Below, piece by piece: positions 1-64,000 of a stretch of 64,000 nucleotides of DNA. Source of the stretch: an uncultured Candidatus Saccharibacteria bacterium (GTDB lineage: Bacteria > Patescibacteriota > CPR2_A > CAYFQT01). The DNA is taken from positions 5,685 to 69,684 of the forward strand of contig CAYFQT010000026.1 in assembly GCA_964345445.1 (NCBI GenBank). Reading direction: 5' to 3'. Every line of letters starts with the position of its first letter. Within the stretch, counting starts at the first letter, position 1. The notes beneath the pieces are model-generated. The model saw nothing but the letters and a program-made list of their open reading frames with translations. It was not told the DNA's origin and did no database searches. A program made the translations under genes and the position numbers.

Positions 1-289
1 GACTGAGATTATTGTCCCAGATAAGTATTATCATGTGATGGGTGCAGTGGGGACAGCTTTGTTGGCCCAAGAAGAGATTACAGAGAGTGACCAAAAGACT
101 CAATTTCGAGGTTTTAAAACAGCAGAAGAGAATTTTGAAACATCCAGTTCTCATTGTAAAGGCTGCGAAAATAATTGTGAAATAGTAAAAACTGAGCTTG
201 AAGGAAAAACTCTAGCTTATTGGGGTAGCCGCTGTGGAAAATGGGAGGTGCAAAAAGTAGAGAAAGAAATAGAAAGAACTAAAGTTTAA
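1..289 (+). CDS. 3' end of a gene running in from upstream. Possible BadF/BadG/BcrA/BcrD-type ATPase (acyl-CoA dehydratase activase-like) C-terminus with a CxxCxxxC tail.
   Basis: The frame is open from base 2 (TEIIVPDKYYHVMGAVGTALLAQ...). The GAxGxALLA-like motif is typical of this ATPase family's C-terminus, and the CKGCENNCEIV cysteine cluster follows. Confidence 0.35.
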   Translation, partial: TEIIVPDKYYHVMGAVGTALLAQEEITESDQKTQFRGFKTAEENFETSSSHCKGCENNCEIVKTELEGKTLAYWGSRCGKWEVQKVEKEIERTKV

Positions 290-496
290 GAATATTACAA
301 TTTAAATTTTTAGGGAGCATATAATTAAGATTGGTATTATAACAATTACTTTTCTTTAATTCTATGCTCCTTTTATTTTTCAATTAAACTAATTCCTTAT
401 TCCTAATAACTTATAACTGATATCTCACTTGTGAAAGTATGTATTTTATGATAATATACTCTATACTGAATATATTTTTAAAAAAAGGACTAATTT

Positions 497-715
497 ATGG
501 ACAACATTTTAAATATAATTCAAGTAGTTGTTTCTGTTTTACTTATAGTTGTTATTTTAATTCAAGGAAAAGGTGCAGGTTTAGGAGCTGCTTTTGGAGG
601 CACTTCTAATGTTTACAGGACTAAAAGAGGAGCAGAGAAGTTTCTTCATATTTCTACAATAATTTTAGCTTTTATTTTTATAACTGTTGCTTTGATACAT
701 ATAATAATCAGATAA
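497..715 (+). CDS. secG: preprotein translocase subunit SecG
   Basis: 72 aa with two TM segments. Glycine-rich loop LIQGKGAGLGAAFGG..RTKRGAEKFL matches the SecG signature. Confidence 0.75.
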   Translation: MDNILNIIQVVVSVLLIVVILIQGKGAGLGAAFGGTSNVYRTKRGAEKFLHISTIILAFIFITVALIHIIIR

Positions 716-919
716 TTAAGATTTTACTTGGTTAAATTATTTATTTGTTGATATATTAAATAAATATATTATGTTGAGATTCCAAAATTGAGATATAATT
801 TTGATCTAAAAGAGGAATGTATAGTGTATCTGTTACAATTTAATCTCTTATTCTAAAAATAACTGCTTGATTTAAACATTAATGAAAGCAGGCTTTTTTA
901 GATTTAAAAAGGAGGTTTT

Positions 920-2749
920 TTGACAAGTGTAAAAGAAATAGAAAAATTTCTTAGAAAAATTTTAGCTGCAATAAAATTTTTCTTTCTTTTCCTATTCCGA
1001 TTAGTTTATGCTATATTTTCAGGTTTTTCAAATTGGTTTCGAATTTTAAGAAAAATTGAACTAAAAGATCGAAAAATATTTTTAGCAATTAAAATTTTTC
1101 AAAAATTCACTGCCTTAGAATTAATAATTATAAGTATACTTTTTTTAATTATTATGATCTGTTCTGGAATTTTGGTTTGGGAAAATTATATTCAATCCAC
1201 CTCTATAGTTCCGGCTAAAGGGGGCAGTTACATTGAAGGAATTGTAGGAGAGCCAAAATATGTAAATCCTCTTCTATCTTCTGGAAATGATACAGATATG
1301 GTTTTATGTTCTTTGGTTTTTTCTGGGCTTACTAAATATGATAAAAATGGAGAACTTGTTGGAGATCTTTCTGCAAAATGGGATGTTTCTTCTGACAATA
1401 AAACATATACTTTTTATTTACGCGATTCAGTCCTGTGGCACGACAAGCAACCGTTTAATGCTGATGATGTAGTTTATACTATTGAATATATTCAAAATCC
1501 AGATTTTACAGGAACTTTGTCTAGTATTTGGAATAATGTTAAAGTTGAAAAGATAGATGATTTAACAATTAAATTTACCCTGCCGAGTGTATATACAGAT
1601 TTTCTTTCTAATACTACTTTGGGGATTTTACCTAGGCATTATTTGCAGAATGTTCCCCCAGGCAACATTTGGGGAGCCGATTTTAATTTGCAGCCTGTTG
1701 GCACTGGTCCTTATAAATTTTCCGAGATCAAAAAAGATAAATTTGGGCATATAGAATCAATTACTTTAATGGTTAATAATGATTACTATATAAAAAGAGC
1801 TTATATTAACAGAATAACTTTTAAATTTTATTCTCATTATATGCAGGTTTTGGAAGCATATAGGAAAAAAGAGATTCAAGGGTTAGATTATATTTCTCCT
1901 GAAGATGTATCAAACGTTAATGATTGGAAGGGGGTAAATTTACATAAAGCCATTCTTCCTCAATATACAGCCGTATTTTTTAACGTTAAATCAAAAAGTC
2001 TCAAAGACAATAAGACAAGAAAAGCTTTAGCATATGCAGTAGATAAAGAAAAAATTCTAGAGGAGATATTACATGGTGAAGGTCAATTGGTAGATACGCC
2101 AATATTGCCAGGATTTTTAGGTCATAACCCAGATGTTAAAAAATATTCATTTAATTTAGAAGAAGCAAAAAAAATATTACAACAAGAAGGTTGGGAAGAT
2201 GTAGATGGTGATGGAATTTTAGAGAGAAATGACGTAAGATTAGAATTTAATTTATTAACAGTTGATAAATCTTTATATGGGAGAACTGCTCAGATTATAT
2301 CTGAGAGTTGGAATAGTATAGGAGCTCATGTAGAAGTTATAATTTATGATAGTAAAACTTTACAGCAGGATTATATTCATTCTAGGAATTATGACGCTTT
2401 GTTATATGGAGAAAATTTAGGGCATGATCCAGACCCATATCCTTATTGGCATTCTACCCAAGCTGAAGGATCTGGTTTAAATCTTTCTTCTTTTTCGGAA
2501 AGAAAAGTAGATGAAATTTTAGAAGAGGCTAGGCAATCAATAGATAGTGATTTCCGATCTTTAAAATATATAGAATTTCAAAATATTATTGCTGAGGAAT
2601 TACCGGCTATTTTCCTCTTCAATCCCAATTATATCTATGGAGTTTCTGAAAAAGTGAAAGGAATTGAACTTGGAAATATTGTTTTACCTTATGAGAGATT
2701 TTGGGGGGTGTCAGATTGGTATATAAAGACTAAAAGAGCGCCTAAATAA
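920..2749 (+). CDS. ABC transporter substrate-binding protein, family 5 (OppA/DppA-like), with N-terminal membrane anchor
   Basis: 609 aa. TTG start follows the AAAAGGAGG RBS at 909-916. Hydrophobic N-terminus, then family-5 SBP features such as LTKYDKNGELVGDLAKWDVS. Confidence 0.7.
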   Translation: MTSVKEIEKFLRKILAAIKFFFLFLFRLVYAIFSGFSNWFRILRKIELKDRKIFLAIKIFQKFTALELIIISILFLIIMICSGILVWENYIQSTSIVPAKGGSYIEGIVGEPKYVNPLLSSGNDTDMVLCSLVFSGLTKYDKNGELVGDLSAKWDVSSDNKTYTFYLRDSVLWHDKQPFNADDVVYTIEYIQNPDFTGTLSSIWNNVKVEKIDDLTIKFTLPSVYTDFLSNTTLGILPRHYLQNVPPGNIWGADFNLQPVGTGPYKFSEIKKDKFGHIESITLMVNNDYYIKRAYINRITFKFYSHYMQVLEAYRKKEIQGLDYISPEDVSNVNDWKGVNLHKAILPQYTAVFFNVKSKSLKDNKTRKALAYAVDKEKILEEILHGEGQLVDTPILPGFLGHNPDVKKYSFNLEEAKKILQQEGWEDVDGDGILERNDVRLEFNLLTVDKSLYGRTAQIISESWNSIGAHVEVIIYDSKTLQQDYIHSRNYDALLYGENLGHDPDPYPYWHSTQAEGSGLNLSSFSERKVDEILEEARQSIDSDFRSLKYIEFQNIIAEELPAIFLFNPNYIYGVSEKVKGIELGNIVLPYERFWGVSDWYIKTKRAPK

Positions 2750-2787
2750 TACTGGAAAAAATTTTCAATTTTTTTTCAACCCGCCGT

Positions 2788-2871
2788 GCCCTGGTGCTGA
2801 AACTGGTAGACAGGCGTGGTTCAGGACCACGTGCTCAAAAGAGCGTGAGAGTTCGAATCTCTCCCAGGGCA
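2788..2871 (+). tRNA. tRNA-Leu (anticodon CAG), type II with long variable arm
   Basis: Acceptor GCCCTGG/CCAGGGC with discriminator A. Anticodon loop ttCAGga, long variable arm, T-loop TTCGAAT. Confidence 0.8.
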
Positions 2872-2921
2872 TTTTGCCAAATGAAGCCAAAATAGTATAA
2901 TTGAACTAGTTCATTCAATTA

Positions 2922-3005
2922 GCCCCCGTGGCGGAACTGGCATACGCGACAGGTTGAGGGCCTGTGTCCTTTTAGGACGTACTGGTTCAAATCCAGTCGG
3001 GGGCA
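2922..3005 (+). tRNA. tRNA-Leu (anticodon GAG), type II
   Basis: Acceptor GCCCCCG/CGGGGGC with discriminator A. Anticodon loop ttGAGgg, variable-arm hairpin gtcct-ttt-aggac, T-loop TTCAAAT. Confidence 0.7.
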
Positions 3006-3043
3006 CTGCGTTAGAAGAAACCCTTCAATTATTTTATCTTTAA

Positions 3044-3117
3044 GGGTGCTTAGCTCAGTTGGTTAGAGTGACTGGTTTACATCCAGTAGGTCGGGGGTTC
3101 GAATCCCTCAGCACCCA
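3044..3117 (+). tRNA. tRNA-Val (anticodon TAC)
   Basis: GGGTGCTTAGCTCAGTTGG...cloverleaf. Anticodon loop ttTACat, T-arm GGGGGTTCGAATCCCTC, acceptor GGGTGCT/AGCACCC. Confidence 0.85.
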
Positions 3118-3137
3118 CGTCGAAACAAAATTTAAGC

Positions 3138-3165
3138 TTTCGCCCCGAAAGCTTTCGGGGCGAAA
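3138..3165. terminator. Perfect 28-nt palindrome (12-bp GC-rich stem, AGCT loop) between tRNA-Val and tRNA-Phe. Hairpin, possibly a terminator or processing site.
   Basis: TTTCGCCCCGAAAGCTTTCGGGGCGAAA equals its own reverse complement. Confidence 0.5.
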
Positions 3166-3186
3166 ATGAAAGGTTTGTTTGGACGC

Positions 3187-3262
3187 GCCGAGGTAGCTCA
3201 GGTAGTAGAGCACAGGTCTGAAAAACCTGGTGTCCCCAGTGCAAGTCTGGGCCTCGGCACCA
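3187..3262 (+). tRNA. tRNA-Phe (anticodon GAA), with encoded CCA
   Basis: Acceptor GCCGAGG/CCTCGGC + A + CCA. D-arm TAGCTCAGGTAGTAGAGC, anticodon loop ctGAAaa. The T-loop tgcaagt is atypical (G at position 55). Confidence 0.75.
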
Positions 3263-3562
3263 CGTCGAAGTTATTCCACTATACATCCTGCTTCAGCAGG
3301 CTGCACCGCTCCATAAACTTCTCCTCTTTCTACAAAATACTAAAGTATTTTGTCGAGTTGAAAAAATTCTAAAGAATTTTTGCGAAAAAGGAGCATTGCT
3401 GAAGATGGAAACAAAATTTTTGAAGAAAATTTTGTGGAATCGGAGGTTGAAAATTTTACCCGTAAAAATTCTTCAGAATTTTTACGGAAAAGGAGAAGTA
3501 AAGCGAAAATTGGAATGATTTCTTAGGAAGAAATCATAAAAATGGCAGCTTTACTTCGACGT

Positions 3563-3635
3563 GCGGGTGTAGCTCAGTTGATAGAGCATCTGCTTGCCAT
3601 GCAGAAGGTCGTGGGTTTAAGTCCCATCACCCGCT
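3563..3635 (+). tRNA. tRNA-Gly (anticodon GCC)
   Basis: GCGGGTGTAGCTCAGTTGATAGAGC. Anticodon loop ttGCCat, discriminator U as expected for Gly. The overlapping ORF 3542-3817 translates the tRNA (AGVAQLIEH... artefact). Confidence 0.85.
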
Positions 3636-3817
3636 TCGTCGGAATAAACTTCCAGCTTTTGCGAATTTGTTTTACAAATTTGCTACCACTTTCAGTTTAT
3701 TCCTCCTCTTTCGCAAAAAATCTGACGATTTTTTGCAAGACAAAAACATTAGGTGACCTATTTTTCCTGTTTATAAGCGGGGCAGGGTCCGCGGTCTGCC
3801 TGCCCGCCAAAGCCTAG

Positions 3818-3889
3818 GGCCTCGTGACCGAGTGGTTTAGGTAGCGGTCTGCAAAACCGCGTACGGCGGTTCAAATCCGCCCGAGGCCT
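3818..3889 (+). tRNA. tRNA-Cys (anticodon GCA)
   Basis: Acceptor GGCCTCG/CGAGGCC with discriminator U (Cys-typical). Anticodon loop ctGCAaa, T-arm GGCGGTTCAAATCCGCC. Confidence 0.8.
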
Positions 3890-3894
3890 CTGAC

Positions 3895-3990
3895 ACTGGC
3901 AGGCGGGCCTGCCCGCTAATGCAAGCATAGCGTTGCAGGCGGGCAAAACCGAGTACAGCATGCGAATCCGCTCCAGGCCTCCGTAATTAA
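3895..3990 (+). pseudogene. Degenerate tRNA-Cys-like 3' half (tRNA remnant) fused to a GC-rich dispersed motif
   Basis: gcaaaaccgagtacagcatgcgaatccgctccaggcctcc is about 70% identical to the 3' half of the upstream tRNA-Cys but does not form a cloverleaf. Confidence 0.4.
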
Positions 3991-4019
3991 CTCATCTAAG
4001 GCATAATCAGAAAAAATAA

Positions 4020-4103
4020 GGGCGAGTGGCGGAATTGGTATACGCGCGACACTTAAAATGTCGTCCTGTTTACAGGGTGAGGGTTCGAGTCCCTCCTTGC
4101 CCA
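4020..4103 (+). tRNA. tRNA-Leu (anticodon TAA), type II
   Basis: Acceptor GGGCGAG/CTTGCCC with discriminator A. Anticodon stem CGACA/TGTCG with loop ctTAAaa, long variable arm, T-arm GAGGGTTCGAGTCCCTC. Confidence 0.8.
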
Positions 4104-4368
4104 CGTCCAAATAAACTTTCAGTTTTCGCGATCTCACAAAGTGAAATCGCTGTCACTTACAGTTTATTCCTCCTCTTTCTTCAAAATACTAAAGTATTTT
4201 GACGAGTAAATATAATACTTCCGACTTTCATGATTTTGTAGAACAAAATCGTTCTTTTTTAAAAAATCCTTGATTTTTTGATTTATAAGACTTAAAATAA
4301 AATATCTATAAAGAACATTTACAATTAAATACAAGACGAAAATCAAAATTTTAAAGGAGTGATAGTTA

Positions 4369-5160
4369 ATGCTTAATCCGAAATTAACAACTGGAAGAGT
4401 TTTGGGGCATGAAAGTATAAAAAAAAGACTTTCTGGCCTTGAAGATTTGGGTATCAAAGAACCAGGTGTAAAAGTCTTAGAATTATGTAGGGAGAAAAAA
4501 CAACCTGAGGAATTAAAAATAGCCCGGGGATCGGGGAAGATTGTTGTTGATCCTCCTTATACTGAAAAAGATCTCAAAAAACTTCTGGGAAATGTTTCTC
4601 TTGATTTAGAACTTGGCAAAACTTTACGAATTCACACCAATCCCCATTCTCATCCTGTAAATCAAGGAGGAATGTTACAAGATCCTATAGTGGATCTTGA
4701 TGATAAAGATACTTTAAAACAAATTGAGAAACATGATGTTATTTTTGAACTTTCAGATGATAAGCCTTATATATTAACGCCAAGGTCTTTTGTTAAAGCA
4801 ATTACTCATCGAATCTATTGGCTACCTTATGATTTAGTGGGACTAATGGAAGGCAGGAGTAGAGTATGTCGTTGGGGAGTGGCAACGACGGTAAATGCAC
4901 CCAAAATCGATCCTGGTTTTTCAGGAGTAATAGTTTTAGAATTAACTAACTCAGGTGACTACCGATTTGCCCTTAGGAAAGGAATGGCAATCTCTCAAAT
5001 TATGTTTTTTCCTGTAGAAGGAAAAATCGGCAAACCTTATGATGAGACAGGGCGATTCGGAGGTCAAGATGATATCAGATATAGTTTCGCCCCAGATCCT
5101 TTATCAGATTTTTTTGAAATAACAAAACGTGACATTGTCCCTAAAGAAGATGAAAAATAA
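4369..5160 (+). CDS. dcd: dCTP deaminase family protein (dUTPase-fold), extended N-terminus
   Basis: RBS AAAGGAGTG. C-terminal half carries the KIDPGFSGVIVLELTN and GRFGGQ motifs of Dcd/dUTPase-like enzymes. Confidence 0.65.
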   Translation: MLNPKLTTGRVLGHESIKKRLSGLEDLGIKEPGVKVLELCREKKQPEELKIARGSGKIVVDPPYTEKDLKKLLGNVSLDLELGKTLRIHTNPHSHPVNQGGMLQDPIVDLDDKDTLKQIEKHDVIFELSDDKPYILTPRSFVKAITHRIYWLPYDLVGLMEGRSRVCRWGVATTVNAPKIDPGFSGVIVLELTNSGDYRFALRKGMAISQIMFFPVEGKIGKPYDETGRFGGQDDIRYSFAPDPLSDFFEITKRDIVPKEDEK

Positions 5161-5514
5161 TAGTAGAAAATTTTCCTACCCTTATATAGGTAAACCGTCA
5201 TTTAGTTGTTTTAAAAAAACATCTACTTGGCGGTTTTTTCTTTTGTCTAATTCTTAAATAATTTTTAGGCATAACACTTTTTAAGCCATGGCACAATAGT
5301 GTTATATTATAATTTGTTGCGAAATTCAGCTATGGCCTATTTTTGTTACAAAAAATAAAAGCCCACATTAAACTCATAAATATAAATGAGTAAAAGTGGG
5401 CTTTTTGTGTAATTATTTTATTAAACAAACAGAATAAAGATTATATTAGACTAATTTATTTTAAGATGGTAGAATAAGAATAAGATTTTTTGAAATTATA
5501 GACGGAGAGGAAGT

Positions 5515-6345
5515 TTGAAAAAATATTTACCAATTTTATTGATTGCATTAGTTATAATCACCGGCTATTTTACATATAGCTATTTGCCAAAAGAGGGAGG
5601 AACTTTTTTTGGCGGCAGCAAAGGAAATCAAGAGAATACTAAAGATTCTGATTTTTCTTTCATTGTTTGCGGGGATAGTCATACAAACGAAGAAGTGTAT
5701 CAGAAAATTATTCAAAAGGCCAATGAAAATCAAGTGAAATTTTTAGTTGATTTAGGAGATATAACTAGGGTTGGAGCCGAATCAGAATTTACAGATTTTA
5801 AATCTCTTGTAAACGGGCTGAAAATCCCTTATTATGTAGTTTGTGGAAACCATGATGTTCTAAATAGTGATTCATTTTTTAAAAAATATTTCGGTGATAC
5901 TTATTATTCCTGGAATTACAATGATGTTCATTTTATAGTTTTAGATGATACAACAGATGAGAATGTTTTTTCAGAAAAACAGCTTGGTTGGTTGGAAAAT
6001 GATTTACAGGATTATAAAGAAAAGTTAGTTTTTATTTTTGTTCACAAACCTCCAAAATGTCCTTTTGTTACCTCTGATTTATTGGAATTTGAAGGCAAAG
6101 AATCAGACCAAAGGATTGAAAGATTTTTAGATATAGCCAGGGAATATAAAATTGATAAAATATATTCAGGGCATATTCATAACCATTTAAGTTATTCTCA
6201 GGGAGGGATACCTATTACTATAACTGGGGGAGCAGGAGGACCAACTCACAGGATACCTGTTTTTGGCCAAGCAGATTTTCCTCATTTTTTGTTGGTAAAA
6301 ATTAAAGGAAAAGAGTATAATGAAGAAGTAGTAAGAGTAGAGTAA
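5515..6345 (+). CDS. calcineurin-like metallophosphoesterase with N-terminal TM anchor
   Basis: Motifs GDSH..., DLGD, GNHD and GHIHNH. TTG start with GGAGAGGAAG RBS. Confidence 0.75.
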   Translation: MKKYLPILLIALVIITGYFTYSYLPKEGGTFFGGSKGNQENTKDSDFSFIVCGDSHTNEEVYQKIIQKANENQVKFLVDLGDITRVGAESEFTDFKSLVNGLKIPYYVVCGNHDVLNSDSFFKKYFGDTYYSWNYNDVHFIVLDDTTDENVFSEKQLGWLENDLQDYKEKLVFIFVHKPPKCPFVTSDLLEFEGKESDQRIERFLDIAREYKIDKIYSGHIHNHLSYSQGGIPITITGGAGGPTHRIPVFGQADFPHFLLVKIKGKEYNEEVVRVE

Positions 6346-6400
6346 AGAGATAAGAGATAGGGGATAGGAATTAGTAAAAATAAGACTTATAACTCATAAC

Positions 6401-6432
6401 CCATAACTTCTGCCAGAGGCTGATCCGCCTCT
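6401..6432 (+). terminator. Rho-independent terminator-like hairpin after the phosphoesterase gene
   Basis: TCTGCCAGAGGC-tgatcc-GCCTCTGGCAGA, a 12-bp GC-rich stem followed by an A/T-rich run. Confidence 0.5.
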
Positions 6433-6464
6433 GGCAGAAATAACTAATAACTAAGGAGTGACAT

Positions 6465-6920
6465 ATGGAACCACAAAGCCAATTTGAAACTAAACCAAAG
6501 TTACCACCTAAACCTAGAAAATCAGGAATGAAAGGTCCAATTATTGCTGGATTGGTAGTAGGTGTAGTTATAGCTAGTATTTTTTGGTGGGTTGTTTTAA
6601 GAAAACAAACCAGCTCTGAAGTTAAAAGTCAACAAACAGAAACACAGGAACAAGAAACAGAATATAAGGATACAACTGATCAGGATACTTCAGGAGAAGT
6701 TACAGGAGAAACTTATATTGTTAAATCCGGTGATACTCTTTCTTCTATTGCAGTTAAATTTGATATAGAAGATTGGAGAGACTTAGCCCGAGCTAATAAT
6801 TTAGAAGAGCCATATTCTTTGAAAGTAGGAGATGAACTGATAATTCCTACGGGAGAAACAAAAGGAGAAAGTACAGGAGAGTATAAAGAATATGATGAGA
6901 AAGGAGAAGAAATACCTTAA
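6465..6920 (+). CDS. LysM domain protein with N-terminal TM
   Basis: LysM signature YIVKSGDTLSSIAVKF...LARANNL....LKVGDELIIP. RBS AAGGAGTG. Confidence 0.7.
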   Translation: MEPQSQFETKPKLPPKPRKSGMKGPIIAGLVVGVVIASIFWWVVLRKQTSSEVKSQQTETQEQETEYKDTTDQDTSGEVTGETYIVKSGDTLSSIAVKFDIEDWRDLARANNLEEPYSLKVGDELIIPTGETKGESTGEYKEYDEKGEEIP

Positions 6921-7013
6921 TTGAGATACTAAATAACTAAAGCACTAAAAAAAATGAACTAAAAACTAAGAACTAATTAAAGATATTAATATTAATTTTA
7001 GAGGAGGTAAATT

Positions 7014-7583
7014 ATGAATCTAACATGGGTGTTTTTGGGTATAATAGGAATTATTATACTCTGGGTTATTGCTATTTTTAACAGTTTAGTAACTTCAAAA
7101 AACCGAGTAAATGAGGCTTGGAGCGATATTGATGTTCAATTGAAACGTCGATATGATCTTATTCCTAATCTTATTGAAACAGTTAAAGGATATGCAGCGC
7201 ATGAAAAGGAGGTTTTTCAAAAAGTAACTGAGGCTAGAACAAAAGCTATTGCTGCGGGATCAGTCAAAGAACAAGGAGAAGCGGAGAATATGTTAGCTGG
7301 AGCTTTAAAATCAATTTTTGCTGTAGCTGAAAATTACCCTGAATTAAAAGCTAATGAAAATTTCTTAAGCCTGCAGACTGAACTCACTGACACAGAAAAT
7401 AAAATTCAAGCATCTCGAAGATTCTATAATGGAAATGTTAGAGATTACAACATTAAAATCGAGAAATTTCCTAACAACTTAATAGCAGGTGTGCTTAATT
7501 TTAAACATCGTGATTTATTCGAATTAGAAGAAGGGGAAAAAGAAAAAGTAAAAGAACCCCCCAAAGTAAAATTTGAAAAGTAA
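7014..7583 (+). CDS. lemA: LemA family protein
   Basis: N-terminal TM, then NSLVTSKNRVNEAWSDIDVQLKRRYDLIPNLIETVKGYAAHEKEVF..., typical of LemA. It precedes htpX, as is common. Confidence 0.8.
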   Translation: MNLTWVFLGIIGIIILWVIAIFNSLVTSKNRVNEAWSDIDVQLKRRYDLIPNLIETVKGYAAHEKEVFQKVTEARTKAIAAGSVKEQGEAENMLAGALKSIFAVAENYPELKANENFLSLQTELTDTENKIQASRRFYNGNVRDYNIKIEKFPNNLIAGVLNFKHRDLFELEEGEKEKVKEPPKVKFEK

Positions 7584-7618
7584 AAAAATAGGATTTAATA
7601 ATATATAAGGAGAGTGAT

Positions 7619-8323
7619 TTGGAGAATAATAACGATGTCAAATCTCCTGAAGTACCTCAACCTACTTATCGAACAAACCCCTTGGGCAATGTAGTTATAC
7701 ATTCTCTCAGAGAACCTGTAAATAAGAAATTGTTATTTTTTGTTATTGTAGGGATTTTAATTGGAGTTTTTTTCATTTACTGGCCTGGTCGAATGGTAAA
7801 GTATACAGATTCTGGAAGTAGATTTAGTTTTTATCACCCAGCCAACTGGAAGGAATTGAGTGATGAGGATTATGAGAAGGCTAAAGAAGTATTTGGCGAT
7901 ATTGTTGGAGAAATGTCAGGAATGAATATTTTAGTTATGATGGGTAGAGATGTTGATAGGAAAGAGAGTAAAAATGTTACTTTATTTATGATTACTAAGA
8001 CAGATATTCCTTCTGATTCACCTGTCACTTCTGCACAGGATGAAGAATTTAAAGAAGGAATGAATAAAGTCTTAGAATTTTTTGCCAAACAATATCCTGG
8101 ATTGAATGAAATAGAAAATAATGACATAGAAATTGATGGTATACCAGCCTGGAAAAAAATTATTACTTTTTCTGAGGAAGAACATAAGGCAAGAGTAGTC
8201 TGGATATATTTAATAAAAGAAAAAAAGATGTATTATTTTGCATTTGTTACTGATATTGAAGCTTCTTTAAAATTAATCAATACTGAAGATAAGGTAATTG
8301 AAAGTTTTAAATTTAAGGAGTAA
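7619..8323 (+). CDS. hypothetical membrane-anchored protein
   Basis: TTG start with AAGGAGAG RBS. Single TM (LLFFVIVGILIGVFFIYW). No family recognised. Confidence 0.45.
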   Translation: MENNNDVKSPEVPQPTYRTNPLGNVVIHSLREPVNKKLLFFVIVGILIGVFFIYWPGRMVKYTDSGSRFSFYHPANWKELSDEDYEKAKEVFGDIVGEMSGMNILVMMGRDVDRKESKNVTLFMITKTDIPSDSPVTSAQDEEFKEGMNKVLEFFAKQYPGLNEIENNDIEIDGIPAWKKIITFSEEEHKARVVWIYLIKEKKMYYFAFVTDIEASLKLINTEDKVIESFKFKE

Positions 8324-8326
8324 GAA

Positions 8327-9226
8327 TTGTATAACCAAATAGATTCTAATAAAAGAAAAACAATTATTTTAATTGGAATTTTTTTAATATTTATTATTGG
8401 AATAGCTTGGGTTTTTTCCCAAGCCTTAGATAATCCTTTTATTGTTCCAATTGCAGTCATATTCGCTATAGTAATGAGTATCTCTTCTTACTGGTATTCT
8501 GATAAGATTACCTTATTTATTTCTGGAGCAAAAGAAATTAAACATAGTGAGAACCCAGAGCTTTATCATATTGTAGAAAATCTATGTATCACTGCTGGGC
8601 TTCCTATACCTAGAATTTATATAATCTCCGATTCTGCACCTAATGCTTTTGCTACAGGAAGAGATCCCAAACACGCAGTAATTTGTGTAACTTCTGGACT
8701 TTTGCAAAAATTAGATAAGCCTGAACTGGAAGGAGTAATTGCTCATGAACTTTCTCATATCGGGAATTATGATATTAGATTAATGACCATTGTTGTTGTT
8801 TTGGTGGGAATAGTGGCATTGCTCTCTGATTTTTTCTTACGCTGGACTTGGTGGGGAAGAGGAGGAAGAGACAGTGAAGGTGCAGGACAACTGCGTATGA
8901 TATTATTTATTGTTGGATTAGTTTTAGCTATTTTATCTCCTATAATTGCTACTTTAATTCAATTGGCTATCTCTCGTAAAAGAGAATTTTTGGCTGATGC
9001 AAAAGGTGCTCTTTTAACTCGCTATCCTGAAGGATTAGCCAGGGCTTTAGAGAAAATATCTGGTGATACAGAACCACTTGAAGCAGCTAATAAAGCCACT
9101 GCTCATCTTTATATAACCAACCCTTTAAAAGAACATAAAGGAAAATCAAGAGGTTGGTTTGCTGGTTTATTTAACACTCATCCACCGGTTGAGGAAAGAA
9201 TTGCTAAACTTAGAGAAATGGCTTAA
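8327..9226 (+). CDS. htpX: zinc metalloprotease HtpX (M48 family)
   Basis: HELSH zinc motif at AHELSHIGNYD. Four TM helices and the typical HtpX N-terminus. Confidence 0.85.
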   Translation: MYNQIDSNKRKTIILIGIFLIFIIGIAWVFSQALDNPFIVPIAVIFAIVMSISSYWYSDKITLFISGAKEIKHSENPELYHIVENLCITAGLPIPRIYIISDSAPNAFATGRDPKHAVICVTSGLLQKLDKPELEGVIAHELSHIGNYDIRLMTIVVVLVGIVALLSDFFLRWTWWGRGGRDSEGAGQLRMILFIVGLVLAILSPIIATLIQLAISRKREFLADAKGALLTRYPEGLARALEKISGDTEPLEAANKATAHLYITNPLKEHKGKSRGWFAGLFNTHPPVEERIAKLREMA

Positions 9227-9242
9227 AAAGGAAAGAGTTTTT

Positions 9243-10733
9243 ATGCCCGAAAATGAAAATCAAAAATTATCCTCAGATCAAAAAAATATTGAAAAAACAG
9301 ACGCTGAGTGGCATATTAAAACAATAGTTCCTCCTGCGCACCTGATTAGAAAGTCTAAAATTTTAGCAGCCAGAAAAGATAGATTTTTCCGAAAAATTGC
9401 ACTTATTTTTCTTATATTTTTTTTACTTATAGCAGGTGGGGTGGCAGCAGCTACTATTGTAGAAGGTGATTTTTATTGGGCAAGAGACCTTTTGGGTTTA
9501 GGTTTGCCCAGAGATCCAGGGGAGGCTATAGAAAAGATTTATACCCAGATGGATAAACTAGAGGCAGTACATACCGAAATGGATATGGATTTGCTTTTAT
9601 CATCTGAAGGAATAAATATAAAAATTCCTATTGAGGCCTATGGCGATACTGTTTTTCCTGATAAACAAAGAGTAAAATTGACTGTTGATACAAAATTTTT
9701 AGTTTCTGCCTTAGGTTCACTTTTGCCTTCTGATATAGCTTCTGATTTAAAAGAAATAAAAATTGAATATATTACAGATGGTGAAGGTATTTATTATAAA
9801 ATTCCCCAAATTTTTGGGGAATTATGGATAGAAGATACCTATCAGCAGTTTTCTTCTGGTACTTCAAATTTTGAAGATTTTTCAGACTCTCAAGAAAATT
9901 TCCAAGAGGTAGAGAAATTACCATCAGAGACATTAAGCGGAGTAAGATGTTATCATTATAAAATAACTTTTGATACTAAAAAATTTCTGGAAGATCTAAC
10001 TGATGAAGACCTGACTTATGAAGAAGCTAGTCTTTTAAATAATTTAAAAATCGGAGGGGAGATTTGGGCTTCTAAAAAAGATTTTTTAATCCAGAGAATG
10101 AATATAAATATGTCTTTTACTTTCCCTTCTGATGTTATTGAACAAATAGCTTCCATTTTTGAAAAACATTTTTCTAGTTTTGCTCCTTATTTGCATTTTG
10201 ATCAAGTTTTAGGTACCTCACAAGATAAAAAAATAGAAGCTTATAAAAATCAAGATAAAATTAACATTTCTTTAGAAATCGTATATTCTAATTTTAATAA
10301 ACCTATTAATATTAAAAAACCTCAGGAAACTAAGAAAATTACTGATATTTCAGAAAGTGATATCATAGATTCTCCTTTAGGTCATCTTCTAAGTAGTACA
10401 ATTAGTGAAAGCGAATCAAGCATTAATGATATTCAAAGAAAAAGTGATTTATATCAGATTGGAGCTGCTTTGGAATTATATGCCGATGATAATTCAAGTC
10501 AATATCCTGCATTTTCCGGAATTATTAAAATAGATGGAAGTGATGAATTGTCTCAAGTATTAATAGGAGATTACCTGCCTTCTATGCCTCGTGATCCTAA
10601 ATTCCCTGAATATTATTATGAATATTTTTCTGACGGGACCAGTTATGAACTTATTTGTATTTTAGAAGATGAAACTGATCCTGAAGGAGAAAGAGTAGGA
10701 GATAGGTATATTTATAAACTTATCTCTGAATAA
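9243..10733 (+). CDS. hypothetical membrane protein with type IV pilin/pseudopilin (GspG-like) C-terminal domain
   Basis: ATG at 9243 follows the htpX stop and is preferred over the overlapping start at 9159. The TM segment IALIFLIFFLLIAGGVAAATIV and the C-terminus DLYQIGAALELYADDNSSQYP...PRDPKFPEYYYEY resemble pseudopilin globular domains. Confidence 0.45.
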   Translation: MPENENQKLSSDQKNIEKTDAEWHIKTIVPPAHLIRKSKILAARKDRFFRKIALIFLIFFLLIAGGVAAATIVEGDFYWARDLLGLGLPRDPGEAIEKIYTQMDKLEAVHTEMDMDLLLSSEGINIKIPIEAYGDTVFPDKQRVKLTVDTKFLVSALGSLLPSDIASDLKEIKIEYITDGEGIYYKIPQIFGELWIEDTYQQFSSGTSNFEDFSDSQENFQEVEKLPSETLSGVRCYHYKITFDTKKFLEDLTDEDLTYEEASLLNNLKIGGEIWASKKDFLIQRMNINMSFTFPSDVIEQIASIFEKHFSSFAPYLHFDQVLGTSQDKKIEAYKNQDKINISLEIVYSNFNKPINIKKPQETKKITDISESDIIDSPLGHLLSSTISESESSINDIQRKSDLYQIGAALELYADDNSSQYPAFSGIIKIDGSDELSQVLIGDYLPSMPRDPKFPEYYYEYFSDGTSYELICILEDETDPEGERVGDRYIYKLISE

Positions 10734-10774
10734 TTAAGTATAGATGATGTGAGGTTATTTGATATAATCGCTCA

Positions 10775-10890
10775 GGGAACGAAAATTTGCTTCTGCCCCG
10801 TAAAACGGGATAAACGGAGCTGTTTTTCGAACAGCTTACCCCGTAGGAGCGAAGCGACTTTCGGGGACCTCGTGCGCAAATTTTGTTCCC
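10775..10890 (+). ncRNA. Structured 5' leader upstream of ligA. A long-range stem encloses three hairpins. An extended -10 promoter (TGaTATAAT, 10761-10769) precedes it.
   Basis: GGGAACGAAAATTTGC (10775-10790) pairs with GCAAATTTTGTTCCC (10876-10890). Inner hairpins are CCCG-taaaa-CGGG, AGCTGTT-tttcg-AACAGCT and CCCCG...CGGGG. Confidence 0.35.
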
Positions 10891-11037
10891 TCTACTTAAA
10901 GAATTATTATTTATTGGACTTCCGGTAAATGCCCAAAAAAAGACTTTTTTTGGAGATGTCCTCAGACAAAAAATTCCAATTATTTTGTTAATGTTAAATT
11001 TCCGTTATAATAAAGGTGAGATTACTCACCTTTTTAA

Positions 11038-13059
<2,022 letters not shown>

Positions 13060-13318
13060 TCCCTATAATTAATTACAACAATAAATTACAAGACTAGTAG
13101 TTCAAGATCAGTAATTAAAGATTATTAATATAGTGTAGTTATATAGTTATAAGTTTTTACAACACTATTTTACGATCGGCCGAAAAGCGTTGTAAAAATT
13201 TAGTCCAATTTTTGTATAAATTTTATATATTTGTAAAATATCTGTACAATCTATCTCTTAATCTGCGTAAAAAAATCAGTGATATTATATCAAACACAAT
13301 TAGTATTATAAAAAAATA

Positions 13319-13351
13319 ACTGGGTCAGTGTTTTGGGTACCGACCCAGTTT
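13319..13351 (-). terminator. Rho-independent terminator for the minus-strand genes 13360-14067
   Basis: AACTGGGTC...GACCCAGTT forms a 9-bp stem. On the minus strand it is followed by ATTTTTTTAT. Confidence 0.6.
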
Positions 13352-13359
13352 TAGATATG

Positions 13360-13551
13360 TTATTTTTTTGGTTTTTTAAAAATCAAGATAATTGGAGTGA
13401 ATGTTGATTGTCTTATAAAATAAATTAATTCCCATTCTTTTTGGCCAAATTCGTTTAATTTCGATTCTAATTCTTTCTTGAAGTCTTTTTTTTCTTCTAG
13501 GTTTTTAATTTTGAAATAGCAAACTTTATATTTCCATTTCATCACCATCAC
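13360..13551 (-). CDS. small hypothetical protein (DUF4177-like?)
   Basis: 63-aa ORF MKWKYKVCYFKIKN...GQKEWELIYF, co-directional with the upstream Cys-rich gene and followed by the terminator. Confidence 0.35.
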   Translation of the reverse strand: MMVMKWKYKVCYFKIKNLEEKKDFKKELESKLNEFGQKEWELIYFIRQSTFTPIILIFKKPKK

Positions 13552-13614
13552 ATCTTTTTAAAGAATTTTTCTTGAACATATTCAATACTTGTTAAAATAT
13601 TTTTGTTTATCTGG

Positions 13615-14067
13615 TTATCCAATTAGATATCTACAGGAATCATCTGTCAGCGGTTTTTCCTTTTTTTCTGCTCCTATAGTTTGGAGATTATAGGGGTTTT
13701 CGCCTAAACGAGGTAAAATTTTGTATTTGCATTCCTCGCAAAATGTCCATCTTTCTTTTCTTAGATTTTCAGGAAACATATTATGGATGCGGAAAAGATA
13801 ATTAAATCCTTTTTCACATCCACACAAAGTACAAGTGCCTCCATCTGACTTTTTGCCCGCAAATAAAGATTTTAAATCATTATAACATTCAATACATAAT
13901 AGATATTTGTCGCTATAAGCTTCTCTATTTCCTCGACTTAAATAAATTTTTACAGCTTTTCCTGCAGCTTTTTTATGGTAGTTTAAACCCTCTACATCAG
14001 AGGTTCTTTCAATTATTTTTTCTTTTCCACATCCATCGCTATCACATCTGAGATCATAAATTGACAT
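13615..14067 (-). CDS. cysteine-rich (four CxxC pairs) putative zinc-binding protein
   Basis: RBS AAAGGAGTG upstream on the minus strand. Motifs CDSDGC, CIEC, CTLCGC and CEEC. Confidence 0.5.
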   Translation of the reverse strand: MSIYDLRCDSDGCGKEKIIERTSDVEGLNYHKKAAGKAVKIYLSRGNREAYSDKYLLCIECYNDLKSLFAGKKSDGGTCTLCGCEKGFNYLFRIHNMFPENLRKERWTFCEECKYKILPRLGENPYNLQTIGAEKKEKPLTDDSCRYLIG

Positions 14068-14237
14068 TTTCTTTCACTCCTTTTAGATAGATTAATATGT
14101 TGTTTTCAAAGGACAATATATTTTGATATCTTAATCTATCATACTAAAAATTCTTTGTCAAATATAATTTGAGATGTTATACTTTTAAATAGCACTTAGC
14201 GCATAGCTTTTAGCACTTAGCAAATAGTGAGGTTATT

Positions 14238-14537
14238 ATGGCATTAACTAAGAAGCAAATTGAACATATTGCTATGTTGGCTCGTTTAGGTTTGACAGAA
14301 AAAGAAAAGAAGAGGTTTGAAAGACAACTTTCTTCTGTTTTGGACTATGTAAATCAACTTAATAAAGTAAATACAAAAAATGTCCAGCCAATTGCCCAAA
14401 TAACAGGACTTAAAAATGTAATGGAGGAGGATAAAGTAAAAAGTGATAAGGAGAAGATATCAAAAGATAAATTGTTGAAGAATGCGCCAATGCAGGAAGA
14501 AGGGTGTGTGAAAGTGAAAGCGGTATTAGAAGAGTAA
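14238..14537 (+). CDS. gatC: Asp/Glu-tRNA(Asn/Gln) amidotransferase subunit C
   Basis: MALTKKQIEHIAMLARLGLTEKEKKRFERQLSSVLDYVNQL is a canonical GatC N-terminus. Promoter-like TTGTCA-17-TATACT lies at 14152-14187. Confidence 0.85.
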   Translation: MALTKKQIEHIAMLARLGLTEKEKKRFERQLSSVLDYVNQLNKVNTKNVQPIAQITGLKNVMEEDKVKSDKEKISKDKLLKNAPMQEEGCVKVKAVLEE

Positions 14538-14596
14538 AGGTTACTATGAGTTACTAGAAGTTACTAATGGTTACTAAGAAAGTTACTAGAGGTTAT

Positions 14597-14992
14597 ATGC
14601 AAGAGGAAGCTTATAAAAAATTATTAGTTTGGAAAAATATTTGTGAGTTAAGAAGACTGATTTATAAAATAACTGAGAGATTTGCTAAGACTCATCCAAG
14701 ATTAGCTGGACAAATGAGAGACGCTACAAGATCAGCAAAACAGAATTTTATAGAAGGATATAAACGAGATTCAATTGGATTATTTATTCAATCTGTTAAA
14801 GTTAGCCGAGGCTCTTTAGGAGAATTGGATGGTGATATTGATGATTGTTATGAAGATAATTTAATTACAAAATTGGAGTATACTAATTTAAGTAATTTGA
14901 GTAAAAAATCTTTATACTTAATTGATAGATATATAGATTCGTTATATAAAATGCAAAAAGAAAAAACTTGGAGAGTAAGGTGGCAAAAATAA
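14597..14992 (+). CDS. four-helix-bundle protein (TIGR02436-like), inserted between gatC and gatA
   Basis: ...LLVWKNICELRRLIYKITERFAKTHPRLAGQMRDATRSAKQNFIEGY is characteristic of this family. ATG at 14597 has a better RBS (AGAGG) than the ORF-track start at 14567. Inverted heptamer arrays flank the gene. Confidence 0.65.
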   Translation: MQEEAYKKLLVWKNICELRRLIYKITERFAKTHPRLAGQMRDATRSAKQNFIEGYKRDSIGLFIQSVKVSRGSLGELDGDIDDCYEDNLITKLEYTNLSNLSKKSLYLIDRYIDSLYKMQKEKTWRVRWQK

Positions 14993-15059
14993 TTTTGCAA
15001 CCTTTAGTAACTTATAGCAACTATTAGCAACTATTAGTAACTTATATTTACTAATTAAA

Positions 15060-16646
15060 ATGAATTTAGAAAATCTTACAATTTTACAAGCTCATAAGAA
15101 GCTGAAAAATAAAGAGACTTCATCGGTTGAATTAACCAAAGCAGTTTTGGATAGAATTAAAAAGACTGATAATAAGATTAATGCTTTTATTACAGTCACA
15201 GAAAAAGAAGCATTAAAACAAGCAGAAGAGGCTGACAAACGGATTAAAACTGGAAAGATGCTGAGTAAACTTGATGGAATTCCAGTGGCTCTAAAAGACA
15301 ATATGGCAACAGAAGGAATTTTAACAACAGCTGGTTCTAAGATTTTAGAGAATTTTAAACCGCCTTATGATGCTACAGTTGTTAAAAAAATAAAAGATGC
15401 TGGTGCTATTATTATTGGCAAAACCAATATGGATGAGTTTGCCATGGGTTCTTCTTGTGAAACTTCTTATTTTGGTCCTACGAAAAATCCTTGGGATACA
15501 TCCCGAGTTCCTGGTGGCTCTTCAGGAGGTTCTGCAGCGGCTGTTTCAGCTTCACAATGCATTTATGCCCTGGGTTCTGATACCGGTGGTTCTATTCGCC
15601 AACCAGCCTCTTTTTGTGGTTGTGTAGGCTTAAAACCTACTTATGGTCGAGTATCTCGATATGGTCTTTTGGCTATGGCCTCTTCTTTGGATCAAATTGG
15701 ACCACTTGTAAAAAATACAGAAGATGCAGCAGCAGTTTTGGAGGCTATTTCTGGATATGATGGGGAAGATAGCACAAGCGTAGACAAAAAGTTCAAAGTT
15801 CAAAGTTCAAAGTTCAAAGTTTTAAAAAATGTAAAAATTGGGATTGCTAAGGAGTATTTTAGGGAAGGTTTAGATAAAAAAGTTGAAGATAAGATAAAAT
15901 CAGCGATTAAAGTTTTAGAGTCAAGGGGAGCCAAGATTGAAAATGTTAGCTTACCTCATACTCAATATACCTTAGCTTGCTATTATATAATTATGCCTTC
16001 AGAAGCTTCCACTAATTTAGCCAGATATGATGGAATAAAATATGGATATTCAACCACTCAAATCTCAAATCTCAACTCTCAAAACTTATTAGATGTCTAT
16101 CTACAATCAAGGGCAGAAGGTTTTGGAGATGAGGTAAAAAGGCGAATAATGTTAGGAACTCATACATTATCTTCAGGTTATTATGATCAATATTACTTAA
16201 AAGCTGCTAAAGTTAGAACAAAAATAAAAGAAGATTTTGACAAAGCATTTTCTAAAGTGGATGTTTTAATAACTCCTACTTCACCAACTGTTGCTTTTCC
16301 ACTCGGGGAAAAGTTAGATGATCCATTGACTATGTATTTATCGGATATTTATACAGTACCGGTTAATTTAGCCGGAGTGCCGGCAATTTCTGTTCCTTGT
16401 GGACTAGTTAAAAAGGTTACTAAAAGTTACCAAAAGGATACTAAAAAGTTACTAAAGAGAGTTGATAAAAATACTTTTAGTAACAATTTGCAACCCCTAG
16501 TAACCCCTAGTAGCTCATTATTACCTGTAGGTTTACAAATAATAGGTCCTCAGTGGGGAGAAGAGAAAATTCTACAAACAGCTTATATCTATGAACAGGC
16601 AACAAAAGATGAGGGGTGGAGGAAATTAAAGCCAAGTATAAAGTAA
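15060..16646 (+). CDS. gatA: Glu-tRNA(Gln) amidotransferase subunit A, with in-frame repeat insertions
   Basis: Amidase signature [11 protein letters not shown], plus [10 protein letters not shown] and the catalytic Ser/Lys context. Three low-complexity inserts are encoded by short DNA repeats. Confidence 0.9.
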
Positions 16647-16746
16647 TAGTAATAAGTAATAAGGAATCAAGAATAAAGGGTTAGGAATTAGGAATAGGGA
16701 ATAAGTAGTACTCCTTATAACTAATAACGGATAACTAGGAGCACAT

Positions 16747-17601
16747 ATGGGTAAAGCAGCCAGAATTAGAAGATTAAGAGAATTAGAAAGACAGCAAAAA
16801 GAAGTAGAAAAAAAGGATAAAAAACAATTGACATTAAGAATTGTATTTTTATCTCTGGCTTCTGTTGGTTTAATTGTTGGAATAATTATTATGGTTGTGA
16901 AAATTAATAAGATAAAAAAACAGCCTAAATCTTATAAGACAGGGGAGAGGACCTATTCTCAAGCGCCGGATATGCAAATTGATACCCAAAAAAAGTATAC
17001 AGCTACAATTGAAACATCTTTGGGGAATATCAAAATAGAATTGTTTACCCAAGAAACTCTTAAAACTGTAAATAATTTTGTAGTTTTGGCTCGGGATGGA
17101 TATTATGATGGGTTAAAATTTCATAGAATAATAAAAGATTTTATGATCCAGGGGGGGTGCCCAAAGGGTGACGGCACAGGAGATCCTGGATATAAATTTG
17201 AAGATGAGCCGATAACTGAAAACAGAGATTATACCCCGGGGATTGTAGCTATGGCTAATTCCGGTCCTAACACCAATGGCAGCCAATTCTTTATTATGCA
17301 TGGGGATAAATCTGGTGGGGGTTTACCTAAAAATTATGTGATTTTTGGTCAAGTTTTAGAAGGGATGGAAATAGTAGATCAAATTGCCAATGTAGAGACA
17401 GAGGATAATGGACAAGGGGAAGTATCTCGCCCAAAAGAGGGTGTTTTAATTAATAAAGTCACAATTTCCGAGGAAGAAGTTCAAGTAGCACCTTCAGAAT
17501 TTCCTGGACCAGAAGGCCAACCTATTGATATTCCAACAGAAGATTTACCAATAGAAAGCCAACCGATTGAGATGCCTGTAGAGGTTCCTCAAGGAGAATA
17601 A
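16747..17601 (+). CDS. cyclophilin-type peptidyl-prolyl cis-trans isomerase with N-terminal TM and acidic C-terminal tail
   Basis: FHRIIKDFMIQGG...GYKFEDE...MANSGPNTNGSQFFI is a classic cyclophilin core. Confidence 0.85.
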   Translation: MGKAARIRRLRELERQQKEVEKKDKKQLTLRIVFLSLASVGLIVGIIIMVVKINKIKKQPKSYKTGERTYSQAPDMQIDTQKKYTATIETSLGNIKIELFTQETLKTVNNFVVLARDGYYDGLKFHRIIKDFMIQGGCPKGDGTGDPGYKFEDEPITENRDYTPGIVAMANSGPNTNGSQFFIMHGDKSGGGLPKNYVIFGQVLEGMEIVDQIANVETEDNGQGEVSRPKEGVLINKVTISEEEVQVAPSEFPGPEGQPIDIPTEDLPIESQPIEMPVEVPQGE

Positions 17602-17604
17602 AAT

Positions 17605-18051
17605 ATGGATTATATGATTTTATTGATTTTTGGAATAATTATTTTGTTGGGTGGGGTATTATTTATTTTTATAAATAAATCTTTACCTAAAGACGGTAAA
17701 AAGAACTTTCTTACACAATCAGAAAAAGAAATGGTCCAGAGGAAATGGCAAGAGATTCAGCAACTTTTGCAGCTTGAGGGAGAAAGCAGAAGCAAACAGG
17801 CTGTTTTAGAAGGGGATAAATTAGTCTATTTTGTTTTAAAAAAATTAGGATATTCTGGTGATAATATGGCTGATTGTATGAAAGCAGCAAAAGAAAGATT
17901 TTCTTCATATAAAATTTATTCGGAATTATGGAAAGCCCACAAATGCCGCAATAGAATAGTCCATGAGGTTGATAATGAATTATTACATCAAGAAGCCCAA
18001 AAAACCATCACAAGATTTGAAAGAGTTTTAAAGGATTTGGGAGTTTTATAA
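17605..18051 (+). CDS. hypothetical membrane-anchored protein
   Basis: N-terminal TM. Translationally coupled (ATGA overlap) with the downstream CYTH gene. Confidence 0.4.
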   Translation: MDYMILLIFGIIILLGGVLFIFINKSLPKDGKKNFLTQSEKEMVQRKWQEIQQLLQLEGESRSKQAVLEGDKLVYFVLKKLGYSGDNMADCMKAAKERFSSYKIYSELWKAHKCRNRIVHEVDNELLHQEAQKTITRFERVLKDLGVL

Positions 18052-18581
18052 TGTCTAATATTGAAGTTGAAGTGAGGAGTTTTATTTCTGAACATAAATA
18101 TAAACAATTAATAGAGATAATGAATCAACAAGGGGGTTTTATAGATGAAATAAATGAAGAGACTGTATATTTTTCTGGTGAAAAAGATTTACGAATTCGA
18201 AGAGACAACAAGAAAGCATATTTAATTCTAAAAGAAGGAAAAATTCATGATAAGCATAGAAAAGAGATAGAAATTGAGTGCCAAAGAAATGATTTTAGAA
18301 AATTAGAAGATTTGCTTATAAATTTGGGATTTGAAGTGAAAATTAGATGGTTTAGAAAAAGAAAAATATATAAATGGAATGATATAAAAGTTTTATTAGA
18401 TGATACAAAAGGCTATGGTTATATTGTTGAATTGGAAAAAATAGGTAATGAAGCAGATAAAGAAAAGATTTATAAAAAATTAGAACAAAATTTAAAAGGT
18501 TTAGAAGTACAAATTACCCCTAAAGAAAAATTTGATAAAAAATTTCAATATTATAAGGAAAATTGGAGAACTTTGGTCTAA
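18051..18581 (+). CDS. CYTH domain protein (class IV adenylate cyclase / triphosphatase-like)
   Basis: IEVEVRSF...start with an alternating acidic/basic beta-barrel pattern, typical of CYTH. Confidence 0.55.
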   Translation: MSNIEVEVRSFISEHKYKQLIEIMNQQGGFIDEINEETVYFSGEKDLRIRRDNKKAYLILKEGKIHDKHRKEIEIECQRNDFRKLEDLLINLGFEVKIRWFRKRKIYKWNDIKVLLDDTKGYGYIVELEKIGNEADKEKIYKKLEQNLKGLEVQITPKEKFDKKFQYYKENWRTLV

Positions 18582-18598
18582 AATATTGGAGTTGAAAT

Positions 18599-20131
18599 AT
18601 GGAATATCAGACAATAATTGGATTAGAAATCCATGTACAATTGAAGACAAAATCTAAAATGTTCTGCAGATGTGATAATTATTCAGTGGATGCCAAGCCA
18701 AATATTAATACCTGCCCAGTATGTATGGGAATGCCTGGAACTCTTCCAGTGATAAACCAGCAAGCTATAGAATGGGCAGAAAAGACCGCCTTGGCTTTAA
18801 ATTGTAAAATTTCCTCATTCACTAAATTTGATCGAAAAAGCTATTTCTATCCGGACTTACCCAAAGGATATCAGATATCCCAATATGATATGCCTTTAGC
18901 GGTAGGAGGATGGTTGGATATTGATGTGCCAGAGTCAAAAGTTCAAAGTTCAAAGTCTAAAGTCCAAAATAAGATGTATACTAGAAGAATTAAAATCACT
19001 AGGTTGCATATGGAAGAAGATGCAGCAAAGTTAATTCATTCCGTAAAGGGACGTGGTCCCTACGGGACTTTACGTCCAGAGGTGGCAGATTATAGTTTGG
19101 TTGATTTTAACCGTGCCGGAACTCCACTTATGGAAATTGTTACAGAACCTGACCTAAGCTCCCCACTTGAAGCAAAGATTTTTATGCAGGAGTTAAGAAG
19201 TATTTTGCGATATTTAGATGTTTCTGAAGCTGATATGGAGGAGGGAAATTTGAGATGTGATGCTAATATATCATTAAGTCCAAAGTCCAAAATCCAAAGT
19301 CCAAAGTTGGGGGAGAAGGTGGAAATTAAAAATATAAACTCTTTTAAGGCTGTAGAGAAAGCTTTAGCTTACGAAGTGGAAAGGCAAAAGGATATTTTAG
19401 AAAGTGGGGACAAGATAGTTCAAGAAACTAGAGGCTGGATGGAAGATAAAGGCAGAACAATCTCCCAGCGAGGCAAAGAAGAAGCAGAAGACTATCGTTA
19501 TTTTCCCGAACCAGACTTGCCACCATTGGAATTTGAAAAAAAACAAGTAAAAGAAATTCAATCGAAATTACCTGAATTGCCTAACCAGCGCCAAAGAAGA
19601 TTTGTTAAAGAATATGACCTGTCAATGTATGATGCTCAGGTTTTAACTTCTGAGAAAGAAACATCTGTCTTTTTTGAAGACACAGTTCAAAAAATATCCA
19701 AATTAAATCACGAAAAGGCCAAGAGGGCGTGCAACTGGATAACAACGGAATTGCAATATTTACTTAAGGATAAAGATATAGATATTAGCAAATGCAAAAT
19801 TAAACCAAAGGATTTAGCCGAGCTTATTGGATTAATTGACAAAGGAGAAATCTCAGGGAAAATAGCCAAAGATGTATTCGTAGAAATGTTTAATTCCGGA
19901 AAAGCCCCTTCGGAAATTGTGAGTAAAAAAGGATTAAGACAAGTTAGTGATGAAGGAGAATTAGAGAAAATTATAGATAAAATTATATCTCAAAATAAAC
20001 AAGCAGTTTCTGATTATAAAGAAGGAAAGGAAAATGCATTTAAGTTTTTAGTAGGGCAGACAATGGCTTCTACCCGCGGTCAAGCCAATCCTCAGATGGT
20101 TAATAAGATATTGAAGGAAAAATTGAAATAA
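18599..20131 (+). CDS. gatB: Asp/Glu-tRNA amidotransferase subunit B, with two in-frame repeat insertions
   Basis: MEYQTIIGLEIHVQLKTKSKMFC.C...GMPGTLP and DFNRAGTPLMEIVTEPD match GatB. It carries a C-terminal GatB/YqeY domain. Confidence 0.9.
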   Translation: MEYQTIIGLEIHVQLKTKSKMFCRCDNYSVDAKPNINTCPVCMGMPGTLPVINQQAIEWAEKTALALNCKISSFTKFDRKSYFYPDLPKGYQISQYDMPLAVGGWLDIDVPESKVQSSKSKVQNKMYTRRIKITRLHMEEDAAKLIHSVKGRGPYGTLRPEVADYSLVDFNRAGTPLMEIVTEPDLSSPLEAKIFMQELRSILRYLDVSEADMEEGNLRCDANISLSPKSKIQSPKLGEKVEIKNINSFKAVEKALAYEVERQKDILESGDKIVQETRGWMEDKGRTISQRGKEEAEDYRYFPEPDLPPLEFEKKQVKEIQSKLPELPNQRQRRFVKEYDLSMYDAQVLTSEKETSVFFEDTVQKISKLNHEKAKRACNWITTELQYLLKDKDIDISKCKIKPKDLAELIGLIDKGEISGKIAKDVFVEMFNSGKAPSEIVSKKGLRQVSDEGELEKIIDKIISQNKQAVSDYKEGKENAFKFLVGQTMASTRGQANPQMVNKILKEKLK

Positions 20132-20457
20132 TTCGAAGAATATTGAGAATTACTAATGAACAATTGCTAATTTCTAATCAAATCCCAATGACTAATAAAG
20201 AAACAAAATTCTAAATCCGAAATTCTAAATACTAAATCCTAAATCCCAACGGGATCCCTTCGGGACAATATCAAATGACCAAAATGCTACCACAGCCCCA
20301 CCCAACCACCCTTTTATTGTATAGATTATATAACAAAACAATATAAGTTTAGAACATTGGAAAATTTGAATTTTGAATTTATTTAGGATTTAGAAATTAG
20401 ATATTAGAAATTTTATAAGATAAGTTAATTGTGTTATATTAAAACCAAGGAAAAATA

Positions 20458-21099
20458 ATGCGAAGAAAAAGAAAAGCAAAAGTTACAATAGAAGAAGATG
20501 AAGAAGTTACAACGGGTTGGTCCAAAGTCCAGAAATATTTGGAAGAGAAGAATATCAATTCTTTTCTTTTAGCTGTTTTAGAAGCTGATAAATTATTAGC
20601 CAAGGCATTAAAAGATAAAGGTTATCCTGGCAAGACCACCCAGGAGAAGATTGGAGCAGCCAAGGAAAAATTTACCAATATCAATTTTCTTCTTGGTGCA
20701 AGAGATATACGAGATAAGATTATTAATAAAATAGATTATAATCTTTCTTCTTTGGATTTAGAAGATGCTATTTCTGCCTATAGGCAAGCCATAATTGATT
20801 TAGGAGAAGAATCAGAGAAATTACCTATTTCTGAAAGATTATTACTTCTTTTTCATTATTATTATCCTTCTAAAAAACAAGCACTTAAAAAAATTATTAT
20901 TTATATAGTTTTATTTTTTACAATAGTTTGGTTTTTGTCTCATACTTCACTAGGACAAAATATTGTTAATATTGTAGTAGGAGTAACCAATATTATTTTC
21001 AGTTGGGTTTTAGCAATAGTTTTGTTGGTTGTGGGAGTTATAATTACGGTGATTGCAAGTCTTTTGTATTTTGAGAAAAGAAGGAAGGAAAGAAGATGA
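20458..21099 (+). CDS. hypothetical membrane protein
   Basis: Charged N-terminus, then two to three TM segments (IIIYIVLFFTIVWFL..., IVLLVVGVIITVIASLLYF). Confidence 0.4.
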   Translation: MRRKRKAKVTIEEDEEVTTGWSKVQKYLEEKNINSFLLAVLEADKLLAKALKDKGYPGKTTQEKIGAAKEKFTNINFLLGARDIRDKIINKIDYNLSSLDLEDAISAYRQAIIDLGEESEKLPISERLLLLFHYYYPSKKQALKKIIIYIVLFFTIVWFLSHTSLGQNIVNIVVGVTNIIFSWVLAIVLLVVGVIITVIASLLYFEKRRKERR

Positions 21100-21258
21100 T
21101 GTAAAAATTCTAAATCCGAAATCCTAAACAATATCTAAATTCCAATGTTCAAAATTCTAAACATTATATTTGTTTTGGTCATTTGGATTTAGATATTAGG
21201 ATTTGTTTAGAAATTAGATATTAGAAATTAGGATTTTAATTTAAAGGGGTGAACAAAT

Positions 21259-24200
21259 ATGGCTAATTTTGTGCATCTACATACCCATAGCCATTTTAGT
21301 CTTTTAGATGGCTTAGGAAAAATAGATGATCTTTTAAATAGAGCCAAAGAGCTTGGAATGGATGCCTTGGCTTTGACTGATCATGGCGTAATGTATGGGG
21401 CTATAGAGTTTTATAATAAGGCTTGTAAAGTGGGAATTAAACCAATTATAGGTTGTGAGGTATATGTAGCTTCTAAAACACTTGATCAAAAAACTTCCAA
21501 ATTAGATACTAATTTCTATCATTTAACTTTACTTGCTAAAAACAAAGAAGGTTATTTAAATTTAATTAAACTTACTACAAAAGCTCATCTTGAAGGCTAT
21601 TATTATAAACCCCGAGTGGATAAAAATTTACTAAGGAAATATAAAAAAGGATTGATTGCTCTCTCTGGTTGTCTTCAAGGAGAGATATCCCAAGCAATTA
21701 TCTCAGATAATATTCAAGATGCTCAAAAAATAGCTTTAGAATATCAAGAAATTTTTGGCCCAGGAAATTTTTATTTAGAGGTAATGCATCACCCAAAAAT
21801 TCCTGATCAGAAAAAATCAACTCAAGGGATGATAGAGATAAATAAAAAAGTGGGCATTCCTTTGGTTGCTACCAATGATATTCATTATATAAGAAGTGAA
21901 GACGCCGAGGCTCATGATATTTTGCTTTGTGTTCAGACTGGAAAAACTGTGGATGAGAAAGAAAGATTGGATATGAAAGGTGGAGATTTTTCTATGAAAT
22001 CAAAAGATGAAATGATCTCAGCCTTCTCTGATATTCCTTCTGCTTGTGAAAATACAGTAAAAATTGCTAAAAGATGCAATTTGGGATTAGAATTAGGAAA
22101 AGTTTTATTACCTTATTTTGAAGTACCCAAAGGATATACAGATATTAGTTATTTAAGAAAATTGTGTTACCAAGGATTTATAGATAAATTTGGGAACAAA
22201 AAGACCAAAGAACAAAACAGCAAAATAGCCCTTCGACTTCGCTCAGGGCAAGTTAAACAGCAGTTGGAAAAAATTAATAAAGAAGCTTCTGGTCGTCTTG
22301 AATATGAACTTTCTGTTATTGAAAAGATGGGTTTTGCTTCTTATTTTTTAATTGTGGCTGATTTTGTTAATTATGCTAAAGACCAAGGTATTTTAGTGGG
22401 ACCCGGCCGTGGAAGTGCTGCTGGGAGTATGACTTCCTATGTTTTAAATATTACAGATTTGAATCCATTGGATTATAGTCTTCTTTTTGAAAGATTTTTA
22501 AATCCTGATCGCATATCTATGCCAGATTTTGATATAGATTTTGCTGATGATAGAAGAGGAGAGGTTATTGATTATGTAGCCCAAAAATATGGCATTGATC
22601 ATGTAGCTCAGATTGTTACTTTTGGAACTATGGCCGCTAGAAATGCTACCCGTGATGTAGGTAGAGCAATGGGTTTGAGCTATTCAGATGTAGATAGGAT
22701 TGCTAAATTAATTCCTTGGAATGTTTCTTTAAACCAAGCTTTATCTATGGTAGCTGAGTTAAGAGATTTAGCTGATTCTGATCCTCAAGTGGAGAAATTA
22801 ATTAAAATGGCTCGTAAATTAGAAGGAGTAGCTCGCCATGCTTCCACTCATGCTGCAGGCGTGGTTATTTCCAAAGAACCTTTAACTTATTATGTTCCTC
22901 TTCAAAAATCAACTAGGGGTGAGGTAACAGCCACCACTCAATATTCAATGTATGATATTGAGGAAATTGGGCTCTTAAAGATAGATCTTCTGGGACTTTC
23001 TAATCTTACTATTTTACAAAATGCTATTGCTATAATTGAAGAAACTCATAGAAAAAAGATTGATTTACAGAATATTCCTTTTGATGATGAAAAAACTTAC
23101 CAATTATTACAGAAAGGAGAAACTGTAGGAGTATTTCAGTTAGAGTCCGAAGGGATGACCCGTTATATCAAAGAACTTAAACCTGCTTGCTTTGATGATC
23201 TTATTGCTATAGTAGCTTTGTATCGTCCAGGTCCTTTAGGTAGTGGCATGGTGGAAGATTTTATAAATAGAAAACAAGGAAAATCAGAGATTAAATATCT
23301 TCATCTTGGATTAGAGCCAATTTTAAAAGATACCTACGGGGTAATAATTTATCAGGAACAAGTTATGCAAATAGCTACACAGTTGGCTGGTTATTCAGGT
23401 CCTGAGGCTGATACATTACGCAAGGCGGTAGGAAAAAAGTTGCCTCGAGAGATGAAGAGACAAAAAGAACATTTTATTTCTGGTTGTATTAAAAATGGAC
23501 TTTCACCAAAAATAGCCGAAAGGATTTTTGAATTAATAGAATTTTTTGCTGGGTATGGATTTAATAAATCTCATGCTACTTGTTATGCTCATATTGCCTA
23601 TCAAACTGCTTACCTGAAAGCTCATTTTCCAGCTTGCTTTATGGCAGCGCTCCTAACGGCTGATTGTGATGATATAGACAAGATAGCTAAAGAAGTTACA
23701 GAATGTGGAAGACTGGGGATTTCTGTTTTGCCCCCAGATGTTAATGAGAGTTTTGATTATTTTACAGTTTTAGATAACAGTCATATTCGTTTTGGATTGC
23801 AAGCTATAAAAAATGTAGGTCATGGAGCAATCCGAAGTATTGTTTCTGCAAGAGAAAAAGAAGGTCCATTTTCTTCTTTAGATGATTTTATAAAGAGAGT
23901 AGATCCCGGCCAAGTTAATAAAAAAGTCCTAGAGAGTTTGATAAAATCAGGGGCACAAGATCGTTTAGGCAAACGAGAAGAGATGTTAGCTGGAGTAGAT
24001 CAAATTATTGCCTATAGTCAGATGGTTCATAAAAATTTTAGAAATGGTCAAATGGATATGTTTGATATTCTCCAAGATGATCTTTTGCCAAAATTAAAGC
24101 TTCCTAAAATAGAAGAGGTATCTCAGAAACAAAGACTTGCTTGGGAAAAAGAACTTTTAGGACTTTATGTTTCTTCCCATCCTTTATCTTCTATAAAAGA

Positions 24201-24807
24201 ATATTTAAATCATAAAGCCATCTCTTTAGATAGTTTATCTTTTGATTGTGTGGGCAAAAAAGTAAAAATAGGGGGAATTATAACTGCTGTGCAGAAAGTT
24301 TTCACTCGAACTTCTGAACCTATGCTCTTTGTGACAATTGAAGATTTAACCGGGAGTGTAGAAGTTTTAGTCTTTCCTAAGCTGTTTAAAAAAACTTCCG
24401 GGGTTTGGCAGGAGGATAATGTTGTTTTAGTAGAAGGAGTAATTAATACTAAAGATAATCAGATTAAAATTCTGTGTAATGATGTTGTCGAAATTAATCA
24501 ACAAAAAGCTTCTAATTTTGAAAAAAGTTTAAAACTTTCTTCTGCTAAACAAAATGCAAAAGGTTTAATAAAGAAGAAAACAGTATTCATTAAATTTCCT
24601 GAAAATTCAGATATTAACTTATTAAAACAAATTCAAAAGATTTTAATTGAACGTAGAGGTAAGGACAAGGTAGTTTTATATATTCCTTCAAAAAGCAATA
24701 AATTACAAAGATTGGATATACCTTATAAAATAGATTATTCTGATGAATTAAAAGAACAACTAAGTTCAGTATTAAAAAATGGTAAAGTAGAAGTTGCAGA
24801 GACTTGA
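21259..24807 (+). CDS. dnaE: DNA polymerase III alpha subunit
   Basis: PHP domain (HLHTHSHFSLLDG), polymerase core motifs (GPGRGSAAGS, PDFDIDF) and an OB domain. 1182 aa. Confidence 0.9.
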   Translation: MANFVHLHTHSHFSLLDGLGKIDDLLNRAKELGMDALALTDHGVMYGAIEFYNKACKVGIKPIIGCEVYVASKTLDQKTSKLDTNFYHLTLLAKNKEGYLNLIKLTTKAHLEGYYYKPRVDKNLLRKYKKGLIALSGCLQGEISQAIISDNIQDAQKIALEYQEIFGPGNFYLEVMHHPKIPDQKKSTQGMIEINKKVGIPLVATNDIHYIRSEDAEAHDILLCVQTGKTVDEKERLDMKGGDFSMKSKDEMISAFSDIPSACENTVKIAKRCNLGLELGKVLLPYFEVPKGYTDISYLRKLCYQGFIDKFGNKKTKEQNSKIALRLRSGQVKQQLEKINKEASGRLEYELSVIEKMGFASYFLIVADFVNYAKDQGILVGPGRGSAAGSMTSYVLNITDLNPLDYSLLFERFLNPDRISMPDFDIDFADDRRGEVIDYVAQKYGIDHVAQIVTFGTMAARNATRDVGRAMGLSYSDVDRIAKLIPWNVSLNQALSMVAELRDLADSDPQVEKLIKMARKLEGVARHASTHAAGVVISKEPLTYYVPLQKSTRGEVTATTQYSMYDIEEIGLLKIDLLGLSNLTILQNAIAIIEETHRKKIDLQNIPFDDEKTYQLLQKGETVGVFQLESEGMTRYIKELKPACFDDLIAIVALYRPGPLGSGMVEDFINRKQGKSEIKYLHLGLEPILKDTYGVIIYQEQVMQIATQLAGYSGPEADTLRKAVGKKLPREMKRQKEHFISGCIKNGLSPKIAERIFELIEFFAGYGFNKSHATCYAHIAYQTAYLKAHFPACFMAALLTADCDDIDKIAKEVTECGRLGISVLPPDVNESFDYFTVLDNSHIRFGLQAIKNVGHGAIRSIVSAREKEGPFSSLDDFIKRVDPGQVNKKVLESLIKSGAQDRLGKREEMLAGVDQIIAYSQMVHKNFRNGQMDMFDILQDDLLPKLKLPKIEEVSQKQRLAWEKELLGLYVSSHPLSSIKEYLNHKAISLDSLSFDCVGKKVKIGGIITAVQKVFTRTSEPMLFVTIEDLTGSVEVLVFPKLFKKTSGVWQEDNVVLVEGVINTKDNQIKILCNDVVEINQQKASNFEKSLKLSSAKQNAKGLIKKKTVFIKFPENSDINLLKQIQKILIERRGKDKVVLYIPSKSNKLQRLDIPYKIDYSDELKEQLSSVLKNGKVEVAET

Positions 24808-24962
24808 CATTTGGTAAATGTTTAGATAATATATAAACAGAATAAAAAATAAAAGCAAAAATCGTAAATCGTAGGAAGTGTTCTTACGAGTATTTTTATT
24901 TTTTAAGTTCTTTGAAAATCTTTTAGTTTTGAATTTGGAACTTGGAAGGGAGAGATAGGAGG

Positions 24963-25163
24963 ATGGATGATTTATGTGATGGTTGTGAGAAAATAAAAGA
25001 AAGATTAAAAGAAGTGAAAAATAATATTTTAAAATTAACAGGAGAGGAATTAGAGAGGTTAAGCTCCATTATTGATTATCAAAGGAGGGATGATTTAGGT
25101 ATAGAGTGCATTAATTGTCCAGGAAGATATTCAGAAGATATTATTGTAGAGGTTGTTTCATAA
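24963..25163 (+). CDS. small zinc-ribbon-like protein (CxxC...CxxC)
   Basis: RBS GATAGGAGG. Sequence MDDLCDGCEK...CINCPG. First of three tandem Cys-rich genes. Confidence 0.35.
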   Translation: MDDLCDGCEKIKERLKEVKNNILKLTGEELERLSSIIDYQRRDDLGIECINCPGRYSEDIIVEVVS

Positions 25164-25173
25164 AAAAGGAGTG

Positions 25174-25371
25174 ATGTTGTTGTATGATCAAGGAGTGTGT
25201 AAAAAAAGAGTTGAGAAGTCAGAGCTATGTCTTGAAAATGGAGGTGATAAGAGCAAGATAATGGAAAGAGCTAAAGCATTTTTGAATTTGGTGGACTGTT
25301 CTTTATGTAATCACAATTTAGACTGTTGTCTAAGAATTAAGTTATATGAATATAGCTTAGGAAGGTGGTGA
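25174..25371 (+). CDS. small cysteine-rich protein
   Basis: RBS AAGGAG. Motifs CKK...C...CSLCNHNLDCC. Confidence 0.3.
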   Translation: MLLYDQGVCKKRVEKSELCLENGGDKSKIMERAKAFLNLVDCSLCNHNLDCCLRIKLYEYSLGRW

Positions 25372-25442
25372 AAAATGGAAAGGTTTACTTGCTTTTATTT
25401 GCAGTAAATTCGTAGAAAATTATAAAGAAAAGGAGTACAAAG

Positions 25443-26018
25443 ATGTGTGATAGAAGAAAAAGGATCTGGTCAGAAGATGTTAGAGAAAGTCTTTGTTTTC
25501 CTGTTTGCCAGAAAGAAATAAATGGAAATTTAAAATTTCTAAAAAAGGCAGTTGAAAATCTAAATATAGAAGGGAGTCGTTCTTTTTTATTAGAAAAAGG
25601 GATAAGATCTTTAAGTCCCACAGAGTTTAGTAATATTTTTAATTCAGTAGGTAGTTTTATGAAAGATAAGACAAAAGTGAAATTATGTGCTTCGTGTTCT
25701 CTTTTTCTTGAGGTTTCCCAAATAGAAGATATTCTTAATGATATCAAATGCGGTTTTTGTTTTCAACTTAGGGAAGAGAGAAAGAAATTTGATTTTATGG
25801 AACCAGGATATGAAGATAGTGTAGTCAAATGGAGTACTATAGCTCGAAGTTCGGATTGTGAACATTGTGAGTGCAATCCAACAGAACTTTTAGGAAGTAT
25901 AGTGGAAAAGGTTCTAAACGAGCAGTCCCCCAAGATATCAGAGAATTCTTTAATGAATTCTATGCTTGTTTCGTCAAAAGTTGATGTAACTCAGGTACAA
26001 AGGGGGAGATATTTTTAA
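25443..26018 (+). CDS. cysteine-rich protein with multiple CxxC motifs
   Basis: RBS AAGGAG before the ATG. Motifs CFPVC, CASC, CGFC and CEHCEC. 191 aa. Confidence 0.45.
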   Translation: MCDRRKRIWSEDVRESLCFPVCQKEINGNLKFLKKAVENLNIEGSRSFLLEKGIRSLSPTEFSNIFNSVGSFMKDKTKVKLCASCSLFLEVSQIEDILNDIKCGFCFQLREERKKFDFMEPGYEDSVVKWSTIARSSDCEHCECNPTELLGSIVEKVLNEQSPKISENSLMNSMLVSSKVDVTQVQRGRYF

Positions 26019-26197
26019 AGAAAAAGGATAGTAATTTTAGTATGATTTTGCCCCGCCTAAGGTAAATTTGTCAGTTTCTATTTTAAGAAAGGATGATGTA
26101 TAAAAAATAAATAAAAACTGAATAGTAATTAAAATGAGATTGAAAATTATCGGAAGTAAAATAGTAAATAAATTCTATTTGTCCATCCGTTTAATAT

Positions 26198-26250
26198 GCA
26201 GGGCTAAATAGAGCGCCCCCCGCTCATATTTTTACCCTGCTTTTTTTATT
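26198..26250 (+). terminator. terminator-like nested hairpin followed by a T-run
   Basis: GCAGGGC...GAGCG-ccccc-CGCTC...ACCCTGC followed by TTTTTTTAT. Confidence 0.5.
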
Positions 26251-26384
26251 GATTTTTTATTGCCTAATTCATTTTTTTGTGGTATAAAATATAGAGTACA
26301 ATAACTAATTTATTCTTCGAGCTATCCCGATGTCCATCGGGGAAGTCGAGAAGTACATTTTCTTCTACAATATAGAGGTTAAAA

Positions 26385-27007
26385 TGGATCTATTAGAGAT
26401 TTTTGAAAAAGAGCAAATAAAAAATAAACCCCTTCAAATAAATCCTGGAGATAAAATTAAAGTTTACCAGAAAATTCAAGAAGGGGGGAAGACTCGAACC
26501 CAAAGTTTTGAGGGTATTGTTATTCGGAAAAGAGTAATGAAGACAGCTAGGGCTAATTTTACTGTGCGGAAGATCGTTTCAGGCATTGGTGTAGAAAAAA
26601 CATTTTTTATTCATTCTCCTAATATTACTAAGATTAAAATTACAAAAAAAGGAAAGACAAGAAGAGCTAAACTTTATTATATTAGAGAAAGGCGGGGTAG
26701 AGCTGCAAAAATGAGAGAAAAAGAGGGGGAATTAAGTGAGTGGGAAATTGCAACAACAGAGCCGGCAAAACAGCCCACTGAAACGCCAAAAGAGAAAATT
26801 GAAGAAAAACCAGAAGTTAAGGAAAAATCCCAAAAACCCTTCTCCACTAAAACTTCAGAGGGCAGGGTAGAAAAGGAAGGGTCAAAAGAGAAGAAAAAAG
26901 AAGAGATTAAGGATGAAAAGAAAGAATCAAAACAAAAAGAGACAAAAACATCCTCTTCTGCTGATATAACTTCAAAGGATAAAAAGAAAAGAAAGGAAAA
27001 ATCCTAA
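26385..27007 (+). CDS. rplS: 50S ribosomal protein L19 with long K/E-rich C-terminal extension
   Basis: The L19 core (...GDKIKVYQKIQEGGKTRTQSFEGIVIRKR...FTVRKI..GIGVEKTF..HSP.I..I) ends near R134 and about 90 aa of KE-rich tail follow. Start ATG 26385 with GAGG RBS. A TTGCCT-17-TATAAA promoter lies at 26263-26295. Confidence 0.85.
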
Positions 27008-27210
27008 CAGGACTAAAAATAAATCTGACATATAAAATGGCTCAATGGAGCCATTTTATTTTATATTATATTTTATTTCAAAAAAAGTATTGACAGTGGG
27101 AAAAGTTCTTTGTTAGTATATAATCTCTGGTTACTTTTTTAAGTAACTAACTATAGTGTTGTACTTTTATAATTTAATATTTATTTGGAAAAGAGGTGTA
27201 AAAGAAAGTA

Positions 27211-28278
27211 ATGAAATCTAAAAATTCAGTATTTGAACCTTCTGTTGGTATTGTTATTCCTGCCTATAATGAAGAAAAGACTATTGCTACTGTTTTAGAA
27301 AGCATATTCAGTCAAACTAGATTACCTGATCAAATAATTGTGGTTGATGATTGTTCAGAAGATATGACAGGAAAAATAGCCAAGAGTTATAAAGGAGTTG
27401 AGGTAATTCGACCTGAGGTCAATCAAGGAACTAAAGCCCAAGCTCAGAATATTGCTTTGCCTTATGTTAAGACAGAAATTGTTATTACTATTGATGGTGA
27501 TACTATTCTAGCCCTTAATGCTATAGAAGAAATTCTTAATGCTTTTAAAGGTGAAAAACCCGCAGTCGCAGCTTGTGGTTTTATTGTTCCTAAGAAGATT
27601 AGAACTGTTTGGGAAAAGGGGCGGTTTATAGAATATCTTTTTGGTATAACACTTTATAAGAATATTCAAAAAGAATATAATGCAATAATGGTTTGTTCTG
27701 GTTGTTTTTCAGCTTTTAATACTAAAAAATTAATAGATCATGGAGGTTTTCAAAAGAGAACAATGGCTGAAGATATGGATCTTACTTGGGGTTATTTGGC
27801 AAGAAAAGAGAAAGTAGCATATGTTCCTAATGCTATTTGTTATCCTATAGAGCCAGAAACTTTTCCAATTTTTAAAGCTCAAATTCGAAGATGGTATCGG
27901 TCTTTCTTTCAAAATATTGCCATTCACAAAAGGAATATTTTTACTTTTAAAAATCCTGTTCTTAGTCTAATTATTTTAACAGGATTATTGGATGGAACGA
28001 TTTTTCCTTTAATGTTTGGAACTTCTATTTATTTCTCTATTCACTCAAAATCTTTTATGGTCAAATTGATTTGTATATGGATACTTTTTGATTTAATAGT
28101 TGTTCTAATTCCCATACTGATAAAAGGGTATAAAATTAAGAAATTAAAAGTTGCAGTATTATCTATTCCTTTTTTCCTTTTTGTCACCAGATGGGTAAAT
28201 TCTTTTTTCTTTTTTGAATCATTTATAAAGGAATGGATTTTAAAAAAACGTTTAAGTGTTTGGGAAAAAGGACATTGA
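27211..28278 (+). CDS. family 2 glycosyltransferase (membrane)
   Basis: GT-A motifs VIPAYNEE, VVDDCS and DGD. C-terminal TM helices. Confidence 0.75.
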   Translation: MKSKNSVFEPSVGIVIPAYNEEKTIATVLESIFSQTRLPDQIIVVDDCSEDMTGKIAKSYKGVEVIRPEVNQGTKAQAQNIALPYVKTEIVITIDGDTILALNAIEEILNAFKGEKPAVAACGFIVPKKIRTVWEKGRFIEYLFGITLYKNIQKEYNAIMVCSGCFSAFNTKKLIDHGGFQKRTMAEDMDLTWGYLARKEKVAYVPNAICYPIEPETFPIFKAQIRRWYRSFFQNIAIHKRNIFTFKNPVLSLIILTGLLDGTIFPLMFGTSIYFSIHSKSFMVKLICIWILFDLIVVLIPILIKGYKIKKLKVAVLSIPFFLFVTRWVNSFFFFESFIKEWILKKRLSVWEKGH

Positions 28279-28987
28279 TATTAGAGGAGGGGTAGGAGAT
28301 TTGAAAGATTATAAAAAGAGATTTTCTGAATTGGATACACTAAAAAAGATAATCTATCTTTTTGGTTTGTTTGTAATAATATTAAGTTTTGGTTTTTTGG
28401 CAACTGGTGGCTATTTGTTCTATAAATATCCTTATCAGAATTACCTAGTCAGTAAAAGGAATGAGAGATCTTTAAAAAAATTTAATGAGGGCCTTCAGAA
28501 CAAAACTGTTAAGGGAATTAATGAATTTAGAATAATAAAAAAGAAAAAGATTTCTCTTCAATTTCCCTACAAGATGGAGATTCCGAAGATTAATCTTAAT
28601 TGGTTGGTTTATCCTACAGAATATGAAGAAAAATTCCCTTATGGTATTAATAAAAAGTATTTGGATTCATATGGCGCTTGTCACTATCCTGAAACTTGTT
28701 TACCTGGTGAGACTGGAGTTTGTGCTATAGCTGGTCATCGGACAACTTATGGTTCACCCTTTCGTAATATTGACAAATTGGTGAAAGGGGACAAAGTCAT
28801 CTTAAGCAAAGAATCAATTGTTTATACTTATAAAGTTTTGGAGGTAAAGATTATTTCGGCTGATTATATAAAGATTTTAGATCCACCTGAAGAAGAAAAA
28901 TCCTTTCTTGTTTTAACTACATGTCATCCTCCTGGTTCAGCCAAAAAACGTATTGTTGTAATAGCTGTAATGGAAGGAGATGGGTGA
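28256..28987 (+). CDS. sortase (transpeptidase)
   Basis: N-terminal TM anchor. Catalytic His in AIAGHRTTYG, TLxTC-type Cys in LVLTTCHPPGS, and the downstream Arg. The true start may be the TTG at 28301 (AGGAGG RBS). Confidence 0.8.
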   Translation: MFGKKDIDIRGGVGDLKDYKKRFSELDTLKKIIYLFGLFVIILSFGFLATGGYLFYKYPYQNYLVSKRNERSLKKFNEGLQNKTVKGINEFRIIKKKKISLQFPYKMEIPKINLNWLVYPTEYEEKFPYGINKKYLDSYGACHYPETCLPGETGVCAIAGHRTTYGSPFRNIDKLVKGDKVILSKESIVYTYKVLEVKIISADYIKILDPPEEEKSFLVLTTCHPPGSAKKRIVVIAVMEGDG

Positions 28988-28989
28988 GT

Positions 28990-30177
28990 ATGGAAAAGAT
29001 TTCCCGTAGGAATTTGTTGATTTTTATTGTTGCTTTTCTTTTACTAACTTTTGTATTAGCAATAGTAGGGTTGTATTATTTTGTAGGTAATTCAAAAAAA
29101 TCATCTACAAAAATTGACTCAAAATCAGAAGATAATTTAGACAAAGAAGCTTGGGAAAGATTACCAGCTCCAAAGGTGATTTTAGGTCGTTCAAAAATTA
29201 TAGTGCCAAAGAAAGCACAAGTGGTAACCCAAGTGGATAGAGTATTAAGAGATGTTAATTGGAAAGATTCGCCTTTTAACCAAGAAGTGTCTGTTGATAC
29301 TCGGCCAGAATCTCCTGATCAAATAGTTCCTTATATGGAGGGAGCAAGAATAAAGGAGTTGATGAAATATTCTCAAATTGAGGTGATACCGCTTGGTAAC
29401 ACTAAAGCAGTTAAAATTGATGAAGATTATTATGCTGCTGATGCCGAAAGTGACTATAAGTTTAAAATTGACCCTTCTAAATTAGACTATCCTTCAGTAA
29501 TCAAAGAAGATAATTCAGTAATTTTACCTGATACTCATGGTTTTAATTCTATAGCTGGTTTGACAGCAGGACTTCAACCTAAACCTTATTTGGCAGTTGC
29601 TTGTATGGATTTGCCTTCTAAAGCTGATGCTACTTTATATTTAGCTGAAAGAGGTATTAATTGCTATGCTCCTTGTGATCGTTTTGGATCTCAAATCTTA
29701 GGTTACAATAATAATTATGAAATTAAAGGTACTATTATTGGTACTGCTCCAGTAAAAAAGCATAAAGAAGAGGCAGTAATTGGCGACCAACCTTTAGCAT
29801 TTTCTACTTCGGAGTCTATCTGTGTTCAATATACTGATAAAGGTTATCCAGATCAATATTGTGATACTCCTTGGCGTTATTTTGAAGCTTTGAATAAGAA
29901 ATATAAGCTAGATTTGGATTTGATTAAAGTTAATGCCAATGTTGGAGAAGCAGACAAAGTTGTAAAAAAGGCTAAAAAAAACAAAATCAATACTATTGCT
30001 GTTAGAGTTTCTGAAGAAGAAGATGCTAAAGCGGTCAGAAAATGGCTTAAGGAAAATGATTATCATAAAGCTATTCTTTTTCATTCAGCTCCTTATGAAC
30101 CTGGATATAAATTATTTTTTGAATTTCCTGAAAAGGTGACATTTGGAGATTTAGATCCTCAAGTTATACCGGAATAA
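28990..30177 (+). CDS. secreted/membrane-anchored protein, candidate sortase substrate. Its sorting signal is displaced to the next frame.
   Basis: RBS GGAAGGAG before ATG 28990. N-terminal signal/TM (LLIFIVAFLLLTFVLAIVGLYYF). It ends ...DPQVIPE* directly upstream of the LPITG mini-ORF. Confidence 0.55.
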   Translation: MEKISRRNLLIFIVAFLLLTFVLAIVGLYYFVGNSKKSSTKIDSKSEDNLDKEAWERLPAPKVILGRSKIIVPKKAQVVTQVDRVLRDVNWKDSPFNQEVSVDTRPESPDQIVPYMEGARIKELMKYSQIEVIPLGNTKAVKIDEDYYAADAESDYKFKIDPSKLDYPSVIKEDNSVILPDTHGFNSIAGLTAGLQPKPYLAVACMDLPSKADATLYLAERGINCYAPCDRFGSQILGYNNNYEIKGTIIGTAPVKKHKEEAVIGDQPLAFSTSESICVQYTDKGYPDQYCDTPWRYFEALNKKYKLDLDLIKVNANVGEADKVVKKAKKNKINTIAVRVSEEEDAKAVRKWLKENDYHKAILFHSAPYEPGYKLFFEFPEKVTFGDLDPQVIPE

Positions 30178-30191
30178 AGGAGGTGCAGAAA

Positions 30192-30314
30192 GTGGATCGT
30201 TTACCCATAACTGGTGGTTTTTCTGTTGGTAGTTTGATTATTGTAGCAATACTTGGAATAGGAGCTCTATGTATAGCCGCAGGGCGTAGATTGAGAGCTT
30301 TTGCTAAAAAATAA
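30192..30314 (+). pseudogene. Orphan LPXTG cell-wall sorting signal (LPITG + hydrophobic segment + RRLR tail). Probably the frameshifted C-terminus of 28990-30177.
   Basis: Translation VDRLPITGGFSVGSLIIVAILGIGALCIAAGRRLRAFAKK*. The -1 frame is open from 30132 across the A4 run at 30131-30134. An AGGAGG-8nt-GTG context is also present. Confidence 0.55.
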
Positions 30315-30339
30315 AGAAAACTGAATAATATTTATCGTA

Positions 30340-30425
30340 AAGAACGTGGAATTTCGCATCAAAGTAGAAAGTTTTAAATCTCACTCGAGGTTTTCTACTA
30401 ATACTTTGATGCGCCATGTTCTTTT
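30340..30425 (+). terminator. long imperfect hairpin with T-run (rho-independent terminator)
   Basis: GAACGTGGAATTTCGCATCAAAGTAGAAA...TTTCTACTAATACTTTGATGCGCCATGTTC followed by TTTTTATATAT. Confidence 0.55.
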
Positions 30426-30541
30426 TATATATTTTTATAAATTAAATTTGACAAATCAAACTGAGCTTGACAAACAATTCTTGATATAATATATTTAGAT
30501 ATCCTGATAAAATTTGGGAAAATTTGCACTTTAAAAAGGTG

Positions 30542-30721
30542 ATGAAAAAAATGAGTCAGAAAAAGTCAAAAGAAGAAGAAATTTGCCCAACTTGCAGAGG
30601 TAAAGGAAAAATTAATATTGGAATTGGTAGAATTCCTGGACATACCCATTTTCATTCTATAGGTACTAAAGAATGTCCTGATTGTAAAGGTACAGGAAAA
30701 GTGCAAAAAGAGAAATCTTAA
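30542..30721 (+). CDS. mini DnaJ-type zinc-finger protein (two CxxCxGxG repeats)
   Basis: CPTCRGKGKI and CPDCKGTGKV. Start uncertain (30524, 30542 or 30551). Confidence 0.4.
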   Translation: MKKMSQKKSKEEEICPTCRGKGKINIGIGRIPGHTHFHSIGTKECPDCKGTGKVQKEKS

Positions 30722-30725
30722 GAAG

Positions 30726-30956
30726 TTGAAGAATATGACAACAATAGATTCTTATTCTAGTCCTAATACTAAATGTTCTTATCTATATTGTAGTCGTGAG
30801 TTTAAAAATGGTGAGAGAATTCTACTTTCAGAAGATGGAGAAACTTTTTGCTTTGATAGAATATGTGGCAATCTTCAATCAGTAAAGGAGTCAAAAACAG
30901 TACATATAGATAGAGTAAGATTTTTTCAGGAAAATATTGAGAAAGGAATGATTTAA
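30726..30956 (+). CDS. small zinc-ribbon-like protein
   Basis: C..YC...(24 aa)...C....C spacing. 76 aa. Tightly packed with neighbours. Confidence 0.3.
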   Translation: MKNMTTIDSYSSPNTKCSYLYCSREFKNGERILLSEDGETFCFDRICGNLQSVKESKTVHIDRVRFFQENIEKGMI

Positions 30957-30957
30957 A

Positions 30958-31311
30958 ATGAAAGATGGTTGTGAGAAAGGATATGGAAAGCATTGTTTTA
31001 AATGTAATTCAAAAAATCGTCTGTTTTCTTTAGTAAATACAGGGGCAGGGATGGATACAGAAATGTTAGAAGATTTTGGTAAGAGACAAATTGCAATAAA
31101 TTGTTCGTGTCTTGAAGGTTATTTAGTTTTAGAACTAAATAAGAAAGAAATTTATAAATTAAGTAATAGTAAAGTAAGGGAGTTAAGTGAAGAGATAGTT
31201 AATAATAAATTAATAAAAGCAGACGATGTTCAGTCATACCTTGATAAATATGGAGATAAGGTATCAATTGAGGTTCTGCAGCCTTGTAGAATCTTTCCAC
31301 CTTATCCCTAG
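30958..31311 (+). CDS. small cysteine-containing hypothetical protein
   Basis: MKDGCEKGYGKHCFKCNS...INCSC. 117 aa. Start overlaps the previous stop (ATAA...ATG). A terminator hairpin at 31338-31389 (GAGACCC...GGGTCTC + T6) follows. Confidence 0.35.
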   Translation: MKDGCEKGYGKHCFKCNSKNRLFSLVNTGAGMDTEMLEDFGKRQIAINCSCLEGYLVLELNKKEIYKLSNSKVRELSEEIVNNKLIKADDVQSYLDKYGDKVSIEVLQPCRIFPPYP

Positions 31312-31628
31312 TGAAAAATATTGAGAATTTTGGGTGTGGAGACCCCGGTGCTTTGCACTGATATACACTATAAAGGGTCTCTTTTTTGTTTAATTATATT
31401 AAGTACCCAAAATATCTAGTAGTTAGTGTTATAATATTTTTTTATCTTTTAATTTAAAATAAATAACATTAGATCACAAAATTCAGCTATCGCATATTTT
31501 TGTGACAATGGAAGTTGTATAACCGAAGATTATTGGATTATTAGTATCTAAAATTATCCAAGAGTGTTATAATATTTTTAGAATATATTTTTTATAAAGA
31601 TTAAAATTAGCACCTTTGGTGTAGAATT

Positions 31629-32264
31629 ATGAAAAAAATTATTCCTCATACAAAACAAGAAAGAAATCTTATATCCTGTGGCTATAATATTATAGCTGGA
31701 GTTGATGAAGTGGGGAGAGGTTCTTGGGCAGGACCTTTGGTGGCTGCAGCAGTGATATTACCAATGGATAGAAGATTATACAAAATAAGAGATTCTAAAA
31801 GACTAAATTTTAAAATACGAGAAGAAATGTATAAAAAAATAAAACAGGGAGCTAAATCTATTGGTATTGGGCAAACAACGGAAGAAGAAATTGACGAATT
31901 GGGTTTATCTCAGGCTATAAAATTGACAGGAGCAAGAGCTTTGGAAGATTTAGATATCCAGCCTGATTTTGTTTTATTAGATGGTAATTGGAATTATTTA
32001 AAAGAAAGAGTAGAATGTCAGGTTGTTACAGGAGGAGACAGTTTATGTTTGTCTATTGCCTGTGCTTCGATTATTGCCAAAGTAACTAGAGATAGATTAC
32101 TTATTGCCTATCATAGCAAATATCCTCAATATGATTTTAAAAACAATAAAGGATATCCTGCACCAAAACATAAAGAGGCTTTAAAAAAAATAGGACCATG
32201 TAAGATTCATAGAAAATCTTATGCTCCCATTAAAATATTAATAGGGAATAAATATGATAGATAA
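31629..32264 (+). CDS. rnhB: ribonuclease HII
   Basis: Active-site region AGVDEVGRGSWAGPLVAAAV and DSK motif. 211 aa. Confidence 0.85.
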   Translation: MKKIIPHTKQERNLISCGYNIIAGVDEVGRGSWAGPLVAAAVILPMDRRLYKIRDSKRLNFKIREEMYKKIKQGAKSIGIGQTTEEEIDELGLSQAIKLTGARALEDLDIQPDFVLLDGNWNYLKERVECQVVTGGDSLCLSIACASIIAKVTRDRLLIAYHSKYPQYDFKNNKGYPAPKHKEALKKIGPCKIHRKSYAPIKILIGNKYDR

Positions 32265-32628
32265 AAGATTATTAGGGCAGGAAGTTGAAGAAAAAGCTAC
32301 AGAATATTTAAAAAATCAAGATTATGAAATTATTGATAGAAATTTTCAATGTAAAATTGGAGAAATTGATATCATAGCCCGTCAAGGCAAAACTATTATT
32401 TTTATAGAAGTAAAGTCAAAAACAGGTTCAGGATTTGGTTCACCTGAGGAAATGGTTACAGAACGTAAACAACATAAAATAATTAGAACAGCAGAATATT
32501 ACTTAAAACAGAAAGAGCAAGAAGATACATCTTGGAGGATTGATGTAATTGCAGTAGAATTAGGTATAAAAGGAGAGATAAAAAGAATAGAATTAATTAA
32601 GAATGCTGTGCATAGGAATTCCTCTTGA
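32254..32628 (+). CDS. yraN: YraN/UPF0102 family endonuclease-like protein
   Basis: GQEVEEKATEYLKNQDYEIIDRNFQCKIGEIDIIARQG..IIFIEVKSK matches UPF0102. It overlaps the rnhB stop, as is common. Confidence 0.7.
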   Translation: MIDKRLLGQEVEEKATEYLKNQDYEIIDRNFQCKIGEIDIIARQGKTIIFIEVKSKTGSGFGSPEEMVTERKQHKIIRTAEYYLKQKEQEDTSWRIDVIAVELGIKGEIKRIELIKNAVHRNSS

Positions 32629-32715
32629 CATTTGGTTTTTAGAATGCTATGTTTGATATAGAATGGTTTATGAAAAAGTGGGTTTTGGCCCACTTTGTTT
32701 TGACTTAAGAGGCCT

Positions 32716-32775
32716 ATTTCCAGTCGCTTGCAGCGACTGGAACGGCCCATTCACCCTGCTGAGCAGGGTGAAATA
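32716..32775 (+). promoter_or_regulatory. two strong GC-rich hairpins in the nusA leader
   Basis: CCAGTCGC-ttgc-AGCGACTGG and TCACCCTGC-tga-GCAGGGTGA, immediately before the nusA RBS. Confidence 0.4.
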
Positions 32776-32786
32776 GGGGAAAATAT

Positions 32787-33965
32787 ATGATTCAAACAAA
32801 ATTTATGGCTGCTATCAATCAAATTTGTGATGAAAAGGACTTACCAAAAGATGTTGTAATTTCTACTGTAGAGGCAGCTTTAGCGGCTGCTTATAGAAAA
32901 GATTATGGAAAAAAGAATCAGGAAGTTGAAGTAAAAATTAATGAAAAAACAGGTAATGTTTCAGTATTTGTCATTAAAGAAGTAGTAGATGAGGTAGAAG
33001 ATCCTTTTATTCAAATTTCTTTATCTGAGGCTAAGAAAAATAAAAAAAATGTCAAAATAGAGGATAAAATAAAAATTGAACAGACCCCATCCGATTATGG
33101 AAGAATAGCTGCTCAGACAGCTAAACAGGTTATTATTCAAAGAATCCGAGAGGCTGAGCGTGATTTGATATACAATGAATATAAAGATAAAGAAAATACT
33201 CTTTTAACTGGTATGGTTCAAAGAATGGAAGGTAGAAATGTTATAGTAGATATTGGAAGAACATACGGGATAATTTTTCCTTCTGAGCAGATTCCTGGCG
33301 AAAAATATTATATCGGTGAAAGAATTAAAGTTTATGTTTTAGGTGTAGAACAATCTAATAAAGGTTCACAAATTACTTTATCTCGTGCTCATCCTGGATT
33401 TATTAGAAGATTATTTGAATTGGAAGTTCCTGAAATTTTAGCTGGTGCAGTAGAGATAAAATCTATTGCTCGAGAGGCAGGATCTCGCTCTAAAGTAGCC
33501 GTAACTTCTTCTCGCGAAGGGGTTGATCCAGTAGGTTCTTGTGTAGGTCAGAGAGGAACTAGAGCCCAGGCCATTATAGCTGAATTAGGCAATGAGAAAG
33601 TTGATATAGTTTTATGGGACTCTGATCTAACTAAATATATAGCCAATGCTCTATCACCAGCTAAAGTTTCTGATATAAAAATTAATAAACAGAAAAAAGA
33701 AGCTAAGATAATTGTACCTGCTGATCAACTTTCTTTGGCTATCGGAAGAGAAGGGCAGAATGTTCGTTTGGCTGCTAGACTTACAGGTTGGAAGATTGAT
33801 ATCAAGGGAGCTGAGGAGGAAGCTGCAACCGCCCCGAAAGAAACAGAGCCGGCAAAGACGCAAAGAGATTCTAAAGATGTAAAAAATCAAAAGAAAGAAC
33901 CGAAAGAGCCTACAAGTAAAAAGAAAGAAGAATCTAAGGAGACTAAAGAAGAGGGAAAGAAATAA
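32787..33965 (+). CDS. nusA: transcription termination/antitermination factor NusA with K/E-rich C-terminal tail
   Basis: N-terminal domain, S1 domain and KH1/KH2 (GxxG: IGREGQNVRLA). 392 aa. Confidence 0.9.
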   Translation: MIQTKFMAAINQICDEKDLPKDVVISTVEAALAAAYRKDYGKKNQEVEVKINEKTGNVSVFVIKEVVDEVEDPFIQISLSEAKKNKKNVKIEDKIKIEQTPSDYGRIAAQTAKQVIIQRIREAERDLIYNEYKDKENTLLTGMVQRMEGRNVIVDIGRTYGIIFPSEQIPGEKYYIGERIKVYVLGVEQSNKGSQITLSRAHPGFIRRLFELEVPEILAGAVEIKSIAREAGSRSKVAVTSSREGVDPVGSCVGQRGTRAQAIIAELGNEKVDIVLWDSDLTKYIANALSPAKVSDIKINKQKKEAKIIVPADQLSLAIGREGQNVRLAARLTGWKIDIKGAEEEAATAPKETEPAKTQRDSKDVKNQKKEPKEPTSKKKEESKETKEEGKK

Positions 33966-33991
33966 CTAATAACTAATTAAGGGGGTTTAAT

Positions 33992-36514
33992 ATGGATTCT
34001 AAAAATTATAAACAATTTGATAAATTTACTACAAATGCTAAAAAAGCTTTAATTGCTGCTCAAAAAGAAGCCAAAAAATTAGGTAATTCTTATATAGGCA
34101 CAGAGCATTTACTTTTGGGCATTCTTCTTCAAAGAAGAAGTTTGGGAGCAGATATATTAGGTAGTTTCGGGGTAGATTTAGAAAAACTTTATTTGGTTTT
34201 AGATTTTACTCCAGGAGGAATTGTTGAGACAAAGACAGAAAAAGGTCTTTCTTTACATGCTAAAAGAGCTATTGAAATTGCTGTGGATATGGCTAGAAAA
34301 TATAATCATTTTTATATAGGCACAGAGCATTTACTTTTAGGATTACTATCTCAAAAAAATTCTGCCTGTTATGTAATTTTAAAAAGCATTAAAGTTAATC
34401 CAGAAAAAATTAAATCATCCATAGAAGGTTTATTTAAAAGATCAGCCTCAGAAGATCAGTTTCAGCTAGAGGAGAAAATGATTCCTGCGGGAATGAAATT
34501 TCCATCTCCACCCATAAAAAGCAGAAAAAAGACCCCTGCTTTAGATTATTTTAGTACTGATTTAGTAAAACAGGCCAAATCTGGCGAATTGGATCCTACA
34601 ATTGGAAGAGAAAAGGAAATTGAGCGAGTAATTCAAATTTTAAATCGTCGAACTAAAAATAACCCTGTTCTTTTAGGTGAACCAGGGGTAGGTAAGACAG
34701 CTATTGTAGAAGGTTTAGCCCAAAGAATTATAGAAGGTAATGTACCTGATAATTTGCTTGGAAAAAGAATATTAGTTTTAGATTTAGCTTCTATGATTGC
34801 GGGAACTAAATATCGAGGAGAATTTGAGGAGAGGATTAGAAAAGTGATTGAAGAAGTTAAAAAATCAAACGATGTAATCTTATTTATTGATGAAGTACAT
34901 ACAGTTGTTGGTGCTGGTGCTGCTGAGGGAGCATTAGATGCGGCTAATATTTTAAAACCATCTCTGGCTCGAGGAGAATTGCAATGTATTGGTGCAACAA
35001 CACAAGATGAATATAGAAAGTATATTGAAAAAGACGCAGCTTTAGAACGAAGATTCCAACCAGTAGTTGTGGAAGAAAATACAGTTGAAGAGACTATTTC
35101 TATATTAAAAGGGATTAGGAAAAATTATGAGGACTTTCATAAAATTATCATTACAGATAGTGCTATTGAATCTGCGGCTAAGTTTTCCAAAAGGTATATT
35201 TCAGATAGATTCTTGCCAGACAAAGCAGTGGATTTAATAGATGAGGCCGCTTCGAAAGTTCGGGCTAAGCTCAAACACCCTTCTAAACAAATTAAAGAAT
35301 TACAGGGAAAAATTAAAAAAATAGCTTCCAAAAAAGAACAAGCTGTATCAGAGCAAAATTATGAAGAAGCAGCAAAACTTAGAGATTATGAGGAGAGATT
35401 AAAAGCTGAATCCAAACGACTACGTCTAGGAAAGACTAAAGAAAAAGAGAGTAAGAAAATTGAAATTACTGCTGAGGATATAGCAGAGGTAGTTTCTTCT
35501 TGGACAGGAATTCCTATAACTCGACTTATAAAAACTGAAATGGAAAATCTACTCAAATTAGAAAAAATTTTGAAACAAAGAATTATTGGTCAGGATAAAG
35601 CAGTAGAAACTGTGGCTAAATGTGTCAGAAGAGGAAGAATAGGTATCTCTGATCCTAAACGTCCTTTGGGCTCTTTTATCTTTTTAGGGCCTACAGGGGT
35701 AGGGAAGACTGAACTGGCTAAAACTTTAGCTTCTAAGATTTTTGAATCAGAAGATGCTTTAGTAAAAATCGATATGTCTGAATTTATGGAAAAACATAAT
35801 GTTTCCAGGCTTGTTGGTGCTCCCCCAGGGTATGTAGGATATGAAGAAAGTGGAAAATTAACTGAAGCAGTAAGGCGTAAACCATATTCAGTAATATTGT
35901 TGGATGAGATAGAAAAGGCTCATCCTGATGTATTTAATATACTCCTGCAGATTTTAGAAGATGGATGTTTAACTGATGCTAAAGGTAAAAAAGTTGATTT
36001 TAAAAATACAGTAATTATTATGACTTCCAATATAGGTATAAAAGAGTTAAATCGGGAAGCTAAGGTAGGATTTCAGGCAACAGAAAAGAACCAAAAGGAA
36101 GAAATAGAGAAAAGTTATCATAGAATAAAAGAAAAAGTATTAACAGAGGTTAAGGATGTTTTTAGACCAGAGTTTCTAAATCGAGTAGATAAAGTTATTG
36201 TTTTTAAACCACTAGATCAAAAAGCTATTAGGCAAATTGTTAGTCTTCAACTTTATGATTTGCAAAAAAGATTAGAAGAAAAGAAAATAACTTTGCAATT
36301 TTCTCCTAAGGCTAAAAATCTGTTGGCCGAGCGTGGTTTTGATTCAGAAAATGGTGCTAGGCCTCTGCGTAGAGTAATTCAAGTTTTAATAGAAGATCCT
36401 TTAGCTGAAGGGTTGCTATCTGGTGAATTTTCAGAAAGAGAAACTGTCAAAGTAACAAGAGATAAAGATAATATAAAATTAAAACCAATAAAGAAAAAGA
36501 TAGCTGTTAAATAA
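33992..36514 (+). CDS. clpC: ATP-dependent Clp protease ATP-binding subunit ClpC (class III stress response-type)
   Basis: Two Clp_N repeats, Walker A GEPGVGKT and [11 protein letters not shown]-like linker ([14 protein letters not shown]) and ClpB-D2 small domain. Confidence 0.85.
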
Positions 36515-36520
36515 ACTATT

Positions 36521-37978
36521 ATGGTTAAAAATGTAATTTATATATGTGAGGAATGTGGGGGTTCTTTTCCTAAATGGATGGGGAAATGTCCTGAGTGTGG
36601 CAGGTGGAATAGTTTAGTAGAAACGATAACCCCCACTAGAAGGAAAAAATCAAGAGGTCAAGATTTAAAAAAAATAACTGTTGCAGAAAGACTGGATAAG
36701 ATTTCCACTTTAAAATTTGGAAGAGTTTCAACAGGTATTTTTGAGTTTGATAGAGTATTAGGAGGTGAAGGAACAAATCAGGGAATTGTGCCTGGATCAG
36801 TAGTTTTATTGGCTGGTGAACCAGGAATTGGAAAATCTACATTGCTATTACAAGTTTGTGGCAAGCTTGTAGAGAATAATCTAAGAGAAAAACACATAAC
36901 TCATAACAACACATCTCGGCAAAAGGCCAATCCCTCCCAGCCGGCAGGTGTGGCGCCTCTGGCGGGAACTCATGTCCTATATGTCTCTGGTGAGGAATCA
37001 TCTGGTCAGGTTAAACTTAGAGCAGACAGACTAGGCATTTCCTCCGGTAATCTTTTTATATTACCAGAAACAAATATTGATCAAATAATTTATACAATAG
37101 AAAAACAAAATCCTGCTTTAATTATTATTGATTCTATTCAGGCACTATATTCTCAGGAGATTGTTTCTCAAGCAGGGGCAATTCCTCAAGTTTATTTTTG
37201 CTCTTTGAGATTAAAAGATACAGCCAAAGAAAAGAAAATCCCTGTTTTTTTAATTGGCCATGTGACTAAAGCAGGAAGTATTGCTGGCCCTAAAGTTTTG
37301 GAACATTTGGTTGATGTTGTTTTATATTTAGAAGGAGAGAAATATCATACATATCGGATGCTTAGAAATATTAAAAATCGTTTTGGGCCCACCTCAGAAG
37401 TTGGTATTTTTGAAATGAAAGACAAAGGATTCTGCGAGGTAGAAAATCCATCAAAAGTTTTACTAGAAGAAAAATCTTCTACCGCTGGATCTGTTACTGT
37501 AGCTAGTTTGGAAGGAACTAGACCTATGTTGATAGAATTGCAGGCTTTGACATCAGCCACTTCTTTTGGTTATCCAAAAAGAACAGCTTCAGGTATAGAT
37601 TTTAATCGTCTCCAACTTCTTTTAGCTGTTCTTACAAAGAGAGCAGGACTTAGGCTTTTAAATCAAGATGTTTATTGTAATATTGTAGGTGGTTTTAAAA
37701 TTTCAGAACCAGCTTTAGATTTGGGAATTTGTTTGGCAGTAGCTTCTGCTTATAAAAACAAACCCGTTGATTCTAAGCTAGTTACATTTGGAGAAGTTGG
37801 TTTATCTGGTGATTTAAAAACAGTTTTTCATTCAGATGTAAGAATTTTTGAAGCAGAAAAATTAGGTTTTAAAAAAGCCCTAGTTCCTCAAAGTACTAGA
37901 TTAGAAGATTCAAAAAGAAAGATTAAAATATTAAGAGCTGGTGATATATCTCAAGCAATTAAAATAGCCCTTTTATAA
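36521..37978 (+). CDS. radA: DNA repair protein RadA (Sms), with a GC-rich in-frame insertion
   Basis: C4 zinc finger CEECGGSFPKWMGKCPECGRW, Walker A GEPGIGKST, KNRFG motif and a Lon-like C-terminal domain. Confidence 0.9.
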   Translation: MVKNVIYICEECGGSFPKWMGKCPECGRWNSLVETITPTRRKKSRGQDLKKITVAERLDKISTLKFGRVSTGIFEFDRVLGGEGTNQGIVPGSVVLLAGEPGIGKSTLLLQVCGKLVENNLREKHITHNNTSRQKANPSQPAGVAPLAGTHVLYVSGEESSGQVKLRADRLGISSGNLFILPETNIDQIIYTIEKQNPALIIIDSIQALYSQEIVSQAGAIPQVYFCSLRLKDTAKEKKIPVFLIGHVTKAGSIAGPKVLEHLVDVVLYLEGEKYHTYRMLRNIKNRFGPTSEVGIFEMKDKGFCEVENPSKVLLEEKSSTAGSVTVASLEGTRPMLIELQALTSATSFGYPKRTASGIDFNRLQLLLAVLTKRAGLRLLNQDVYCNIVGGFKISEPALDLGICLAVASAYKNKPVDSKLVTFGEVGLSGDLKTVFHSDVRIFEAEKLGFKKALVPQSTRLEDSKRKIKILRAGDISQAIKIALL

Positions 37979-38286
37979 TAAAATCAAAAATCAAAATTCA
38001 AAAATCAAAATGACAGATTAAAGTTTAAATTCAAGTAAAATTTTACATTTTGATATGTAATTTTGTCCCAAAGATGTCCAAGCTTGCTTGGTTACATCTT
38101 AGAGATCCCGTTAATTCAAAATCGTTTTATATTGTAGAGAAACGTTTATTGAGATACCCGTTTGGACATAAAGGGATCACTTAAAATTTACAAAATCAAA
38201 GATTTTGAATTTTTCGGGATACTTTACATTTTAAATTTTCATTTATTATATCTTTATCATATTTATTATTTGAAAGGAGAGTTTTT

Positions 38287-39243
38287 ATGTCTTTTATTTA
38301 TTATCTAATTGGTGCAATTATCCTTTGTGTTATCGTTGTTCTTTATTTTACTAAAAAATTAGTTCAGGTTTCCCTGGGCACTTTCTTTGCTGTTTTAACC
38401 GGAGTAATTTTAGGACTTTTAGTAGGAGCTTTATTTAGTATTCCTTTATCTAGGCTTCCTGGTAATTTAGGACAGTGGCTTCCTTTAGTGGTTAGTATTC
38501 TTCTTGCAATTGCCGGAGCTACTTTATTTATTTCTAAAAAACGAACAATCTATTCTGTTTTTCATAATTTTTTCTCGGGAGTTATAGAATTTGGTGAAAG
38601 GTTTAAAAAAGACAAAGAAAAAACAAAGCAGGAAGAGATGGGAGTTATTGTGGATACTAGTGTTTTAATTGATGGTCGAATTGAAGATATTGCTAAAATA
38701 GGATTTATTTCTGAGAGATTAATTATTCCTAGATTTGTTTTAGAAGAACTGCAAAAAATTGCTGATTCTGGGGAACCTTTAAGACGTAATAGAGGAAGAA
38801 GAGGATTGGAGATTTTAAATACTTTATCCAAAAAGTCTGATGTAGAAGTTCAGATTATAGATGATGATTTTCCCAAAATCTCTAAAGTAGATACTAAGTT
38901 AGTTAAATTAGCTAAAAAAAGAGGAGGGAAGATTTTAACTACTGATTATAATTTAAATAGGGTCGCTGAAATTCAAAAAGTGAAAGTATTAAATATTAAT
39001 GAGTTGAGCAATGCTATCAAAACTGTAGTTTTGCCAGGTGAAAAATTAGAAGTAAAAGTTATTCAGGAAGGAAAAGAAAAAGGACAAGGAGTAGGATACC
39101 TAGAAGATGGAACAATGATCGTTGTTGAAGGAGGAGATAAATATATTGGAGACACAGTGAAATGTGAAGTAACTAGAATTTTCCAGACTGTCGCGGGCAA
39201 AATGGTCTTTACAGATCCAAAAGGAGTAGTAAATAAAAAATAA
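38287..39243 (+). CDS. yacL: PIN/TRAM domain protein (YacL-like)
   Basis: N-terminal TM helices, PIN domain (VDTSVLIDGRI...), C-terminal TRAM. The clpC-radA-yacL order matches that known in low-GC Gram-positives. Confidence 0.7.
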   Translation: MSFIYYLIGAIILCVIVVLYFTKKLVQVSLGTFFAVLTGVILGLLVGALFSIPLSRLPGNLGQWLPLVVSILLAIAGATLFISKKRTIYSVFHNFFSGVIEFGERFKKDKEKTKQEEMGVIVDTSVLIDGRIEDIAKIGFISERLIIPRFVLEELQKIADSGEPLRRNRGRRGLEILNTLSKKSDVEVQIIDDDFPKISKVDTKLVKLAKKRGGKILTTDYNLNRVAEIQKVKVLNINELSNAIKTVVLPGEKLEVKVIQEGKEKGQGVGYLEDGTMIVVEGGDKYIGDTVKCEVTRIFQTVAGKMVFTDPKGVVNKK

Positions 39244-39399
39244 AAATGTTAGATACCCGTTCTCTAACAAGGTTGAGTCTTCGGACAAGGTTAATAGAGG
39301 TCTTCTATTAATTAATTCTTAAATTTTCTTTTATTCCCAGATCACAAAAAAATGCGATCGCACATCTTTGTGACGGAATTAAATTATATAAATTATAAA

Positions 39400-39440
39400 A
39401 GAAATTATCAAAAGTGAGTCAAAAGACTCACTTTTTGTTT
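39400..39440 (+). terminator. rho-independent terminator
   Basis: AAAAGTGAGTC-aaaa-GACTCACTTTT followed by TGTTTTGTT. Confidence 0.6.
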
Positions 39441-39587
39441 TGTTATAATATAATTACTCCTAAAGTTTTTCAAAATGGGGATTTGGTGGGAACCTAACAC
39501 ACACCGAATGTTTGCAAGTTATGAAATTTAACTTGATGAAAATTGGAAAACGGGGTATTTTTAGTATAGAGATAGAAAGGAGATAAT

Positions 39588-39713
39588 ATGGTTTGTAAAT
39601 CTATTATTAAAAATGAAAAATTGGATAAATTTTTGAATAAGGTTTTTTGGGTAGTGTTAGTGGTAGGAAGCGCAGCAATTGTAGGACTTTTGTGTTATAT
39701 TTATTGTATGTAA
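39588..39713 (+). CDS. 41-aa single-TM hydrophobic peptide (possible small membrane protein or toxin-like peptide)
   Basis: Strong RBS AAAGGAGATAAT-ATG. MVCKSIIKNEKLDKFLNKVFWVVLVVGSAAIVGLLCYIYCM*. Confidence 0.3.
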   Translation: MVCKSIIKNEKLDKFLNKVFWVVLVVGSAAIVGLLCYIYCM

Positions 39714-39923
39714 GAATATGGTTAAAACAGAATTTTTAAGCGGCCTTTCAGGTCGCTTTATAATATAATAAAAGATTTATAATTTAAATTAGTAGGGTCT
39801 ATTGAATACCCCGGCCGTCAGATCAAATAAACCTTTAATTATTTACTCAGTTTTTTATTTAAATAAAAATAAATATTTTGTCTCAGCAATCTACATTGCT
39901 GAAGTGAAGTTTAGGAAGATGAA

Positions 39924-40625
39924 ATGAGATTTAAGAAACTTTCCAGAAATTTTTATAATAGAAATACTTTAAGTATTGCTCAGGAGCTTTTGGGGAAATA
40001 TTTGGTAAGGCAAATAGGGCAGGAAGGTCAGGCAGGAAGGATTGTGGAGACAGAAGCCTATATTGGTCAGGATGATGATGCTTGTCACGCATCTCGTGGC
40101 AAGACAAGACGAAACGAAGTGATGTTTGGCTCTGCGGGCCATGCCTATGTTTATATGATTTATGGAATATATTGGTGTTTGAATATTGTAACAGAGAAAA
40201 AAAGATTTCCCGCTGCTGTTTTGATCCGTGCCTTAGAACCAGTAGAAAGTAGAAGGAATAGGGAATTAGAAATAAGTAATAAGGAATTAGTGATTAGGAA
40301 TAAGAAGCTTTTGAAAAATACGGGACAAGTAGGAATGAGTAGAATTAAGACAGATTCCATATTCCTTGGAACTAATACTTATACTCTCACTAATGGGCCA
40401 GGAAAGTTATGCCGGTGGATGAAAATTACCAAAGAATTAAATGGTGAAGATTTAGTAAATTCTGATAGATTATGGGTTGAAGATAGGAGAGAGAAAATTT
40501 TTAAAAAAGATATCATAAAAACCACCAGAGTAGGTGTTGACTATGCCCAAAATTCCAAAGGCCACCCCTGGCGGTTTTATATAAAGAACAGTCCTTTTGT
40601 TTCCAAAAAGATGAAATTTTTTTAA
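39924..40625 (+). CDS. mpg: DNA-3-methyladenine glycosylase (Mpg/AAG family) with an in-frame repeat-derived insertion
   Basis: IAQELLGKYLVR...GRIVETEAYIGQDD.ACHASRG.T.RN.VMFG.AGHAYVYMIYG...LN is canonical. An insert of about 35 aa precedes LTNGPGKLC. Confidence 0.8.
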   Translation: MRFKKLSRNFYNRNTLSIAQELLGKYLVRQIGQEGQAGRIVETEAYIGQDDDACHASRGKTRRNEVMFGSAGHAYVYMIYGIYWCLNIVTEKKRFPAAVLIRALEPVESRRNRELEISNKELVIRNKKLLKNTGQVGMSRIKTDSIFLGTNTYTLTNGPGKLCRWMKITKELNGEDLVNSDRLWVEDRREKIFKKDIIKTTRVGVDYAQNSKGHPWRFYIKNSPFVSKKMKFF

Positions 40626-41036
40626 AGAATATTTACCGATTTCTTAAATCATAGTAGTATTTTCAGTAAATATTTTTATAACGCTTTTCTGGCGACCGTC
40701 CCGATTTTCATCATTAAAGTTTGTAAATAAAAGTAATCGAGGATCCTGACTTCCTTAAATTAAAAAGTATAAAGTCGGGACAATATATTTTTGTAATTTT
40801 AAATACCCCACTTTTCATGCCATGGCAAAATAGTTTGGTAAATTCTCATATTTCACTTTTTAAGCCATGGCACAATAGTGTTATATAGAAAACATATAAA
40901 AAAAGACCGAAGCTGTGAATATATAATAAATAACTTCGGTCCCCAACCTCTCCTGCATATTATAATCAATAATAAGTGCGGGGGATTTTTCATATAGAAG
41001 AGGTTGGGGTTTGTTCGGAATAAGATCACTTCTGTT

Positions 41037-41204
41037 CTCGCCAATATATCTCTTGTTTGTTCTGCTCAAGTTCGTTGAGTTTTTTTACACGAGACTTATC
41101 CTTAGTATCAGGATTTTTTAAATCATGATCTTCGAAGGTTAGTAAAACAACTCCTGTTCCAGGATCTATTTCTCGGTCGGTAATGGTTTCCATTTCTCCG
41201 TGCC
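41037..41204 (-). CDS. possible 55-aa small ORF downstream of the minus-strand promoter
   Basis: GGAGG 10 nt before the ATG. METITDREIDPGTGVVLLTFEDHDLKNPDTKDKSRVKKLNELEQNKQEIYWREQK. Not in the ORF track (<60 aa). Confidence 0.25.
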
Positions 41205-41344
41205 CCTCCTGACTGGGTAGTAGATTAGTACAAAGATTCTAAAGGTCTCGCAAAGTTCTGGCATTAAATCTGTCCCTCTAAACCTCACCTCCTTCTGTAT
41301 AGTAGTTTTCAGGTTGAAAAATGTTAAATTTTCAAAGAATAAAA

Positions 41345-41375
41345 CATTATAGCAAACAAAAAAGCAAAAGTCAAG
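41345..41375 (-). promoter_or_regulatory. near-consensus sigma70-type promoter on the minus strand (TTGACT-17-TATAAT)
   Basis: Reverse complement reads cTTGACTtttgcttttttgtttgcTATAATg. It lies downstream of the PBP1A terminator hairpin at 41395-41440. Confidence 0.45.
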
Positions 41376-41460
41376 GATTTTGTAAAAAAAAATAAAAAAC
41401 CACCTAGAAAAGTTTGGGTTAGGTGGTTTTATTTAATAGAAATTACATTTTGTTTTTCAA

Positions 41461-44265
41461 TTATGGGAAAGTGGTGTCGGTGGCAGAGGGGGAATAGGAA
41501 CTGTTGTTTCCAGCAGCATCATAGGCTCTCACCCGGTACCAATATTGAGTATTATTAAAAAGACCAGAATTTGGATATGAAGTACCTAAAGTAGTGTCAA
41601 TTTGTGTCCAAGGGCCACCTGCGCCTGTCATTGATCTTTCAATTATATACCCATCTACTGCAACATCATCAGTGGAAGCTCCCCAAGATAAATTAATCTG
41701 CACTTGACTTACTGCAGTTGCTGTAAGCCAAGCAGGAGCAGAAGTATCAGCGGAAACTTTAACTTTTATTTTATCTTCTGCTGAATAATTCCCTTTGTCA
41801 TATACTCGAGCTGTAAGATTATGAATTCCTGTTGCTGTAGTTGTATAAGTAGCCCCATAAGGGGAATTATAATCAGTAGCTATTGGAGTACTATCAAAAT
41901 AAAATTCTACTCTTGCAACTCCTAAAGGAGCATTCACACTAGCAGTAATTGTAATTGGATTACTTACAGTAGTTCCATTGGCAGGTGAAGTAATGGAAAT
42001 AGTAGGTTTATTGCCGCCTGTGTGAATGTCACAATCTTCTTCTGGAGCATAATTGCCCCCTCCATGACTGTAACCCCAAGACTTTACTGGTTTCTCCCAA
42101 TTATTATATTGGGGATCATCCTGGGGATTTTTGGGTATAGGGCCTAAAGGATTTTCTATATCAACATAATGCAGAATGCAATGGGCTTCAGAGAATTCTT
42201 TTTCTTGGACAACCTCAGAAGGACATTGATCTGTTGCTTTTTTGCCAGATGTTGTGCAGATTTTAATTTTTTCACCCTGAGCGCCAGTTTTCCCTTTAAT
42301 AACTTTTTTGTCACTTGTACTTCCTTTTAATTTATAAGACTTATTGAAACTTTCTGAAGGCATTCCGGATAAAGCTTTTTCCATATATTCATGCCAAGCA
42401 GGAGCAGCAGCATAAATCCCTGCGGCTCCTTTCCTCATTACAGAATTGTCATTATTGCCTGCCCAAACTCCACAGGATAGATTGGGGGTATAACCAACAG
42501 TCCAAGCATCTCTATATTCTTCAGTGGTTCCTGTTTTGGCAGCAGCTTCTCGAGACAATCTCAAAGATGATGAAGAACCAAAAGCAGGTGCTCTAGCATT
42601 ATTGTCCGAAAGAACATCATTTATGGCCCGGGCAACATTTTCATCTAAAACTTTTTCTCCTCTGTCTTTATATTCTTCTATAATCTTACCATTGGGATCT
42701 TCAATTTTTAAAATAGGTGTTTTTTGGTGTTTTATACCTTCTGTAGCAAAGGTGGACATTGAAGCAGTATGATCTAGAAGTTTAACTTCACCGCCGCCTA
42801 AAACCAAAGAAAGTCCATAGCGGGAAGGCTCTCCTAGTGTGGTGATTCCCATTTTATGGGCTGTTGATAAAGCATCCTCCATTCCTACTAAATATAAAGT
42901 TTTTACAGCAGGTATGTTTAAAGAACGGGCTAGAGCATCTTTCATTGAAACTGGTCCTGACTGGCTTAGGTCATAATTTTTTGGTTTATAATTGTTGCCA
43001 AAATCAGTATTTAAGTCAAATAATGTTGTATCAGGCGTATATCCTTTTTCAAATGCTGCAGCATATATATAGGGTTTCATAGATGAACCTGGCTGGCGAT
43101 CACGAGTAGTAACATTAACATTGCCGTCAATATCTTTATTCCAATAATCTCGGGAGCCAATCATAGCTAAAATTTGACCAGTTTTGGGGTCAGTGGATAC
43201 CAAAGCAGTATTGGAAGCCCCCCAAGAGGAGGCATTTTTGTTTCCATATTTGGTTACAACTTCTTCAGCTATAGCTTGTTTTTGAGGGTCTAATGTGGTT
43301 GTTACTTTCAGTCCCCCTTCTTCCACCATTTTTTCTCCATATTTTTCTACTAATATTTCCCTTACATACATTACAAAATGGGGGGATGATATACTTTCTC
43401 TTTGTTCTGAAAAAACTATTTTTGTTGCTTTTGCTCCCTCGGCCTCCTCACGGGTTATATACCCTTGCTCTACCATTTTGTCTAAGATGATATTTTTTCT
43501 TGCTTCCAGTTCATCAGTATGAGTGCCATAAGGAGAATAATAAGTGGGTGCTTTTGGTAAGGCAGCAAGTAAAGTACATTCAGGGAGATTTAAATTTTGG
43601 GCTTTCTTTCCAAAGAAAGTTTGAGCAGCTGCCTCAACCCCATAAGCACTGGAGCCATAAGGAATTTCATTAAGATACATTTTCAGAATATCATCTTTAG
43701 AATATATCATTTCAATTTCAATAGAGAGAATTAATTCTTTGATTTTTCTGGAGAAAGTTCTTTCAGGAGTTAAGATAGCATTTTTCACAAACTGTTGGGT
43801 GATGGTACTTCCACCCTGCATTTTTTGTTTATGGGTGATGTTGTATAAACCCGCTCGGGCAATCCCCCTGATATCAAAACCATGATGTCGATAAAAATCC
43901 TTATCTTCAATAGCCACAGTAGCATCTTTGATATATTGAGGCATTTGGTCAAAATCAATTAAAGTTCTTTTTTTATCCCCGTGAATTTCATATAAGAGAT
44001 TTCCCTCACGATCAAAGATTTGGGTTGATTGAGCAATAGTTCGGGCATTAATTTTATTAGGAGAAGGAAGATCTTTAGCAAACCAGGCAAAGAGCAGAAT
44101 TATAAGCAATAAAAGACCAACCCCAGAATACAAAACAACTCTTTTGAAATTTCTCCAGGTAAGATATCTCCTGAAGTTTTTTAAAGCCCCAGCCTTTTTG
44201 CTCACCTTAAGTTGGCTTAATTTTGCCAATGCTTTGGATTTTTTGTAATCTGACATATTGTTCAC
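41461..44265 (-). CDS. class A penicillin-binding protein (PBP1A: transglycosylase + transpeptidase) with C-terminal Big/FN3-like domains
   Basis: GT51 motifs (EDKDFYRHHG, GGSTITQQ). Transpeptidase motifs SSMKP, SLN and KTGT. C-terminal beta-sandwich repeats. N-terminal TM. Confidence 0.9.
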   Translation of the reverse strand: MNNMSDYKKSKALAKLSQLKVSKKAGALKNFRRYLTWRNFKRVVLYSGVGLLLLIILLFAWFAKDLPSPNKINARTIAQSTQIFDREGNLLYEIHGDKKRTLIDFDQMPQYIKDATVAIEDKDFYRHHGFDIRGIARAGLYNITHKQKMQGGSTITQQFVKNAILTPERTFSRKIKELILSIEIEMIYSKDDILKMYLNEIPYGSSAYGVEAAAQTFFGKKAQNLNLPECTLLAALPKAPTYYSPYGTHTDELEARKNIILDKMVEQGYITREEAEGAKATKIVFSEQRESISSPHFVMYVREILVEKYGEKMVEEGGLKVTTTLDPQKQAIAEEVVTKYGNKNASSWGASNTALVSTDPKTGQILAMIGSRDYWNKDIDGNVNVTTRDRQPGSSMKPYIYAAAFEKGYTPDTTLFDLNTDFGNNYKPKNYDLSQSGPVSMKDALARSLNIPAVKTLYLVGMEDALSTAHKMGITTLGEPSRYGLSLVLGGGEVKLLDHTASMSTFATEGIKHQKTPILKIEDPNGKIIEEYKDRGEKVLDENVARAINDVLSDNNARAPAFGSSSSLRLSREAAAKTGTTEEYRDAWTVGYTPNLSCGVWAGNNDNSVMRKGAAGIYAAAPAWHEYMEKALSGMPSESFNKSYKLKGSTSDKKVIKGKTGAQGEKIKICTTSGKKATDQCPSEVVQEKEFSEAHCILHYVDIENPLGPIPKNPQDDPQYNNWEKPVKSWGYSHGGGNYAPEEDCDIHTGGNKPTISITSPANGTTVSNPITITASVNAPLGVARVEFYFDSTPIATDYNSPYGATYTTTATGIHNLTARVYDKGNYSAEDKIKVKVSADTSAPAWLTATAVSQVQINLSWGASTDDVAVDGYIIERSMTGAGGPWTQIDTTLGTSYPNSGLFNNTQYWYRVRAYDAAGNNSSYSPSATDTTFP

Positions 44266-44516
44266 CTTGTGTTAAGTCAACCTAAATTATATCAAAAATG
44301 TGAGAATGTTCAAGATGTTGGAAAAAAGACACGAATGTCACACGAATAAGATAGCACGAGTTTAACACGAATCTAGAAAGTTGTTCAAGTTGTTCAAATT
44401 GTTCTATCCTCCACCCTCGATAAACTCGGAGTCAATTGTTCAATTGGTCTCTGGTCTTGTTTTATTTGTAATTAATTCGTAACTAATGATATACTAAAGA
44501 AAGGAGGGAGTTTGTT

Positions 44517-45707
44517 ATGTCTTCTAACATCAAAGAACTTTTAACTAGAGGAGTAGAGGAAGTAATTGTCAGTAAAGATTTGGAAAAGAAATTAAAATCA
44601 GGAAAAAAATTACGGGTGAAATTTGGAATTGATCCCACTTCTCCTTATATTCATTTAGGTACATCAGTGCCTTTGTGGAAATTGAAGGAATTTCAGGACT
44701 TGGGTCATCAAATTATTTTGATTATTGGTGATTTTACAGGTCAAATAGGTGATACTTCAGATAAACTGGCTGAAAGAAGACAGCTTTCTAAAAAAGAAGT
44801 AGATAGAAACATGAAGACCTATAAAGAACAAATAGGCAAAATTTTAGATATTAACAAGACAGAATTTTTATATAATAGTTCATGGTTTTCTTCCATGTCT
44901 TTTTCTGAAGTATTAAAATTAGCTTCTTTATTTACAGTTGCTAAGATGATAGAAAGAGAAAATTTTAAAGATAGATTTAAAAAAGAAAAAACAATTGGCC
45001 TTCAAGAATTTATCTATCCTTTAATGCAAGGATATGATTCAGTAGTTGTAAAGGCAGATGTAGAAATAGGAGGGACTGACCAAACATTTAACATGTTAGC
45101 AGGTAGAACCGTTCAACAGGCTTATGGGCAAAAACCTCAACAGGTTGTAATTTTGACTTTAATTGAAGGAACAGATGGCGAGAAAATGAGCAAAACTTTA
45201 AACAATGTGATTAATATTAAGGAAAAACCAGATCAAATGTATGGCAAATTAATGTCTATTCGGGATGAATTGATCATAAAATATTTAACTTTATGCACTA
45301 GAGTTTCTACGGGCCAAATTACCAGAATTGAAAATGGACTGAAAAAAGGAAAAAATCCTCGTGATGCTAAAGCAAAGTTAGCTTATGAAATTGTTAAACT
45401 TTATCAAGGGGAAAAGAAAGCTTTAGAAGCTCAAAAAGAATTTGACAAAGTCTTTGCCAAAAAAGAAAAACCAAGTAAAATTCCCGAAGTGGAGGTACCC
45501 AAAAAGTGTGACGAGCTTATAGATTTACTTACAATTTGCAAATTAGCTTCTTCCAAATCAGAAGCACGGAGATTGATTCAGCAGGGCGGAGTGAAAGTTG
45601 ATAATGCAAAGATTGTTGATACTAAAGCCAAAATCTGTCTCCATGAAGGTATGATTATTCAAGTAGGGAAGAGAAAATTTGTGAAGATAAAGATAACCAA
45701 TAGATAA
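44517..45707 (+). CDS. tyrS: tyrosyl-tRNA synthetase
   Basis: HIGH-like HLGT, KMSKT motif and a C-terminal S4 domain (SKSEARRLIQQGGVKVDN). Confidence 0.85.
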   Translation: MSSNIKELLTRGVEEVIVSKDLEKKLKSGKKLRVKFGIDPTSPYIHLGTSVPLWKLKEFQDLGHQIILIIGDFTGQIGDTSDKLAERRQLSKKEVDRNMKTYKEQIGKILDINKTEFLYNSSWFSSMSFSEVLKLASLFTVAKMIERENFKDRFKKEKTIGLQEFIYPLMQGYDSVVVKADVEIGGTDQTFNMLAGRTVQQAYGQKPQQVVILTLIEGTDGEKMSKTLNNVINIKEKPDQMYGKLMSIRDELIIKYLTLCTRVSTGQITRIENGLKKGKNPRDAKAKLAYEIVKLYQGEKKALEAQKEFDKVFAKKEKPSKIPEVEVPKKCDELIDLLTICKLASSKSEARRLIQQGGVKVDNAKIVDTKAKICLHEGMIIQVGKRKFVKIKITNR

Positions 45708-45846
45708 ACGGTTAGGGTTACGGTTACGAAGTTGGTATCGAAATTCGGTTAAGGTTACGTGAATTTTTTGTAGACGAACTTCGTAACCCTCAGACGATAC
45801 GCACTTCCTAACCGTAACCGAAAGACGTAACCTTAATATTAATACT

Positions 45847-48066
45847 ATGAAACTTTCTACTCCTGTTTTCAAGCTCACTGGAGTAGGTGAGAAATATTTA
45901 GAGAAATTGCACAACCTGGGCATAAAAAGAGTCGAGGATCTTCTTTTTTATTTCCCTAGAAAATATAATGATTTCAGCCAAATTATTCCTATTAATAAAA
46001 TACAATTAAAAGAGATAGCTACAGTTTGTGGAACTATTTGGGAAATTAAAAATCAAAGAACATATAAAAAGAAAATGATGATTACCACAGCAACCATAGC
46101 AGATAATTCCGGAACCATAAAAGCTATTTGGTATAGACAGCCTTATTTGACTAATAGTCTTAAACAAGGTTATGAAGTTATATTTTCTGGAAAAGTAGAA
46201 GAGGATAAGGGAAAACTAATTTTTCAAAATCCAATTTATGAAGTTGTTAAAGATGTTCAAAATGTTAGCAAAAAACAATTACAGCAAGCTTGCCCCTATA
46301 TCCATCGGGACAAGCAATCGAACAAACATAGTGATCGAACAAGCTTGCCCCAAAAACCTTCGGAGTGGGCGATTGAACAACTTACTCATGTTGGCAGAAT
46401 TGTTCCTTCCTATTCGGAAACAGAGGGTTTAACTTCCCGTTGGCTTCGATATAAAATTAAGCCTCTTTTATATTTAGTAGAACAAATAGAAGACTATTTA
46501 CCTTCTGAAGTTAAAAAAAATCAGAATCTAATAGATTTATCGCAGGCGATAAAACAGATTCATTTTCCGGAAAATCATAATTTACTTAAAAAGGCTAAAA
46601 AAAGACTTAGTTTTGACGAGCTTTTTTTAATTCAAGTAAATAATTTGAAACAAAAGATTAATTGGCAAAAGGAAAAAGGCGTGGCTTGTAAATTTGATGA
46701 AAGGCTAACTCGAAAATTTGTTTTAAGCCTGCCTTTTGATTTGACTTTAGATCAAAAAAAAGCAGCTTGGGAAATTCTCCGTGATTTACAGAAATCAATT
46801 CCTTCAAACAGACTTTTGGAAGGAGAAGTAGGCTCAGGAAAAACTGTTGTAGCAGTTATTGCTATGCTTTCAGTAATTAAAAATGGAATGCAAGTAGCCT
46901 TTATGGCTCCCACAGAAATTTTAGCTCAGCAACATTACAAAAAAATCAGTTCTTATCTTGCTCCTTTTAGAATAAAAATTGCTTTACTTTTAGGAAGCAC
47001 TAAAAAGAAAGAAAAAGAAAAAATCCGAAAGCAGATTGAAAAAGGCAAGGTAGATTTAGTTATAGGAACTCATGCTTTGATTCAAGACTACAACCCACCC
47101 ACCACATCCTCCCGTCCCGACAAATCGGGACGGGCCCCTAAAATTAATTTTAAAAACTTAGCTTTGGCTATAATTGATGAACAACATCGTTTTGGTGTTG
47201 CCCAAAGAGCTGCTCTGCGGGAAAAGTCAGGTGATAAGCATAGTCCTCATCTTTTGACTATGACAGCCACTCCTATTCCTCGCACACTAGCTTTGGCTTT
47301 ATATGGTGATTTAGATTTGTCTATAATTTCTGAACTTCCTCCGGGGCGACAGAAAGTTATCACCCAACTGGTTAAACCTCAACAAAGAGAAAAAGCCTAT
47401 AAGTTTGTCAAAGACCAGATAAGGAGAGGAAGACAGGCTTTTGTTATTTGTCCTTTAATTGAAGAATCAGATAAATTGGGAGTGAAATCAGTAACTTTAG
47501 AATATGAAAAGTTGTCTAAGAAAATTTTCCCTGATTTAAATATTAGAATGTTACATGGTAAGCTTAGATCAAAAGAAAAAGAAAAGATAATGGGCGATTT
47601 TGTCCGGGGTGAAATAAATATTTTAGTTTCTACTTCTGTTGTGGAAGTAGGAATTGATGTGCCAAATGCTACAGTTATGGTTATTGAAGGGGCAGAAAGA
47701 TTTGGCTTGGCTCAATTACATCAATTCAGAGGACGAGTAGGACGAAGTAAATTTAAATCCTATTGTTTTTTGTTTACTGAATCAAAAACTAAGAAAATTT
47801 TTGCTCGACTTTATACATTAGTTAAGTCTTATGATGGATTTAGACTAGCTGAAGCAGATCTGAGAATTAGAGGACCGGGAGAAATTTACGGTATGAGACA
47901 ACATGGTATTCCAGACTTGAGAATGGCTTCTTTACAAGATGTAGATTTGATTAAAAAAGCAAGGGAAGAAGCAGAGAAATTATTAGGGGAGGACCCCCAA
48001 CTTGAAAAACATCCAAAATTGATTTCAGAAATAGAAAAGTTTGTAACAATTAGGCATCTGGAATAG
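45847..48066 (+). CDS. recG: ATP-dependent DNA helicase RecG, with two in-frame repeat/hairpin insertions
   Basis: Wedge/OB domain and helicase motifs (GEVGSGKT, DEQHRFG, TATPIPRT, QLHQFRGRVGR). 739 aa. Confidence 0.9.
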   Translation: MKLSTPVFKLTGVGEKYLEKLHNLGIKRVEDLLFYFPRKYNDFSQIIPINKIQLKEIATVCGTIWEIKNQRTYKKKMMITTATIADNSGTIKAIWYRQPYLTNSLKQGYEVIFSGKVEEDKGKLIFQNPIYEVVKDVQNVSKKQLQQACPYIHRDKQSNKHSDRTSLPQKPSEWAIEQLTHVGRIVPSYSETEGLTSRWLRYKIKPLLYLVEQIEDYLPSEVKKNQNLIDLSQAIKQIHFPENHNLLKKAKKRLSFDELFLIQVNNLKQKINWQKEKGVACKFDERLTRKFVLSLPFDLTLDQKKAAWEILRDLQKSIPSNRLLEGEVGSGKTVVAVIAMLSVIKNGMQVAFMAPTEILAQQHYKKISSYLAPFRIKIALLLGSTKKKEKEKIRKQIEKGKVDLVIGTHALIQDYNPPTTSSRPDKSGRAPKINFKNLALAIIDEQHRFGVAQRAALREKSGDKHSPHLLTMTATPIPRTLALALYGDLDLSIISELPPGRQKVITQLVKPQQREKAYKFVKDQIRRGRQAFVICPLIEESDKLGVKSVTLEYEKLSKKIFPDLNIRMLHGKLRSKEKEKIMGDFVRGEINILVSTSVVEVGIDVPNATVMVIEGAERFGLAQLHQFRGRVGRSKFKSYCFLFTESKTKKIFARLYTLVKSYDGFRLAEADLRIRGPGEIYGMRQHGIPDLRMASLQDVDLIKKAREEAEKLLGEDPQLEKHPKLISEIEKFVTIRHLE

Positions 48067-48076
48067 GAGGATATTT

Positions 48077-48574
48077 ATGGTTAATTCAGAAAAAGGGGAA
48101 AGAATAGTTATCCCTTATGAAATTAAACAACAGATTTTTTCTCATTTAAGTCCAAAAATTAAAAACAATACAGTTTTAGATATTTACTCTGATGGATCAT
48201 TAGGAATTGCCAGTTTAAATAAAGGAGCCCAAAAAGTAGAGTTTGTAGAGTCTGATCCTCAAAAGTGTAATTTAATTAGAAAAAAAATAAGTCAATTGAA
48301 TTTTTTGGGAACATCCAGAGTTTTTGAAGTTACAGCCTATGAATTTTCTGAGGTTGTAACATCTAAATATGATTTAATATTTGCTTTTTTACCTAAAGGA
48401 GAGTTAAATTTAGATATAATTAAAAAATTAGCTAAGGTATTGAAGAAAAATGGGCTTTTGGTTTATAGCTGTTCTTTAGAAAGAAGTTTTCCAGATAATT
48501 TTGATCATACAAGAAGTATAAAAAAAATAAATTTTGGAAATATGAAAGTGATTTTTATCCATAAATATCAATAG
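48077..48574 (+). CDS. RsmD-like RNA methyltransferase (class I SAM MTase fold)
   Basis: VLDIYSDGSLGIASLNKGAQKVEFVESD resembles the RsmD motif I/II region. 165 aa. Confidence 0.5.
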   Translation: MVNSEKGERIVIPYEIKQQIFSHLSPKIKNNTVLDIYSDGSLGIASLNKGAQKVEFVESDPQKCNLIRKKISQLNFLGTSRVFEVTAYEFSEVVTSKYDLIFAFLPKGELNLDIIKKLAKVLKKNGLLVYSCSLERSFPDNFDHTRSIKKINFGNMKVIFIHKYQ

Positions 48575-48753
48575 TTACGAAAAACGTTTGACTTTATAGG
48601 AAATACGTTAGGATATAGGAAACTCATTTATCGTCTTTAGAAAAACATAAGGAAGCAGGAAACTGGAATGTGAATTTTTTCAAGTTTCTATGTACAATTA
48701 TCTAAGTCGTTTTTTGTCAAACGGACAACGAGTTTCTTTTTTAAAAATCTGTT

Positions 48754-49365
48754 TTGTTGAATTACTACAATTGTATATTTGAAGGAATTTTTATGTATTT
48801 TATTCAAAAGTTTATCCAAAAATATCAAACTCAAATAGGAATTTTTTTGATAATCTTGATAGCAATAGGTGGGGGAATAATTTTATTTTCTTATCAAAGA
48901 CCTGAACCTGTTGAGATTAAAGAAGCTGAAAGCAGTCAAGAAATTAAAGTAGATATAGAAGGAGCAGTGGAACATCCAGGTGTCTATACTTTCTATCAAG
49001 GAGATAGAGTAGAGGATGCTATCTTTGCTGCTGGTCCAAAAGAAGATGCTGATTTATCCAAAGTAGAGATGAGTTTAGCAGCAAAACTTATAGATGGGCA
49101 AAGGATAATTGTACCCAGTCGAGAAGAGGTAGCAGGTATTACAACAAGTTCTTCAGTAAGTTCCTCGGAAGGAAAAATTAATATTAATACTGCTTCTTTG
49201 GGTGAGTTAGATACTCTGCCTGGAATAGGGGAGAAGACAGCACAAAAGATTATTGACTGGCGGGATACTTATGGAGGATTTAGAACTATCGAGGATATTA
49301 AAGATGTTAAAGGAATAGGAGATAAGAAATTTGAAGATATGAAAGATTATATAACTGTGTATTAG
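48754..49365 (+). CDS. comEA: ComEA-like competence protein (SLBB + tandem helix-hairpin-helix)
   Basis: N-terminal TM. INTASLGELDTLPGIGEKTAQKIIDWRDTYGGFRTIEDIKDVKGIGDKKFEDMK is the HhH DNA-binding module. Confidence 0.7.
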   Translation: MLNYYNCIFEGIFMYFIQKFIQKYQTQIGIFLIILIAIGGGIILFSYQRPEPVEIKEAESSQEIKVDIEGAVEHPGVYTFYQGDRVEDAIFAAGPKEDADLSKVEMSLAAKLIDGQRIIVPSREEVAGITTSSSVSSSEGKININTASLGELDTLPGIGEKTAQKIIDWRDTYGGFRTIEDIKDVKGIGDKKFEDMKDYITVY

Positions 49366-49394
49366 CGATTAGCACATAGCGAATAGCAATTTTA

Positions 49395-49506
49395 TTCTTC
49401 GGGGTGAAATTGGAAGCCAATGCGACATGGGCGGGTGGCGACAATTTTATAAATTGGATCGTAGCCGAAGGCGGAGATCAGTTTGGTAGACATGTCCCGA
49501 AGATGT
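49395..49506 (+). ncRNA. GC-rich structured RNA domain immediately 5' of tRNA-Leu(TAG). Function unknown.
   Basis: The closing helix UCUUCGGG (49395-49403) pairs with CCCGAAGA (49496-49503). The interior is GC-rich in an AT-rich genome. A tmRNA-like 5' motif GGGG...CGAC-A-GGG is also present. Confidence 0.3.
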
Positions 49507-49596
49507 GCGGGCGTGGCGGAATTTGGAAGACGCGCGTGGCTTAGGACCACGTTCCCATTTATGGGATTGGAGGTTCAAGTCCTCCCGCCCGCACCA
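49507..49596 (+). tRNA. tRNA-Leu (anticodon TAG), type II, with encoded CCA
   Basis: Acceptor GCGGGCG/CGCCCGC + A + CCA. Anticodon stem CGTGG/CCACG with loop ctTAGga, variable hairpin CCCAT-tt-ATGGG, T-loop TTCAAGT. Confidence 0.85.
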
Positions 49597-49644
49597 TTGG
49601 GATACCCAAAAGGCATAGAGGTTCAAATCCTCTCACCGGCACCA
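49597..49644 (+). other. tRNA 3' fragment (variable-arm hairpin + T-arm + acceptor 3' strand + CCA) abutting tRNA-Leu
   Basis: TTGGG-ata-CCCAA, then AGAGGTTCAAATCCTCT, then CACCGGC-A-CCA. No matching 5' acceptor strand was found. A terminator hairpin GACC..GGTC + T7 follows at 49663-49686. Confidence 0.4.
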
Positions 49645-49727
49645 TAAAAATATAATTTAAAATGACCTAAGCGGTCTTTTTTTATTCCTAAAATCCTTGA
49701 CAAATAACCTATTTTAGGATATAATTA

Positions 49728-49867
49728 AGTAATTACATTTGAAAATATAATCAAAGATTACTTAATTACGCTTAAGCTGTGCGAAAGCACTAATTAGATA
49801 ATTACATTTGAAAATATAATCAAAAATTACTTAATTACGCTGGATTAAAATGTAAGCACTAATTGGG
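49728..49867. repeat. tandem direct repeat of about 70 bp (2 copies) containing TAATTAC/GTAATTA motifs
   Basis: TAATTACATTTGAAAATATAATCAAAGATTACTTAATTACGC...AGCACTAATT recurs at 49800 with one mismatch in the first 42 bp. Confidence 0.7.
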
Positions 49868-50035
49868 TAATTAAGTTCAAATTGTTCAATCGCTCGTTTC
49901 ACTTGTTGTTCAAAATGTTAACCAATAACATCAGCGCAAATCCGCGGCATAAAAATCCGCGTAAATCAGCTTTTTGTAATATCAGCGTAATCTGTGTTAT
50001 ACAAAAATAAACATCAAAAATAAAGGAAAAACAAA

Positions 50036-50932
50036 ATGCCTTGGTATATATTTGGATTTTTATCTGCTTTATTTATAGGTTTGAGATTTGTAACAACAAA
50101 AAAAGTTCTCTTCCACGAACATTCTGCTGAATTTTTAGCGATTTTAGCTATTATAAATTTTATATTGGTTTCGCCTTTAGTTTTTGCTATCAAGTTAGTT
50201 TCGGTTAAAATATTAGGTTTAATTTTTATTGAAGCTTTAGTTTTAACGGCTGCTTTTTTATTTGAAATCAAATCATTTAGAGAATTTAGAATTTCTACTG
50301 TAGCCCCACTTTTGAATTTAAGTCCTTTATTTTTGGTTATCTTAGCTTATATCTTTTTGGGTGAACATCTTAATACTTTTCAATTTATAGGGATTATTAT
50401 TTTAATAGGTGGAGCTTATCTCCTAGAACCAATAAGTTTAAATCATAACAATAATTATAGCAATAAGAAGAAAAAGAAGAATAATAATCATCCTTTGGCT
50501 AATTTATTTTCTTCCCGACACTCCTTTTATTTATTTTCTGCTTTGATACTTTTAAGTGTGGTAGCGCTTTTAGATAAAGTAATTTTAGGAATGATAGATG
50601 TTTTTAATCTTATTTTTTATTCCCGAATGTTTTTTGCTTTAGATTCTTTTATTTTTTTATGTATATTTTACGATGGAGCCAAGGGTGTAAAAAATGGGTT
50701 TTCCAAAGTAGGGATTTGGATTTTTATTGTAGCCCTTTTTATGGTTTTGGGAGATTTGAGTTTTTTTAAAGCGGTAAGTTTAACTTATGTTTCTTTGGTA
50801 ATTCCTATAAGAAGACTTGCTACTTTATTTGCGGCTTTGGTAGGAGGAAAATTATTTAAAGAGGAGGGAATTTTTCGCAAGGCCATTGCCTGTATAATTA
50901 TGATTGGTGGTGCAATACTAATTGTTTTGTAG
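50036..50932 (+). CDS. multi-pass membrane protein, probably DMT/EamA-like transporter, with a low-complexity N/K loop
   Basis: About 10 predicted TM helices. Two similar halves. The NHNNNYSNKKKKKNNNH loop is encoded by an A-rich repeat. Confidence 0.5.
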   Translation: MPWYIFGFLSALFIGLRFVTTKKVLFHEHSAEFLAILAIINFILVSPLVFAIKLVSVKILGLIFIEALVLTAAFLFEIKSFREFRISTVAPLLNLSPLFLVILAYIFLGEHLNTFQFIGIIILIGGAYLLEPISLNHNNNYSNKKKKKNNNHPLANLFSSRHSFYLFSALILLSVVALLDKVILGMIDVFNLIFYSRMFFALDSFIFLCIFYDGAKGVKNGFSKVGIWIFIVALFMVLGDLSFFKAVSLTYVSLVIPIRRLATLFAALVGGKLFKEEGIFRKAIACIIMIGGAILIVL

Positions 50933-51094
50933 AAAATATTTTTTAATTTTAATAATTTAAATAGAGAGCAGATATTGCTGCTCTTTTTGTAATTTTACTA
51001 ATTACTAATAACTTATTACTCATAACTAACTATCATCTTGATAGCTGATTTTGAAAGTGGTAGAATAGAATTCAGTTAGGAATATTTTTATATT

Positions 51095-52396
51095 ATGAAA
51101 GTAGAAAAAGAAAAATTACCTAAAAGTCAAATAAAATTAACCATTAAGGTTCCTGTACATGATGTGAATAATTTTTTAGACCAAGCTTATAGACGCTTGG
51201 CTGAAAAAGTGAAAATTCCTGGTTTTCGTCCTGGAAAAGCTCCTCGTTTTATGATAGATCAAGAGGTAGGTACAGACAAAGTTCAGGAACAGACTTTAGA
51301 AATTGCTGTATCTCAAACATATTTTCAAGCAGTATCTTCTGAGAAAATTGTTCCAATTGCCAAACCAGAAGTGAAAATTTTAAAATTTGCCAAAGGCAAT
51401 TCCTTAGTATATGAGGCGATAGTTCCAATAATGCCTGAGGTTATCTTAGACGACTACAAGAAGAAAGTTGGTTCTTTATCTTTAAAACCTGAAAAAATTT
51501 CAGTTGGTCAAAAAGATATAGATGAGGCTCTTTTAGGTCTGCAAAAAAGTAAAGCAGAATTTATTTCAACATCTCGATCCGCTCGTAAAGGCGATAGAGT
51601 AGAGATTGATTTTGATGCTTCAATTAATAGGGTCCCTTTGGAAAAAGGCAAAAGCAGGAATCACCCACTTATAATTGGAGATGGAATGTTTGTTCCAGGA
51701 TTTGAAGATAATTTAATTGGAATGAAAAAAAATGAGAAAAAAGAATTTTCCATTGTTTTTCCTAAAGATTATCTCAAGAGAGAATTGGCAGGTGAAAAAG
51801 TAGATTTTAAAGTTCTCCTAAAAGATATTCGAGAAGTTAAATTACCTCCTTTGAATGATAAGTTTGCAAAAGAAGTAACCAAAATAGATTCTCTTTCGGA
51901 ACTTAAAGAAGATATTAAAAAAAGATTGCAAATAGAGAAAGAAAAAAGACAAAAAATAGAGTTTGAATCAAAAATAATAGAAGAAGTTGTGAATTGTGCC
52001 CGTACAGAGACACCGGAGATTTTAGTAGAAGAAGAAATTAAATCAATGATTTCCGAATTAAAAAATCGATTAGAAAATCAAGGATTAAAATTGGAACAAT
52101 ATTTAAAAAATATTAAAAAGAAGGAGGAAGATTTAAAACAAGAATATAAAAAAGAGGCGGAAAAAAGAATTAAAACTGCGTTAGTATTGAATAAAATAGC
52201 CCTTAAAGAGAAAATTAAAGTTACAGATAAAGATGTACAAAATGAGTTTGATAGGATGATTAAAGCTTATCCTCAAGAGGTAGATAAGATAAAAGAAAAA
52301 CTTTCTTCTGATAAAGATAAGCAGTATGTAAGAAATATCTTGCGGAATCAAAAAACAATAAAAAGATTAATGGAATTAGCAAATAGAAATGACTAA
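51095..52396 (+). CDS. tig: trigger factor
   Basis: N-terminal ribosome-binding domain (GFRPGKAPR), FKBP-like PPIase middle domain, C-terminal helical arms. 433 aa. Confidence 0.85.
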   Translation: MKVEKEKLPKSQIKLTIKVPVHDVNNFLDQAYRRLAEKVKIPGFRPGKAPRFMIDQEVGTDKVQEQTLEIAVSQTYFQAVSSEKIVPIAKPEVKILKFAKGNSLVYEAIVPIMPEVILDDYKKKVGSLSLKPEKISVGQKDIDEALLGLQKSKAEFISTSRSARKGDRVEIDFDASINRVPLEKGKSRNHPLIIGDGMFVPGFEDNLIGMKKNEKKEFSIVFPKDYLKRELAGEKVDFKVLLKDIREVKLPPLNDKFAKEVTKIDSLSELKEDIKKRLQIEKEKRQKIEFESKIIEEVVNCARTETPEILVEEEIKSMISELKNRLENQGLKLEQYLKNIKKKEEDLKQEYKKEAEKRIKTALVLNKIALKEKIKVTDKDVQNEFDRMIKAYPQEVDKIKEKLSSDKDKQYVRNILRNQKTIKRLMELANRND

Positions 52397-52724
52397 TGAC
52401 CAATTACTAATTCTTAATCAAATCCTAATGATAAATAAAAATGTCAAATGACTAATTTTAAAATACCAAATAAAATCCAAATGGCTAATGACAAAATATT
52501 TAGAAATTTAATAATTTATTTATTGATTTGGCATTTGGATTTTGATATTAGACATTAATTAGACTTACTTTGACTTGCCGAAGGCGAGGCAGGCATTAGG
52601 TCAACCTGTGACTAATGCAAGCATAGTGTTGCAGGCGGGTTAGAAATTAGAAATTTTACATATATGCTATCAATTATTATTTGTATAAAGTTTAGCGTTA
52701 TTTTGTGTTTAAAAGGAGGGAGAT

Positions 52725-53336
52725 ATGCAATCTAAAAAAATTAAACCAACAAATCAACTTATTCCATTAGTTGTTGAGAAGACACCAGTGGGGGAAAGAG
52801 CCTATGATATTTTTTCCAGGTTACTAAAAGAGAGAATTATATTTTTAGGAATGCCTATTACTGATGATATAGCTAATTTAATAATAGCTCAACTTTTGTT
52901 TTTAGAAAGCGAAGATGATAAAAAAGATATTTCCGTTTATATTAATACCCCTGGAGGAGTGGCAACTTCGGCTTTGGCTATTTATGATACTATACAATAT
53001 ATCAAACCTGATGTTTCTACAATTTGTGTGGGAATGGCTGCTTCAGCAGGAGCTGTACTCCTAGCTACTGGTGCCAAAGGCAAACGTTATGCCTTACCTA
53101 CTGCCAGGATAATGCTTCACCAAGCAATGGGCGCCGCTGAAGGTCCAGCAAAGGATGTAGAAATTCGGACAAAGGAATTAGTAAGAATAAAAAATATTGT
53201 TGATAAAATTTTAGCCAAACATACAGGACAGTCTTTAGGTAGGATTCAAAAAGATACTGATCGAGATTTCTTTATGTCTACTGAGGAAGCTAAAAAATAT
53301 GGTATTATTGATGATATAATCGTTTCCAAGAAATAA
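52725..53336 (+). CDS. clpP: ATP-dependent Clp protease proteolytic subunit
   Basis: Catalytic triad context [11 protein letters not shown] (Ser), MLHQAMG (His) and D. RBS AAAGGAGGGAG. Confidence 0.9.
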
Positions 53337-53456
53337 TAATATATTTACGAGAAATTATTTTTATAAAAAAATGCACATGCTATAAAAACAAGGGGTTAAA
53401 CATCATCAGGCCCTGCAATATTTATTTATATTTTACTTAATAAATAGGCAGTTATT

Positions 53457-54161
53457 ATGTTTCTTACCGATTATACTTTTGAAGATGTGGAGAAATATCT
53501 TAAAAAACGACAAGATATTATTATTCCCTTTGGCTCAATAGAAGCCCATGGACCTCATTTGCCATTAGGTTGTGATACCTATATCATTGATGCTATATTA
53601 AAAGAAGTTTCTAAAAAATCAGAAATTATGATTGCTCCAACAACCCCTTTTACTTTGGTGCGAGTTTTAGATTATATGCCCGGGTCAGTAAATATGGATT
53701 TTTCTGCTTGCAAAAAATATTATAAAAGTATTTTTAATTCATTTATTGATAAAGGATTTAGAAAAATTATTATTGTTTCTTATCATGCAGATACTGTAAA
53801 TATGGTTTCTACTCGAGAAGCTGCTTATGAGATTTTAAAAGTAAAAAAGGATACGCAGTTTAAAAGAATTAAAATTTGGGGATTAATAGAAAAGGCCGCT
53901 TGTAAGAAAAAAATTATTAAAGAGGAAGATCAAATTCATGCTGGAGAATCAGAGACTTCCTTGATGGTATATATAAATTCTAAATTAGTTAAGAAAAATA
54001 AAATTAAAGATTCAAAAGTTCAATATGATGAGTCATCTTTATTATATCCTTTAGGAAAGCCTAAATCCGGGGTTTTTGGCAGCCCTTCCTTGGCTTCTAA
54101 AGAAAAAGGAAAAAACTTATTTAAAATAGGGGTGGAAGAAATTTTGAAAATATTAAAATAA
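53457..54161 (+). CDS. creatininase (creatinine amidohydrolase) family protein
   Basis: IIPFGSIEAHGPHLPLGCDTYI matches the creatininase-family metal-binding N-terminal motif. Confidence 0.65.
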   Translation: MFLTDYTFEDVEKYLKKRQDIIIPFGSIEAHGPHLPLGCDTYIIDAILKEVSKKSEIMIAPTTPFTLVRVLDYMPGSVNMDFSACKKYYKSIFNSFIDKGFRKIIIVSYHADTVNMVSTREAAYEILKVKKDTQFKRIKIWGLIEKAACKKKIIKEEDQIHAGESETSLMVYINSKLVKKNKIKDSKVQYDESSLLYPLGKPKSGVFGSPSLASKEKGKNLFKIGVEEILKILK

Positions 54162-54270
54162 TTTAAAAAAATTCATAATCTATTTATTTACTTGCGAAAA
54201 TTTTCAATTTTCGCAAAAGAGGAGAAGTAAACTGAAAACGAAGGCAATTCTTTGTAAAAGGACTGCCGAA

Positions 54271-55260
54271 GTGGAAGGTTTACTTGGACGAATGAAAGCA
54301 ATTGATATCTACAAATTAGCAATTAAAATGGGTATTGATACTGACCCTAGAGGCAAAAAAGAAATTGAAAAACAAACTAAGCGATTAAAGAATAAGTATA
54401 AGAAACTAGAAAAAGAACAAAAAGAAGAATTTGATAAAGAAAGATTTACTAATCCTTATTCTGACACTCGATTTCTAACCGGTAATTTAGGTAAAGAAGT
54501 TAAAACAGTTTTAGTAGGAATTGATATAAATCCTTCAGAGATTATTTTAGCTGACAGATTAGCTGAAAAAGGTAAAAAAATTGATTTAATTATTTCTCAT
54601 CATCCTTCAGGAAAGGCCTTAGCTGGTTTGGATGAGGTTGTACATCTTCAAGAGGATTTAATGAATAAATATGGTGTTCCTATAAATGTGGCAGAAGACC
54701 TGTTGGCAAAAAGAATTGCGGAAGTATCAAGAACTATAGCCCCTGTGAATCATAATAGAACTTTAGATACAGCGAAGCTTTTAGGATATTCTTTAATGTG
54801 TATTCATACCCCAGCTGATAATTTAGTTTATGATTTTGTCCAGCTTTTTCTTGATAAGAAGAAACCAGGAAAAGTAGGTGAATTGGTGAAATTATTAAAA
54901 ACTATTCCAGAATACAAAGAGGCCACAAAAATTAAAGCTGGACCAAGGATTTTTGTAGGAGACGAAGAAAGGAGAACAGGAAAAATTGCTGTAACGGAAA
55001 TGACAGGTGGCACAGAAGGAGCTAAAGAAATATATGAGAAATTGTCCATTGCCGGAGTGGGAACTATTGTGGGTATGCATATGGCTGAAGAGAACAAAGA
55101 AGAAGCGGAGAAAAACCATATAAATGTTGTTATTGCAGGACATATCGCTTCTGATTCTTTAGGAATGAATTTATTTTTAGATAAACTAGAAGCAAAAGGT
55201 ATTAAAATTATTCCTTGTGCTGGATTAATTAGAATAAATAGAGTCAAAAAGAAAAGATAA
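54271..55260 (+). CDS. Nif3-like dinuclear metal centre protein with K/E-rich N-terminal extension
   Basis: DLIISHHP... and a C-terminal His cluster (HMAEE...AGHIASD) consistent with NIF3/YqfO. Confidence 0.5.
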   Translation: MEGLLGRMKAIDIYKLAIKMGIDTDPRGKKEIEKQTKRLKNKYKKLEKEQKEEFDKERFTNPYSDTRFLTGNLGKEVKTVLVGIDINPSEIILADRLAEKGKKIDLIISHHPSGKALAGLDEVVHLQEDLMNKYGVPINVAEDLLAKRIAEVSRTIAPVNHNRTLDTAKLLGYSLMCIHTPADNLVYDFVQLFLDKKKPGKVGELVKLLKTIPEYKEATKIKAGPRIFVGDEERRTGKIAVTEMTGGTEGAKEIYEKLSIAGVGTIVGMHMAEENKEEAEKNHINVVIAGHIASDSLGMNLFLDKLEAKGIKIIPCAGLIRINRVKKKR

Positions 55261-55812
55261 AAGTTACAGAAGAACAAAATAACAAGAGAACTGAAGAACC
55301 AAATAGCCAACAAACAAAAAATATAATTGTTATTCTGTTAGTGAGTTATTTAGTTATTAAGTTTATTGAAGCTTGACTTTTCTATTGGGTATGTTATTTT
55401 TAAATATCCCATTTTTTTGTTCTTTAAAAAGCAATATTGGAAGAGGATTTGTAAAGACAAAATCAAACCTTATTTAGGAGGTTGAGTGAAATGAGTAAAG
55501 AAAAACTTTCAAATAATGAAATAGCAGAGTAAGTAGGCAAGCGAGCTAGATTTGTTTTATAATGTCCATATACAGAAACTATTACTAACTGTGGTGGTTT
55601 GCCATTTTTTCCTTGTAATCATCCAAAGTCAGCATTATATTTTGGTAAAGATGAAGGTGAATCAATTTGTGTAATATATGAAATGGTTATGGGTAGTAAT
55701 AGAGGCGATTTTGGAGTTGGACAATGTCGTATTAAAGATGACTAGTTTTTTTCTAGTCGCTACTGTTCAAGAAAGATATAGTTTGAGAATTTTATTTAGG
55801 AGGGATGAAATA

Positions 55813-56187
55813 ATGAAAGCAGAAACCCGTATTCGTAAAGATGAAGTAATAGTAGAAAATGCTTGTAAAGCAGTATTAAATGGTTTGAGCTCTATAACTA
55901 TATGGGATTTTCCCAGTAGTAATGTTCAAGAAGTTCATATTGATAGTTCTTTATGTTTTGGAATTACCTTAAAAAGTGGTTATAGAGTTTTCTTTAAACG
56001 AGAAAAAAGGTCCAGAAATTTTGTAGTATCGCGATGCGGTGCTTCAGATTCTGATTTTGCTTGGGCATGTCTTTCAAAAGACGAAAAATGGGTACCTATT
56101 AAACATTTCGATGACAAGATACCAAAGAATGCTCTAAGAATTCCAGTTTTTGGACTGGAAAGAGTAACAGAAGAGATAGCCAGCTGA
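55813..56187 (+). CDS. hypothetical protein, paralog 1 of a tandem pair
   Basis: RBS AGGAGGG 8 nt before the ATG. The C-terminus ...NALRIPVFGLERVTEEIAS is shared with the next gene. Confidence 0.45.
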   Translation: MKAETRIRKDEVIVENACKAVLNGLSSITIWDFPSSNVQEVHIDSSLCFGITLKSGYRVFFKREKRSRNFVVSRCGASDSDFAWACLSKDEKWVPIKHFDDKIPKNALRIPVFGLERVTEEIAS

Positions 56188-56211
56188 TATTTAGAATATA
56201 ATTTAGGAGGG

Positions 56212-56646
56212 ATGGAAATGAAGGCAAAGGTTCAAACAGGGTATTTTCATGGAAAAGTCTCAGTGAATCATAGCCAAGTAGGTGAAACTGAGATAAGCGG
56301 TGAGAGAAATTTTTACACTATATTTACTGATATTGGAAGCAAAACAGGTGAGATAATTAAAGAAGTCCAAGTTGATCTTGATGATCCTGTGAAGTTCGCA
56401 ATTGAAAGAAAAGATGGATATATTATTTATATTGAACAAGAAATCAGTAATAGCAATCCAGAAAATATCATTATTACGAGATGTCGCAGCAAAAAAGATG
56501 GAAGCCTAGATTTGGATAGTGCTGAATATCTATCACAGCGAAGAGAATGGATCAAGAAACCAGAAGGCTATGGTCGGTTGCCAGACAATACTTTGAGGAT
56601 TCCGTTGTTATTATTGGAAAAAGTGCCAGAAGAAGTGAAAAATTAG
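56212..56646 (+). CDS. hypothetical protein, paralog 2 of a tandem pair
   Basis: Identical RBS context TTTAGGAGGGATGGAAATG. C-terminus ...NTLRIPLLLLEKVPEEVKN. A long imperfect hairpin + T-run terminator follows at 56660-56730. Confidence 0.45.
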   Translation: MEMKAKVQTGYFHGKVSVNHSQVGETEISGERNFYTIFTDIGSKTGEIIKEVQVDLDDPVKFAIERKDGYIIYIEQEISNSNPENIIITRCRSKKDGSLDLDSAEYLSQRREWIKKPEGYGRLPDNTLRIPLLLLEKVPEEVKN

Positions 56647-57283
56647 TTTAAAAATTTCAGGGTCAATTCGGTGAGATTTTGTTTATATATGTTGAAATAA
56701 GCTGAAATCTTGCAGTCTTGACCCTCTTTTTTATATTAATTCTATTTACAAATATACGCGATCGCGGTATATTGTTAATGATTATTAATAAGAAATGTTA
56801 TTTTTGTTGCCTTTGTTACTTTTGTTACATCTGTTATTTCACCCCTTGCATTGCTTTTTCTTTTTGTGTATAGTAAAATATGTTATAATAAAGATAGTTC
56901 AAATTGTTCAATCGTTTGTTTTACTCACTTATTCAGAATGTTCAAATTGTTGTCATGAATTTCTCTCGAATTATATCGAATTAAATCCCGAATTTGAACA
57001 CGAATAGAATATTCGAGTATTATTTGTGTAGATATTCGCATACTATTGGAGAATGATTCGTGAAATTTCCTTAATTGACATTATTTTTAGATATATGTTA
57101 GACTAAAAAAGGTGGGTTTTATTCTAAGAGACAAGTAATTGAATATTTTTATATAACCTCGTTTTTTCTTTGATTATAAGGGAAGAGAAGGAGGGATATT
57201 TTCTATTTGTTAGTTAGATTAATATTAATATTGAAAAGTAAAGTGTAACCAATTTATAAAACAATAAATGAGGGAAATAAATT

Positions 57284-60200
57284 ATGAGAAAGGATTTTAC
57301 CAAGACTAAAGAAATTTTTCCTTTACCTAACTTAATTTCCATTCAGATTAACTCTTATAATTGGTTTTTATCTGAAGGTCTTCGTGAATTATTTGACGAA
57401 GTTACTCCTATAAAAGATGCTAAAGATAATTTAGAGTTACATATTTTGGACTATTTTTTACAAGAACCTGAATTTGACGATGAGACAGCGCGCAGACGGA
57501 ATATAACCTATGAAGCTCCTTTAAAGGTAAAGGTACGTCTTATAAATAAAAGGACTAAGGAGACCAAGGAACAGGAGGTATTTTTTGGTGATTTTCCCAA
57601 AATGACTTCCAAAGGAACTTTTGTAATTAATGGAATAGAAAGATTGGTGGTTTCTCAATTAGTTCGTTCTCCAGGAGTATTTTTTACTTCTGAACCAGGA
57701 CCTTTAAGAGAACTATTTGGAGCTAAAATTATCCCTATTCGAGGAGATTGGTTTGAGATAGATACTAATTCCAAAGGGGTTATTTCAGCAAGAATAAATA
57801 GAGGCCGAAAAATTCCTATAACGACATTATTAAGAGCTTTAGGTTTTAGTACAGACCAACAAATTTTTGACCTCTTTCGTGATGTGAATACAGATCCAGA
57901 AAGAGATTATATCAAAGCAACTATAGAAAAAGATCCTGCTAAATCAGTTGATGAAGGATTAGTGGAAGTATATAAGCGAATTCGTCCTGGTGAGTTAGCT
58001 ACCCCTGATAATGCTCGTCAACTTATCCAATCTAGATTTTTTAATTTTAGACAGTATGATTTAGGAAAGGTGGGTCGATATAAAATCAACAAAAGACTTG
58101 GACTTTCATTTCCTTGCGATTTTAAACACAGGCTATTACAGAAAGAAGATTTAGTTGCTATAATTTCCGAACTTATTCAATTAAATAATGGTATAGGTGA
58201 AGCTGATGATATTGATCATTTGGGTAACAGAAGAGTGAGAACAGTGGGAGAACTTATTCAGAAAAATTTCAGAGTGGGGATTCTAAGAATAGAGCGGATT
58301 ATTAAAGATAGAATGAGTGTTTCTGACCTAGAGACTGTAACCCCCGCTCAGCTTATTAATGTTCGTCCTATTATTGCTGCAATACAAGAGTTTTTTGCTT
58401 CTTCTCAACTTTCTCAATTTATGGATCAGACTAATCCTTTATCGGAATTAGGGCATAAAAGACGATTGTCAGCTATGGGCCCTGGAGGGCTTTCGCGAGA
58501 GCGAGCTAGTTTTGAAGTCCGAGATGTACATCGTTCTCACTATGGTCGTATTTGTCCTATTGAAACTCCAGAAGGTCCTAATATTGGATTAGTAAATTCT
58601 TTAGCTTGTTATGCCAAAATTAATGAATATGGATTCATTGAAACCCCTTATAGAAAAGTTTTAAATAAAGTTAAAAATGATTCCAAACATACAACAGGTC
58701 ATATAGCTTGGAAGTCAATTTCCGATCCTAAAACTGGAAAGGGAATATTAAAAGCAGGGCAGAAAATAACTACTCAAATAGCTAAAAGAATAGCCAAACT
58801 CCCTATTCCCGAAATTCTTATAAAGACCAAGGTTACTTCAGAAGTAGTTTATTTAGACGCTGATGAAGAAGACAAAGTAATTATTGCTCAAGCTAATGCT
58901 CGATTAGACTCAGAAGGATACTTTTTGGATGATAAGGTTTCAGTAAGAAGATATGGGCAGCCAGATATAGAATCAGTGGGAAGGATAGATTATATGGATG
59001 TTTCTTCTAAACAAATTGCTTCTATAACTACAGCCATGATTCCTTTCTTGGGGCATGATGACGGATCAAGAGCTCAGATGGGTTCTAATATGATGAGGCA
59101 AGCAGTGCCACTGGTAAAATCTGAATCTCCTCTTGTTGGAACTGGTATAGAAAAAAGAGTTGCTTTAGATTCAGGACAAGTAGTTATTTGCAAACGGGAT
59201 GGTAAAGTCCAAGATGCTAATACTTTACAGATTGTAGTTTCTAAAAAAGGTAAAAAAGATATTTATTCTCTTTCTAAATTTGTTAGATCCAATCAAGGTA
59301 CTTGTATTAATCAAAATCCAATAGTTTCTGAAGGTCAAAAAGTGAAGAAAGGAGATATATTAGCAGACAGTTTTTCCACCGATTGTGGAGAAATTGCTTT
59401 AGGGAAAAATATTTTTGTAGCCTTTATGCCTTGGGGTGGAGGTAATTTTGAAGATGCTATTTTAATTTCTGAGAGATTAGTAAAAGAAGACTTATATACC
59501 TCTATTCACATTGAAAGATTTTCTATAGAGGTTAGAGATACTAAATTAGGACCTGAGGTTATAACTTGTGATATTCCTAATGTAGGTGAAGAAAGTCTTA
59601 AAGATTTAGATTCAGAAGGTATAATCCGTATTGGTGCAGAAGTTAACCCTAATGATATATTAGTAGGTAAAATTACCCCGAAGGGGGAGACCGAACTTAC
59701 TGCTGAGGAAAGATTACTCCGGGCTATTTTTGGAGAAAAAGCTCGAGATGTGAAAGATACTTCCCTACGTCTTCCTCATGGAGAAAGGGGTAAGGTAGTA
59801 GACATTAAGATTTTTTCTAAAGATAAAGGTGATAATCTTCCGGTAGGAGTTAGTAAGTTAATTGAAGTTTCTGTGGCCCAAATGCGAAAAATTACTGTTG
59901 GTGATAAAATGGCTGGTCGTCATGGGAATAAAGGGGTTATTTCTAGAATTTTACCTGAGGAAGATATGCCATATTTAGAAGACGGAACCCCTGTGGATAT
60001 TATTTTAAATCCTTTAGGAGTAACTTCTCGAATGAACATTGGACAAATTTTAGAAACCCATCTGGGATGGGCAGCTAAATTATTAGGATATAAAGTTGCT
60101 ATTCCTACTTTAGGTGGATTGAAAGAAGATTTTGTTAAAGGTGAGCTTGAAAAAGCTAATTTACCTTCTTCTGGCAAAGTACAACTTTATGATGGAAGAA

Positions 60201-60658
60201 CAGGAGATCCTTTTGATCAAAAGACTACTGTGGGTTACATTTATATGATGAAACTTCACCATTTAGTGGAGGATAAAGTTCATGCTCGATCAATAGGTCC
60301 TTATTCTTTGGTTACTCAGCAACCATTAGGAGGAAAAGCTCAATTTGGCGGTCAGCGTTTTGGAGAAATGGAAGTTTGGGCATTAGAAGCTTATGGAGTA
60401 GCTAATACTTTACAAGAAATGTTAACTGTAAAATCTGATGATGTTGTGGGGAGGTCTAAAACTTATGAAGCAATTATAAAAGGTGAGAAGATTAAAAAAC
60501 CTCATACTCCAGAATCATTTAATGTTTTAGTAAAAGAGCTACAGAGTTTAGGTTTAAAGGTAGATTTAATTTCTAAATTAGAAGATAGGAAAAAAGAAAC
60601 AAAAGAAGTTGTAGAAGTATCAAAAAAGATTTCTGAGAAGCTGGGAGTTAAGAAGTAA
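57284..60658 (+). CDS. rpoB: DNA-directed RNA polymerase subunit beta
   Basis: Canonical rpoB blocks (rifampicin cluster region [42 protein letters not shown]). 1124 aa. Confidence 0.95.
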
Positions 60659-60829
60659 GCAGCTTCGTCTGTTCAGATTGTTTAATCTTTCGTTTCACTC
60701 ACTTGTTCAAATTGTTCAAATTGAACAAGCGACTCCGATAAATATCGGAGGAGCGATTGAACAAACGAAGTCTCGCTGAGCGAGACGAAGTGATTGAACA
60801 TATTAACGTAACTAAAAGGAGCAAATTGA

Positions 60830-63800
60830 ATGGAAAGTATAATAAAAACTACAGATTTTGATGCTATAAGAATTTCTATAGCCTCACCAGAGGAGATTCT
60901 TTCCTGGTCGAATGGAGAAGTTTTAAAACCAGAGACAATCAATTATAGAACTCAAAAACCAGAAAAAGATGGACTTTTCTGTGAAAGAATTTTTGGTCCA
61001 ACCAAAGATTGGGAATGTTATTGTGGAAAATATAAACGTATTCGATATAAAGGTATTATTTGTGATAAATGTGGTGTAGAAGTAACTCGTTCTATTGTTA
61101 GGCGAGAAAGAATGGGGCATATAAAATTAGCCACCCCTGTTTCTCATATTTGGTACTTAAGGAGTACTCCTTCAAGAATAGGTCTTCTTTTGGATATATC
61201 CCAGAGGGATTTAGAGAGGGTGATTTATTTTGCTAATTTTATTATTATTTCTGTAGATGATAAAGCTAAGCAAAAATTAATTGCTGATTTAAAAAAGGAA
61301 TTTCAAAAAAAATCTGATGATAAAAAAGAAGAACTTAATAAAAAATTACAACAAATTAAAAAAGAAAGAACAGCAGGTCTTAAATCAAAAAAAGCTAAAG
61401 ATAAAAAAGAAATAATTAAGAAATATGATCAAGAGATTTCAGCATTTAATCAACAATTAGATATAGAACTGGAAGAGTTAGAAAGTGCAAAAGAAATTGC
61501 TCTTGAAGAATTAAATTATATTCAACCTTTGAAAATTATTTCTGAAAATCAGTATAGAGAATGGAAACAAAAATATGGGAAAGTATTTTATGCTGGAATT
61601 GGAACAGAAGCTATTTATGAAATTGCTAAAAAAATTGATTTACAGAAATTGTCTTCTGATATTAAAAAGAAGGCAAATGAATTCTCTGGTCAGAAAAGAA
61701 GAAAGGCTTTAACTCGTCTGAGATTAGTTTCTAGTTTTATAAAAGCTAAAATTAAACCGGAATGGATGTTACCAACTGTTATTCCTGTTATTCCTCCTGA
61801 TCTTCGTCCTATGGTTCAATTAGATGGAGGAAGATTTGCCACCTCAGATTTAAATGATCTTTATCGTAGAGTAATTAATAGAAATAATCGCCTAAAAAGA
61901 TTAATTAATATAGGAGCTCCAGAAGTAATCTGTCGAAATGAAAAAAGAATGTTACAAGAAGCAGTAGATGCTCTGATTGATAATGAAGCTCGACGAGGAA
62001 AAGCAATAACTGTAAGCATCAGTAGAAGAAAACCCAAGTCTTTATCCGATATATTAAGAGGTAAGCAAGGAAGATTTAGACAAAATCTCCTAGGTAAGAG
62101 GGTAGATTATTCAGGTAGATCAGTTATTGTAATAGGTCCAGACCTAAAATTACATCAGTGTGGACTCCCTAAGAAGATGGCTTTAGAATTGTTCAAGCCT
62201 TTTGTAATCAGTAGATTAATTCAAGAAGGATATGCTCATAATGTTAAAATTGCTGGTCGTATGATAGAAAAAGCACTACCTGAGGTTTGGGATATGTTAG
62301 AAAAAGTAATTTCCCAATATTATGTTCTTTTAAATCGAGCTCCTACTTTACATAGATTGGGAATTCAAGCTTTCCAGCCTGTATTAATTGAAGGAGATGC
62401 TATACAGATTCATCCTTTAGTTTGTGCAGCATTTAATGCTGATTTTGATGGAGATCAAATGGCAGTGCATGTGCCACTTTCAATTTTAGCTCAAAAAGAA
62501 GCAAAAGAAGTTATGCTTTCTTCAAAAAATCTCCTAAAACCTGGTAGTGGTGACCCAGTTGTTATTCCTACGCAGGATATGATTTTAGGATGTTATTATA
62601 TTACTTTAATTCGACAAGGTACCCCTGGAGAAGGCAAGATATTTTCCAATCCTGATGAAGCTATTTTAGCTTATCAAATAGGTGATTTACATATTCAAGC
62701 TAAGATTAAAGTAAAAGTTAAAAATAAAATACTAGAAACTACTGTAGGAAGAATCATTTTTAATGAGGCATTGCCTTCTGGAATAGAATTTCAAAATAAA
62801 GTTATGGATAATAAGGCTTTGAAGGAATTAATAGGAGAATGTTTCCGCAGGTTAGGTACTTTAAAAACAGCTAAATTTGTAGATAGAATTAAAGAAATAG
62901 GTTTTGATTTTGCCACTAAATCAGGAATGAGTATTTCTATAGATGATATCCAAATACCTTCCAAAAAGCAAGAATTGATTAAAGATACTGAACAAAAGGG
63001 CCAGGAAATTAGAACTCAATATAGAAAAGGATTAATTACTGATTATGAAAGATATACCAAAATTGTAGAATTGTGGACTCGGGTCAAAGATGAGATAGAG
63101 GATGAGATGATGGAAGGATTGAATAAATATGGTTCTATATTTTCTATGGTTTCTTCTGGAGCTCGAGGAAATAGAAAACAGATAGTACAGCTAGGAGGGA
63201 TGAAAGGATTAGTAGTAAACCCTGCCGGCCAAACTATTGAACTTCCTATTAAAGCTAATTTTAGAGAAGGTTTTTCAGTATTGGAATATTTTATTTCTAC
63301 TCACGGAGCTCGCAAAGGAAAATCAGATACTGCTTTAAAAACCTCTGATTCAGGCTATCTAACTCGCAGGTTAGTAGATGTAGCTCAAGATATAATTGTT
63401 TCTCAAGAAGATTGTGGTGACCATGAAGGTATTTCTATAACTCGGCAAGAGAGTAAAGAATTAGGTTTACCTTTTAGTGATCTTATTGTTGGTAGATTCA
63501 CGACGGAAAATATAATAAATCCAAAAAATAAAAAAATTTTTATAAAAGCCAACTGTGAGATTACTGAAGATTTAGCTTTTGAAATAGAAAATTCAGAAAT
63601 ACAATCTGTTAATGTTCGATCTGTAATTTCTTGCAGGAGTTCCTGGGGAGTTTGTCAAAAATGTTATGGGAGAGATCTAGGTCGAGGTAAAGTGGTAGAT
63701 TTAGGAGAAGCAGTGGGAGTGATAGCTGCACAATCAATTGGAGAGCCAGGAACCCAGTTAACTATGCGGACATTTCACACTGGAGGAATAGCTGAAGAAG

Positions 63801-64000
63801 ATATTACTCAAGGACTTCCTAGAGTGGAGGAGCTTTTTGAAGCCAGAAGCCCCAGAGGAGAGGCAGTAATATCAGAAATTTCCGGTAAAGCAAGTATTAG
63901 TCAAAAAGATAATAAAAAGATTGTAACTGTTACTCCAGAAGATATAAATGTTAAAGAATATTCAATAAAAAGAGGATATAAAGTAAAAGTTAAAAATGGA
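60830..64000 (+). CDS. rpoC: DNA-directed RNA polymerase subunit beta' (5' partial; continues beyond window end)
   Basis: RBS AAAAGGAG. Zn-binding [37 protein letters not shown] catalytic loop, and a second Zn cluster. The frame is open to base 64000. Confidence 0.95.

Follow-up and report, generated by a model that had tools for sequence, protein, structure and literature searches.

Seven small cysteine-rich genes, called A to G here, lie in the window (the whole stretch of 64,000 nucleotides that was analysed), and six of them form two tandem trios, A–C and D–F. Judging from gene order in related genomes, the trio arrangement is a snapshot of one genome and not a co-inherited functional module. 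All seven ORFs were found where, and on the strands on which, a preliminary description of this DNA had placed them (Table 1). The explanation towards which we lean as a whole, though only slightly, is that A–G would be genuine, mutually unrelated genes for small cytoplasmic proteins whose cysteine pairs likely hold a structural metal. Genes A–F would occupy two hypervariable accessory islands at fixed positions, island 1 between dnaE and rplS and island 2 between an LPXTG sorting-signal ORF and rnhB. Single small genes appear to be gained, lost or replaced in these islands and to diverge quickly. The products may be stand-alone binding or adaptor mini-proteins.

Table 1. Cysteine-rich genes and flanking elements in the window.
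Feature	Coordinates	Strand	Description
G	13615..14067	-	150 aa, Cys-rich singleton; three CxxC and one Cx4C
dnaE terminator	24869..24899	+	terminator-like hairpin and T-run; divides dnaE from island 1
A	24963..25163	+	66 aa, acidic; CxxC-x40-CxxC flanking a predicted helical segment
B	25174..25371	+	65 aa; conserved C9, C19, C42, C45, C51; CLENGG motif
C	25443..26018	+	191 aa, 10 Cys; AAGGAG upstream
Conserved intergenic element	26046..26100	+	GCCCCGCCTAAGG...AAGAAAGGATGATG; repeats at other junctions in relatives
Island 1 closing terminator	26199..26250	+	GCAGGG...CCCTGC and T-run; inner stem GAGCG/CGCTC
Promoter-like site	30467..30495	+	TTGACA-17-TATATT, 5′ of D; 11/12 consensus match only
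D	30542..30721	+	59 aa (56 aa from ATG at 30551), basic; two CxxCxGxG units
E	30735..30956	+	73 aa from ATG; two Cx4C pairs
F	30958..31311	+	117 aa; one CxxC and one CxC; GAGMD.EM motif, C-terminal PC..LPPYP
Probable terminator after F	31339..31387	+	GAGACCC...GGGTCTC and T-run, read from sequence

Two related genomes were found, both metagenomic, with DnaE 81–89% identical. In a scan of genome contigs with the C-terminal half of DnaE, the matches listed were polymerases from many phyla, 38–47% identical, with no close relative among them. Two further sequences considered as indel variants (L081 and L082) are of the same strain and contain runs of N; they are therefore uninformative on conservation. 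Both variable spots lie at the same positions in the relatives. In the first relative (L084) the order is dnaE-X1-X2-B-C-rplS, with A absent, and in island 2 an unrelated 81-aa ORF stands in the slot of D and is followed by E-F-rnhB. In the second (L083 and L088) we find dnaE-X1-X2-A-B in island 1 and D-145aa-182aa-rnhB in island 2, where E and F are missing and the two genes following D are unrelated ones. Gene F occurs alone in other lineages, in unrelated contexts (L085, L086, L089, L091 and L092). Because island contents differ between related genomes, the trios can be regarded as accidental. The pattern of presence and absence is thinly sampled, since the clade is represented by three genomes, two of them fragmentary only.

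In island 1 the proteins diverge about 6–7 times faster than DnaE. More specifically, in one genome pair dN is about 0.38–0.40 for A and B versus 0.06 for dnaE, and B and C are 32–38% identical where DnaE is 81% identical. The homologue of A (P0015 in L083) shares 44% of residues and keeps all four cysteines of the CxxC pairs at residues 5 and 49. Protein B, which has six cysteines and one CxxC, is 48% (pairwise alignment) or 43% (MAFFT) identical to its counterpart in L083 and 32% to that in L084; five of the cysteines are invariant across the three B sequences (32–48% pairwise identity). Residues 74–191 of C match P0016, a 110-aa protein of L084, at 38% identity with the CxxC at position 103 kept, and the N-terminal 72 aa are found in the present genome alone. 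A shorter start of C at M73, which would fit the 110-aa homologue, was rejected: the N-terminal 72 codons are equally coding, both halves of the gene scoring as such, and the start giving 191 aa has the better ribosome-binding site. An AF2 model of C was unusable (pLDDT 41.4). The preliminary description gave lengths of 67, 66 and 191 aa for this trio, of which only the last is right, A and B being one residue shorter each. Its total of six CxxC pairs over the three proteins is correct, although C contributes three of them together with one CxxxC, and not four. The stem of the dnaE terminator (CGTAAG/CTTACG) is kept in L083 and L084, and the hairpin closing the island is retained in L084 with another outer stem (ACCGTATA/TATACGGT). 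X1 and X2, the additional island 1 genes of the relatives, are likewise Cys-rich, and the uniform filling of the island (X1, X2, A, B and C) could reflect a hidden shared function.

In island 2 the homologue of D (P0017 in L088) is 76% identical and keeps all four cysteines and both CxxCxGxG units, CPTCRGKG and CPDCKGTG. These DnaJ-type units had been recognised from the start, in a protein then taken to have 60 residues. Protein E contains no CxxC; its homologue in L084 is 79% identical with all four cysteines conserved. E is absent from L088, no homologue beyond L084 was obtained in protein and metagenome searches, and metagenome scans with E patterns returned the L084 contig again and nothing else. 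The F family comprises six cluster representatives at 36–50% identity, and C16 and C49 are invariant in all eight F-family sequences. If our reading is right, F founds a small family, so far uncharacterised, that extends over several lineages. Metagenome scans with F patterns gave no match, and the fold of F (AF2 model, pLDDT 63.8) had no match in the PDB or BFVD. Homology with L084 extends as far as the probable terminator 3′ of F, which the scanner missed because its loop is long. A frameshift fusion of a 418-aa protein to the LPITG mini-ORF was also considered. No slippery site was seen, so it is simpler to read the mini-ORF as a separate gene that carries a ribosome-binding site of its own.

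Searches of A–G against Pfam (E ≤ 1), NCBIfam (E ≤ 0.01), PHROG, PADLOC and the PDB reached no family threshold. There was no match to an enzyme family, as the preliminary description had anticipated. Membership of ribosomal proteins L33/L36 or rubredoxin, which it had named as the outcome that would speak against its reading, was not observed for any of the seven: Pfam and NCBIfam listed no zinc-binding ribosomal protein of the L28/L31/L32/L33/L36/S14/S18 type, and Pfam gave no match to the rubredoxin model. Rubredoxin has CxxCG...CPxCG knuckles within about 50 aa, whereas the glycine of D is at +2 after the second cysteine, not +1. The only resemblance to a known family is the sub-threshold likeness of D to the DnaJ/anti-TRAP CxxCxGxG zinc finger. 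D scored 26.9 bits (E 5.9e-6) against PF00684 (DnaJ_CXXCXGXG; gathering cut-off 32.7) and 24.1 bits against the DnaJ chaperone model TIGR02349 (cut-off 377). Its scores against the anti-TRAP/RtpA models were also below the cut-offs, 20.5 bits for PF15777 (cut-off 32) and 25.3 bits for NF058604 (cut-off 65), and in the PDB it weakly matched DnaJ 1EXK and anti-TRAP 3LCZ (E 0.18 for the latter). PADLOC matched D alone, with two weak motif-level hits (E 7e-4 and 2.5e-3), and PHROG and PADLOC gave nothing for A–G beyond the motif-level matches of D. For the CxxC...CxxC pattern shared by A, D, G and X1, hints in Pfam and NCBIfam were to zinc-ribbon families only (E 0.007–0.24, none significant). The X1, X2, 81-aa, 145-aa and 182-aa ORFs of the relatives gave nothing in Pfam, NCBIfam, PHROG or PADLOC. 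The preliminary description considered the proteins lineage-specific, and the searches agree in that A–G appear restricted to a very narrow lineage. Paralogy among the seven proteins was examined and rejected. A and G gave 33% identity over 51 aa by BLASTP (E 0.003) but an hhalign probability of 3%, and for C and G the hhalign probability was 0.15%. No two of A–G are demonstrably paralogous.

The cysteines are the best-conserved residues of the homologue alignments, which makes metal binding plausible. In a generic Cys4 test two Cys-pair knuckles were conserved with all four cysteines in A, D and E (in E as Cx4C pairs). A, D and G have two knuckles paired as in zinc ribbons or zinc fingers; the Cx4C...Cx4C arrangement of E and the CxxC plus distant cysteine of F are candidate metal sites, and B has a five-cysteine candidate site for zinc or an Fe-S cluster. 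D would be a one-zinc, protein-binding finger of the DnaJ/anti-TRAP type. No hydrophobic segments or signal peptides were found, and the proteins are probably cytoplasmic.

It is possible, but rather unlikely, that the islands are hot spots for accessory genes and that their cargo belongs to the conflict systems of an ultra-small, episymbiotic bacterium, whether as fast-evolving parts of phage defence, anti-defence, toxin-antitoxin systems or host interaction; this estimate covers these roles jointly. Such a reading is compatible with the explanation we prefer and would supply it with a function. The genomes differ gene by gene in presence and absence at 81–89% DnaE identity, the non-synonymous rates are 6–7 times that of dnaE, and distribution is narrow or patchy, all of which speaks for this reading. 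Against this, PADLOC and PHROG were matchless save for the motif-level hits of D, scans of 2.9 million viral contigs gave no relatives of F, A or G, neither the islands nor the DNA beside them carries an integrase, a toxin-like or a nuclease domain, and secretion signals are lacking. We give little credence to a further extension, in which the dnaE–rplS interval of a rare sediment lineage would be a diversification hot spot rotating at least five unrelated metal-binding mini-protein families (X1, X2, A, B and C), its 6–7-fold speed coming from an arms race with phage, host cell or competitor. If that were true, the families would make up a new class of conflict proteins, small and Cys-rich, in ultra-small bacteria, and with B a Fe-S sensor of the WhiB type might exist outside Actinobacteria.

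The preliminary description suggested that the tightly packed, co-oriented genes could be a module. We think it improbable that each trio is a co-transcribed, co-functional zinc-binding module with a nucleic-acid-binding or chaperone role. The genes in each trio are co-oriented with short gaps (10 and 71 nt in the first, 4–13 nt and 1 nt in the second), promoter-like and terminator-like sites bracket each trio, and D has its DnaJ-type units. The synteny data have already weakened this idea: co-occurrence of the trios in related genomes had been suggested as a check, and the check revealed mixing instead (X1-X2-B-C lacking A, X1-X2-A-B, E-F lacking D, and D lacking E-F). The members are combined differently in both relatives and F is solitary elsewhere, so there is no co-inheritance. 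Moreover, the isoelectric points of A, C, E and F are 4.5–7.5 (4.5 for A), and only three proteins are basic, namely D (9.7), G (8.5) and B (8.2). That most of the proteins are acidic or near-neutral argues against a shared nucleic-acid-binding role, and for A, C, E and F such a role is not favoured. The sole basis of a chaperone-like role is the sub-threshold motif of D, and neither a J domain nor another chaperone signature was found in Pfam or NCBIfam.

The candidate site of protein B could also be read as binding an iron-sulfur cluster instead of zinc, in which case B would be a small sensor of redox state or NO. WhiB-like (Wbl) proteins bind a [4Fe-4S] cluster with the spacing Cys-Xn-Cys-X2-Cys-X5-Cys (PMC5635160). 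The C19-x22-C42-x2-C45-x5-C51 pattern of B corresponds to this spacing and does not vary among the three B sequences. We consider such a role improbable: a four-cysteine spacing may arise by chance, the fifth conserved cysteine (C9) is outside the Wbl pattern, and the three B sequences have no Pfam match, to WhiB or otherwise. B shows no sequence similarity to Wbl proteins, its alignment lacks the G[VI]WGG turn and the basic C-terminal tail, it is shorter (65–78 aa) and it is non-actinobacterial, while Wbl proteins have been reported from Actinobacteria only.

A–G look coding. Codon-usage log-odds are positive (0.13–0.53) in the proposed frame only, while non-coding frames average −0.89 and have their 95th percentile at −0.07; A scores 0.53, B is the weakest at 0.13, and B and C lie towards the low end of the scores of real genes. 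A Shine-Dalgarno motif precedes all seven ORFs (GGAGG 5′ of the start of A, AAGGAG ahead of the ATG of B), and G is preceded by AAGGAG and by a promoter of the TTGACA type. Cysteine content is 5.1–9.2%, compared with an average of 1.13% in the putative proteins of the window (binomial P from 6e-3 to 2e-6 per protein), and two runs of three would result from placing seven Cys-rich genes randomly among 57 with P of about 3e-4. Six of the seven proteins (A–F) have homologues with conserved cysteines. The dN/dS ratios of about 0.18–0.84 point to weak to moderate purifying selection on A–F (D 0.18; E 0.29; F 0.31 against L084; C 0.41; A 0.57; B 0.35–0.84), with the reservation that they are noisy because dS is near saturation in several pairs (0.7–1.8) and the genes are short. 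It is very improbable in the light of these data that some or all of the ORFs are chance open frames in intergenic DNA. ORFs of 65–75 codons are indeed expected by chance here (the mean longest run in shuffles is 79 codons), B has no gene call in public records and G has no homologue. Frame-specific coding scores and ribosome-binding sites were seen in seven of seven, however, the six proteins with conserved homologues keep their cysteines at dN/dS below 1, and ORFs of 191 and 150 aa are far beyond chance length at 30% G+C. The stop-free run of C, 200 codons, is longer than in 2000 of 2000 shuffles. A spurious origin is thus largely refuted, with conservation bearing on all but G, and the lack of conservation that the preliminary description would have taken as a sign of spurious ORFs applies to none of A–F. 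G gave a self-match alone among 1.84 billion representatives, so that it is judged a real gene from the length of its ORF, its ribosome-binding site and its codon usage (score 0.24). It had been credited with four CxxC pairs, one of which is a Cx4C.

The intergenic element GCCCCGCCTAAGG...AAGAAAGGATGATG is present once in the window and also lies 3′ of C and 5′ of B in L084 and 5′ of A in L083; its appearance is that of an orphaned leader that includes a ribosome-binding site. That island 1 is an integron-like or other mobile cassette array is hardly credible: small co-oriented ORFs of unassigned function, variable content and an element of about 50 nt recurring at differing gene junctions are reminiscent of one, but neither attC-like imperfect palindromes nor a family of repeated junctions was seen between the genes, no integrase was found among the neighbours examined, and the element is leader-like and single-copy in the window.

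Based on these results, A–G are fast-evolving orphan proteins, gained and lost singly in two variable spots of the genome of a rare uncultured bacterium; they are new families of a kind already known. If our reading is right, they add seven members to the many small metal-binding proteins that await characterisation; none of the seven has a counterpart in Pfam, NCBIfam or the PDB, and they answer no long-standing question. The more useful outcome is the negative one: the trio modules vanish when two relatives are compared, which is a caution against deriving operon-level function from a single genome. The two islands, with the fast island 1 beside dnaE, offer a concrete place to seek lineage-specific adaptation in a poorly sampled uncultured group.

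Several known systems resemble individual members of the set. The zinc-ribbon families Zn_ribbon_13/DUF2082, FmdB CxxC_CxxC_SSSS and Zn_Ribbon_1 share CxxC...CxxC knuckle pairs with A, D, G and X1, but in A the two knuckles are separated by an insert of 40 residues that is probably helical. D resembles the DnaJ Cys-rich domain (PF00684) and anti-TRAP (RtpA, 53 aa) in that its two CxxCxGxG units, within about 55 aa, are laid out like a single zinc centre of DnaJ and like anti-TRAP. The DnaJ chaperone combines a J domain with four CxxCxGxG repeats and with C-terminal domains, whereas D has two repeats in 59 aa and no J domain. Both known proteins lack the lysine-rich N-terminal tail of D and its conserved His-rich loop GIPGHxHFHSIG, and the trp/TRAP context of anti-TRAP is missing around D. 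A parallel in size and pattern, for A and D, is given by the haloarchaeal C(P)XCG zinc-finger µ-proteins such as HVO_0758 and Brz, and the knuckles of D read CPxC. Those are cytoplasmic one-domain proteins of less than 70 aa with two Cys-pair knuckles, many per genome and mostly lineage-specific, with regulatory or uncharacterised function (PMC11241148, PMC10716476, PMC2253796). One of these reports mentions that some C(P)XCG proteins do not bind zinc (PMC11241148), so the motif alone is no proof of binding. The haloarchaeal proteins belong to another domain of life and have no sequence homology with A–G, and their two-knuckle pattern is missing in B, C, E and F. In comparison with them, the genes described here are set apart by their clustering in two variable islands.

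The seven cysteine-rich ORFs A–G behave as genes. A codon log-odds score, with 30 long window genes as training set and their five other frames as contrast, is positive in the proposed frame of each (A 0.53, D 0.46, F 0.33, E 0.26, G 0.24, C 0.19, B 0.13) and negative in the other five; 66-codon windows of real genes average 0.45 (sd 0.15) and non-coding frames −0.89 (95th percentile −0.07). An AGGAG-type ribosome-binding site is present at all seven. By length alone ORFs of ~70 codons are not significant in a shuffle test, and C is longer than in all 2000 shuffles. The loci of the preliminary description are confirmed with small corrections: C has the reported 191 aa, while A, B and D are each one residue shorter than the reported 67, 66 and 60 aa.

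The window has a G+C content of about 30–35% and carries nearly all genes on the plus strand. A, B and C lie in the same orientation between dnaE and rplS (island 1), and D, E and F between a 43-aa ORF and rnhB (island 2). In the terminator downstream of island 1, the outer stem of a relative's counterpart differs in sequence with the pairing kept. G and the 63-aa ORF directly downstream of it form one of the few minus-strand stretches. The L19 protein carries a Lys/Glu-rich C-terminal extension of ~90 aa, which differs in length in the related contig L084 (185 aa), the last ~25 residues being conserved. An open frame at the window edge seems to be the C-terminal part of a larger protein truncated where the window begins, and was therefore not taken as an eighth small Cys-rich protein.

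Coordinates of the features (in the window unless a contig is named)
Feature	Position	Strand	Remark
Open frame	35-289		84 aa, CKGCENNC...RCGKWE
Seven tRNA genes	2787-4104		Leu-CAG, Leu-GAG, Val, Phe, Gly, Cys, Leu-TAA; clustered
63-aa ORF	13360-13551	-	
G	13615-14067	-	150 aa
gatC	14238-14537		
PF05635 gene	14567-14992		'23S rRNA intervening sequence protein' family; between gatC and gatA
gatA	15060-16646		
dnaE	21259-24807	+	upstream flank of island 1
dnaE terminator	24869-24899		upstream bracket of island 1
A	24963-25163	+	66 aa, island 1
B	25174-25371	+	65 aa, island 1
C	25443-26018	+	191 aa, island 1
Element copy	26046-26100		after C
Terminator	26199-26250		downstream bracket of island 1
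rplS	26330-27007	+	Pfam Ribosomal_L19, 225 aa; downstream flank of island 1; true start probably ATG at 26384
Sortase gene	28256-28987		
418-aa ORF	28921-30177		membrane-anchored product, no Pfam match
Mini-gene	30183-30314	+	40-43 aa; likely start GTG at 30192
TTGACA-17-TATATT site	30467-30495		upstream of island 2
D	30542-30721	+	59 aa, island 2
E	30735-30956	+	73 aa, island 2
F	30958-31311	+	117 aa, island 2
Element copies	L084 10360-10420, 9650-9690		after C; before B
Element copy	L083 3597-3631		before A
X1-X2	L083 2802-3581, L084 8750-9628		between dnaE and A/B; compared with window 24808-24962

Cysteine makes up 5.1–9.2% of A–G as against an average of 1.13% in the putative proteins of the window (binomial P per protein 6e-3 to 2e-6). 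Two runs of three are expected with P ~3e-4 if seven Cys-rich genes are placed randomly among 57. The motif counts described previously were nearly right. The six CxxC pairs of island 1 stand, divided 2+1+3 among A, B and C, as do the two CxxCxGxG units of D; C, however, has three CxxC and one CxxxC instead of four CxxC. Likewise G is the Cys-rich minus-strand gene reported, with three CxxC and one Cx4C in place of four CxxC. E lacks CxxC and carries two Cx4C.

None of the seven proteins reached the curated thresholds of Pfam, NCBIfam, PHROGs or PADLOC, and none falls into the ribosomal-protein or rubredoxin families, membership of which would have spoken against the preliminary reading. PDB sequence searches with D and with family profiles of A, B and C gave no significant match. 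Only D has motif-level matches, namely to DnaJ_CXXCXGXG (26.9 bits, cut-off 32.7), anti-TRAP, phage Q-like zinc fingers and PDB 1EXK (E 0.025). A word-indexed search of 5.8 billion proteins returned for C only itself and for D one relative, P0017. When 1.84 billion representatives were searched exhaustively by HMMER with A+B+C+E+F+G concatenated, a concatenation that slightly shifts E-value calibration, F found six relatives beyond itself (36–50% identity, 106–119 aa), A one (P0015, 44%) and C one (P0016, 110 aa, matching residues 94–162 at 45%), and E and G matched nothing beyond themselves. As public records do not call B as a gene, it is missing from the searched library. Paralogy could be demonstrated for no pair among A–G.

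P0016 is encoded on a 75-kb contig (L084) of K1000, a metagenome assembly from deep-sea sediment of Loki's Castle, and this contig and the window are collinear: gatA...gatB-dnaE-[island]-rplS-GT2-sortase-418 aa-43 aa-[island]-rnhB-yraN-nusA. P0015 and P0017 are on two short contigs (L083 and L088) of one sequencing run, SRR22387873. Housekeeping proteins are 71–91% identical to those of the window in L084 and 84–89% in L083/L088 (dN/dS 0.12–0.23). The clade is rare: scans of JGI metagenomes recovered only the L084 contig again, and among 185,579 GTDB species representatives the best DnaE matches listed are 38–47% identical, the top ones (47%) being Saccharibacteria and Patescibacteria MAGs. 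Representation of the organism in public genomes is poor; the window's own proteins occur in NCBI only on one 79.7-kb contig and on pieces of GCA_012974965.1, a highly fragmented assembly.

The sortase, 418-aa and mini-gene arrangement is also kept in L084 (LPVTGG). Directly 3' of its two neighbours and with its own AGGAGG ribosome-binding site, the mini-gene encodes little more than a sortase sorting signal: (M)DRLPITGG, a hydrophobic helix and an RRLRAFAKK tail. Its frame is −1 relative to the 418-aa ORF with an overlap of 16 open codons, and no slippery site was seen between them. An LPXTG mini-protein standing alone is unusual.

Island contents differ among the three genomes. Island 1 reads A-B-C in the window, X1-X2-B-C without A in L084, and X1-X2-A-B up to the contig end in L083. 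X1, with two CxxC in 80–104 aa, and X2, with 5–7 Cys in about 150 aa, are further Cys-rich families, missing from the window as a single clean indel of ~900 bp. Island 2 reads D-E-F in the window; L084 has an unrelated 81-aa ORF exactly at D's place, then E-F, and in L088 D is followed by unrelated 145-aa and 182-aa ORFs, without E and F. Elsewhere, at five loci in other lineages, F-family genes are set in unrelated contexts, with neither D nor E. The trios are therefore not units of inheritance; the module proposed earlier is not supported.

A ~50-nt intergenic element, GCCCCGCCTAAGG...AAGAAAGGATGATG, occurs at four island 1 junctions across the three genomes. Its window copy looks like an orphaned gene leader, because only a 5-codon ORF comes after it. 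The B-C spacer of the window resembles the X1-X2 spacer of L084. Such elements and spacers look like leader or ribosome-binding-site segments left or reused at gene deletion or insertion; attC sites were considered for the element copies and rejected.

Six of the seven proteins are conserved, which speaks against the spurious ORFs once considered. By Nei-Gojobori, amino acid identity and dN/dS are 76% and 0.18 for D, 79% and 0.29 for E, 64% and 0.31 for F, 38% and 0.41 for C (residues 74–191), 32–48% and 0.35–0.84 for B, and 44% and 0.57 for A, rough figures with several dS near saturation and short genes. In the same genome pair dN is about 0.38–0.40 for A and B versus 0.06 for dnaE. The conserved core of these proteins is their cysteines: 4/4 are kept in each of A, D and E; C9, C19, C42, C45 and C51 of B are invariant in 3 sequences, together with a CLENGG motif; 8 F-family sequences all share C16 and C49 and mostly keep C13 and C110; and C keeps the CxxC at 103 and partly the 139–144 cluster. 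A conflict-related role of the island genes is a hypothesis to which only the fast evolution and gene turnover point, and the islands are accompanied by neither an integrase nor a phage gene and show no signature of a defence system.

No hydrophobic segment or signal peptide was found in any of A–G; their pI values are A 4.5, E 5.7, C 6.6, F 7.5, B 8.2, G 8.5 and D 9.7. Being small and probably cytoplasmic with conserved Cys pairs, they may most simply be read as metal-stabilised mini-domains. Knuckle pairs of the zinc-ribbon or zinc-finger kind are present in A, D, G and X1. Predicted structures were of no help here: Foldseek matched the model of F (pLDDT 63.8) to nothing significant in PDB or BFVD, and that of C has a pLDDT of 41. 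With scores below the cut-offs, D is built like a single DnaJ zinc centre or like anti-TRAP (53 aa), and on this ground would most likely be a protein-binding finger. The C-x22-C-x2-C-x5-C spacing of B equals the Fe-S pattern of Wbl proteins (PMC5635160), but B has no other feature in common with that family. A–G are new families of an already known kind, small Cys-based orphan proteins that probably bind metal; A–F occupy two hypervariable islands in a sediment bacterium that has seldom been sampled. The nearest described kind is the haloarchaeal C(P)XCG zinc-finger mu-proteins, which are small, number dozens per genome and are mostly lineage-specific, some being regulatory and zinc binding not being universal among them (PMC11241148, PMC10716476, PMC2253796).

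Follow-up and report, generated by a model that had tools for sequence, protein, structure and literature searches.

The 40-codon ORF that closes a four-gene operon in the window (the whole 64,000-nucleotide stretch of DNA analysed here) is, on sequence comparison, a conserved coding gene under selection, and what it encodes is a sortase sorting signal with no protein attached. We think that it probably specifies a real, independently translated micro-protein, which would serve the sortase as a substrate or pseudo-substrate that carries no passenger and is linked to the making of a glycan. All four genes lie on the forward strand, in the order family-2 glycosyltransferase (GT2), sortase, a membrane-anchored protein here called FAM, and the mini-gene (Table 1).

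Table 1. Features of the operon and its borders, in window coordinates
Feature	Position	Strand	Description
Intrinsic-terminator-like hairpin	27032..27059	+	12-bp stem followed by a T-run; ends the upstream rplS (L19) unit
Sigma-70-like promoter candidate	27090..27119	+	TTGACA-18-TAGTAT with TG extension; consensus match only
GT2	27211..28278	+	Family-2 glycosyltransferase, 355 aa
Sortase	28301..28987 (ORF 28256-28987)	+	Membrane-anchored, 228 aa from TTG 28301
FAM	28990..30177	+	Membrane-anchored, 395 aa, full length; ATG to stop
A4 run	30131..30134	+	Inside conserved FAM codons, E-K of FPEKVTFGDL
Shine-Dalgarno AAGGAGG of the mini-gene	30177..30183	+	Overlaps the FAM stop codon
Mini-gene	30192..30314	+	40 codons plus stop, GTG start
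Probable operon terminator	30339..30430	+	86-nt stem-loop, then UUUUUAUAUAU

The 5' boundary of the operon is the terminator-like hairpin behind rplS. The promoter candidate counts as no more than a match to the consensus, since shuffled sequence yields such matches just as often, and it is its placement between the rplS terminator and the GT2 start that suggests a role. At the other end, the stem-loop that is the probable terminator of the operon lies 3' of the mini-gene, not 3' of FAM. Its predicted fold has a dG of -38.8 kcal/mol (z = -8.25; 0 of 200 shuffles fold equally well), and the hairpin is kept in the related locus L001, where the changes preserve pairing as G-U.

The mini-ORF encodes (M)DRLPITGGFSVGSLIIVAILGIGALCIAAGRRLRAFAKK, that is, M-D-R, LPITG-G, a hydrophobic segment of about 22 residues and RRLRAFAKK. 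It shares the tripartite pattern of the canonical LPXTG signal (TIGR01167 / PF00746), namely LPXTG, a hydrophobic span of about 20 residues and a Lys/Arg tail, here as LPITG, GFSVGSLIIVAILGIGALCIAAG and RRLRAFAKK before the stop, and as in canonical systems it is encoded with a sortase of intact His/Cys/Arg triad. Unlike canonical LPXTG proteins it has neither a secreted passenger domain nor an N-terminal signal peptide, so that the whole gene is the signal; only M-D-R precedes the motif in the window, and three to six residues do so elsewhere. It also departs from the canonical signal in scoring just under the curated TIGR01167 cutoff (14.1-14.4 vs 15.9) and in bearing LPFGG in some lineages. 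A PF00746 search with the window mini-peptide gave no match, nor did any other Pfam family. We found neither a family in Pfam or NCBIfam nor a publication that describes the mini-protein. When all six frames of the 64-kb window were scanned for L[PA]xT[GASN] plus a sorting-signal tail, the mini-ORF was the sole candidate.

The mini-gene carries its own translation signals. It is read in the -1 frame relative to FAM, a frame that is open from 30132, after a TGA at 30129-30131, so that the nearest upstream in-frame stop lies 20 codons 5' of the start. Eight nucleotides separate AAGGAGG, with its AGGAGG at 30178-30183, from the GTG, a spacing that is identical in L001, and the overlap of the Shine-Dalgarno sequence with the FAM stop codon implies translational coupling. 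Use of a second in-frame GTG at 30183, which overlaps the Shine-Dalgarno sequence, is unlikely. A 40-aa protein in NCBI is 98 % identical to the mini-protein, and near-identical independent contigs bear the 40-aa mini-gene. The preliminary description of this locus had recorded the 40-codon ORF, its LPITG, hydrophobic stretch and RRLRAFAKK, and its frame, all of which are present, and had offered three explanations for it. One of them, a signal peptide that stands alone and starts from the AGGAGG-GTG context, fits the ORF's own Shine-Dalgarno sequence, its conservation in L001 and the existence of equivalents in five other lineages.

The other two explanations took FAM plus the mini-ORF for a single LPXTG-anchored protein, either broken in two by a 1-nt assembly or sequencing indel in the A4 run or switched on and off by slippage of that run. 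The open -1 frame lends itself to this, since a single inserted A would unite the two frames. The FAM family speaks against it. FAM ends in FPEKVTFGDLDPQVIPE and agrees with its family up to the stop; the 329 homologues with a common C-terminus follow the pattern LFFxFPxQTxFGDLxPxIxx directly before the stop codon, and FAM stops exactly where the family stops. The residues encoded 3' of the A4 tract, VTFGDLDPQVIPE, belong to this shared C-terminus, and an extra A would replace the conserved TFGDLxPxIxx end. Among the 120 homologues listed, none carries an LPXTG tail or sorting signal, and none shows a fused FAM-signal gene. The tract is not retained either: L001 has A3, GAAAGG where the window has GAAAAG (a K to R change), and is split in the identical way. 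The 40-aa gene in near-identical independent contigs and the mini-gene's own ribosome-binding site and start also speak against a fused gene, as does the placement of the other lineages' mini-genes, none of which adjoins a FAM 3' end. These follow a sortase or lie between GT2 and FAM or sortase, and so cannot be detached FAM tails. A frameshifted or phase-variable LPXTG gene is effectively refuted by these observations, and we give it almost no credence.

FAM is itself a full-length protein. A TM helix at residues 6-33 forms its N-terminus, and a disordered linker (35-55) leads from there to an extracytoplasmic two-lobed alpha/beta domain of about 335 aa, predicted with an AF2 pLDDT of 92.6. 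The structure resembles type I periplasmic binding proteins weakly and nothing more strongly, no Pfam or NCBIfam family was matched, and the family alignment has 40 invariant columns. Elsewhere FAM adjoins GT2 without any sortase; its family is a conserved neighbour of this type of GT2, and FAM is the usual GT2 partner and not a sortase substrate. In this respect the preliminary description has to be amended. Its sortase, its stand-alone signal and its link to the preceding GT2 gene stand, while FAM as a dedicated substrate and the indel or phase switch do not; the anchored protein was correctly placed and ended (at 30177), with a length of 395 and not 396 aa.

Within its own lineage, the window can be compared with one relative, L001, plus near-identical fragments. 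The L001 proteins are 85-91 % identical to those of the window, and FAM and mini-gene are laid out in the same split manner. The two mini-genes differ at 18 of 123 nt and 13 of 40 aa, yet that of L001 retains LPxTG, a TM span with no charged residue and four or more K/R in the tail, an outcome with P = 0.007 in a random-substitution simulation of this pair. These comparisons bear on the view that the mini-ORF is a chance ORF or the decaying remnant of an LPXTG gene, with no present function. The ORF is short, diverges faster than its neighbours (85 % nt identity vs 91-93 %) and was missed by gene callers in L001, all of which would fit such a view. Retention of every signal feature argues against it, as does the position of the terminator downstream of the mini-gene. 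A variant in which the ORF is reached by programmed -1 ribosomal frameshifting from FAM fares no better, as the overlap at 30132-30177 contains no X XXY YYZ slippery heptamer.

Other lineages also argue against a chance origin. Equivalents of 41-52 aa, with LPATGG, LPYTG or LPFGG, lie beside GT2/FAM in five lineages besides that of the window, and in four of these a sortase is adjacent. Sortase-containing FAM loci were found in five lineages (window/L001/L087, L088, L106/107, L113/114 and L169), and all five have an ORF of 40-47 aa with LPx[TG]G and a TM span beside the sortase, GT2 or FAM. L169 was examined as a prospective test, and its 44-aa mini-gene had already been called by the gene caller. 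In the remaining lineage, L086/L101, GT2 and FAM enclose a 52-aa mini-gene and no sortase was seen close by, and a search of the 10 kb upstream of the mini-gene and GT2/FAM of L086/L172 found none. Strong Shine-Dalgarno sequences stand 5-8 nt before the mini-genes of the four other lineages checked, the sequence upstream of the L169 mini-gene, GGGAGAGGGGGTG, looks similar, and the junctions are tightly coupled, by a GTGA overlap or with stop and start a few nt apart. Under a stricter mini-ORF rule, about 0.4 such ORFs would be expected in the 1.42 Mb of DNA examined once block-shuffled. The LPFGG-subtype mini-proteins (GC 0.40-0.66) are 47-55 % identical overall and 69 % over their first 26 aa, which equals or exceeds the identity of the adjacent sortases (47-48 %). 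With the mini-gene recurring in six lineages, its Shine-Dalgarno sequence checked in five, and this much of it shared at deep divergence, we regard a chance ORF, a remnant or a frameshift product as very improbable. On sequence evidence, then, equivalent micro-genes recur beside GT2/FAM modules in distant lineages.

The equivalents are not uniform. Three lineages carry LPFGG, which does not have the Thr usual in sortase substrates. In three of the four independent motif types an exact LPXTG is followed by a hydrophobic segment and then by a C-terminal tail with Lys/Arg, the tail being strongly basic in the window lineage and weaker in L086 and L113. Ordinary large LPXTG proteins are also encoded at L086 and L088, where they could be the real sortase substrates. 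No mini-ORF was found in 80 Actinomycetota class-E sortase loci, in which the LPXTG substrates detected measured 92-650 aa.

The sortase call of the preliminary description, with its His/Cys/Arg triad, is well supported. The protein scores 99.8 bits against Pfam Sortase PF04203 (cutoff 26.6) and 59.7 against TIGR01076 (cutoff 39.35), and all 28 sequences of an alignment share H146 (AGHRTTYG), C208 (LTTCHP) and R217. Its start is more likely TTG 28301, behind GAGGAGGGG, than the alternative GTG 28256, which overlaps the end of GT2. The nearest class is E, with 99.1 bits against an NF033747 cutoff of 160, so that no class is assigned; the other module sortases score 64-79 bits against the same model. 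The triad is present in the sortases of L088, L107, L113 and L169, and judging from the translations all module sortases are catalytically intact. They formed no single clean clade in a crude NJ tree. Class GN (marine/proteobacterial) sortases (TIGR03784) are encoded in an operon with one target protein of several hundred residues, and the present sortase likewise sits in an operon with an apparent single dedicated partner; it differs in its TIGR03784 score (38 bits, where the cutoff is 158), and the GN target is large.

The likeness to class E brings in the main rival reading, in which the mini-protein is a SafA-like partner. As a small factor that crosses the membrane once, it would bind the membrane region of the sortase and stabilise or regulate it, and its LPx(T)G would act as a pseudo-substrate or a motif for binding and never be cleaved. 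SafA of Actinomyces has 52 aa and a TM span, and its gene comes straight after that of the housekeeping class E sortase, SrtA; the protein shields SrtA from signal peptidase and contacts it via a short exoplasmic motif. Its orientation is N-in / C-out, PGP occupying residues 10-12 and FPW following the TM span (PMC9282373). The mini-proteins resemble it in size (about 50 aa), in their single TM span, in their linkage to a class-E-like sortase and in a short conserved exoplasmic motif. The mini-gene directly follows the sortase in L088, L107 and L169, the LPFGG subtype is without the canonical Thr, and the SafA-like ORFs that we found (L034, L066, L070) bear an N-proximal LPGP or LPGT motif. 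The charge bias of those ORFs is, however, the reverse of that of the mini-proteins, whose C-flank has a net charge of +1 to +6 vs 0 to +2 for the N-flank, which predicts an N-out / C-in topology, opposite to that of SafA; the mini-proteins also have neither PGP nor FPW. Nor does gene order fit throughout, as FAM intervenes between sortase and mini-gene in the window, the L113 mini-gene lies upstream of the sortase, and that of L086 accompanies GT2/FAM with no sortase seen nearby. Unlike SafA of Actinobacteria, the mini-proteins are found in low-GC uncultured lineages and are linked to a GT2/FAM glycan module, and the sorting-signal pattern in three of the four motif types also speaks against such a partner. 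We consider a SafA-like role unlikely, if worth keeping in mind.

The GT2 gene provides the link to glycan. It matches PF00535 (1e-31), PF13632 and Chitin_synth_2, and its translation contains the DD / DGD / ED acidic motifs, QIRRW (QxxRW) and C-terminal TM helices, the features of a processive GT2 polysaccharide synthase, so that from its sequence it is of the membrane-embedded processive-synthase type. Among NCBIfam models it comes closest to PgaC/IcaA, the XrtG-associated GT2 and NodC, but stays well under each equivalog cutoff (PgaC_IcaA 114.7 vs 422; NodC 65.5 vs 550), and no identity is given at that level. Small membrane partners of PNAG synthases are known: IcaD and PgaD, proteins of about 100-140 aa with two TM spans and with no LPXTG motif or sortase link, are co-encoded with PgaC/IcaA-like processive GT2s. 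The mini-protein might by analogy be a small accessory subunit of the synthase, needed for polymer synthesis or export, and its LPXTG-like N-terminus would then be unrelated to the sortase. The L086/L101 mini-gene, which stays with GT2/FAM where no sortase is adjacent, would agree with this, as would the mini-genes directly 3' of GT2 in L086 and L113. Most of the GT2-FAM loci examined, however, have neither sortase nor mini-gene, so the synthase does not generally need the mini-protein, whereas every sortase-containing FAM locus has one. Conservation of the mini-proteins peaks in the N-terminal LPx(T)GG region, not in the TM span, none of the six mini-proteins matched an accessory family of the IcaD/PgaD type, and the mini-protein matched no Pfam or NCBIfam family. 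A synthase subunit is accordingly an improbable reading.

Two known systems combine a transpeptidase with glycan. In the GspA-LcpA-SrtA pathway of Actinomyces oris, an LCP enzyme glycosylates an LAXTG protein, GspA, before the housekeeping sortase anchors it (PMC6381275). A sortase substrate tied to glycan attachment is common to both cases, and L169 has an LCP gene immediately upstream of the module; GspA differs in being of ordinary size and secreted by means of a signal peptide (PMC6381275), where the mini-protein is a sorting signal alone, and the part of the glycan enzyme falls here to a processive GT2 synthase together with FAM. The PEP-CTERM/exosortase (EpsH) system ties a transpeptidase and a short C-terminal signal to exopolysaccharide glycosyltransferase loci (PMC1569441), and the window GT2 is a weak match to the XrtG-associated GT2 model. 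Exosortase is nevertheless unrelated to sortase, the motif is another one, and the targets generally have passenger domains.

If the mini-protein is a passenger-less substrate or pseudo-substrate, the following course can be proposed. By the positive-inside rule it would insert N-out / C-in, its N-terminal stub of about eight residues requiring no signal peptide, and LPITG would thereby be shown at the outer membrane face to the co-encoded, membrane-anchored sortase. Cys208 would cut between T and G, giving a thioacyl intermediate with the short stub and leaving a GG-headed TM peptide in the membrane. Short LPXTG peptides are cleaved by sortase A in vitro, so a passenger is not needed for recognition. 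In lineages with LPFGG, the missing Thr suggests that the mini-protein may bind the sortase as a pseudo-substrate and not be turned over. Several observations tell against the substrate reading: the score below the TIGR01167 cutoff, the LPFGG motif of three lineages, the L086/L172 mini-gene with no sortase in the 10 kb upstream, the scatter of the module sortases in the NJ tree and the large LPXTG proteins of L086 and L088. A cargo of three to eight residues has no obvious use, and for that reason we infer the biological role, which would be bound to the glycan of the GT2/FAM pair. One option is to see the stub as a handle or adaptor, transferred to an amine acceptor in the wall or on the glycan; in another, the TM peptide left after cleavage would link the activity of the sortase to that of the synthase.

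A more specific version, which we offer as rather a long shot, makes the mini-protein a sorting-signal adaptor that lets sortase handle non-protein cargo. The stub of three to eight residues would receive the GT2/FAM glycan, in some lineages with LCP assisting, or would itself be joined to amino sugars in the polymer, and sortase would then move the glycan-peptide onto the cell wall. If true, this would amount to covalent anchoring of a polysaccharide by sortase, which to our knowledge is not a known sortase function. More broadly, the mini-gene recurs next to a polysaccharide synthase and an uncharacterised surface protein, in most cases together with a sortase, which suggests a use of sortase that has not yet been described.

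ORF reading and listing of the region 27000-31000 yielded four adjoining genes: a family-2 glycosyltransferase of the processive-synthase type (GT2), a sortase, a membrane-anchored protein (here FAM) and a short ORF resembling an LPITG sorting signal (the mini-ORF; this and its analogues elsewhere are called minis). The features set out in the preliminary description are present with minor corrections only: the mini-ORF has 40 codons as reported, while FAM is 395 aa long, not 396, and the gap after its stop codon is 14 bases, not 15. The mini-ORF lies in the -1 frame relative to FAM, and both the opening of that frame from 30132 and the A4 run are visible in the sequence, as had been described. 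It is the only candidate for a sorting signal (L[PA]xT[GASN] plus tail) in six frames of the 64-kb window.

Features of the module and further genes of the window
Feature	Position	Remark
Seven tRNA genes in 1.3 kb	2788-4103	Rfam
Upstream terminator	27032-27059	5' operon boundary
Promoter-like site	27090-27119	5' operon boundary
GT2 glycosyltransferase	27211-28278	ORF listing of 27000-31000
Sortase ORF	28256-28987	likely start TTG 28301, behind GAGGAGGGG
FAM, 395 aa	28990-30177	ORF listing
A4 run	30131-30134	at the proposed indel/phase-variation site
Mini-ORF, 40 codons, (M)DRLPITGGFSVGSLIIVAILGIGALCIAAGRRLRAFAKK	GTG 30192 to 30314	14 bases past the FAM stop
Hairpin, 86 nt, with U-run	30339-30430	3' of the mini-ORF; dG -38.8 kcal/mol, z -8.25
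One more tRNA gene	49507-49593	Rfam

The sortase call was borne out by a Pfam Sortase match of 99.8 bits and by a catalytic triad (H146, C208, R217) that is invariant in an alignment with 27 homologues. No sortase class threshold was reached, the nearest being class E (99 bits against a cutoff of 160). Annotations of the sortase start disagree: a public 218-aa sortase (P0122) covers only 96 % of the TTG 28301 form, and the 243-aa database sortases P0123 and P0203 imply an alternative GTG start at 28256, overlapping the last 23 nt of GT2. The GT2 protein carries DD, DGD and ED motifs, a QIRRW motif and C-terminal TM helices like processive synthases; its nearest models are PgaC/IcaA, XrtG-associated GT2 and NodC, all scoring far under their equivalog cutoffs.

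Three readings of the mini-ORF had been offered: a tail severed from an LPXTG substrate by a homopolymer indel error, a phase-variable switch, or a stand-alone signal initiated from an AGGAGG-GTG context. Only the third stands, and the original interpretation is thus partly supported. An LPXTG tail was found in none of the 120 FAM homologues listed, which speaks against FAM as the split substrate. Those homologues without a further C-terminal domain or tail share the ending …LFFxFPxQT[ST]FGDLxPxIxx-stop, and FAM in the window ends in …FFEFPEKVTFGDLDPQVIPE-stop. Because an extra A would put the sequence out of frame ahead of TFGDL, at the cost of this family-wide motif, the present FAM frame is native. 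Orthologous loci were compared using the closest public relative, L001 (contig SDBS01000068.1; full synteny, proteins 85-91 % identical), which reads GAAAGG where the window has GAAAAG, yet shows the same split, retaining the FAM stop, AAGGAGG, GTG and an intact separate 40-codon ORF (VDRLPVTGG…RRKLKTVVRK). The X XXY YYZ slippery heptamer is absent from the 30132-30177 overlap as read from the sequence. Given the family C-termini, the L001 sequence and the missing heptamer, we rejected sequencing error, phase variation and programmed -1 ribosomal frameshifting, each of which appears very unlikely to explain the split.

Signals around the mini-ORF are those of a gene in its own right. AAGGAGG lies 8 nt upstream of its GTG and overlaps the FAM stop codon, and the sole strong terminator-like structure, the hairpin at 30339-30430, is located downstream of the mini-ORF instead of FAM. 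The hairpin is retained in L001, and the positions that differ there still pair, as G-U. Although much longer than typical terminators, it is probably one; an Rfam search of the operon, long hairpin included, gave no match. Selection within the window's own lineage was assessed on one informative relative, L001, from which the mini-ORF differs at 18 of 123 nt (85 % identity; 91-93 % for its neighbours) and at 13 of 40 residues. Despite these differences the LPxTG, the uncharged hydrophobic span and at least four K/R in the tail are kept in L001; in simulations of random substitution at the same density, all of these features survived in 0.7 % of trials. An independently annotated 40-aa NCBI protein is 98 % identical to the mini. 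We are highly confident that the mini-ORF is a genuine gene of its own rather than a tail cut off by a frameshift. Past the operon, at 30524-31311, lie three small ORFs of 65, 76 and 117 aa whose L001 counterparts are called at 81, 77 and 119 aa; the first carries a pair of CxxCxGxG motifs of DnaJ zinc-finger-like type, and the other two are Cys-rich.

FAM matched no Pfam or NCBIfam family. Its 329 detectable homologues span CPR-like bacteria, DPANN and methanogens, with Moranbacteria/Parcubacteria, Altiarchaeales, Methanobacterium and Methanothermobacter among them. A GT2 with this architecture stands directly ahead of FAM, without a sortase, in many metagenome loci and in the Moranbacteria contig L085; judged by gene order, the partner of FAM is GT2, not the sortase. 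Fusions to polysaccharide deacetylase domains (PF01522, PF10096) occur in some members of the family. In the confident AlphaFold model (pLDDT 92.6), an N-terminal TM helix leads through a disordered linker into a two-lobed alpha/beta ectodomain, for which no close solved fold was found. Forty invariant columns, D/H/C/D/K/E/Y residues included, suggest that FAM is an enzyme or a specific binder. Very often encoded directly 3' of a PgaC/NodC-like GT2, the family has the look of a partner, as yet uncharacterised, to a widespread glycan synthase.

Searches with a 43-aa peptide, both word-indexed and by exhaustive phmmer against 1.84 billion representatives, returned the near-identical 40-aa protein alone. 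Direct searches gave no analogues because short TM peptides exceed the reach of sequence searching; analogues were located through gene neighbourhoods, not homology. The scan covered 82 FAM loci and others fetched later, with sortases detected by HMM and minis by rule (LPx[TG]G at most 10 codons downstream of the start, total length of 30-60 aa, hydrophobic window). All sortase-containing FAM loci scanned have a mini-ORF adjoining the sortase, GT2 or FAM; shuffled DNA gave about 0.4 mini-rule hits per 1.42 Mb. When one further FAM homologue (L169) was looked up as a prospective test, a 44-aa mini was found after its sortase.

Gene order and minis at compared public loci
Locus	GC	Gene order	Mini
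L088	0.40	GT2-FAM-sortase-mini	MPYQLPFGGLSTLIALAIRSAKWLGGILVVIGVTIYLFLKKRIKKTE
L106/L107	0.65-0.68	GT2-FAM-sortase-mini	(V/M)AYQLPFGG…
L113/L114	0.46	GT2-mini-sortase, FAM convergent	MYGLPYTGHSFLAHLVVIIAAQIRNIYSFFKSGILSHCSQK
L086/L101	0.43	GT2-mini-FAM	MYNGAALPATGGIGVGVV…, 52 aa, previously called as gene
L169	0.62	LCP-GT2-FAM-sortase, then called 44-aa gene	MPYNLPFGGLSTALALAIKTGKWVGALMAAFGATLLALGLRSKR

In the four other lineages checked, a strong SD lies 5-8 nt ahead of the mini, which is closely coupled to the gene before it. Within the LPFGG subtype, identities are 55-61 % for GT2, 52-60 % for FAM and 47-48 % for the sortase; the minis are 47-55 % identical overall and 69 % across their first 26 residues. 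On these identities, GT2, FAM, sortase and mini are co-diverging in this subtype. The module sortases form no single clade in a crude NJ tree, and the module was found in none of the loci of the next-closest sortases (P0124, P0134, P0156, P0200). At L082 (147-251), P0124 (46 % identity) occurs in a different, non-GT2 context, accompanied by an additional sortase, the end of a LAFTG-type sorting signal and a protein with an AMMECR1 domain. The FAM loci of P0108 and P0073 have neither sortase nor mini.

In L169 (2648-8060), a LytR-CpsA-Psr (LCP) glycopolymer transferase lies upstream of the module and a GH18 chitinase-family gene downstream, a setting that hints at a GlcNAc-type polymer and its wall attachment. 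Upstream of GT2-mini-FAM in L086/L172 (L086 20-3504) are an LPRTGG surface protein that is Cys-rich and has Asp-Pro repeats, a SipW-like signal peptidase (weak match to Peptidase_S24) and two proteins with TasA/camelysin-like signal peptides, which look like a surface-fibre gene set beside the module.

The conserved micro-protein starts with a short stub, followed by LPx(T)G-G, a single hydrophobic span and a basic C-terminal end, and is co-encoded with the GT2/FAM pair and a membrane-anchored sortase whose catalytic residues are intact. Because charge is biased towards the C-flank (+1 to +6, against 0 to +2 for the N-flank), the mini would insert N-out/C-in, with LPx(T)G facing outwards, on the side of the membrane that carries the sortase domain. 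Short LPXTG peptides are recognised by sortases in vitro, and the mini could therefore be cleaved at T|G, which would give an acyl-enzyme with the stub and leave a GG-headed TM peptide behind.

The main competing model is SafA, a TM protein of 52 aa whose gene directly follows that of the class E sortase in actinobacteria; its exoplasmic FPW motif binds the sortase and shields it from signal peptidase (PMC9282373). Its topology is N-in/C-out, PGP preceding the TM span and FPW following it (PMC9282373). The size and gene linkage of SafA and the mini are strikingly similar. The minis, however, have the opposite charge bias and lack both PGP and FPW, and a mini can also occur beside GT2/FAM where the 10 kb upstream contain no sortase; for these reasons the mini was not classed as SafA, and we consider a SafA-like function unlikely. 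A profile search of genome contigs with the sortase alignment returned Actinomycetota class E loci only, without the window's lineage, and these served solely as a negative control. In the 80 Actinomycetota class E sortase loci, mini-ORFs of this kind were absent, and the LPXTG proteins that were detected had 92-650 aa. A SafA regex (PGP…FPW) found nothing in class E loci; a positional scan gave SafA-like ORFs after three control sortases (L034:991, L066:6404, L070:735). These ORFs of 51-58 aa, directly after the sortase, have W-rich N-termini, LPGP or LPGT, a TM span and an FP motif and are apparent SafA homologues; their N-proximal "LPG" loosely resembles the LPx(T)G of the minis. A role as an IcaD/PgaD-like synthase subunit seems more doubtful still, since the majority of GT2-FAM loci have no mini and conservation of the mini is highest in the LPx(T)GG region.

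We lean, by a modest margin over even, towards the mini being a sortase substrate or pseudo-substrate. The LPFGG subtype has no Thr, so its minis may act as pseudo-substrates in some lineages. The constant association with GT2 and FAM, and the LCP and GH18 genes flanking one module, point to a role in surface glycan assembly. In such a role the mini might serve as a handle or adaptor peptide to which the glycan is joined or which carries it, or it might be a small TM peptide, gated by the sortase, that acts on the synthase.

In genome curation, the FAM/mini locus should be left as it is, with no "repair" of a supposed frameshift. Genes of fewer than 50 codons escape annotation, as illustrated by L001, in which the mini-gene is uncalled. 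None of the six minis had an above-threshold match in Pfam or NCBIfam, and full-text literature searches turned up neither this four-gene module nor any LPXTG micro-protein that stands alone without a passenger. The combination of GT2, FAM with its extracytoplasmic domain of ~335 aa, sortase and micro-protein appears to be undescribed. The accepted role of sortases is to anchor proteins or to polymerise them. Conservation of a passenger-less, substrate-like peptide in a polysaccharide-synthase module, across lineages spanning GC 0.30 to 0.68, suggests a use other than protein display: the module sortase may process a tag, adaptor or regulator instead.

Follow-up and report, generated by a model that had tools for sequence, protein, structure and literature searches.

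How a conserved DNA glycosylase gene comes to carry, in frame, a stretch of short repeats that recurs in a non-coding spacer of the same DNA is the question raised by mpg (39924–40625) in the window, that is to say, the whole stretch of 64,000 nt analysed here (GC ~32%). The initial annotation had answered it with a single short-repeat element, present both as a spacer and as a coding insert of about 70 bp. Positions below refer to the window, and features lie on its forward strand unless stated otherwise.

mpg encodes an intact glycosylase with a hypervariable loop

The mpg gene is an intact ORF of 233 aa. Pfam identified its product as a 3-methyladenine/methylpurine DNA glycosylase (Mpg; PF02245, Pur_DNA_glyco; E 1e-65, 221 bits), with residues 9–224 covering profile positions 1–181 of 181. 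The Mpg homologues found belong to Patescibacteria/Parcubacteria. An alignment of 20 orthologues has 44 invariant columns, all of which are kept in the window Mpg, including the ETEAY motif, and structures of human AAG align to it (E 1.5e-32) as 2 blocks on either side of an insert. The ORF translation reads ...ALEPVESRRNRELEISNKELVIRNKKLL...LTNGPGKLC; the repeat segment itself (40255–40304) is translated as SRRNRELEISNKELVIRNKK, preceded by ALEPVE and followed by LTNGPGKLC. The claim that the insert divides the conserved ALEP and TNGPGKL blocks was confirmed. The stretch from ALE(P) to (T)NGPGKL is the sole hypervariable region among the 20 orthologues, and in their alignment 51 residues separate E105 and N157 of the window Mpg. 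The whole variable loop (40239–40394; P106–N157, ALE to GPGKL) is ~44 aa longer than that of the closest syntenic relative.

In an AlphaFold2 model of the window Mpg, the core has pLDDT values above 90 and the insert values of 44–75; the insert is modelled as a single long helix (residues 110–133, pLDDT 61–75) followed by a disordered stretch. Because the core is predicted with confidence and all invariant residues of the family are present, mpg is most likely functional, with the insert a tolerated surface extension. An intein, an intron, and a translational bypass were considered and dismissed, since the reading frame runs through the insert without a stop, the insert measures only ~130 nt, and splicing motifs were not observed.

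The mpg segment is a degenerate heptanucleotide array

The core of the segment (40253–40304) consists of the heptanucleotides AAGGAAT, AGGGAAT, TAGAAAT, AAGTAAT, AAGGAAT, TAGTGAT, and TAGGAAT, which in frame encode the peptide NRELEIS/NKELVIR. Tandem Repeats Finder (TRF) reported for this interval a period of 7 with 7.4 copies (71% matches) and a period of 21 with 2.5 copies (80% matches), and the at least 3 head-to-tail 7-nt units that define a heptanucleotide array are present. The heptamer register can be followed over the entire loop (40239–40394), with TAGGAAT back in phase at unit 14; the period-7 autocorrelation of the loop (0.47) was matched by none of 2,000 shuffles at any period from 4 to 12. 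The repeat segment of the initial annotation exists, at 40255–40304, but its length of ~70 bp was an underestimate. The array starts from native codons (CCA GTA GAA) with a duplication of AGTAGAA, and the sole duplication noticed at this border is the heptamer itself (AGTAGAA AGTAGAA). Two inverted units (ATTCCAT and ATTCCTT, 40354–40367) are complementary at 13 of 14 positions to 40253–40266 and form a weak hairpin partner that is suggestive only: the RNA fold of 40250–40385 has a z of −1.97, with 5 of 200 shuffles equally good, and the DNA fold of the insert (z = −0.72) is no better than shuffles.

The array shows signs of filtering by its reading frame. Between 40243 and 40312, the true frame contains no stops and the other 2 sense frames contain 5 and 6; AATAAG and AATTAG variants alternate exactly so that the used frame avoids TAA and TAG. 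Autocorrelation of the array is higher at period 21 (0.75) than at period 7 (0.66), an excess seen only in this coding array. In sum, a degenerate tandem array of heptanucleotides is read in frame here, within a naturally variable surface loop. As regards phase variation, the unit is not a multiple of 3, so that gain or loss of 1 unit would shift the frame; the host genes are essential housekeeping genes, and the mpg array is degenerate (71% matches). A search of JGI metagenomes for strain variants with the exact left flank of the array gave 0 matches, and Rfam at gathering thresholds returned only tRNAs over the whole window, the arrays being covered by no known RNA family.

A sister array lies in the gatA–PPIase spacer

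An array of the same unit family (AAGGAAT/AAGTAAT/TAGGAAT) occupies the spacer between gatA and a PPIase gene (16641–16712; TRF periods 7 and 35), beginning at the gatA stop codon. Pfam identified the flanking products as GatA (15060–16646) and a cyclophilin PPIase (16747–17601). This spacer array contains 2–6 stops in each of the 3 sense frames. The 17-mer identity reported between the 2 loci was reproduced: AATAAGTAATAAGGAAT occurs exactly at 16651–16667 and 40271–40287 and at no other site of the window even when 2 mismatches are allowed. Its expected count is 0.09, and 2 occurrences were found in 0 of 100 shuffles. A 13-mer, AGGAATAGGGAAT, is common to 16690 and 40254, and the 2 arrays align over ~62 nt with ~76% identity, gaps included, at a score of 47, compared with a maximum of 39 for ~1,000 random windows. 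Local alignment revealed a third locus of the AAGGAAT/TAGGAAT family (388–422, reverse strand), which is intergenic, follows a terminator-like hairpin, and has 12- to 14-mers in common with the mpg array. Because the spacer and mpg arrays are built from one unit family, a common 17-mer is far more readily expected than between unrelated sequences, and taken by itself it is no proof of copy-and-paste. Such long identities between arrays are usual in the window (described below), and the 17-mer is therefore weaker as evidence of a specific copying event.

Period-7 arrays occur throughout the window

A scan of periods 1–24 gave 9, 4, and 4 high-scoring runs at periods 7, 14, and 21, respectively, and 0–3 at the other periods, with nearly none in shuffles (0 at period 7). 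At a lower threshold, there were 26 period-7 runs versus 2–5 in shuffles; a strict window criterion retained 8 segments at period 7, 0–2 at other periods, and 0 in shuffles. The window contains many dispersed arrays, with period 7 over-represented relative both to other periods and to chance. The unit types comprise AAGGAAT/AAGTAAT, AAAGTTC/AAAGTCC, AAATCCT/AAATTCT with the complement TTAGAAA, CTCAAAT, AATAACT, AAAATCA, and others. Each array is internally homogeneous, and across the many unit types no shared non-repeat core was seen in inter-locus alignments. Most arrays are located in spacers, frequently starting at a stop codon or a few bases away.

Half of the 8 clearest arrays lie in frame in gatA and gatB. 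These are (i) AAAGTTC ×4.9 (100% matches; 15788–15821) in gatA, which encodes 11 residues of a linker of conserved length; (ii) CTCAAAT ×3.7 (16057–16082) in gatA, within a 5-aa insertion relative to Aquifex GatA; (iii) AAAGTTC/AAAGTCT/AAAGTCC (18938–18968) in gatB, inside a 14-aa insertion; and (iv) AAGTCCA ×4.6 (19276–19307) in gatB, which encodes SPKSKIQSPK. Comparison with solved GatA and GatB structures placed these arrays in a linker or in insertions of 3–14 residues. The first gatB array and the gatA AAAGTTC array have an exact 19-mer in common. Sense frames of the units AAAGTTC, CTCAAAT, and AAGTCCA contain essentially no stops, with a single exception (1 stop in 1 frame of the first gatB array); the antisense frames carry stops in all but AAGTCCA, a unit open on both strands. 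Folded as DNA, the gatA C-terminal insert did not outperform shuffles. The initial annotation was right that one repeat family serves as both spacer and coding insert, but its discrete element dissolves into one of ~25 degenerate heptamer arrays with several unit types, among them the gatA and gatB arrays of the same class, which had been left unlinked.

The sequence composition might invite the explanation of a chance low-complexity match in AT-rich DNA, or of an assembly artefact: GC is only ~32%, and the 10-mers of the mpg region are not unusually frequent in this AT-rich window (54 extra occurrences versus a mean of 44 for random windows). The tests run effectively refute this explanation and make it extremely improbable, in that no shuffle matched the 17-mer pair, the period-7 runs at strict thresholds, or the loop autocorrelation; the mpg ORF is open only in the true frame; an identical gene is present on a separately assembled Logan contig (L001), though possibly from the same sample; and gatA and gatB arrays occupy orthologous sites in a different assembly (described below).

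A subset of arrays forms hairpins

Some arrays are parts of larger structures. An intergenic composite (20205–20413) consists of a forward AAATYCT array (20205–20249), a core, and an inverted array (20381–20413); ~170 nt of it are missing from the otherwise conserved spacer of the relative. A second copy (21104–21237), which forms a long hairpin, has a near-identical left arm and an exact 23-mer of the right arm (20390/21207). The 2 composites are 0.9 kb apart, on either side of the ORF at 20458–21099, and have different cores. The RNA fold of 21100–21240 has a dG of −31.5 and a z of −3.7, with 0 of 200 shuffles as good; its forward/inverted array pair spans 21109–21237. Another such pair, at 52472–52543, has a z of −3.15. 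A further layout, in which a GC hairpin lies between 2 arrays, was found at 6385–6460, in gatB of the relative, and in the Mpg loop of another genome (L020).

These structures bear on a different reading, in which a mobile hairpin element, with arms that happen to be heptamer arrays, reached both mpg (in frame) and the spacers by transposition or conversion, and the tandem structure belongs to that element instead of reflecting local slippage. The almost exactly alike arms of the 2 composites around different cores, the fold of the second, and the recurring array–hairpin–array layout all fit this reading, as does the precedent of the Rickettsia palindromic elements (RPE), which are inserted in frame in unrelated housekeeping genes (PMC10969869). 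The frequency of pairing points both ways: an inverted partner within 250 nt is present for 6 of 24 arrays versus 2 of 48 controls, which exceeds the controls and yet leaves most arrays, including all of those in gatA and gatB, without a partner. The proposition that every array has an inverted partner was accordingly rejected, and because only 6 of 24 arrays are paired, hairpin architecture is a feature of a subset of arrays and not of the class. The hairpin of the window mpg is itself weak in both RNA and DNA folds. Nor were the common full-length consensus, termini, or target duplication that an element would have seen between loci, the likeness being at unit level only; no ends or shared non-repeat core indicative of transposition were found for the element of the initial annotation, and no transposase was noticed in the window. 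A mobile hairpin element is worth keeping in view, but we consider it unlikely.

Relatives have empty sites, and their Mpg loops vary

Among 54 loci with DNA, the canonical Mpg loop comprises 22 aa (PxEGIxxMxxxR...NLTN), or 30 aa in some Firmicutes. In the closest syntenic genome (GCA_004196295.1; loci L002 and L084), whose Mpg is 63% identical, the loop has only ~7 residues, which is the length in P0003 and in the next relatives (P0004, P0006, and P0008). The nearest Mpg homologue (P0002; 66% identity) has a different loop of 33 aa, and the main difference between its DNA and that of the window is an extra 46-nt block in the latter, which is exactly the heptamer array. The orthologue alignment thus revealed that the segment is not shared. 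The insert is lineage-specific, in keeping with the initial annotation, whereas the disruption of a conserved protein had been overstated, the site being a hypervariable loop with unrelated inserts in many Patescibacteria. The gatA–PPIase spacer is 106 nt in the window and 46 nt, array-free, in the relative. Because the relative has neither the mpg array nor the spacer array, both are "filled" sites with "empty" counterparts.

The relative does have arrays in gatA and gatB. In gatA of the relative (L084), AAAGTAC, AAAGTAA, AAAGTAT, and AAAGTAT occupy the same codons as AAAGTTC ×5 of the window, at equal length. In gatB, an array at the orthologous site is interrupted by a GC-rich hairpin that encodes TCLAGRQE. 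The amino-acid identity in these comparisons is 73–82%, and the units within each array have changed together. Because arrays sit at orthologous sites with different units, they can outlast ~20–30% protein divergence, with the units of an array changing in concert, the pattern that in-place turnover of repeats would give.

Other Mpg loops are also built of repeat DNA. Among the 5 non-canonical Patescibacteria loops for which DNA could be read (the window, L003, L008, L020, and L023), the best period is 7 in all 5, with 0 of 2,000 shuffles matching in 4; the best period of the canonical loops is not 7, save for one marginal tie (L067). The loop of the nearest homologue (P0002, locus L003) is one strong hairpin (dG −28.2, z = −4.5), and that of L023 is a clear hairpin (z = −3.55). 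Three more Patescibacteria loops (L085–L087) contain in-frame GC-rich palindromes with z values from −3.0 to −3.8. These folds and palindromes count in favour of a mobile hairpin. With period 7 in 5 loops and palindromes in 3 more, the Mpg loop is thus a place where repeat DNA has repeatedly landed or grown.

The same comparisons bear on the possibility that the repeats, as peptide or as RNA or DNA, are a selected functional module, for instance a heptad helix through which Mpg makes protein contacts or, in spacers, a regulatory hairpin or a site bound by a cold-shock-type (single-strand-binding) protein. A run of 3 units of 7 nt codes for exactly 7 residues, and a helix is predicted at residues 110–133; the model confidence in the insert is low, however (pLDDT 44–75), and close relatives do with an Mpg loop of ~7 residues. 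The gatA and gatB arrays are kept at orthologous sites across species, whereas the inserts at the same Mpg loop are unrelated in sequence between lineages. Spacer arrays lie right at stop codons, as other heptamer families do (PMC4692102), and binding of CspB to heptamer repeats has been discussed (PMC4679880), yet non-coding DNA contains these units too, and there each of the sense frames is interrupted by stops. Selection for such a function seems improbable to us.

Heptamer arrays in other genomes

The background set comprised 1.25 Mb around mpg from 80 other species, GTDB species representatives matched by Mpg alignment (best identity 51% among the matches listed). Period 7 is the commonest short period in this set, with 62 runs versus 7–33 at other periods, and the runs are concentrated in Yanofskybacteria, Parcubacteria, and Nitrospira. 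In JGI metagenomes, (AAAGTTC)3 is present in at least 120 contigs, and the 80 loci examined range from 33% to 68% GC. Half of the arrays in these loci (43 of 86) lie within open frames of at least 150 aa. In the 10 longest such frames, the array encodes a VQSSKFK-type peptide, and Pfam, applied to 6 of the 10, identified the products: UvrA, penicillin amidase, P-type ATPase, PolX, a MurC-type ligase (on a 67% GC contig), and GMC oxidoreductase. AT-rich AAAGTTC arrays with sharp borders lie in frame inside genes of contigs with 60–67% GC. Together with the identities between loci, these AT-rich arrays within GC-rich genes favour mobility. The unit preference in viral DNA is modest and speaks against a mobile hairpin: in IMG/VR, (AAAGTTC)3 is present in 32 loci, compared with 4, 8, and 14 for 3 composition-matched control heptamers.

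A broader proposal can be framed from these data. Rather than passive microsatellites, heptamer arrays may be cross-phylum elements, self-propagating or enzymatically templated, often laid out as array–hairpin–array and with preferred units such as AAAGTTC, that are written in frame into permissive loops of Mpg, GatA, GatB, UvrA, MurC, and PolX regardless of the GC content of the host. We hold this proposal to be doubtful; if true, it would mean that protein loops in Patescibacteria and elsewhere evolve by a general route that has gone unrecognised.

Comparison with known repeat classes

Short tandemly repeated repetitive (STRR) heptamers of cyanobacteria were reportedly described by Mazel and colleagues in 1990, and Elhai and colleagues are said to have described, in 2008, small dispersed repeats of Nostoc that form hairpins in spacers and are associated with tandem heptamer tracts. 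The arrays of the window resemble STRR and the long simple sequence repeats (SSRs) of prokaryotes in (i) their head-to-tail 7-nt units, many dispersed arrays, and several unit families per genome; (ii) their position in spacers between co-directional genes, often at a stop codon; and (iii) the over-representation of period 7. They differ in that the host is a Patescibacterium of ~32% GC, and in that the units are A-rich (AAGGAAT, AAAGTTC, and AAATCCT) as opposed to CCCCAGT, GGGNATC, and TAACTGA. Assignment to STRR in the strict cyanobacterial sense was rejected, the consensus units there being CCCCAGT, TTGGTCA, and CAACAGT in heterocystous cyanobacteria, compared with AAGGAAT, AAAGTTC, AAATCCT, and others here, in a genome whose Mpg homologues belong to Patescibacteria/Parcubacteria.

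Heptanucleotides are the most abundant class of long SSRs in most prokaryotic genomes, an abundance for which polymerase slippage with a 7-nt footprint has been proposed as the cause (Mrazek et al. 2007, in the summaries of PMC4679880 and PMC4692102). In coding DNA, according to PMC4679880, unit lengths divisible by 3 are favoured. PMC4692102, which cites heptanucleotides of Calothrix, states that heptameric repeats had no detailed literature. Heptamers are under-represented in coding DNA in the literature, whereas 4 of the 8 clearest arrays here are translated in conserved enzymes. The GGGNATC arrays, for instance, lie within 50 bp of stop codons and are under-represented in ORFs (PMC4692102). 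Like the present arrays, the TAACTGA repeats of Beggiatoaceae and cyanobacteria (PMC4679880) and the GGGNATC repeats of Xanthomonas and Nostoc (PMC4692102) are tandem heptamers (2–26 units) with an intergenic bias, lie close to start or stop codons, are mixed with other heptamer arrays, and encode 7-residue periodic peptides where translated. Unlike them, the window has many units rather than one dominant unit per family, no G-tracts, and in-frame use in housekeeping genes; for those families, an RNA or G-quadruplex role has been proposed.

The RPE (PMC10969869) are similar in that repeat DNA of ~100–150 bp lies in frame in unrelated housekeeping genes and also in spacers, at fold-compatible positions and in a reduced genome. 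In-frame occurrence in unrelated conserved genes as well as in spacers, which is expected of RPE or MITEs, was found here for mpg, gatA, and gatB, and in metagenome contigs for UvrA, the MurC-type ligase, PolX, the P-type ATPase, and penicillin amidase. However, RPE families have a consensus of ~150 bp and a conserved peptide, whereas the present arrays have only 7-nt units in common and the mpg hairpin is weak. A full-length consensus with defined ends is lacking: the best inter-locus alignment covers 62 nt at unit level with ~76% identity, and the composite cores differ. REP-doublet hairpin elements (REPINs; PMC3116915) also consist of very short repeats that form hairpins in spacers, but they require both a tyrosine transposase of the REP-associated type and a fixed ~25-nt palindrome, neither of which was noticed here. 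The present case agrees with the heptanucleotide-SSR class in every feature tested and differs from RPE and MITEs in having no shared consensus.

A proposed origin of the mpg insert

The reading that we favour, and consider rather likely, is that the mpg segment is a heptanucleotide microsatellite-type array, drawn from a lineage-wide population of 7-nt arrays that is driven by slippage, filtered by reading frame, and tolerated in permissive loops. Slipped-strand mispairing, in replication or in repair, would create such arrays and alter their length; neighbouring arrays would now and then convert one another, and arrays would accumulate in spacers. Within a gene, an array could survive only where (a) it adds a net multiple of 3 nt, 3 units (21 nt) being 7 codons; (b) the order of unit variants keeps TAA and TAG out of the used frame; and (c) the extra peptide falls in a permissive surface loop. 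The ancestral Mpg loop of the clade would have been short; a hairpin-like heptamer insert may have arisen in the common ancestor of the window genome and P0002, and its forward arm would later have grown by ~46 nt in the window lineage. The outcome would be a 7-residue-periodic, probably helical, solvent-exposed extension of Mpg with no required function.

The array, its frame properties, its lack in relatives, its unit family, and its recurrence in other Patescibacteria Mpg loops are direct observations; that slippage generates such arrays and that the peptide is selectively neutral we infer, from lines of evidence that do not all agree. Period 7, together with 14 and 21, is the sole strongly enriched short period, and at orthologous codons of gatA and gatB all units of an array differ from those of the relative in a concerted way, both of which argue for slippage. 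The variety of unit types in internally homogeneous arrays, the start of the mpg array in native codons, the empty sites of relatives, the block lacking in P0002, the frame filter, the period 7 of the 5 Mpg loops, and the published abundance of heptanucleotides count on the same side. Against it, the 23-mer of the composites, the 19-mer of gatA and gatB, and the 17-mer of the spacer and mpg suggest copying between loci and not only independent local growth; AT-rich AAAGTTC arrays within GC-rich genes are hard to derive from local sequence; and the clear hairpin inserts of L003 and L023 are not predicted by simple slippage.

Heptanucleotide repeats are the commonest long simple repeats in bacteria, yet they have received hardly any study and supposedly avoid coding DNA. 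In the present case, essential enzymes of a minimal genome carry heptamer arrays in frame, so that a known repeat class appears in a less usual role, as extra peptide in housekeeping enzymes. The same Mpg loop has been filled in this way independently in several Patescibacteria, and arrays endure at orthologous codons as one set of units gives way to another. Unexplained inserts with a 7-residue periodicity in Patescibacteria proteins, such as VQSSKFK and NRELEIS, can be recognised as repeat DNA, which makes a functional-domain reading unnecessary. With orthologous sites both filled and empty, these loci offer a tractable system in which to study what sets the period at 7 and if the arrays move.

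Inserts and repeats around mpg and the gat genes

The Mpg loop that holds the in-frame heptamer array in the window also carries in-frame inserts in Mpg orthologues of other Patescibacteria (L085, 6001-6813; L086, 336-1037; L087, 789-1505). These inserts are GC-rich palindromes without the period of 7, with fold z values of -3.0 to -3.8 and encoded peptides such as CHSEEVRRRISQNNLEILPFRQSQGQNDM. Downstream of mpg, a long hairpin (...CTTCGGTCCCCAACCTCTCCTGCATAT ... ATATAGAAGAGGTTGGGG; window ~40900-41015) is retained in the closest syntenic relative, GCA_004196295.1 (locus L002, ~10565-10680), and probably serves as a bidirectional terminator for the convergent genes on either side of it.

A ~35-aa insertion is located close to the C-terminus of GatA (window 16400-16520). 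It is composed of period-10/11 repeats of AAAAGTTACT, an inverted copy and two copies of AACCCCTAGT. This insertion is absent from GatA of the closest relative, and other Patescibacteria have inserts at the same point that are unrelated in sequence. Upstream, in region 14535-15042, gatC and gatA are separated by an ORF (14567-14992) that belongs to the 23S rRNA-intervening-sequence protein family (PF05635). Period-10 arrays flank this ORF, namely, TAAAGGTTAC in 5.9 copies and TTAGCAACTA in 3.9 copies; the gatC-gatA gap of the relative is only 46 nt. Downstream of gatB, in locus L084 of the relative (14957-15520), a 161-aa ORF separates gatB from a 213-aa ORF and has the 16-nt direct repeat AATTTGGAGAATATTA on either side. 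In the window (20129-20200), AATTTGGAGAATATTA occurs only once and there is no such ORF. This difference is an insertion or a direct-repeat-mediated deletion.

Sequences associated with tRNA genes

The stretch 49597-49873, immediately after tRNA-Leu(tag) (49507-49596), opens with a tRNA 3'-half-like sequence (...GGTTCAAATCCTCTCACCGGCACCA) and continues with a tandem repeat of 69 nt in 2.2 copies (49722-49873). This arrangement may be an integration-site remnant. In addition, near-perfect hairpins of ~60 nt (3495-3557, 3641-3703, and 4110-4168) are scattered among the genes of the tRNA cluster (2787-4104) in region 3118-4168. Because the hairpins at 3641-3703 and 4110-4168 have a common sequence (AATAAACTT.CAG...), they suggest a small, repeated hairpin family behind tRNA genes.

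Heptamer arrays in other genomes

Among the 80 metagenomic loci examined (L088-L167), sharp-bordered (AAAGTTC)n arrays from unrelated metagenomes occur in frame within UvrA, PolX, a P-type ATPase, penicillin amidase, and a MurC-type ligase encoded on a contig of 67% GC; examples of the arrays are found at L116 12315, L124 646, L156 8408, and L094 666. An inverted array of GAACTTT or arrays of other heptamers (GAAGAGT, AATTACG, CCGCAAT) frequently accompany them. In Nitrospira and Nitrospirota loci, arrays of AGTTCTG and ACGTGAA form forward/inverted pairs spaced 20-120 nt apart (L046, 2737-2815; L050, 1750-1814; L052, 9928-10106 and 11111-11211). The architecture of these paired arrays is the same as that of the intergenic composites of the window (20205-20413 and 21104-21237).

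Follow-up and report, generated by a model that had tools for sequence, protein, structure and literature searches.

Protein-coding palindromes have been described as a peculiarity of Rickettsia. G+C-rich hairpin elements are also familiar from mitochondria, as the GC clusters of yeast (including those in var1) and the double-hairpin elements of Allomyces, and the STRR sequences of cyanobacteria are heptanucleotide intergenic repeats. Inteins and introns are recognised by splicing domains, or a ribozyme, and by a length of at least about 130 aa or about 200 nt. The Rickettsia palindromic elements (RPE) form families of 100-150 bp in which both the consensus and the peptide it encodes are conserved (studies of 2000 and 2002, summarised in PMC10969869). 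Repetitive hairpin elements of sponge mitochondria (PMC2800124) and coding palindromes of Nematomorpha (PMC6649704) have been described, and the TAACTGA repeats of Beggiatoaceae are a further set of heptanucleotide intergenic repeats (PMC4679880). TIGR-Tas arrays are defined by an adjacent tas (Nop-domain) gene, at least four units, and box C/D sequences flanking two ~9-nt spacers (bioRxiv 10.64898/2026.09.09.750476).

Here we describe a recG gene that holds two short in-frame inserts, found in a 64-kb stretch of DNA (the window, meaning the whole of the sequence analysed). The original prediction had presented them as two inserted elements in inter-domain linkers, one a block of repeats akin to intergenic ones and the other a perfect G+C-rich hairpin.

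Two in-frame inserts in RecG

The recG product carries the Pfam domains RecG_wedge, DEAD, Helicase_C, and RecG_dom3_C and matches Thermotoga maritima RecG (1GM5) with E = 1e-153. The gene and its inserts (insert 1 or block 1, insert 2 or block 2) comprise the following features.

45847..48066, + strand: recG coding sequence, intact, 739 aa (Pfam, structure-based match, AlphaFold)
46264..46380, + strand: insert 1, 39 aa/117 nt (VSKKQ...WAIEQ), in the wedge-helicase linker (alignments, pLDDT, composition)
46285..46296, + strand: direct repeat copy 1, CAAGCTTGCCCC, encoding Q-A-C-P (exact match)
46316..46325, + strand: motif copy AATCGAACAA, encoding S-N-K (RATYGAACAA pattern match)
46333..46342, + strand: motif copy GATCGAACAA, encoding D-R-T (RATYGAACAA pattern match)
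46337..46380, + strand: full unit of 44 nt, GAACAAGC-(24 nt, weak hairpin)-GCGATTGAACAA (pattern search)
46340..46351, + strand: direct repeat copy 2, CAAGCTTGCCCC, 55 nt 3' of copy 1 and in another frame (T-S-L-P)
46371..46380: third recG motif copy, GATTGAACAA (RATYGAACAA pattern match)
47089..47139, + strand: insert 2, 51 nt/17 aa (YNPPTTSSRPDKSGRAP), a C-rich leader and a hairpin (alignment, composition, pLDDT)
47111..47134, + strand: hairpin with a perfect, G+C-rich stem of 10 bp and a loop of 4 nt, CCCGTCCCGA-CAAA-TCGGGACGGG

The window RecG was aligned with 119 other CPR RecGs (120 in total), the nearest two of which are 76% and 74% identical to it. Block 2 is missing from all 119, the nearest two included, and its edges fall on clean codon boundaries when compared with L001 and L003. 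Insert 1 is a rare insertion in the same alignment and adds about 39-41 residues relative to 1GM5 and 9WM0; positions 46258-46311 are lacking in the nearest orthologue (BLAST). Neither segment occurs in the RecG of other bacteria in the orthologue alignment, and at the level of sequence the comparison supports both as lineage-specific insertions. The history of the block 1 linker is layered: in the nearest two relatives it carries a shorter repeat insert of a different sequence, of a 9-nt tandem type (ACCTCTGAT in L003), most CPR RecGs have nothing there, and only about 57-66 nt of block 1 are specific to the window.

Both blocks are in frame, stop-free, and exact multiples of three. Block 1 lies between domains, as had been proposed, whereas block 2 sits inside RecA-like helicase domain 1, in the loop that precedes motif II (DEQH) by 14 residues. 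The AlphaFold model (mean pLDDT 82.7) is confident except at residues 138-179, 415-429, and 677-691 (pLDDT <50), the first two of which are the regions of insert 1 and insert 2, respectively, and both blocks are predicted to be disordered loops within an otherwise confident RecG fold. Judged by pLDDT, the insertion sites are surface loops compatible with the protein fold, as at RPE sites. Composition also distinguishes the inserts, with 44% GC and 43% GC3 for insert 1 and 65% for both measures in insert 2, vs 33% and 22% for the remainder of recG; among 14,313 coding windows, 65% GC is reached only by block 2 and by an insert in radA.

Rare insertions are held by 36 of the 120 CPR RecGs and cluster at about seven sites, including positions 140 and 412-415. 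They are mostly strong hairpins, and seven of the ten non-window inserts that were folded are the most or second most stable window of their own gene. The inserts comparable to those described here differ in sequence and position. A 13-mer, CGCCTCTGGCGGG, is found in in-frame inserts of the window radA and of recG from two other CPR lineages, and the CCGCCAGAGGCGG/CCGCCTCTGGCGG hairpins form a candidate cross-lineage CPR hairpin family.

Misjoining of intergenic repeat reads into recG is conceivable for a metagenome-assembled contig on which the repeats concerned occur elsewhere, but it is extremely improbable, since both blocks are multiples of three, stop-free, and in permissive loops, and independent CPR assemblies show like inserts at the same sites. 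That the loops were selected as new functional peptides (partner-binding or regulatory), with the DNA repeats incidental, is very doubtful, even though RecG is otherwise conserved and has kept both inserts open and in frame, and the same two sites have been expanded repeatedly in other CPR RecGs. The repeats are read in different frames and yield no peptide repeat, the peptides inserted at one site are unrelated between CPR lineages, the segments are predicted to be disordered (AlphaFold), their GC3 (0.65 and 0.43) is far from the codon usage of the gene (0.22), and hairpin symmetry is a feature of nucleic acid rather than of protein.

Block 1 and the repeats of the intergenic spacers

The two CAAGCTTGCCCC direct repeats of block 1 are exact, as originally predicted, and with up to one mismatch this 12-mer has three matches in the 64-kb window vs 0.13 expected. 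The shorter motif of block 1 measures 9-10 nt, with copies 16-38 nt apart, and fits the pattern RATYGAACAA, which matches exactly eight times in the 64 kb where 1.1 matches are expected (0 of 100 shuffles reach eight). Three of these matches are in recG and the other five are spread over four intergenic spacers; no further ORF contains one, so the claim that block 1 holds copies of an otherwise intergenic motif is upheld. The two copies of the 12-mer fall in different frames, and so do the three copies of the motif; they are therefore repeats at the DNA level and give rise to no peptide repeat. Peptides predicted to span the recG inserts include YNPPTTSSRPDK and SEWAIEQLTH. The GATCGAACAA copy carries a T>C change at a place where the consensus T would create an in-frame TGA stop.

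The family has the following intergenic copies.

44378..44445, no strand assigned: TTGTTCAA-family copy in the divergent PBP-tyrS spacer, with AAGTTGTTC three times, a hairpin, and AATTGTTCAA
49875..49927, + strand: TTGTTCAA-family copy, family D2 (nhmmer E = 0.004)
56897..56949, + strand: TTGTTCAA-family copy, family D2, upstream of rpoB (E = 2e-4)
60671..60801, + strand: fullest copy, in the rpoB-rpoC spacer (fold, pattern search)

The fullest copy has TTGTTCAA copies in its left arm and, in its right arm, three RATTGAACA copies 36-37 nt apart with hairpins between them; it folds whole as a composite palindrome (60665-60810, -30.5 kcal/mol, z = -5.4). The layout of the 44-nt unit is matched twice in the window vs 0.00 expected, at 46337-46380 in recG and at 60723-60764 in the rpoB-rpoC spacer, and the 12-mer GCGATTGAACAA recurs at 49882-49893 (- strand) and 60753-60764. 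The spacers that have GCGATTGAACAA or the 44-nt unit are 3.5 and 14 kb from recG. Compared with whole intergenic elements by nhmmer, block 1 gives the best non-intergenic match (E = 0.2-0.6), which alone is not significant, and we relied on the pattern statistics for this reason. The likeness is short, consisting of a 12-mer, 10-mers, and a common unit layout, and the predicted resemblance holds for motif and unit, not for the element as a whole. Block 1 is best read, from these patterns, as about two and a half diverged TTGTTCAA/TTGAACAA-family units. It is no folding outlier (z = -1.7 to -2.1), as 44 of 202 recG windows are equally stable.

The TTGTTCAA motif has no copy in 22 kb of the nearest relative, so the family is either very young or evolving fast. 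The left flank of block 1 (GTTGTTAAAGATGTTCAAAATGTT) looks family-like by eye yet is present in relative L003, and some of the family resemblance may thus be ancestral coding sequence. A sequence common to block 1 and the spacer at 10829-10842, GAACA(A)GCTTRCCCC, lies there in a seemingly structured RNA stem and is given little weight because the pattern was picked post hoc. When a contig collection excluding this genome was searched with the unit pattern, the 55 matches were single, from unrelated taxa, and attributable to chance; two family patterns scanned against viral sequences gave only chance matches within phage genes.

The hairpin of block 2

The perfect 10-bp hairpin is present as predicted and encodes SRPDKSGRA in frame. 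It folds as DNA with -13.5 kcal/mol (z = -6.4) and as RNA with -20 kcal/mol, a stability that 0 of 200 dinucleotide shuffles match, and is the most stable window in the whole of recG. Among perfect hairpins whose stems reach 8 bp or more and include five or more G-C pairs, it is also the sole one within an ORF, the five others in the window being intergenic. No second copy exists in the 64-kb window with up to three mismatches, and a 12-mer at 40696-40707, the only match in the window (E = 0.17), was dismissed as a chance relative. The prediction of two inserted elements is therefore sustained for insertion relative to orthologues and not for membership of block 2 in a repeat family, its standing as an element being unproven because it is single-copy in the window. 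REP sequences are high-copy extragenic palindromes of 20-40 nt headed by GTAG or CGTC and accompanied by a RAYT gene. REP identity was rejected for block 2, which is single-copy in the window, inside an ORF, and accompanied by no RAYT in the window; the CGTC in its stem, the tag of one REP superfamily, is at the present level of evidence a 4-mer coincidence.

Three unrelated metagenome contigs (L065-L067; 41-57% GC, non-CPR context) have the identical 24-mer ahead of a T-run, where it is an ordinary intrinsic terminator; these matches are convergent terminators of unrelated bacteria and do not make a family. Together with the undecayed 10-bp stem, they invite a functional account of the inserts, as nucleic-acid signals such as an internal terminator or attenuator, a site of RNase III cleavage or ribosome pausing, binding sites for a TTGTTCAA factor, or TIGR-Tas guides, but such an account is very unlikely. 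An internal intrinsic terminator was rejected in recG, where the stem is followed by the tail CCCCTAAAATTAA without a T-run and a terminator scan makes no call. Motif copies do stand 36-38 nt apart with small hairpins between them, both in recG and at 60719-60801, while the TIGR unit is 36 nt and stem-loop arrays of CPR and one intragenic tigRNA are on record (bioRxiv 10.64898/2026.09.09.750476). Against a TIGR-Tas array, which was likewise rejected, no Nop/Tas domain occurs in the window ORFs, the spacers are self-complementary hairpins instead of a pair of 9-nt guides between box C/D motifs, and there are only 2-3 units where TIGRFinder demands at least four. No Rfam family matches the inserts, and the inserts of other CPR RecGs vary in sequence and position. 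An intein, self-splicing intron, or other intervening sequence was also discarded, as the inserts are 17 and 39 aa with only RecG domains in Pfam and no Rfam match.

Inserts in other genes, origin, and comparison with known systems

Inserts are also found within radA, a DNA glycosylase gene, gatA, and gatB, which makes them a habit of the genome and not a peculiarity of recG, a point absent from the original prediction. Two of them were delimited by comparison with orthologues.

36902-36973: insert in radA
40257-40388: insert in the DNA glycosylase gene

Those of gatA and gatB were recognised against solved structures and are heptamer arrays common to each other or to nearby spacers, the motifs of gatA being shared with gatB and those of the gatA C-terminus with arrays around 14.5-15.0 kb. 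Many period-7 arrays are reported by TRF in spacers, gatA, gatB, and the glycosylase gene; such tandem 7-nt (also 9-nt) arrays fill the spacers and are the source material of the gatA, gatB, and glycosylase inserts. Each spacer tends toward its own heptamer, and the arrays are inverted pairs around a hairpin.

The insertions, their composition and loop positions, their kinship with repeats, and their recurrence in other genes and in CPR RecGs would be explained if recG were a working gene in which two short stretches of DNA of the intergenic-spacer type had settled in frame. The units of block 1, in which a variable weak hairpin separates two occurrences of a short conserved motif, would have been added to an older, shorter repeat insert in the linker between the wedge and helicase domains, and block 2 would be a terminator-type G+C-rich hairpin with its C-rich leader, inserted into a loop within helicase domain 1. 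Copying would take place at the DNA level, through a non-autonomous mobile element or through template switching between nearby hairpin and repeat sequences, and landing would be blind to reading frame. Survivors in essential genes would be those with lengths in multiples of three, no stops, and permissive surface loops to occupy, and they may simply be translated as disordered loop extensions. We infer that the blocks are probably selfish or mutational repeat and hairpin DNA tolerated in RecG loops, with mobility, mode of spread, neutrality, and translation the more conjectural parts of this account. The ORFs of the 64-kb window include no transposase, RAYT, or Nop/Tas gene, all being housekeeping or domain-less. 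Comparison with L001 and L003 at the codon level reveals no duplication at either junction, and neither block has clear terminal inverted repeats or a target-site duplication at its limits. An 8-bp pair, AAGTTGTT/AACAACTT, surrounds block 1 and overlaps conserved coding sequence.

A local origin de novo, in which replication slippage, tandem duplication, and template switching within a strand (the formation and correction of quasi-palindromes) expanded the linker and the loop, would involve no dispersed or mobile element, and the likeness to intergenic motifs would reflect one mutational bias acting everywhere. Block 1 does contain a 55-nt tandem duplication, whose units are about 70% identical by eye with a perfect 12-mer in common, the same linker carries 9-nt tandem repeats in relatives (as in L003), the motifs of in-gene arrays recur mainly in arrays only a few kb away (gatA-gatB and the gatA C-terminus with 14.5-15.0 kb), and every hairpin has its own sequence, block 2 being single-copy in the window. 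We nevertheless judge a local origin, jointly with the bias it implies, to be unlikely: GCGATTGAACAA and the 44-nt layout are shared far above chance with spacers 3.5 and 14 kb away, slippage leaves a clean-edged 51-nt block of 65% GC in a 33% GC gene unexplained, and the 13-mer CGCCTCTGGCGGG recurs in the radA insert and in recG inserts of two other CPR lineages.

Full-text searches, within the library they covered, turned up no account of repeats or hairpins inserted in frame into the protein genes of CPR, an absence that is no proof of novelty. It is possible, as a tentative generalisation, that CPR genomes harbour undescribed selfish DNA, made of hairpins and short-motif arrays, that repeatedly colonises the same permissive loops of essential genes; this leans on the ~30% of the 120 CPR RecGs with inserts at ~7 hot spots and on the 13-mer arm CGCCTCTGGCGGG. 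Were this so, streamlined proteins would receive a steady supply of new loop sequence, the seepage of intergenic repeat and hairpin DNA into genes may be general in reduced genomes of host-dependent bacteria, where purifying selection is weak, and some of the lineage-specific insertions that hamper the annotation, alignment, and phylogeny of CPR markers would be accounted for. The inserts would also show, as a map drawn by nature, which loops of RecG and other enzymes are permissive. For recG itself the consequence is probably small, namely two disordered loop extensions, and the question arises of how RecG, a helicase acting on branched and hairpin DNA, copes with a perfect hairpin inside the gene that encodes it.

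Among known systems, MITEs with in-frame copies (ERIC, Anabaena; PMC10969869) are similarly small, non-autonomous repeats that can create translational fusions, but neither a parent IS (within the 64-kb window, where no transposase is encoded) nor terminal inverted repeats or target-site duplications can be identified here. REP/BIME and pneumococcal SPRITE sequences (PMC3733652; PMC10969869) are likewise short, G+C-rich palindromes, perfect or imperfect, resembling terminators; they are extragenic and multi-copy, with REP linked to RAYT, whereas block 2 is a single in-ORF copy in a window without RAYT. Tandem 7-nt arrays, as in STRR and TAACTGA repeats, characterise the genome context but not recG block 1, and here the heptamers are spacer-specific, form inverted pairs around a hairpin, and also occur in frame within genes.

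For block 2 and the radA insert, the best analogues are the G+C-rich palindromic elements of mitochondria, which are also hairpins scattered in an A+T-rich genome, mostly intergenic but occasionally in frame in coding sequence and translated; those are organellar, eukaryotic, and present in many near-identical copies, and block 2 has no known copies. RPE are likewise among the closest known systems. They differ in phylum (here Patescibacteria), and no sequence relationship is apparent; where RPE conserve a consensus and a peptide, only a 10-12-nt motif or a heptamer is conserved here, reiterated around variable hairpins, the recG repeats lie in three frames with no conserved peptide, and block 2 is a lone hairpin of no known family. 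One repeat family in spacers and in frame in an ORF is found for block 1 and not for block 2, and palindromic stability of the RPE type is pronounced in block 2 (z = -6.4) and at 60665-60810 (z = -5.4), with block 1 at z = -1.7 to -2.1. As with RPE, short repeats of non-coding type occupy spacers and lie in frame in unrelated housekeeping genes, the inserts fit the fold through surface loops, and the host is a host-dependent bacterium with a small AT-rich genome; the tentative generalisation above, if true, would make these inserts a phylum-scale counterpart of the Rickettsia RPE.

Two inserted blocks in the recG gene

The window recG ORF encodes a 739-aa RecG in which a domain search found wedge, DEAD, Helicase_C and RecG_dom3_C domains. 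Solved RecGs that it matches are those of T. maritima (1GM5, E = 1e-153) and E. coli (9WM0); its top matches are Patescibacteria (CPR)/Parcubacteria RecGs, the nearest being P0002 (76% identical, from the syntenic locus L001) and P0003 (74%, from locus L003).

Features of recG
45847-48066, + strand: recG ORF
46264-46380: block 1, insert of about 38 additional residues
47089-47139: block 2, insert of 51 nt
47111-47134: perfect 10-bp hairpin in block 2

Compared with the two solved RecGs, the window protein has ~39-41 additional residues in the stretch from the wedge to helicase domain 1 (block 1) and exactly 17 additional residues, YNPPTTSSRPDKSGRAP, between ALIQD and KINFKNL, 14 residues upstream of motif II (block 2). 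In alignments of 17 and then 120 CPR RecGs, block 2 was absent from all other sequences, P0002 and P0003 included, and codon-level alignment gave it clean boundaries. The linker holding block 1 has ~9-10 residues in most CPR RecGs; P0002 and P0003 carry 15-19 additional residues there, from a different short repeat (ACCTCTGAT in tandem in L003, GTGACACC...CTGACACC in L001), fewer than in the window RecG. So the site had already expanded in the common ancestor of these three lineages, and it did so again, with other DNA, in the window's lineage. The prediction that both blocks are insertions relative to RecG orthologues was thus borne out.

The AlphaFold2 model built on the 120-sequence alignment is confident (mean pLDDT 82.7), with pLDDT below 50 at residues 138-179, 415-429 and 677-691, the first two being blocks 1 and 2. 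Because these segments coincide with the inserts, block 1 is modeled in an inter-domain linker, as originally predicted; block 2, assigned to such a linker as well, is instead placed in a loop within helicase domain 1, flanked by a helix (409-413) and the strand of motif II (438-444).

Block 1 and the spacer repeats

The 12-mer CAAGCTTGCCCC occurs exactly at 46285 and 46340, and three copies of the 10-nt motif RATYGAACAA start at 46316, 46333 and 46371, as the original prediction had described. Exact matches to the motif number 8 in the window versus 1.1 expected, three in recG and five in four spacers (44436, 49882, 56904, 60719, 60755), with none in coding sequence outside recG, in agreement with the claim that it is otherwise intergenic. 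The 12-mer GCGATTGAACAA lies at 46369, 49882 (minus strand) and 60753, with a one-mismatch copy at 56904 (4 versus 0.2 expected in the window), and the layout GAACAAGC-(22-24 nt)-GCGATTGAACAA has 2 matches in the window versus 0.00 expected.

Matches to the layout
46337-46380: recG
60723-60764: rpoB-rpoC spacer

The copies in spacers belong to one family (D2, the TTGTTCAA family), with nhmmer E = 2e-4 to 4e-3 among themselves; between whole elements of recG and spacers, E is 0.2-0.6 at best. The fullest spacer copy, 60671-60801, is a composite palindrome (z = -5.4) with TTGTTCAA repeats on the left and, on the right, three RATTGAACA copies spaced 36-37 nt apart with small hairpins between them. 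About two and a half of these right-arm units are present in recG, two as a 55-nt tandem duplication (~70% identical by eye, perfect 12-mer included). The folding stability of block 1 is not unusual. Between tRNA-Leu (49507-49596) and the copy of the TTGTTCAA family at 49875 there is a separate 69-nt tandem repeat of 2.2 copies with 81% matches (49722-49873).

The copies of CAAGCTTGCCCC are translated as QACP and TSLP, respectively, and the motif copies give SNK, (D)RT and IEQ. Where the reading frame would turn GATTGAACA into GAT-TGA, the copy has C for T. The repetition in block 1 exists in the DNA rather than in the protein. In a manual alignment, the 5' flank of block 1, GTTGTTAAAGATGTTCAAAATGTT, looks ~88% identical to array 44380-44403; it is also present in L003, so it is probably old coding sequence; it is possibly a microhomology that attracted newer DNA.

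The block 2 hairpin

In block 2, the C-rich leader CAACCCACCCACCACATCCTCC precedes the predicted perfect 10-bp GC hairpin, which is present and folds as DNA at -13.5 kcal/mol (z = -6.4). G+C and GC3 are both 0.65 in block 2 vs 0.33 and 0.22, respectively, in the remainder of recG (window G+C, 32.8%), and among 14,313 in-frame 17-codon windows from all plus-strand ORFs, 65% G+C is reached only by block 2 and an insert in radA. No other folding window of the gene is as stable as block 2 (0/224), which holds the only perfect strong hairpin of the window within an ORF, the other five being in spacers. The hairpin has no second copy in the window even at 3 mismatches.

Block 2 has no Rfam match, no T-run follows its hairpin, and a terminator scan made no call there. 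A metagenome scan found the exact 24-mer of the hairpin in three contigs of unrelated bacteria.

Exact copies of the 24-mer
L065, 186-209: A-run and T-rich sequence on its flanks
L066, 1164-1187: just past a stop codon, T-run next
L067, 3141-3164: just past a stop codon, T-run next

The 24-mer resembles a normal intrinsic terminator in all three contigs. Since it has only 14 independent bases, the matches are attributed to convergence; they do show that the hairpin sequence is of a terminator type.

Similar inserts and their proposed origin

When the window ORFs were compared with orthologues in L001, two more window-specific in-frame inserts came to light, in radA and a methylpurine DNA glycosylase gene, and gatA and gatB contain translated arrays.

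Translated inserts and arrays
36902-36973 (radA, ORF 36521-37978): HNNTSRQKANPSQPAGVAPLAGTH, 24 aa, G+C-rich hairpin, absent in nearest orthologue
40257-40388 (methylpurine DNA glycosylase, ORF 39924-40625): 44 aa, AAGGAAT heptamer array (x7) plus inverted arm
15788-15821, 16401-16523 (gatA): AAAGTTC and TAAAAAGTTAC arrays
18929-18968, 19049-19077, 19276-19307 (gatB): AAAGTYC heptamer array and a G+C-rich hairpin

The glycosylase insert resembles the spacer arrays 16633-16741 and 393-429, and only its translated frame is open, the other five being rich in stops. Alignment to solved structures shows in GatB a 14-aa insert from an AAAGTYC array and more additional residues at a G+C-rich hairpin, and in GatA a 35-aa C-terminal insert from TAAAAAGTTAC arrays, whose best match is the arrays flanking the neighboring 23S_rRNA_IVP gene. 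gatA also carries an AAAGTTC x4.9 array; the arrays of the two genes match one another (E = 0.003-0.007) and share a heptamer. In most spacers of the window and L001, an array of heptamers (7-10 nt) leads into a G+C-rich hairpin and then the array in inverted form, the heptamers varying by place and by genome.

Spacers of this plan
Window: 6389-6454; 14535-14595 with 15004-15042; 20148-20412; 21104-21236; 45708-45846
L001: 9826-10000; 19296-19368

Other features of the window
14567-14992 (23S_rRNA_IVP family) and 20458-21099: small ORFs, each bracketed by inverted arrays
2787-4104: seven clustered tRNA genes with interleaved G+C-rich hairpins
~3900-3988: degenerate tRNA-like duplicate after tRNA-Cys
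5275-5307 and 40854-40886: 33-nt exact repeat, two spacers 35 kb apart
5314-5349, 31471-31506, 39339-39374: three-copy family adjoining the 33-nt repeat, symmetry TCACAAAA-N18-TTTTGTGA; may be a regulator binding site
10760-10890: ~125-nt intergenic segment upstream of ligA, closed by a long stem (GGGAACGAAAATTTGC/GCAAATTTTGTTCCC) with hairpins inside; possible structured RNA lacking annotation, nothing in Rfam passing the gathering threshold
55678-56187 and 56212-56646: paralogous ORFs without Pfam match, directly upstream of rpoB

Rare insertions of at least 8 aa occur in 36 of the 120 RecG homologues and cluster at query residues ~140, 318, 375, 388, 412-415, 544 and 587, positions that include both block sites. 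DNA of ten rare inserts from eight other recG genes, all CPR, was folded: for six inserts 0/200 dinucleotide shuffles were as stable, seven ranked first or second in stability among the windows of their own gene, and three did not stand out as hairpins. The L062 insert is an 81-nt near-perfect palindrome (-63 kcal/mol), and those of L060 and L073 are hairpins of 75-83% G+C within ~40% G+C genes. The latter two share the 13-mer CGCCTCTGGCGGG with the window radA insert, and the spacer hairpin 6408-6439 is built from a close variant of it. Loci L060, L061, L062, L063, L073, L074 and L076 have rare in-frame recG inserts at recurrent sites, mostly very stable hairpins; the pairs L062/L074 and L060/L073 look homologous within each pair and differ in length.

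We propose that spacer-type DNA (motif arrays, hairpins) spreads at the DNA level, by copying or movement, and sometimes lands in genes; in essential genes, inserts would persist only if in frame, without stops and in loops, and would then be translated as disordered loops. Rival readings are purely local slippage, embedded functional RNA or DNA signals (TIGR-like guides included), protein-level adaptation and an assembly artefact. The copying may be either true transposition of a non-autonomous element, or template switching or ectopic repair that joins hairpin/repeat sequences lying close together. Copying from nearby is favored by the lack of target-site duplications and because arrays within genes tend to have motifs in common with neighbors a few kb away, element families by the 12-mer and unit shared across 3.5-14 kb and by the cross-lineage 13-mer. 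The window encodes no transposase or Nop/Tas protein.

The original observation stood up to checking, and its interpretation was largely right. Interest is moderate for recG itself and higher if the CPR-wide pattern is true; we found no description of such in-frame repeat/hairpin inserts for the CPR phylum in the literature searched. None of the membership tests placed the recG blocks in the RPE (Rickettsia palindromic element) sequence families, MITEs, REP/RAYT, intrinsic terminators, TIGR arrays or inteins/introns.

The window heptamer arrays are similar to STRR repeats. Yeast and Allomyces mitochondrial genomes provide further cases of G+C-rich hairpin elements. The heptamer arrays also resemble TAACTGA repeats (PMC4679880). 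The recG inserts are members of neither the RPE nor the mitochondrial hairpin elements; they represent a known phenomenon, repeat/hairpin DNA tolerated in frame in genes, and work like RPE (PMC10969869) and the G+C-rich hairpin elements found in A+T-rich mitochondrial genomes (PMC2800124, PMC6649704).
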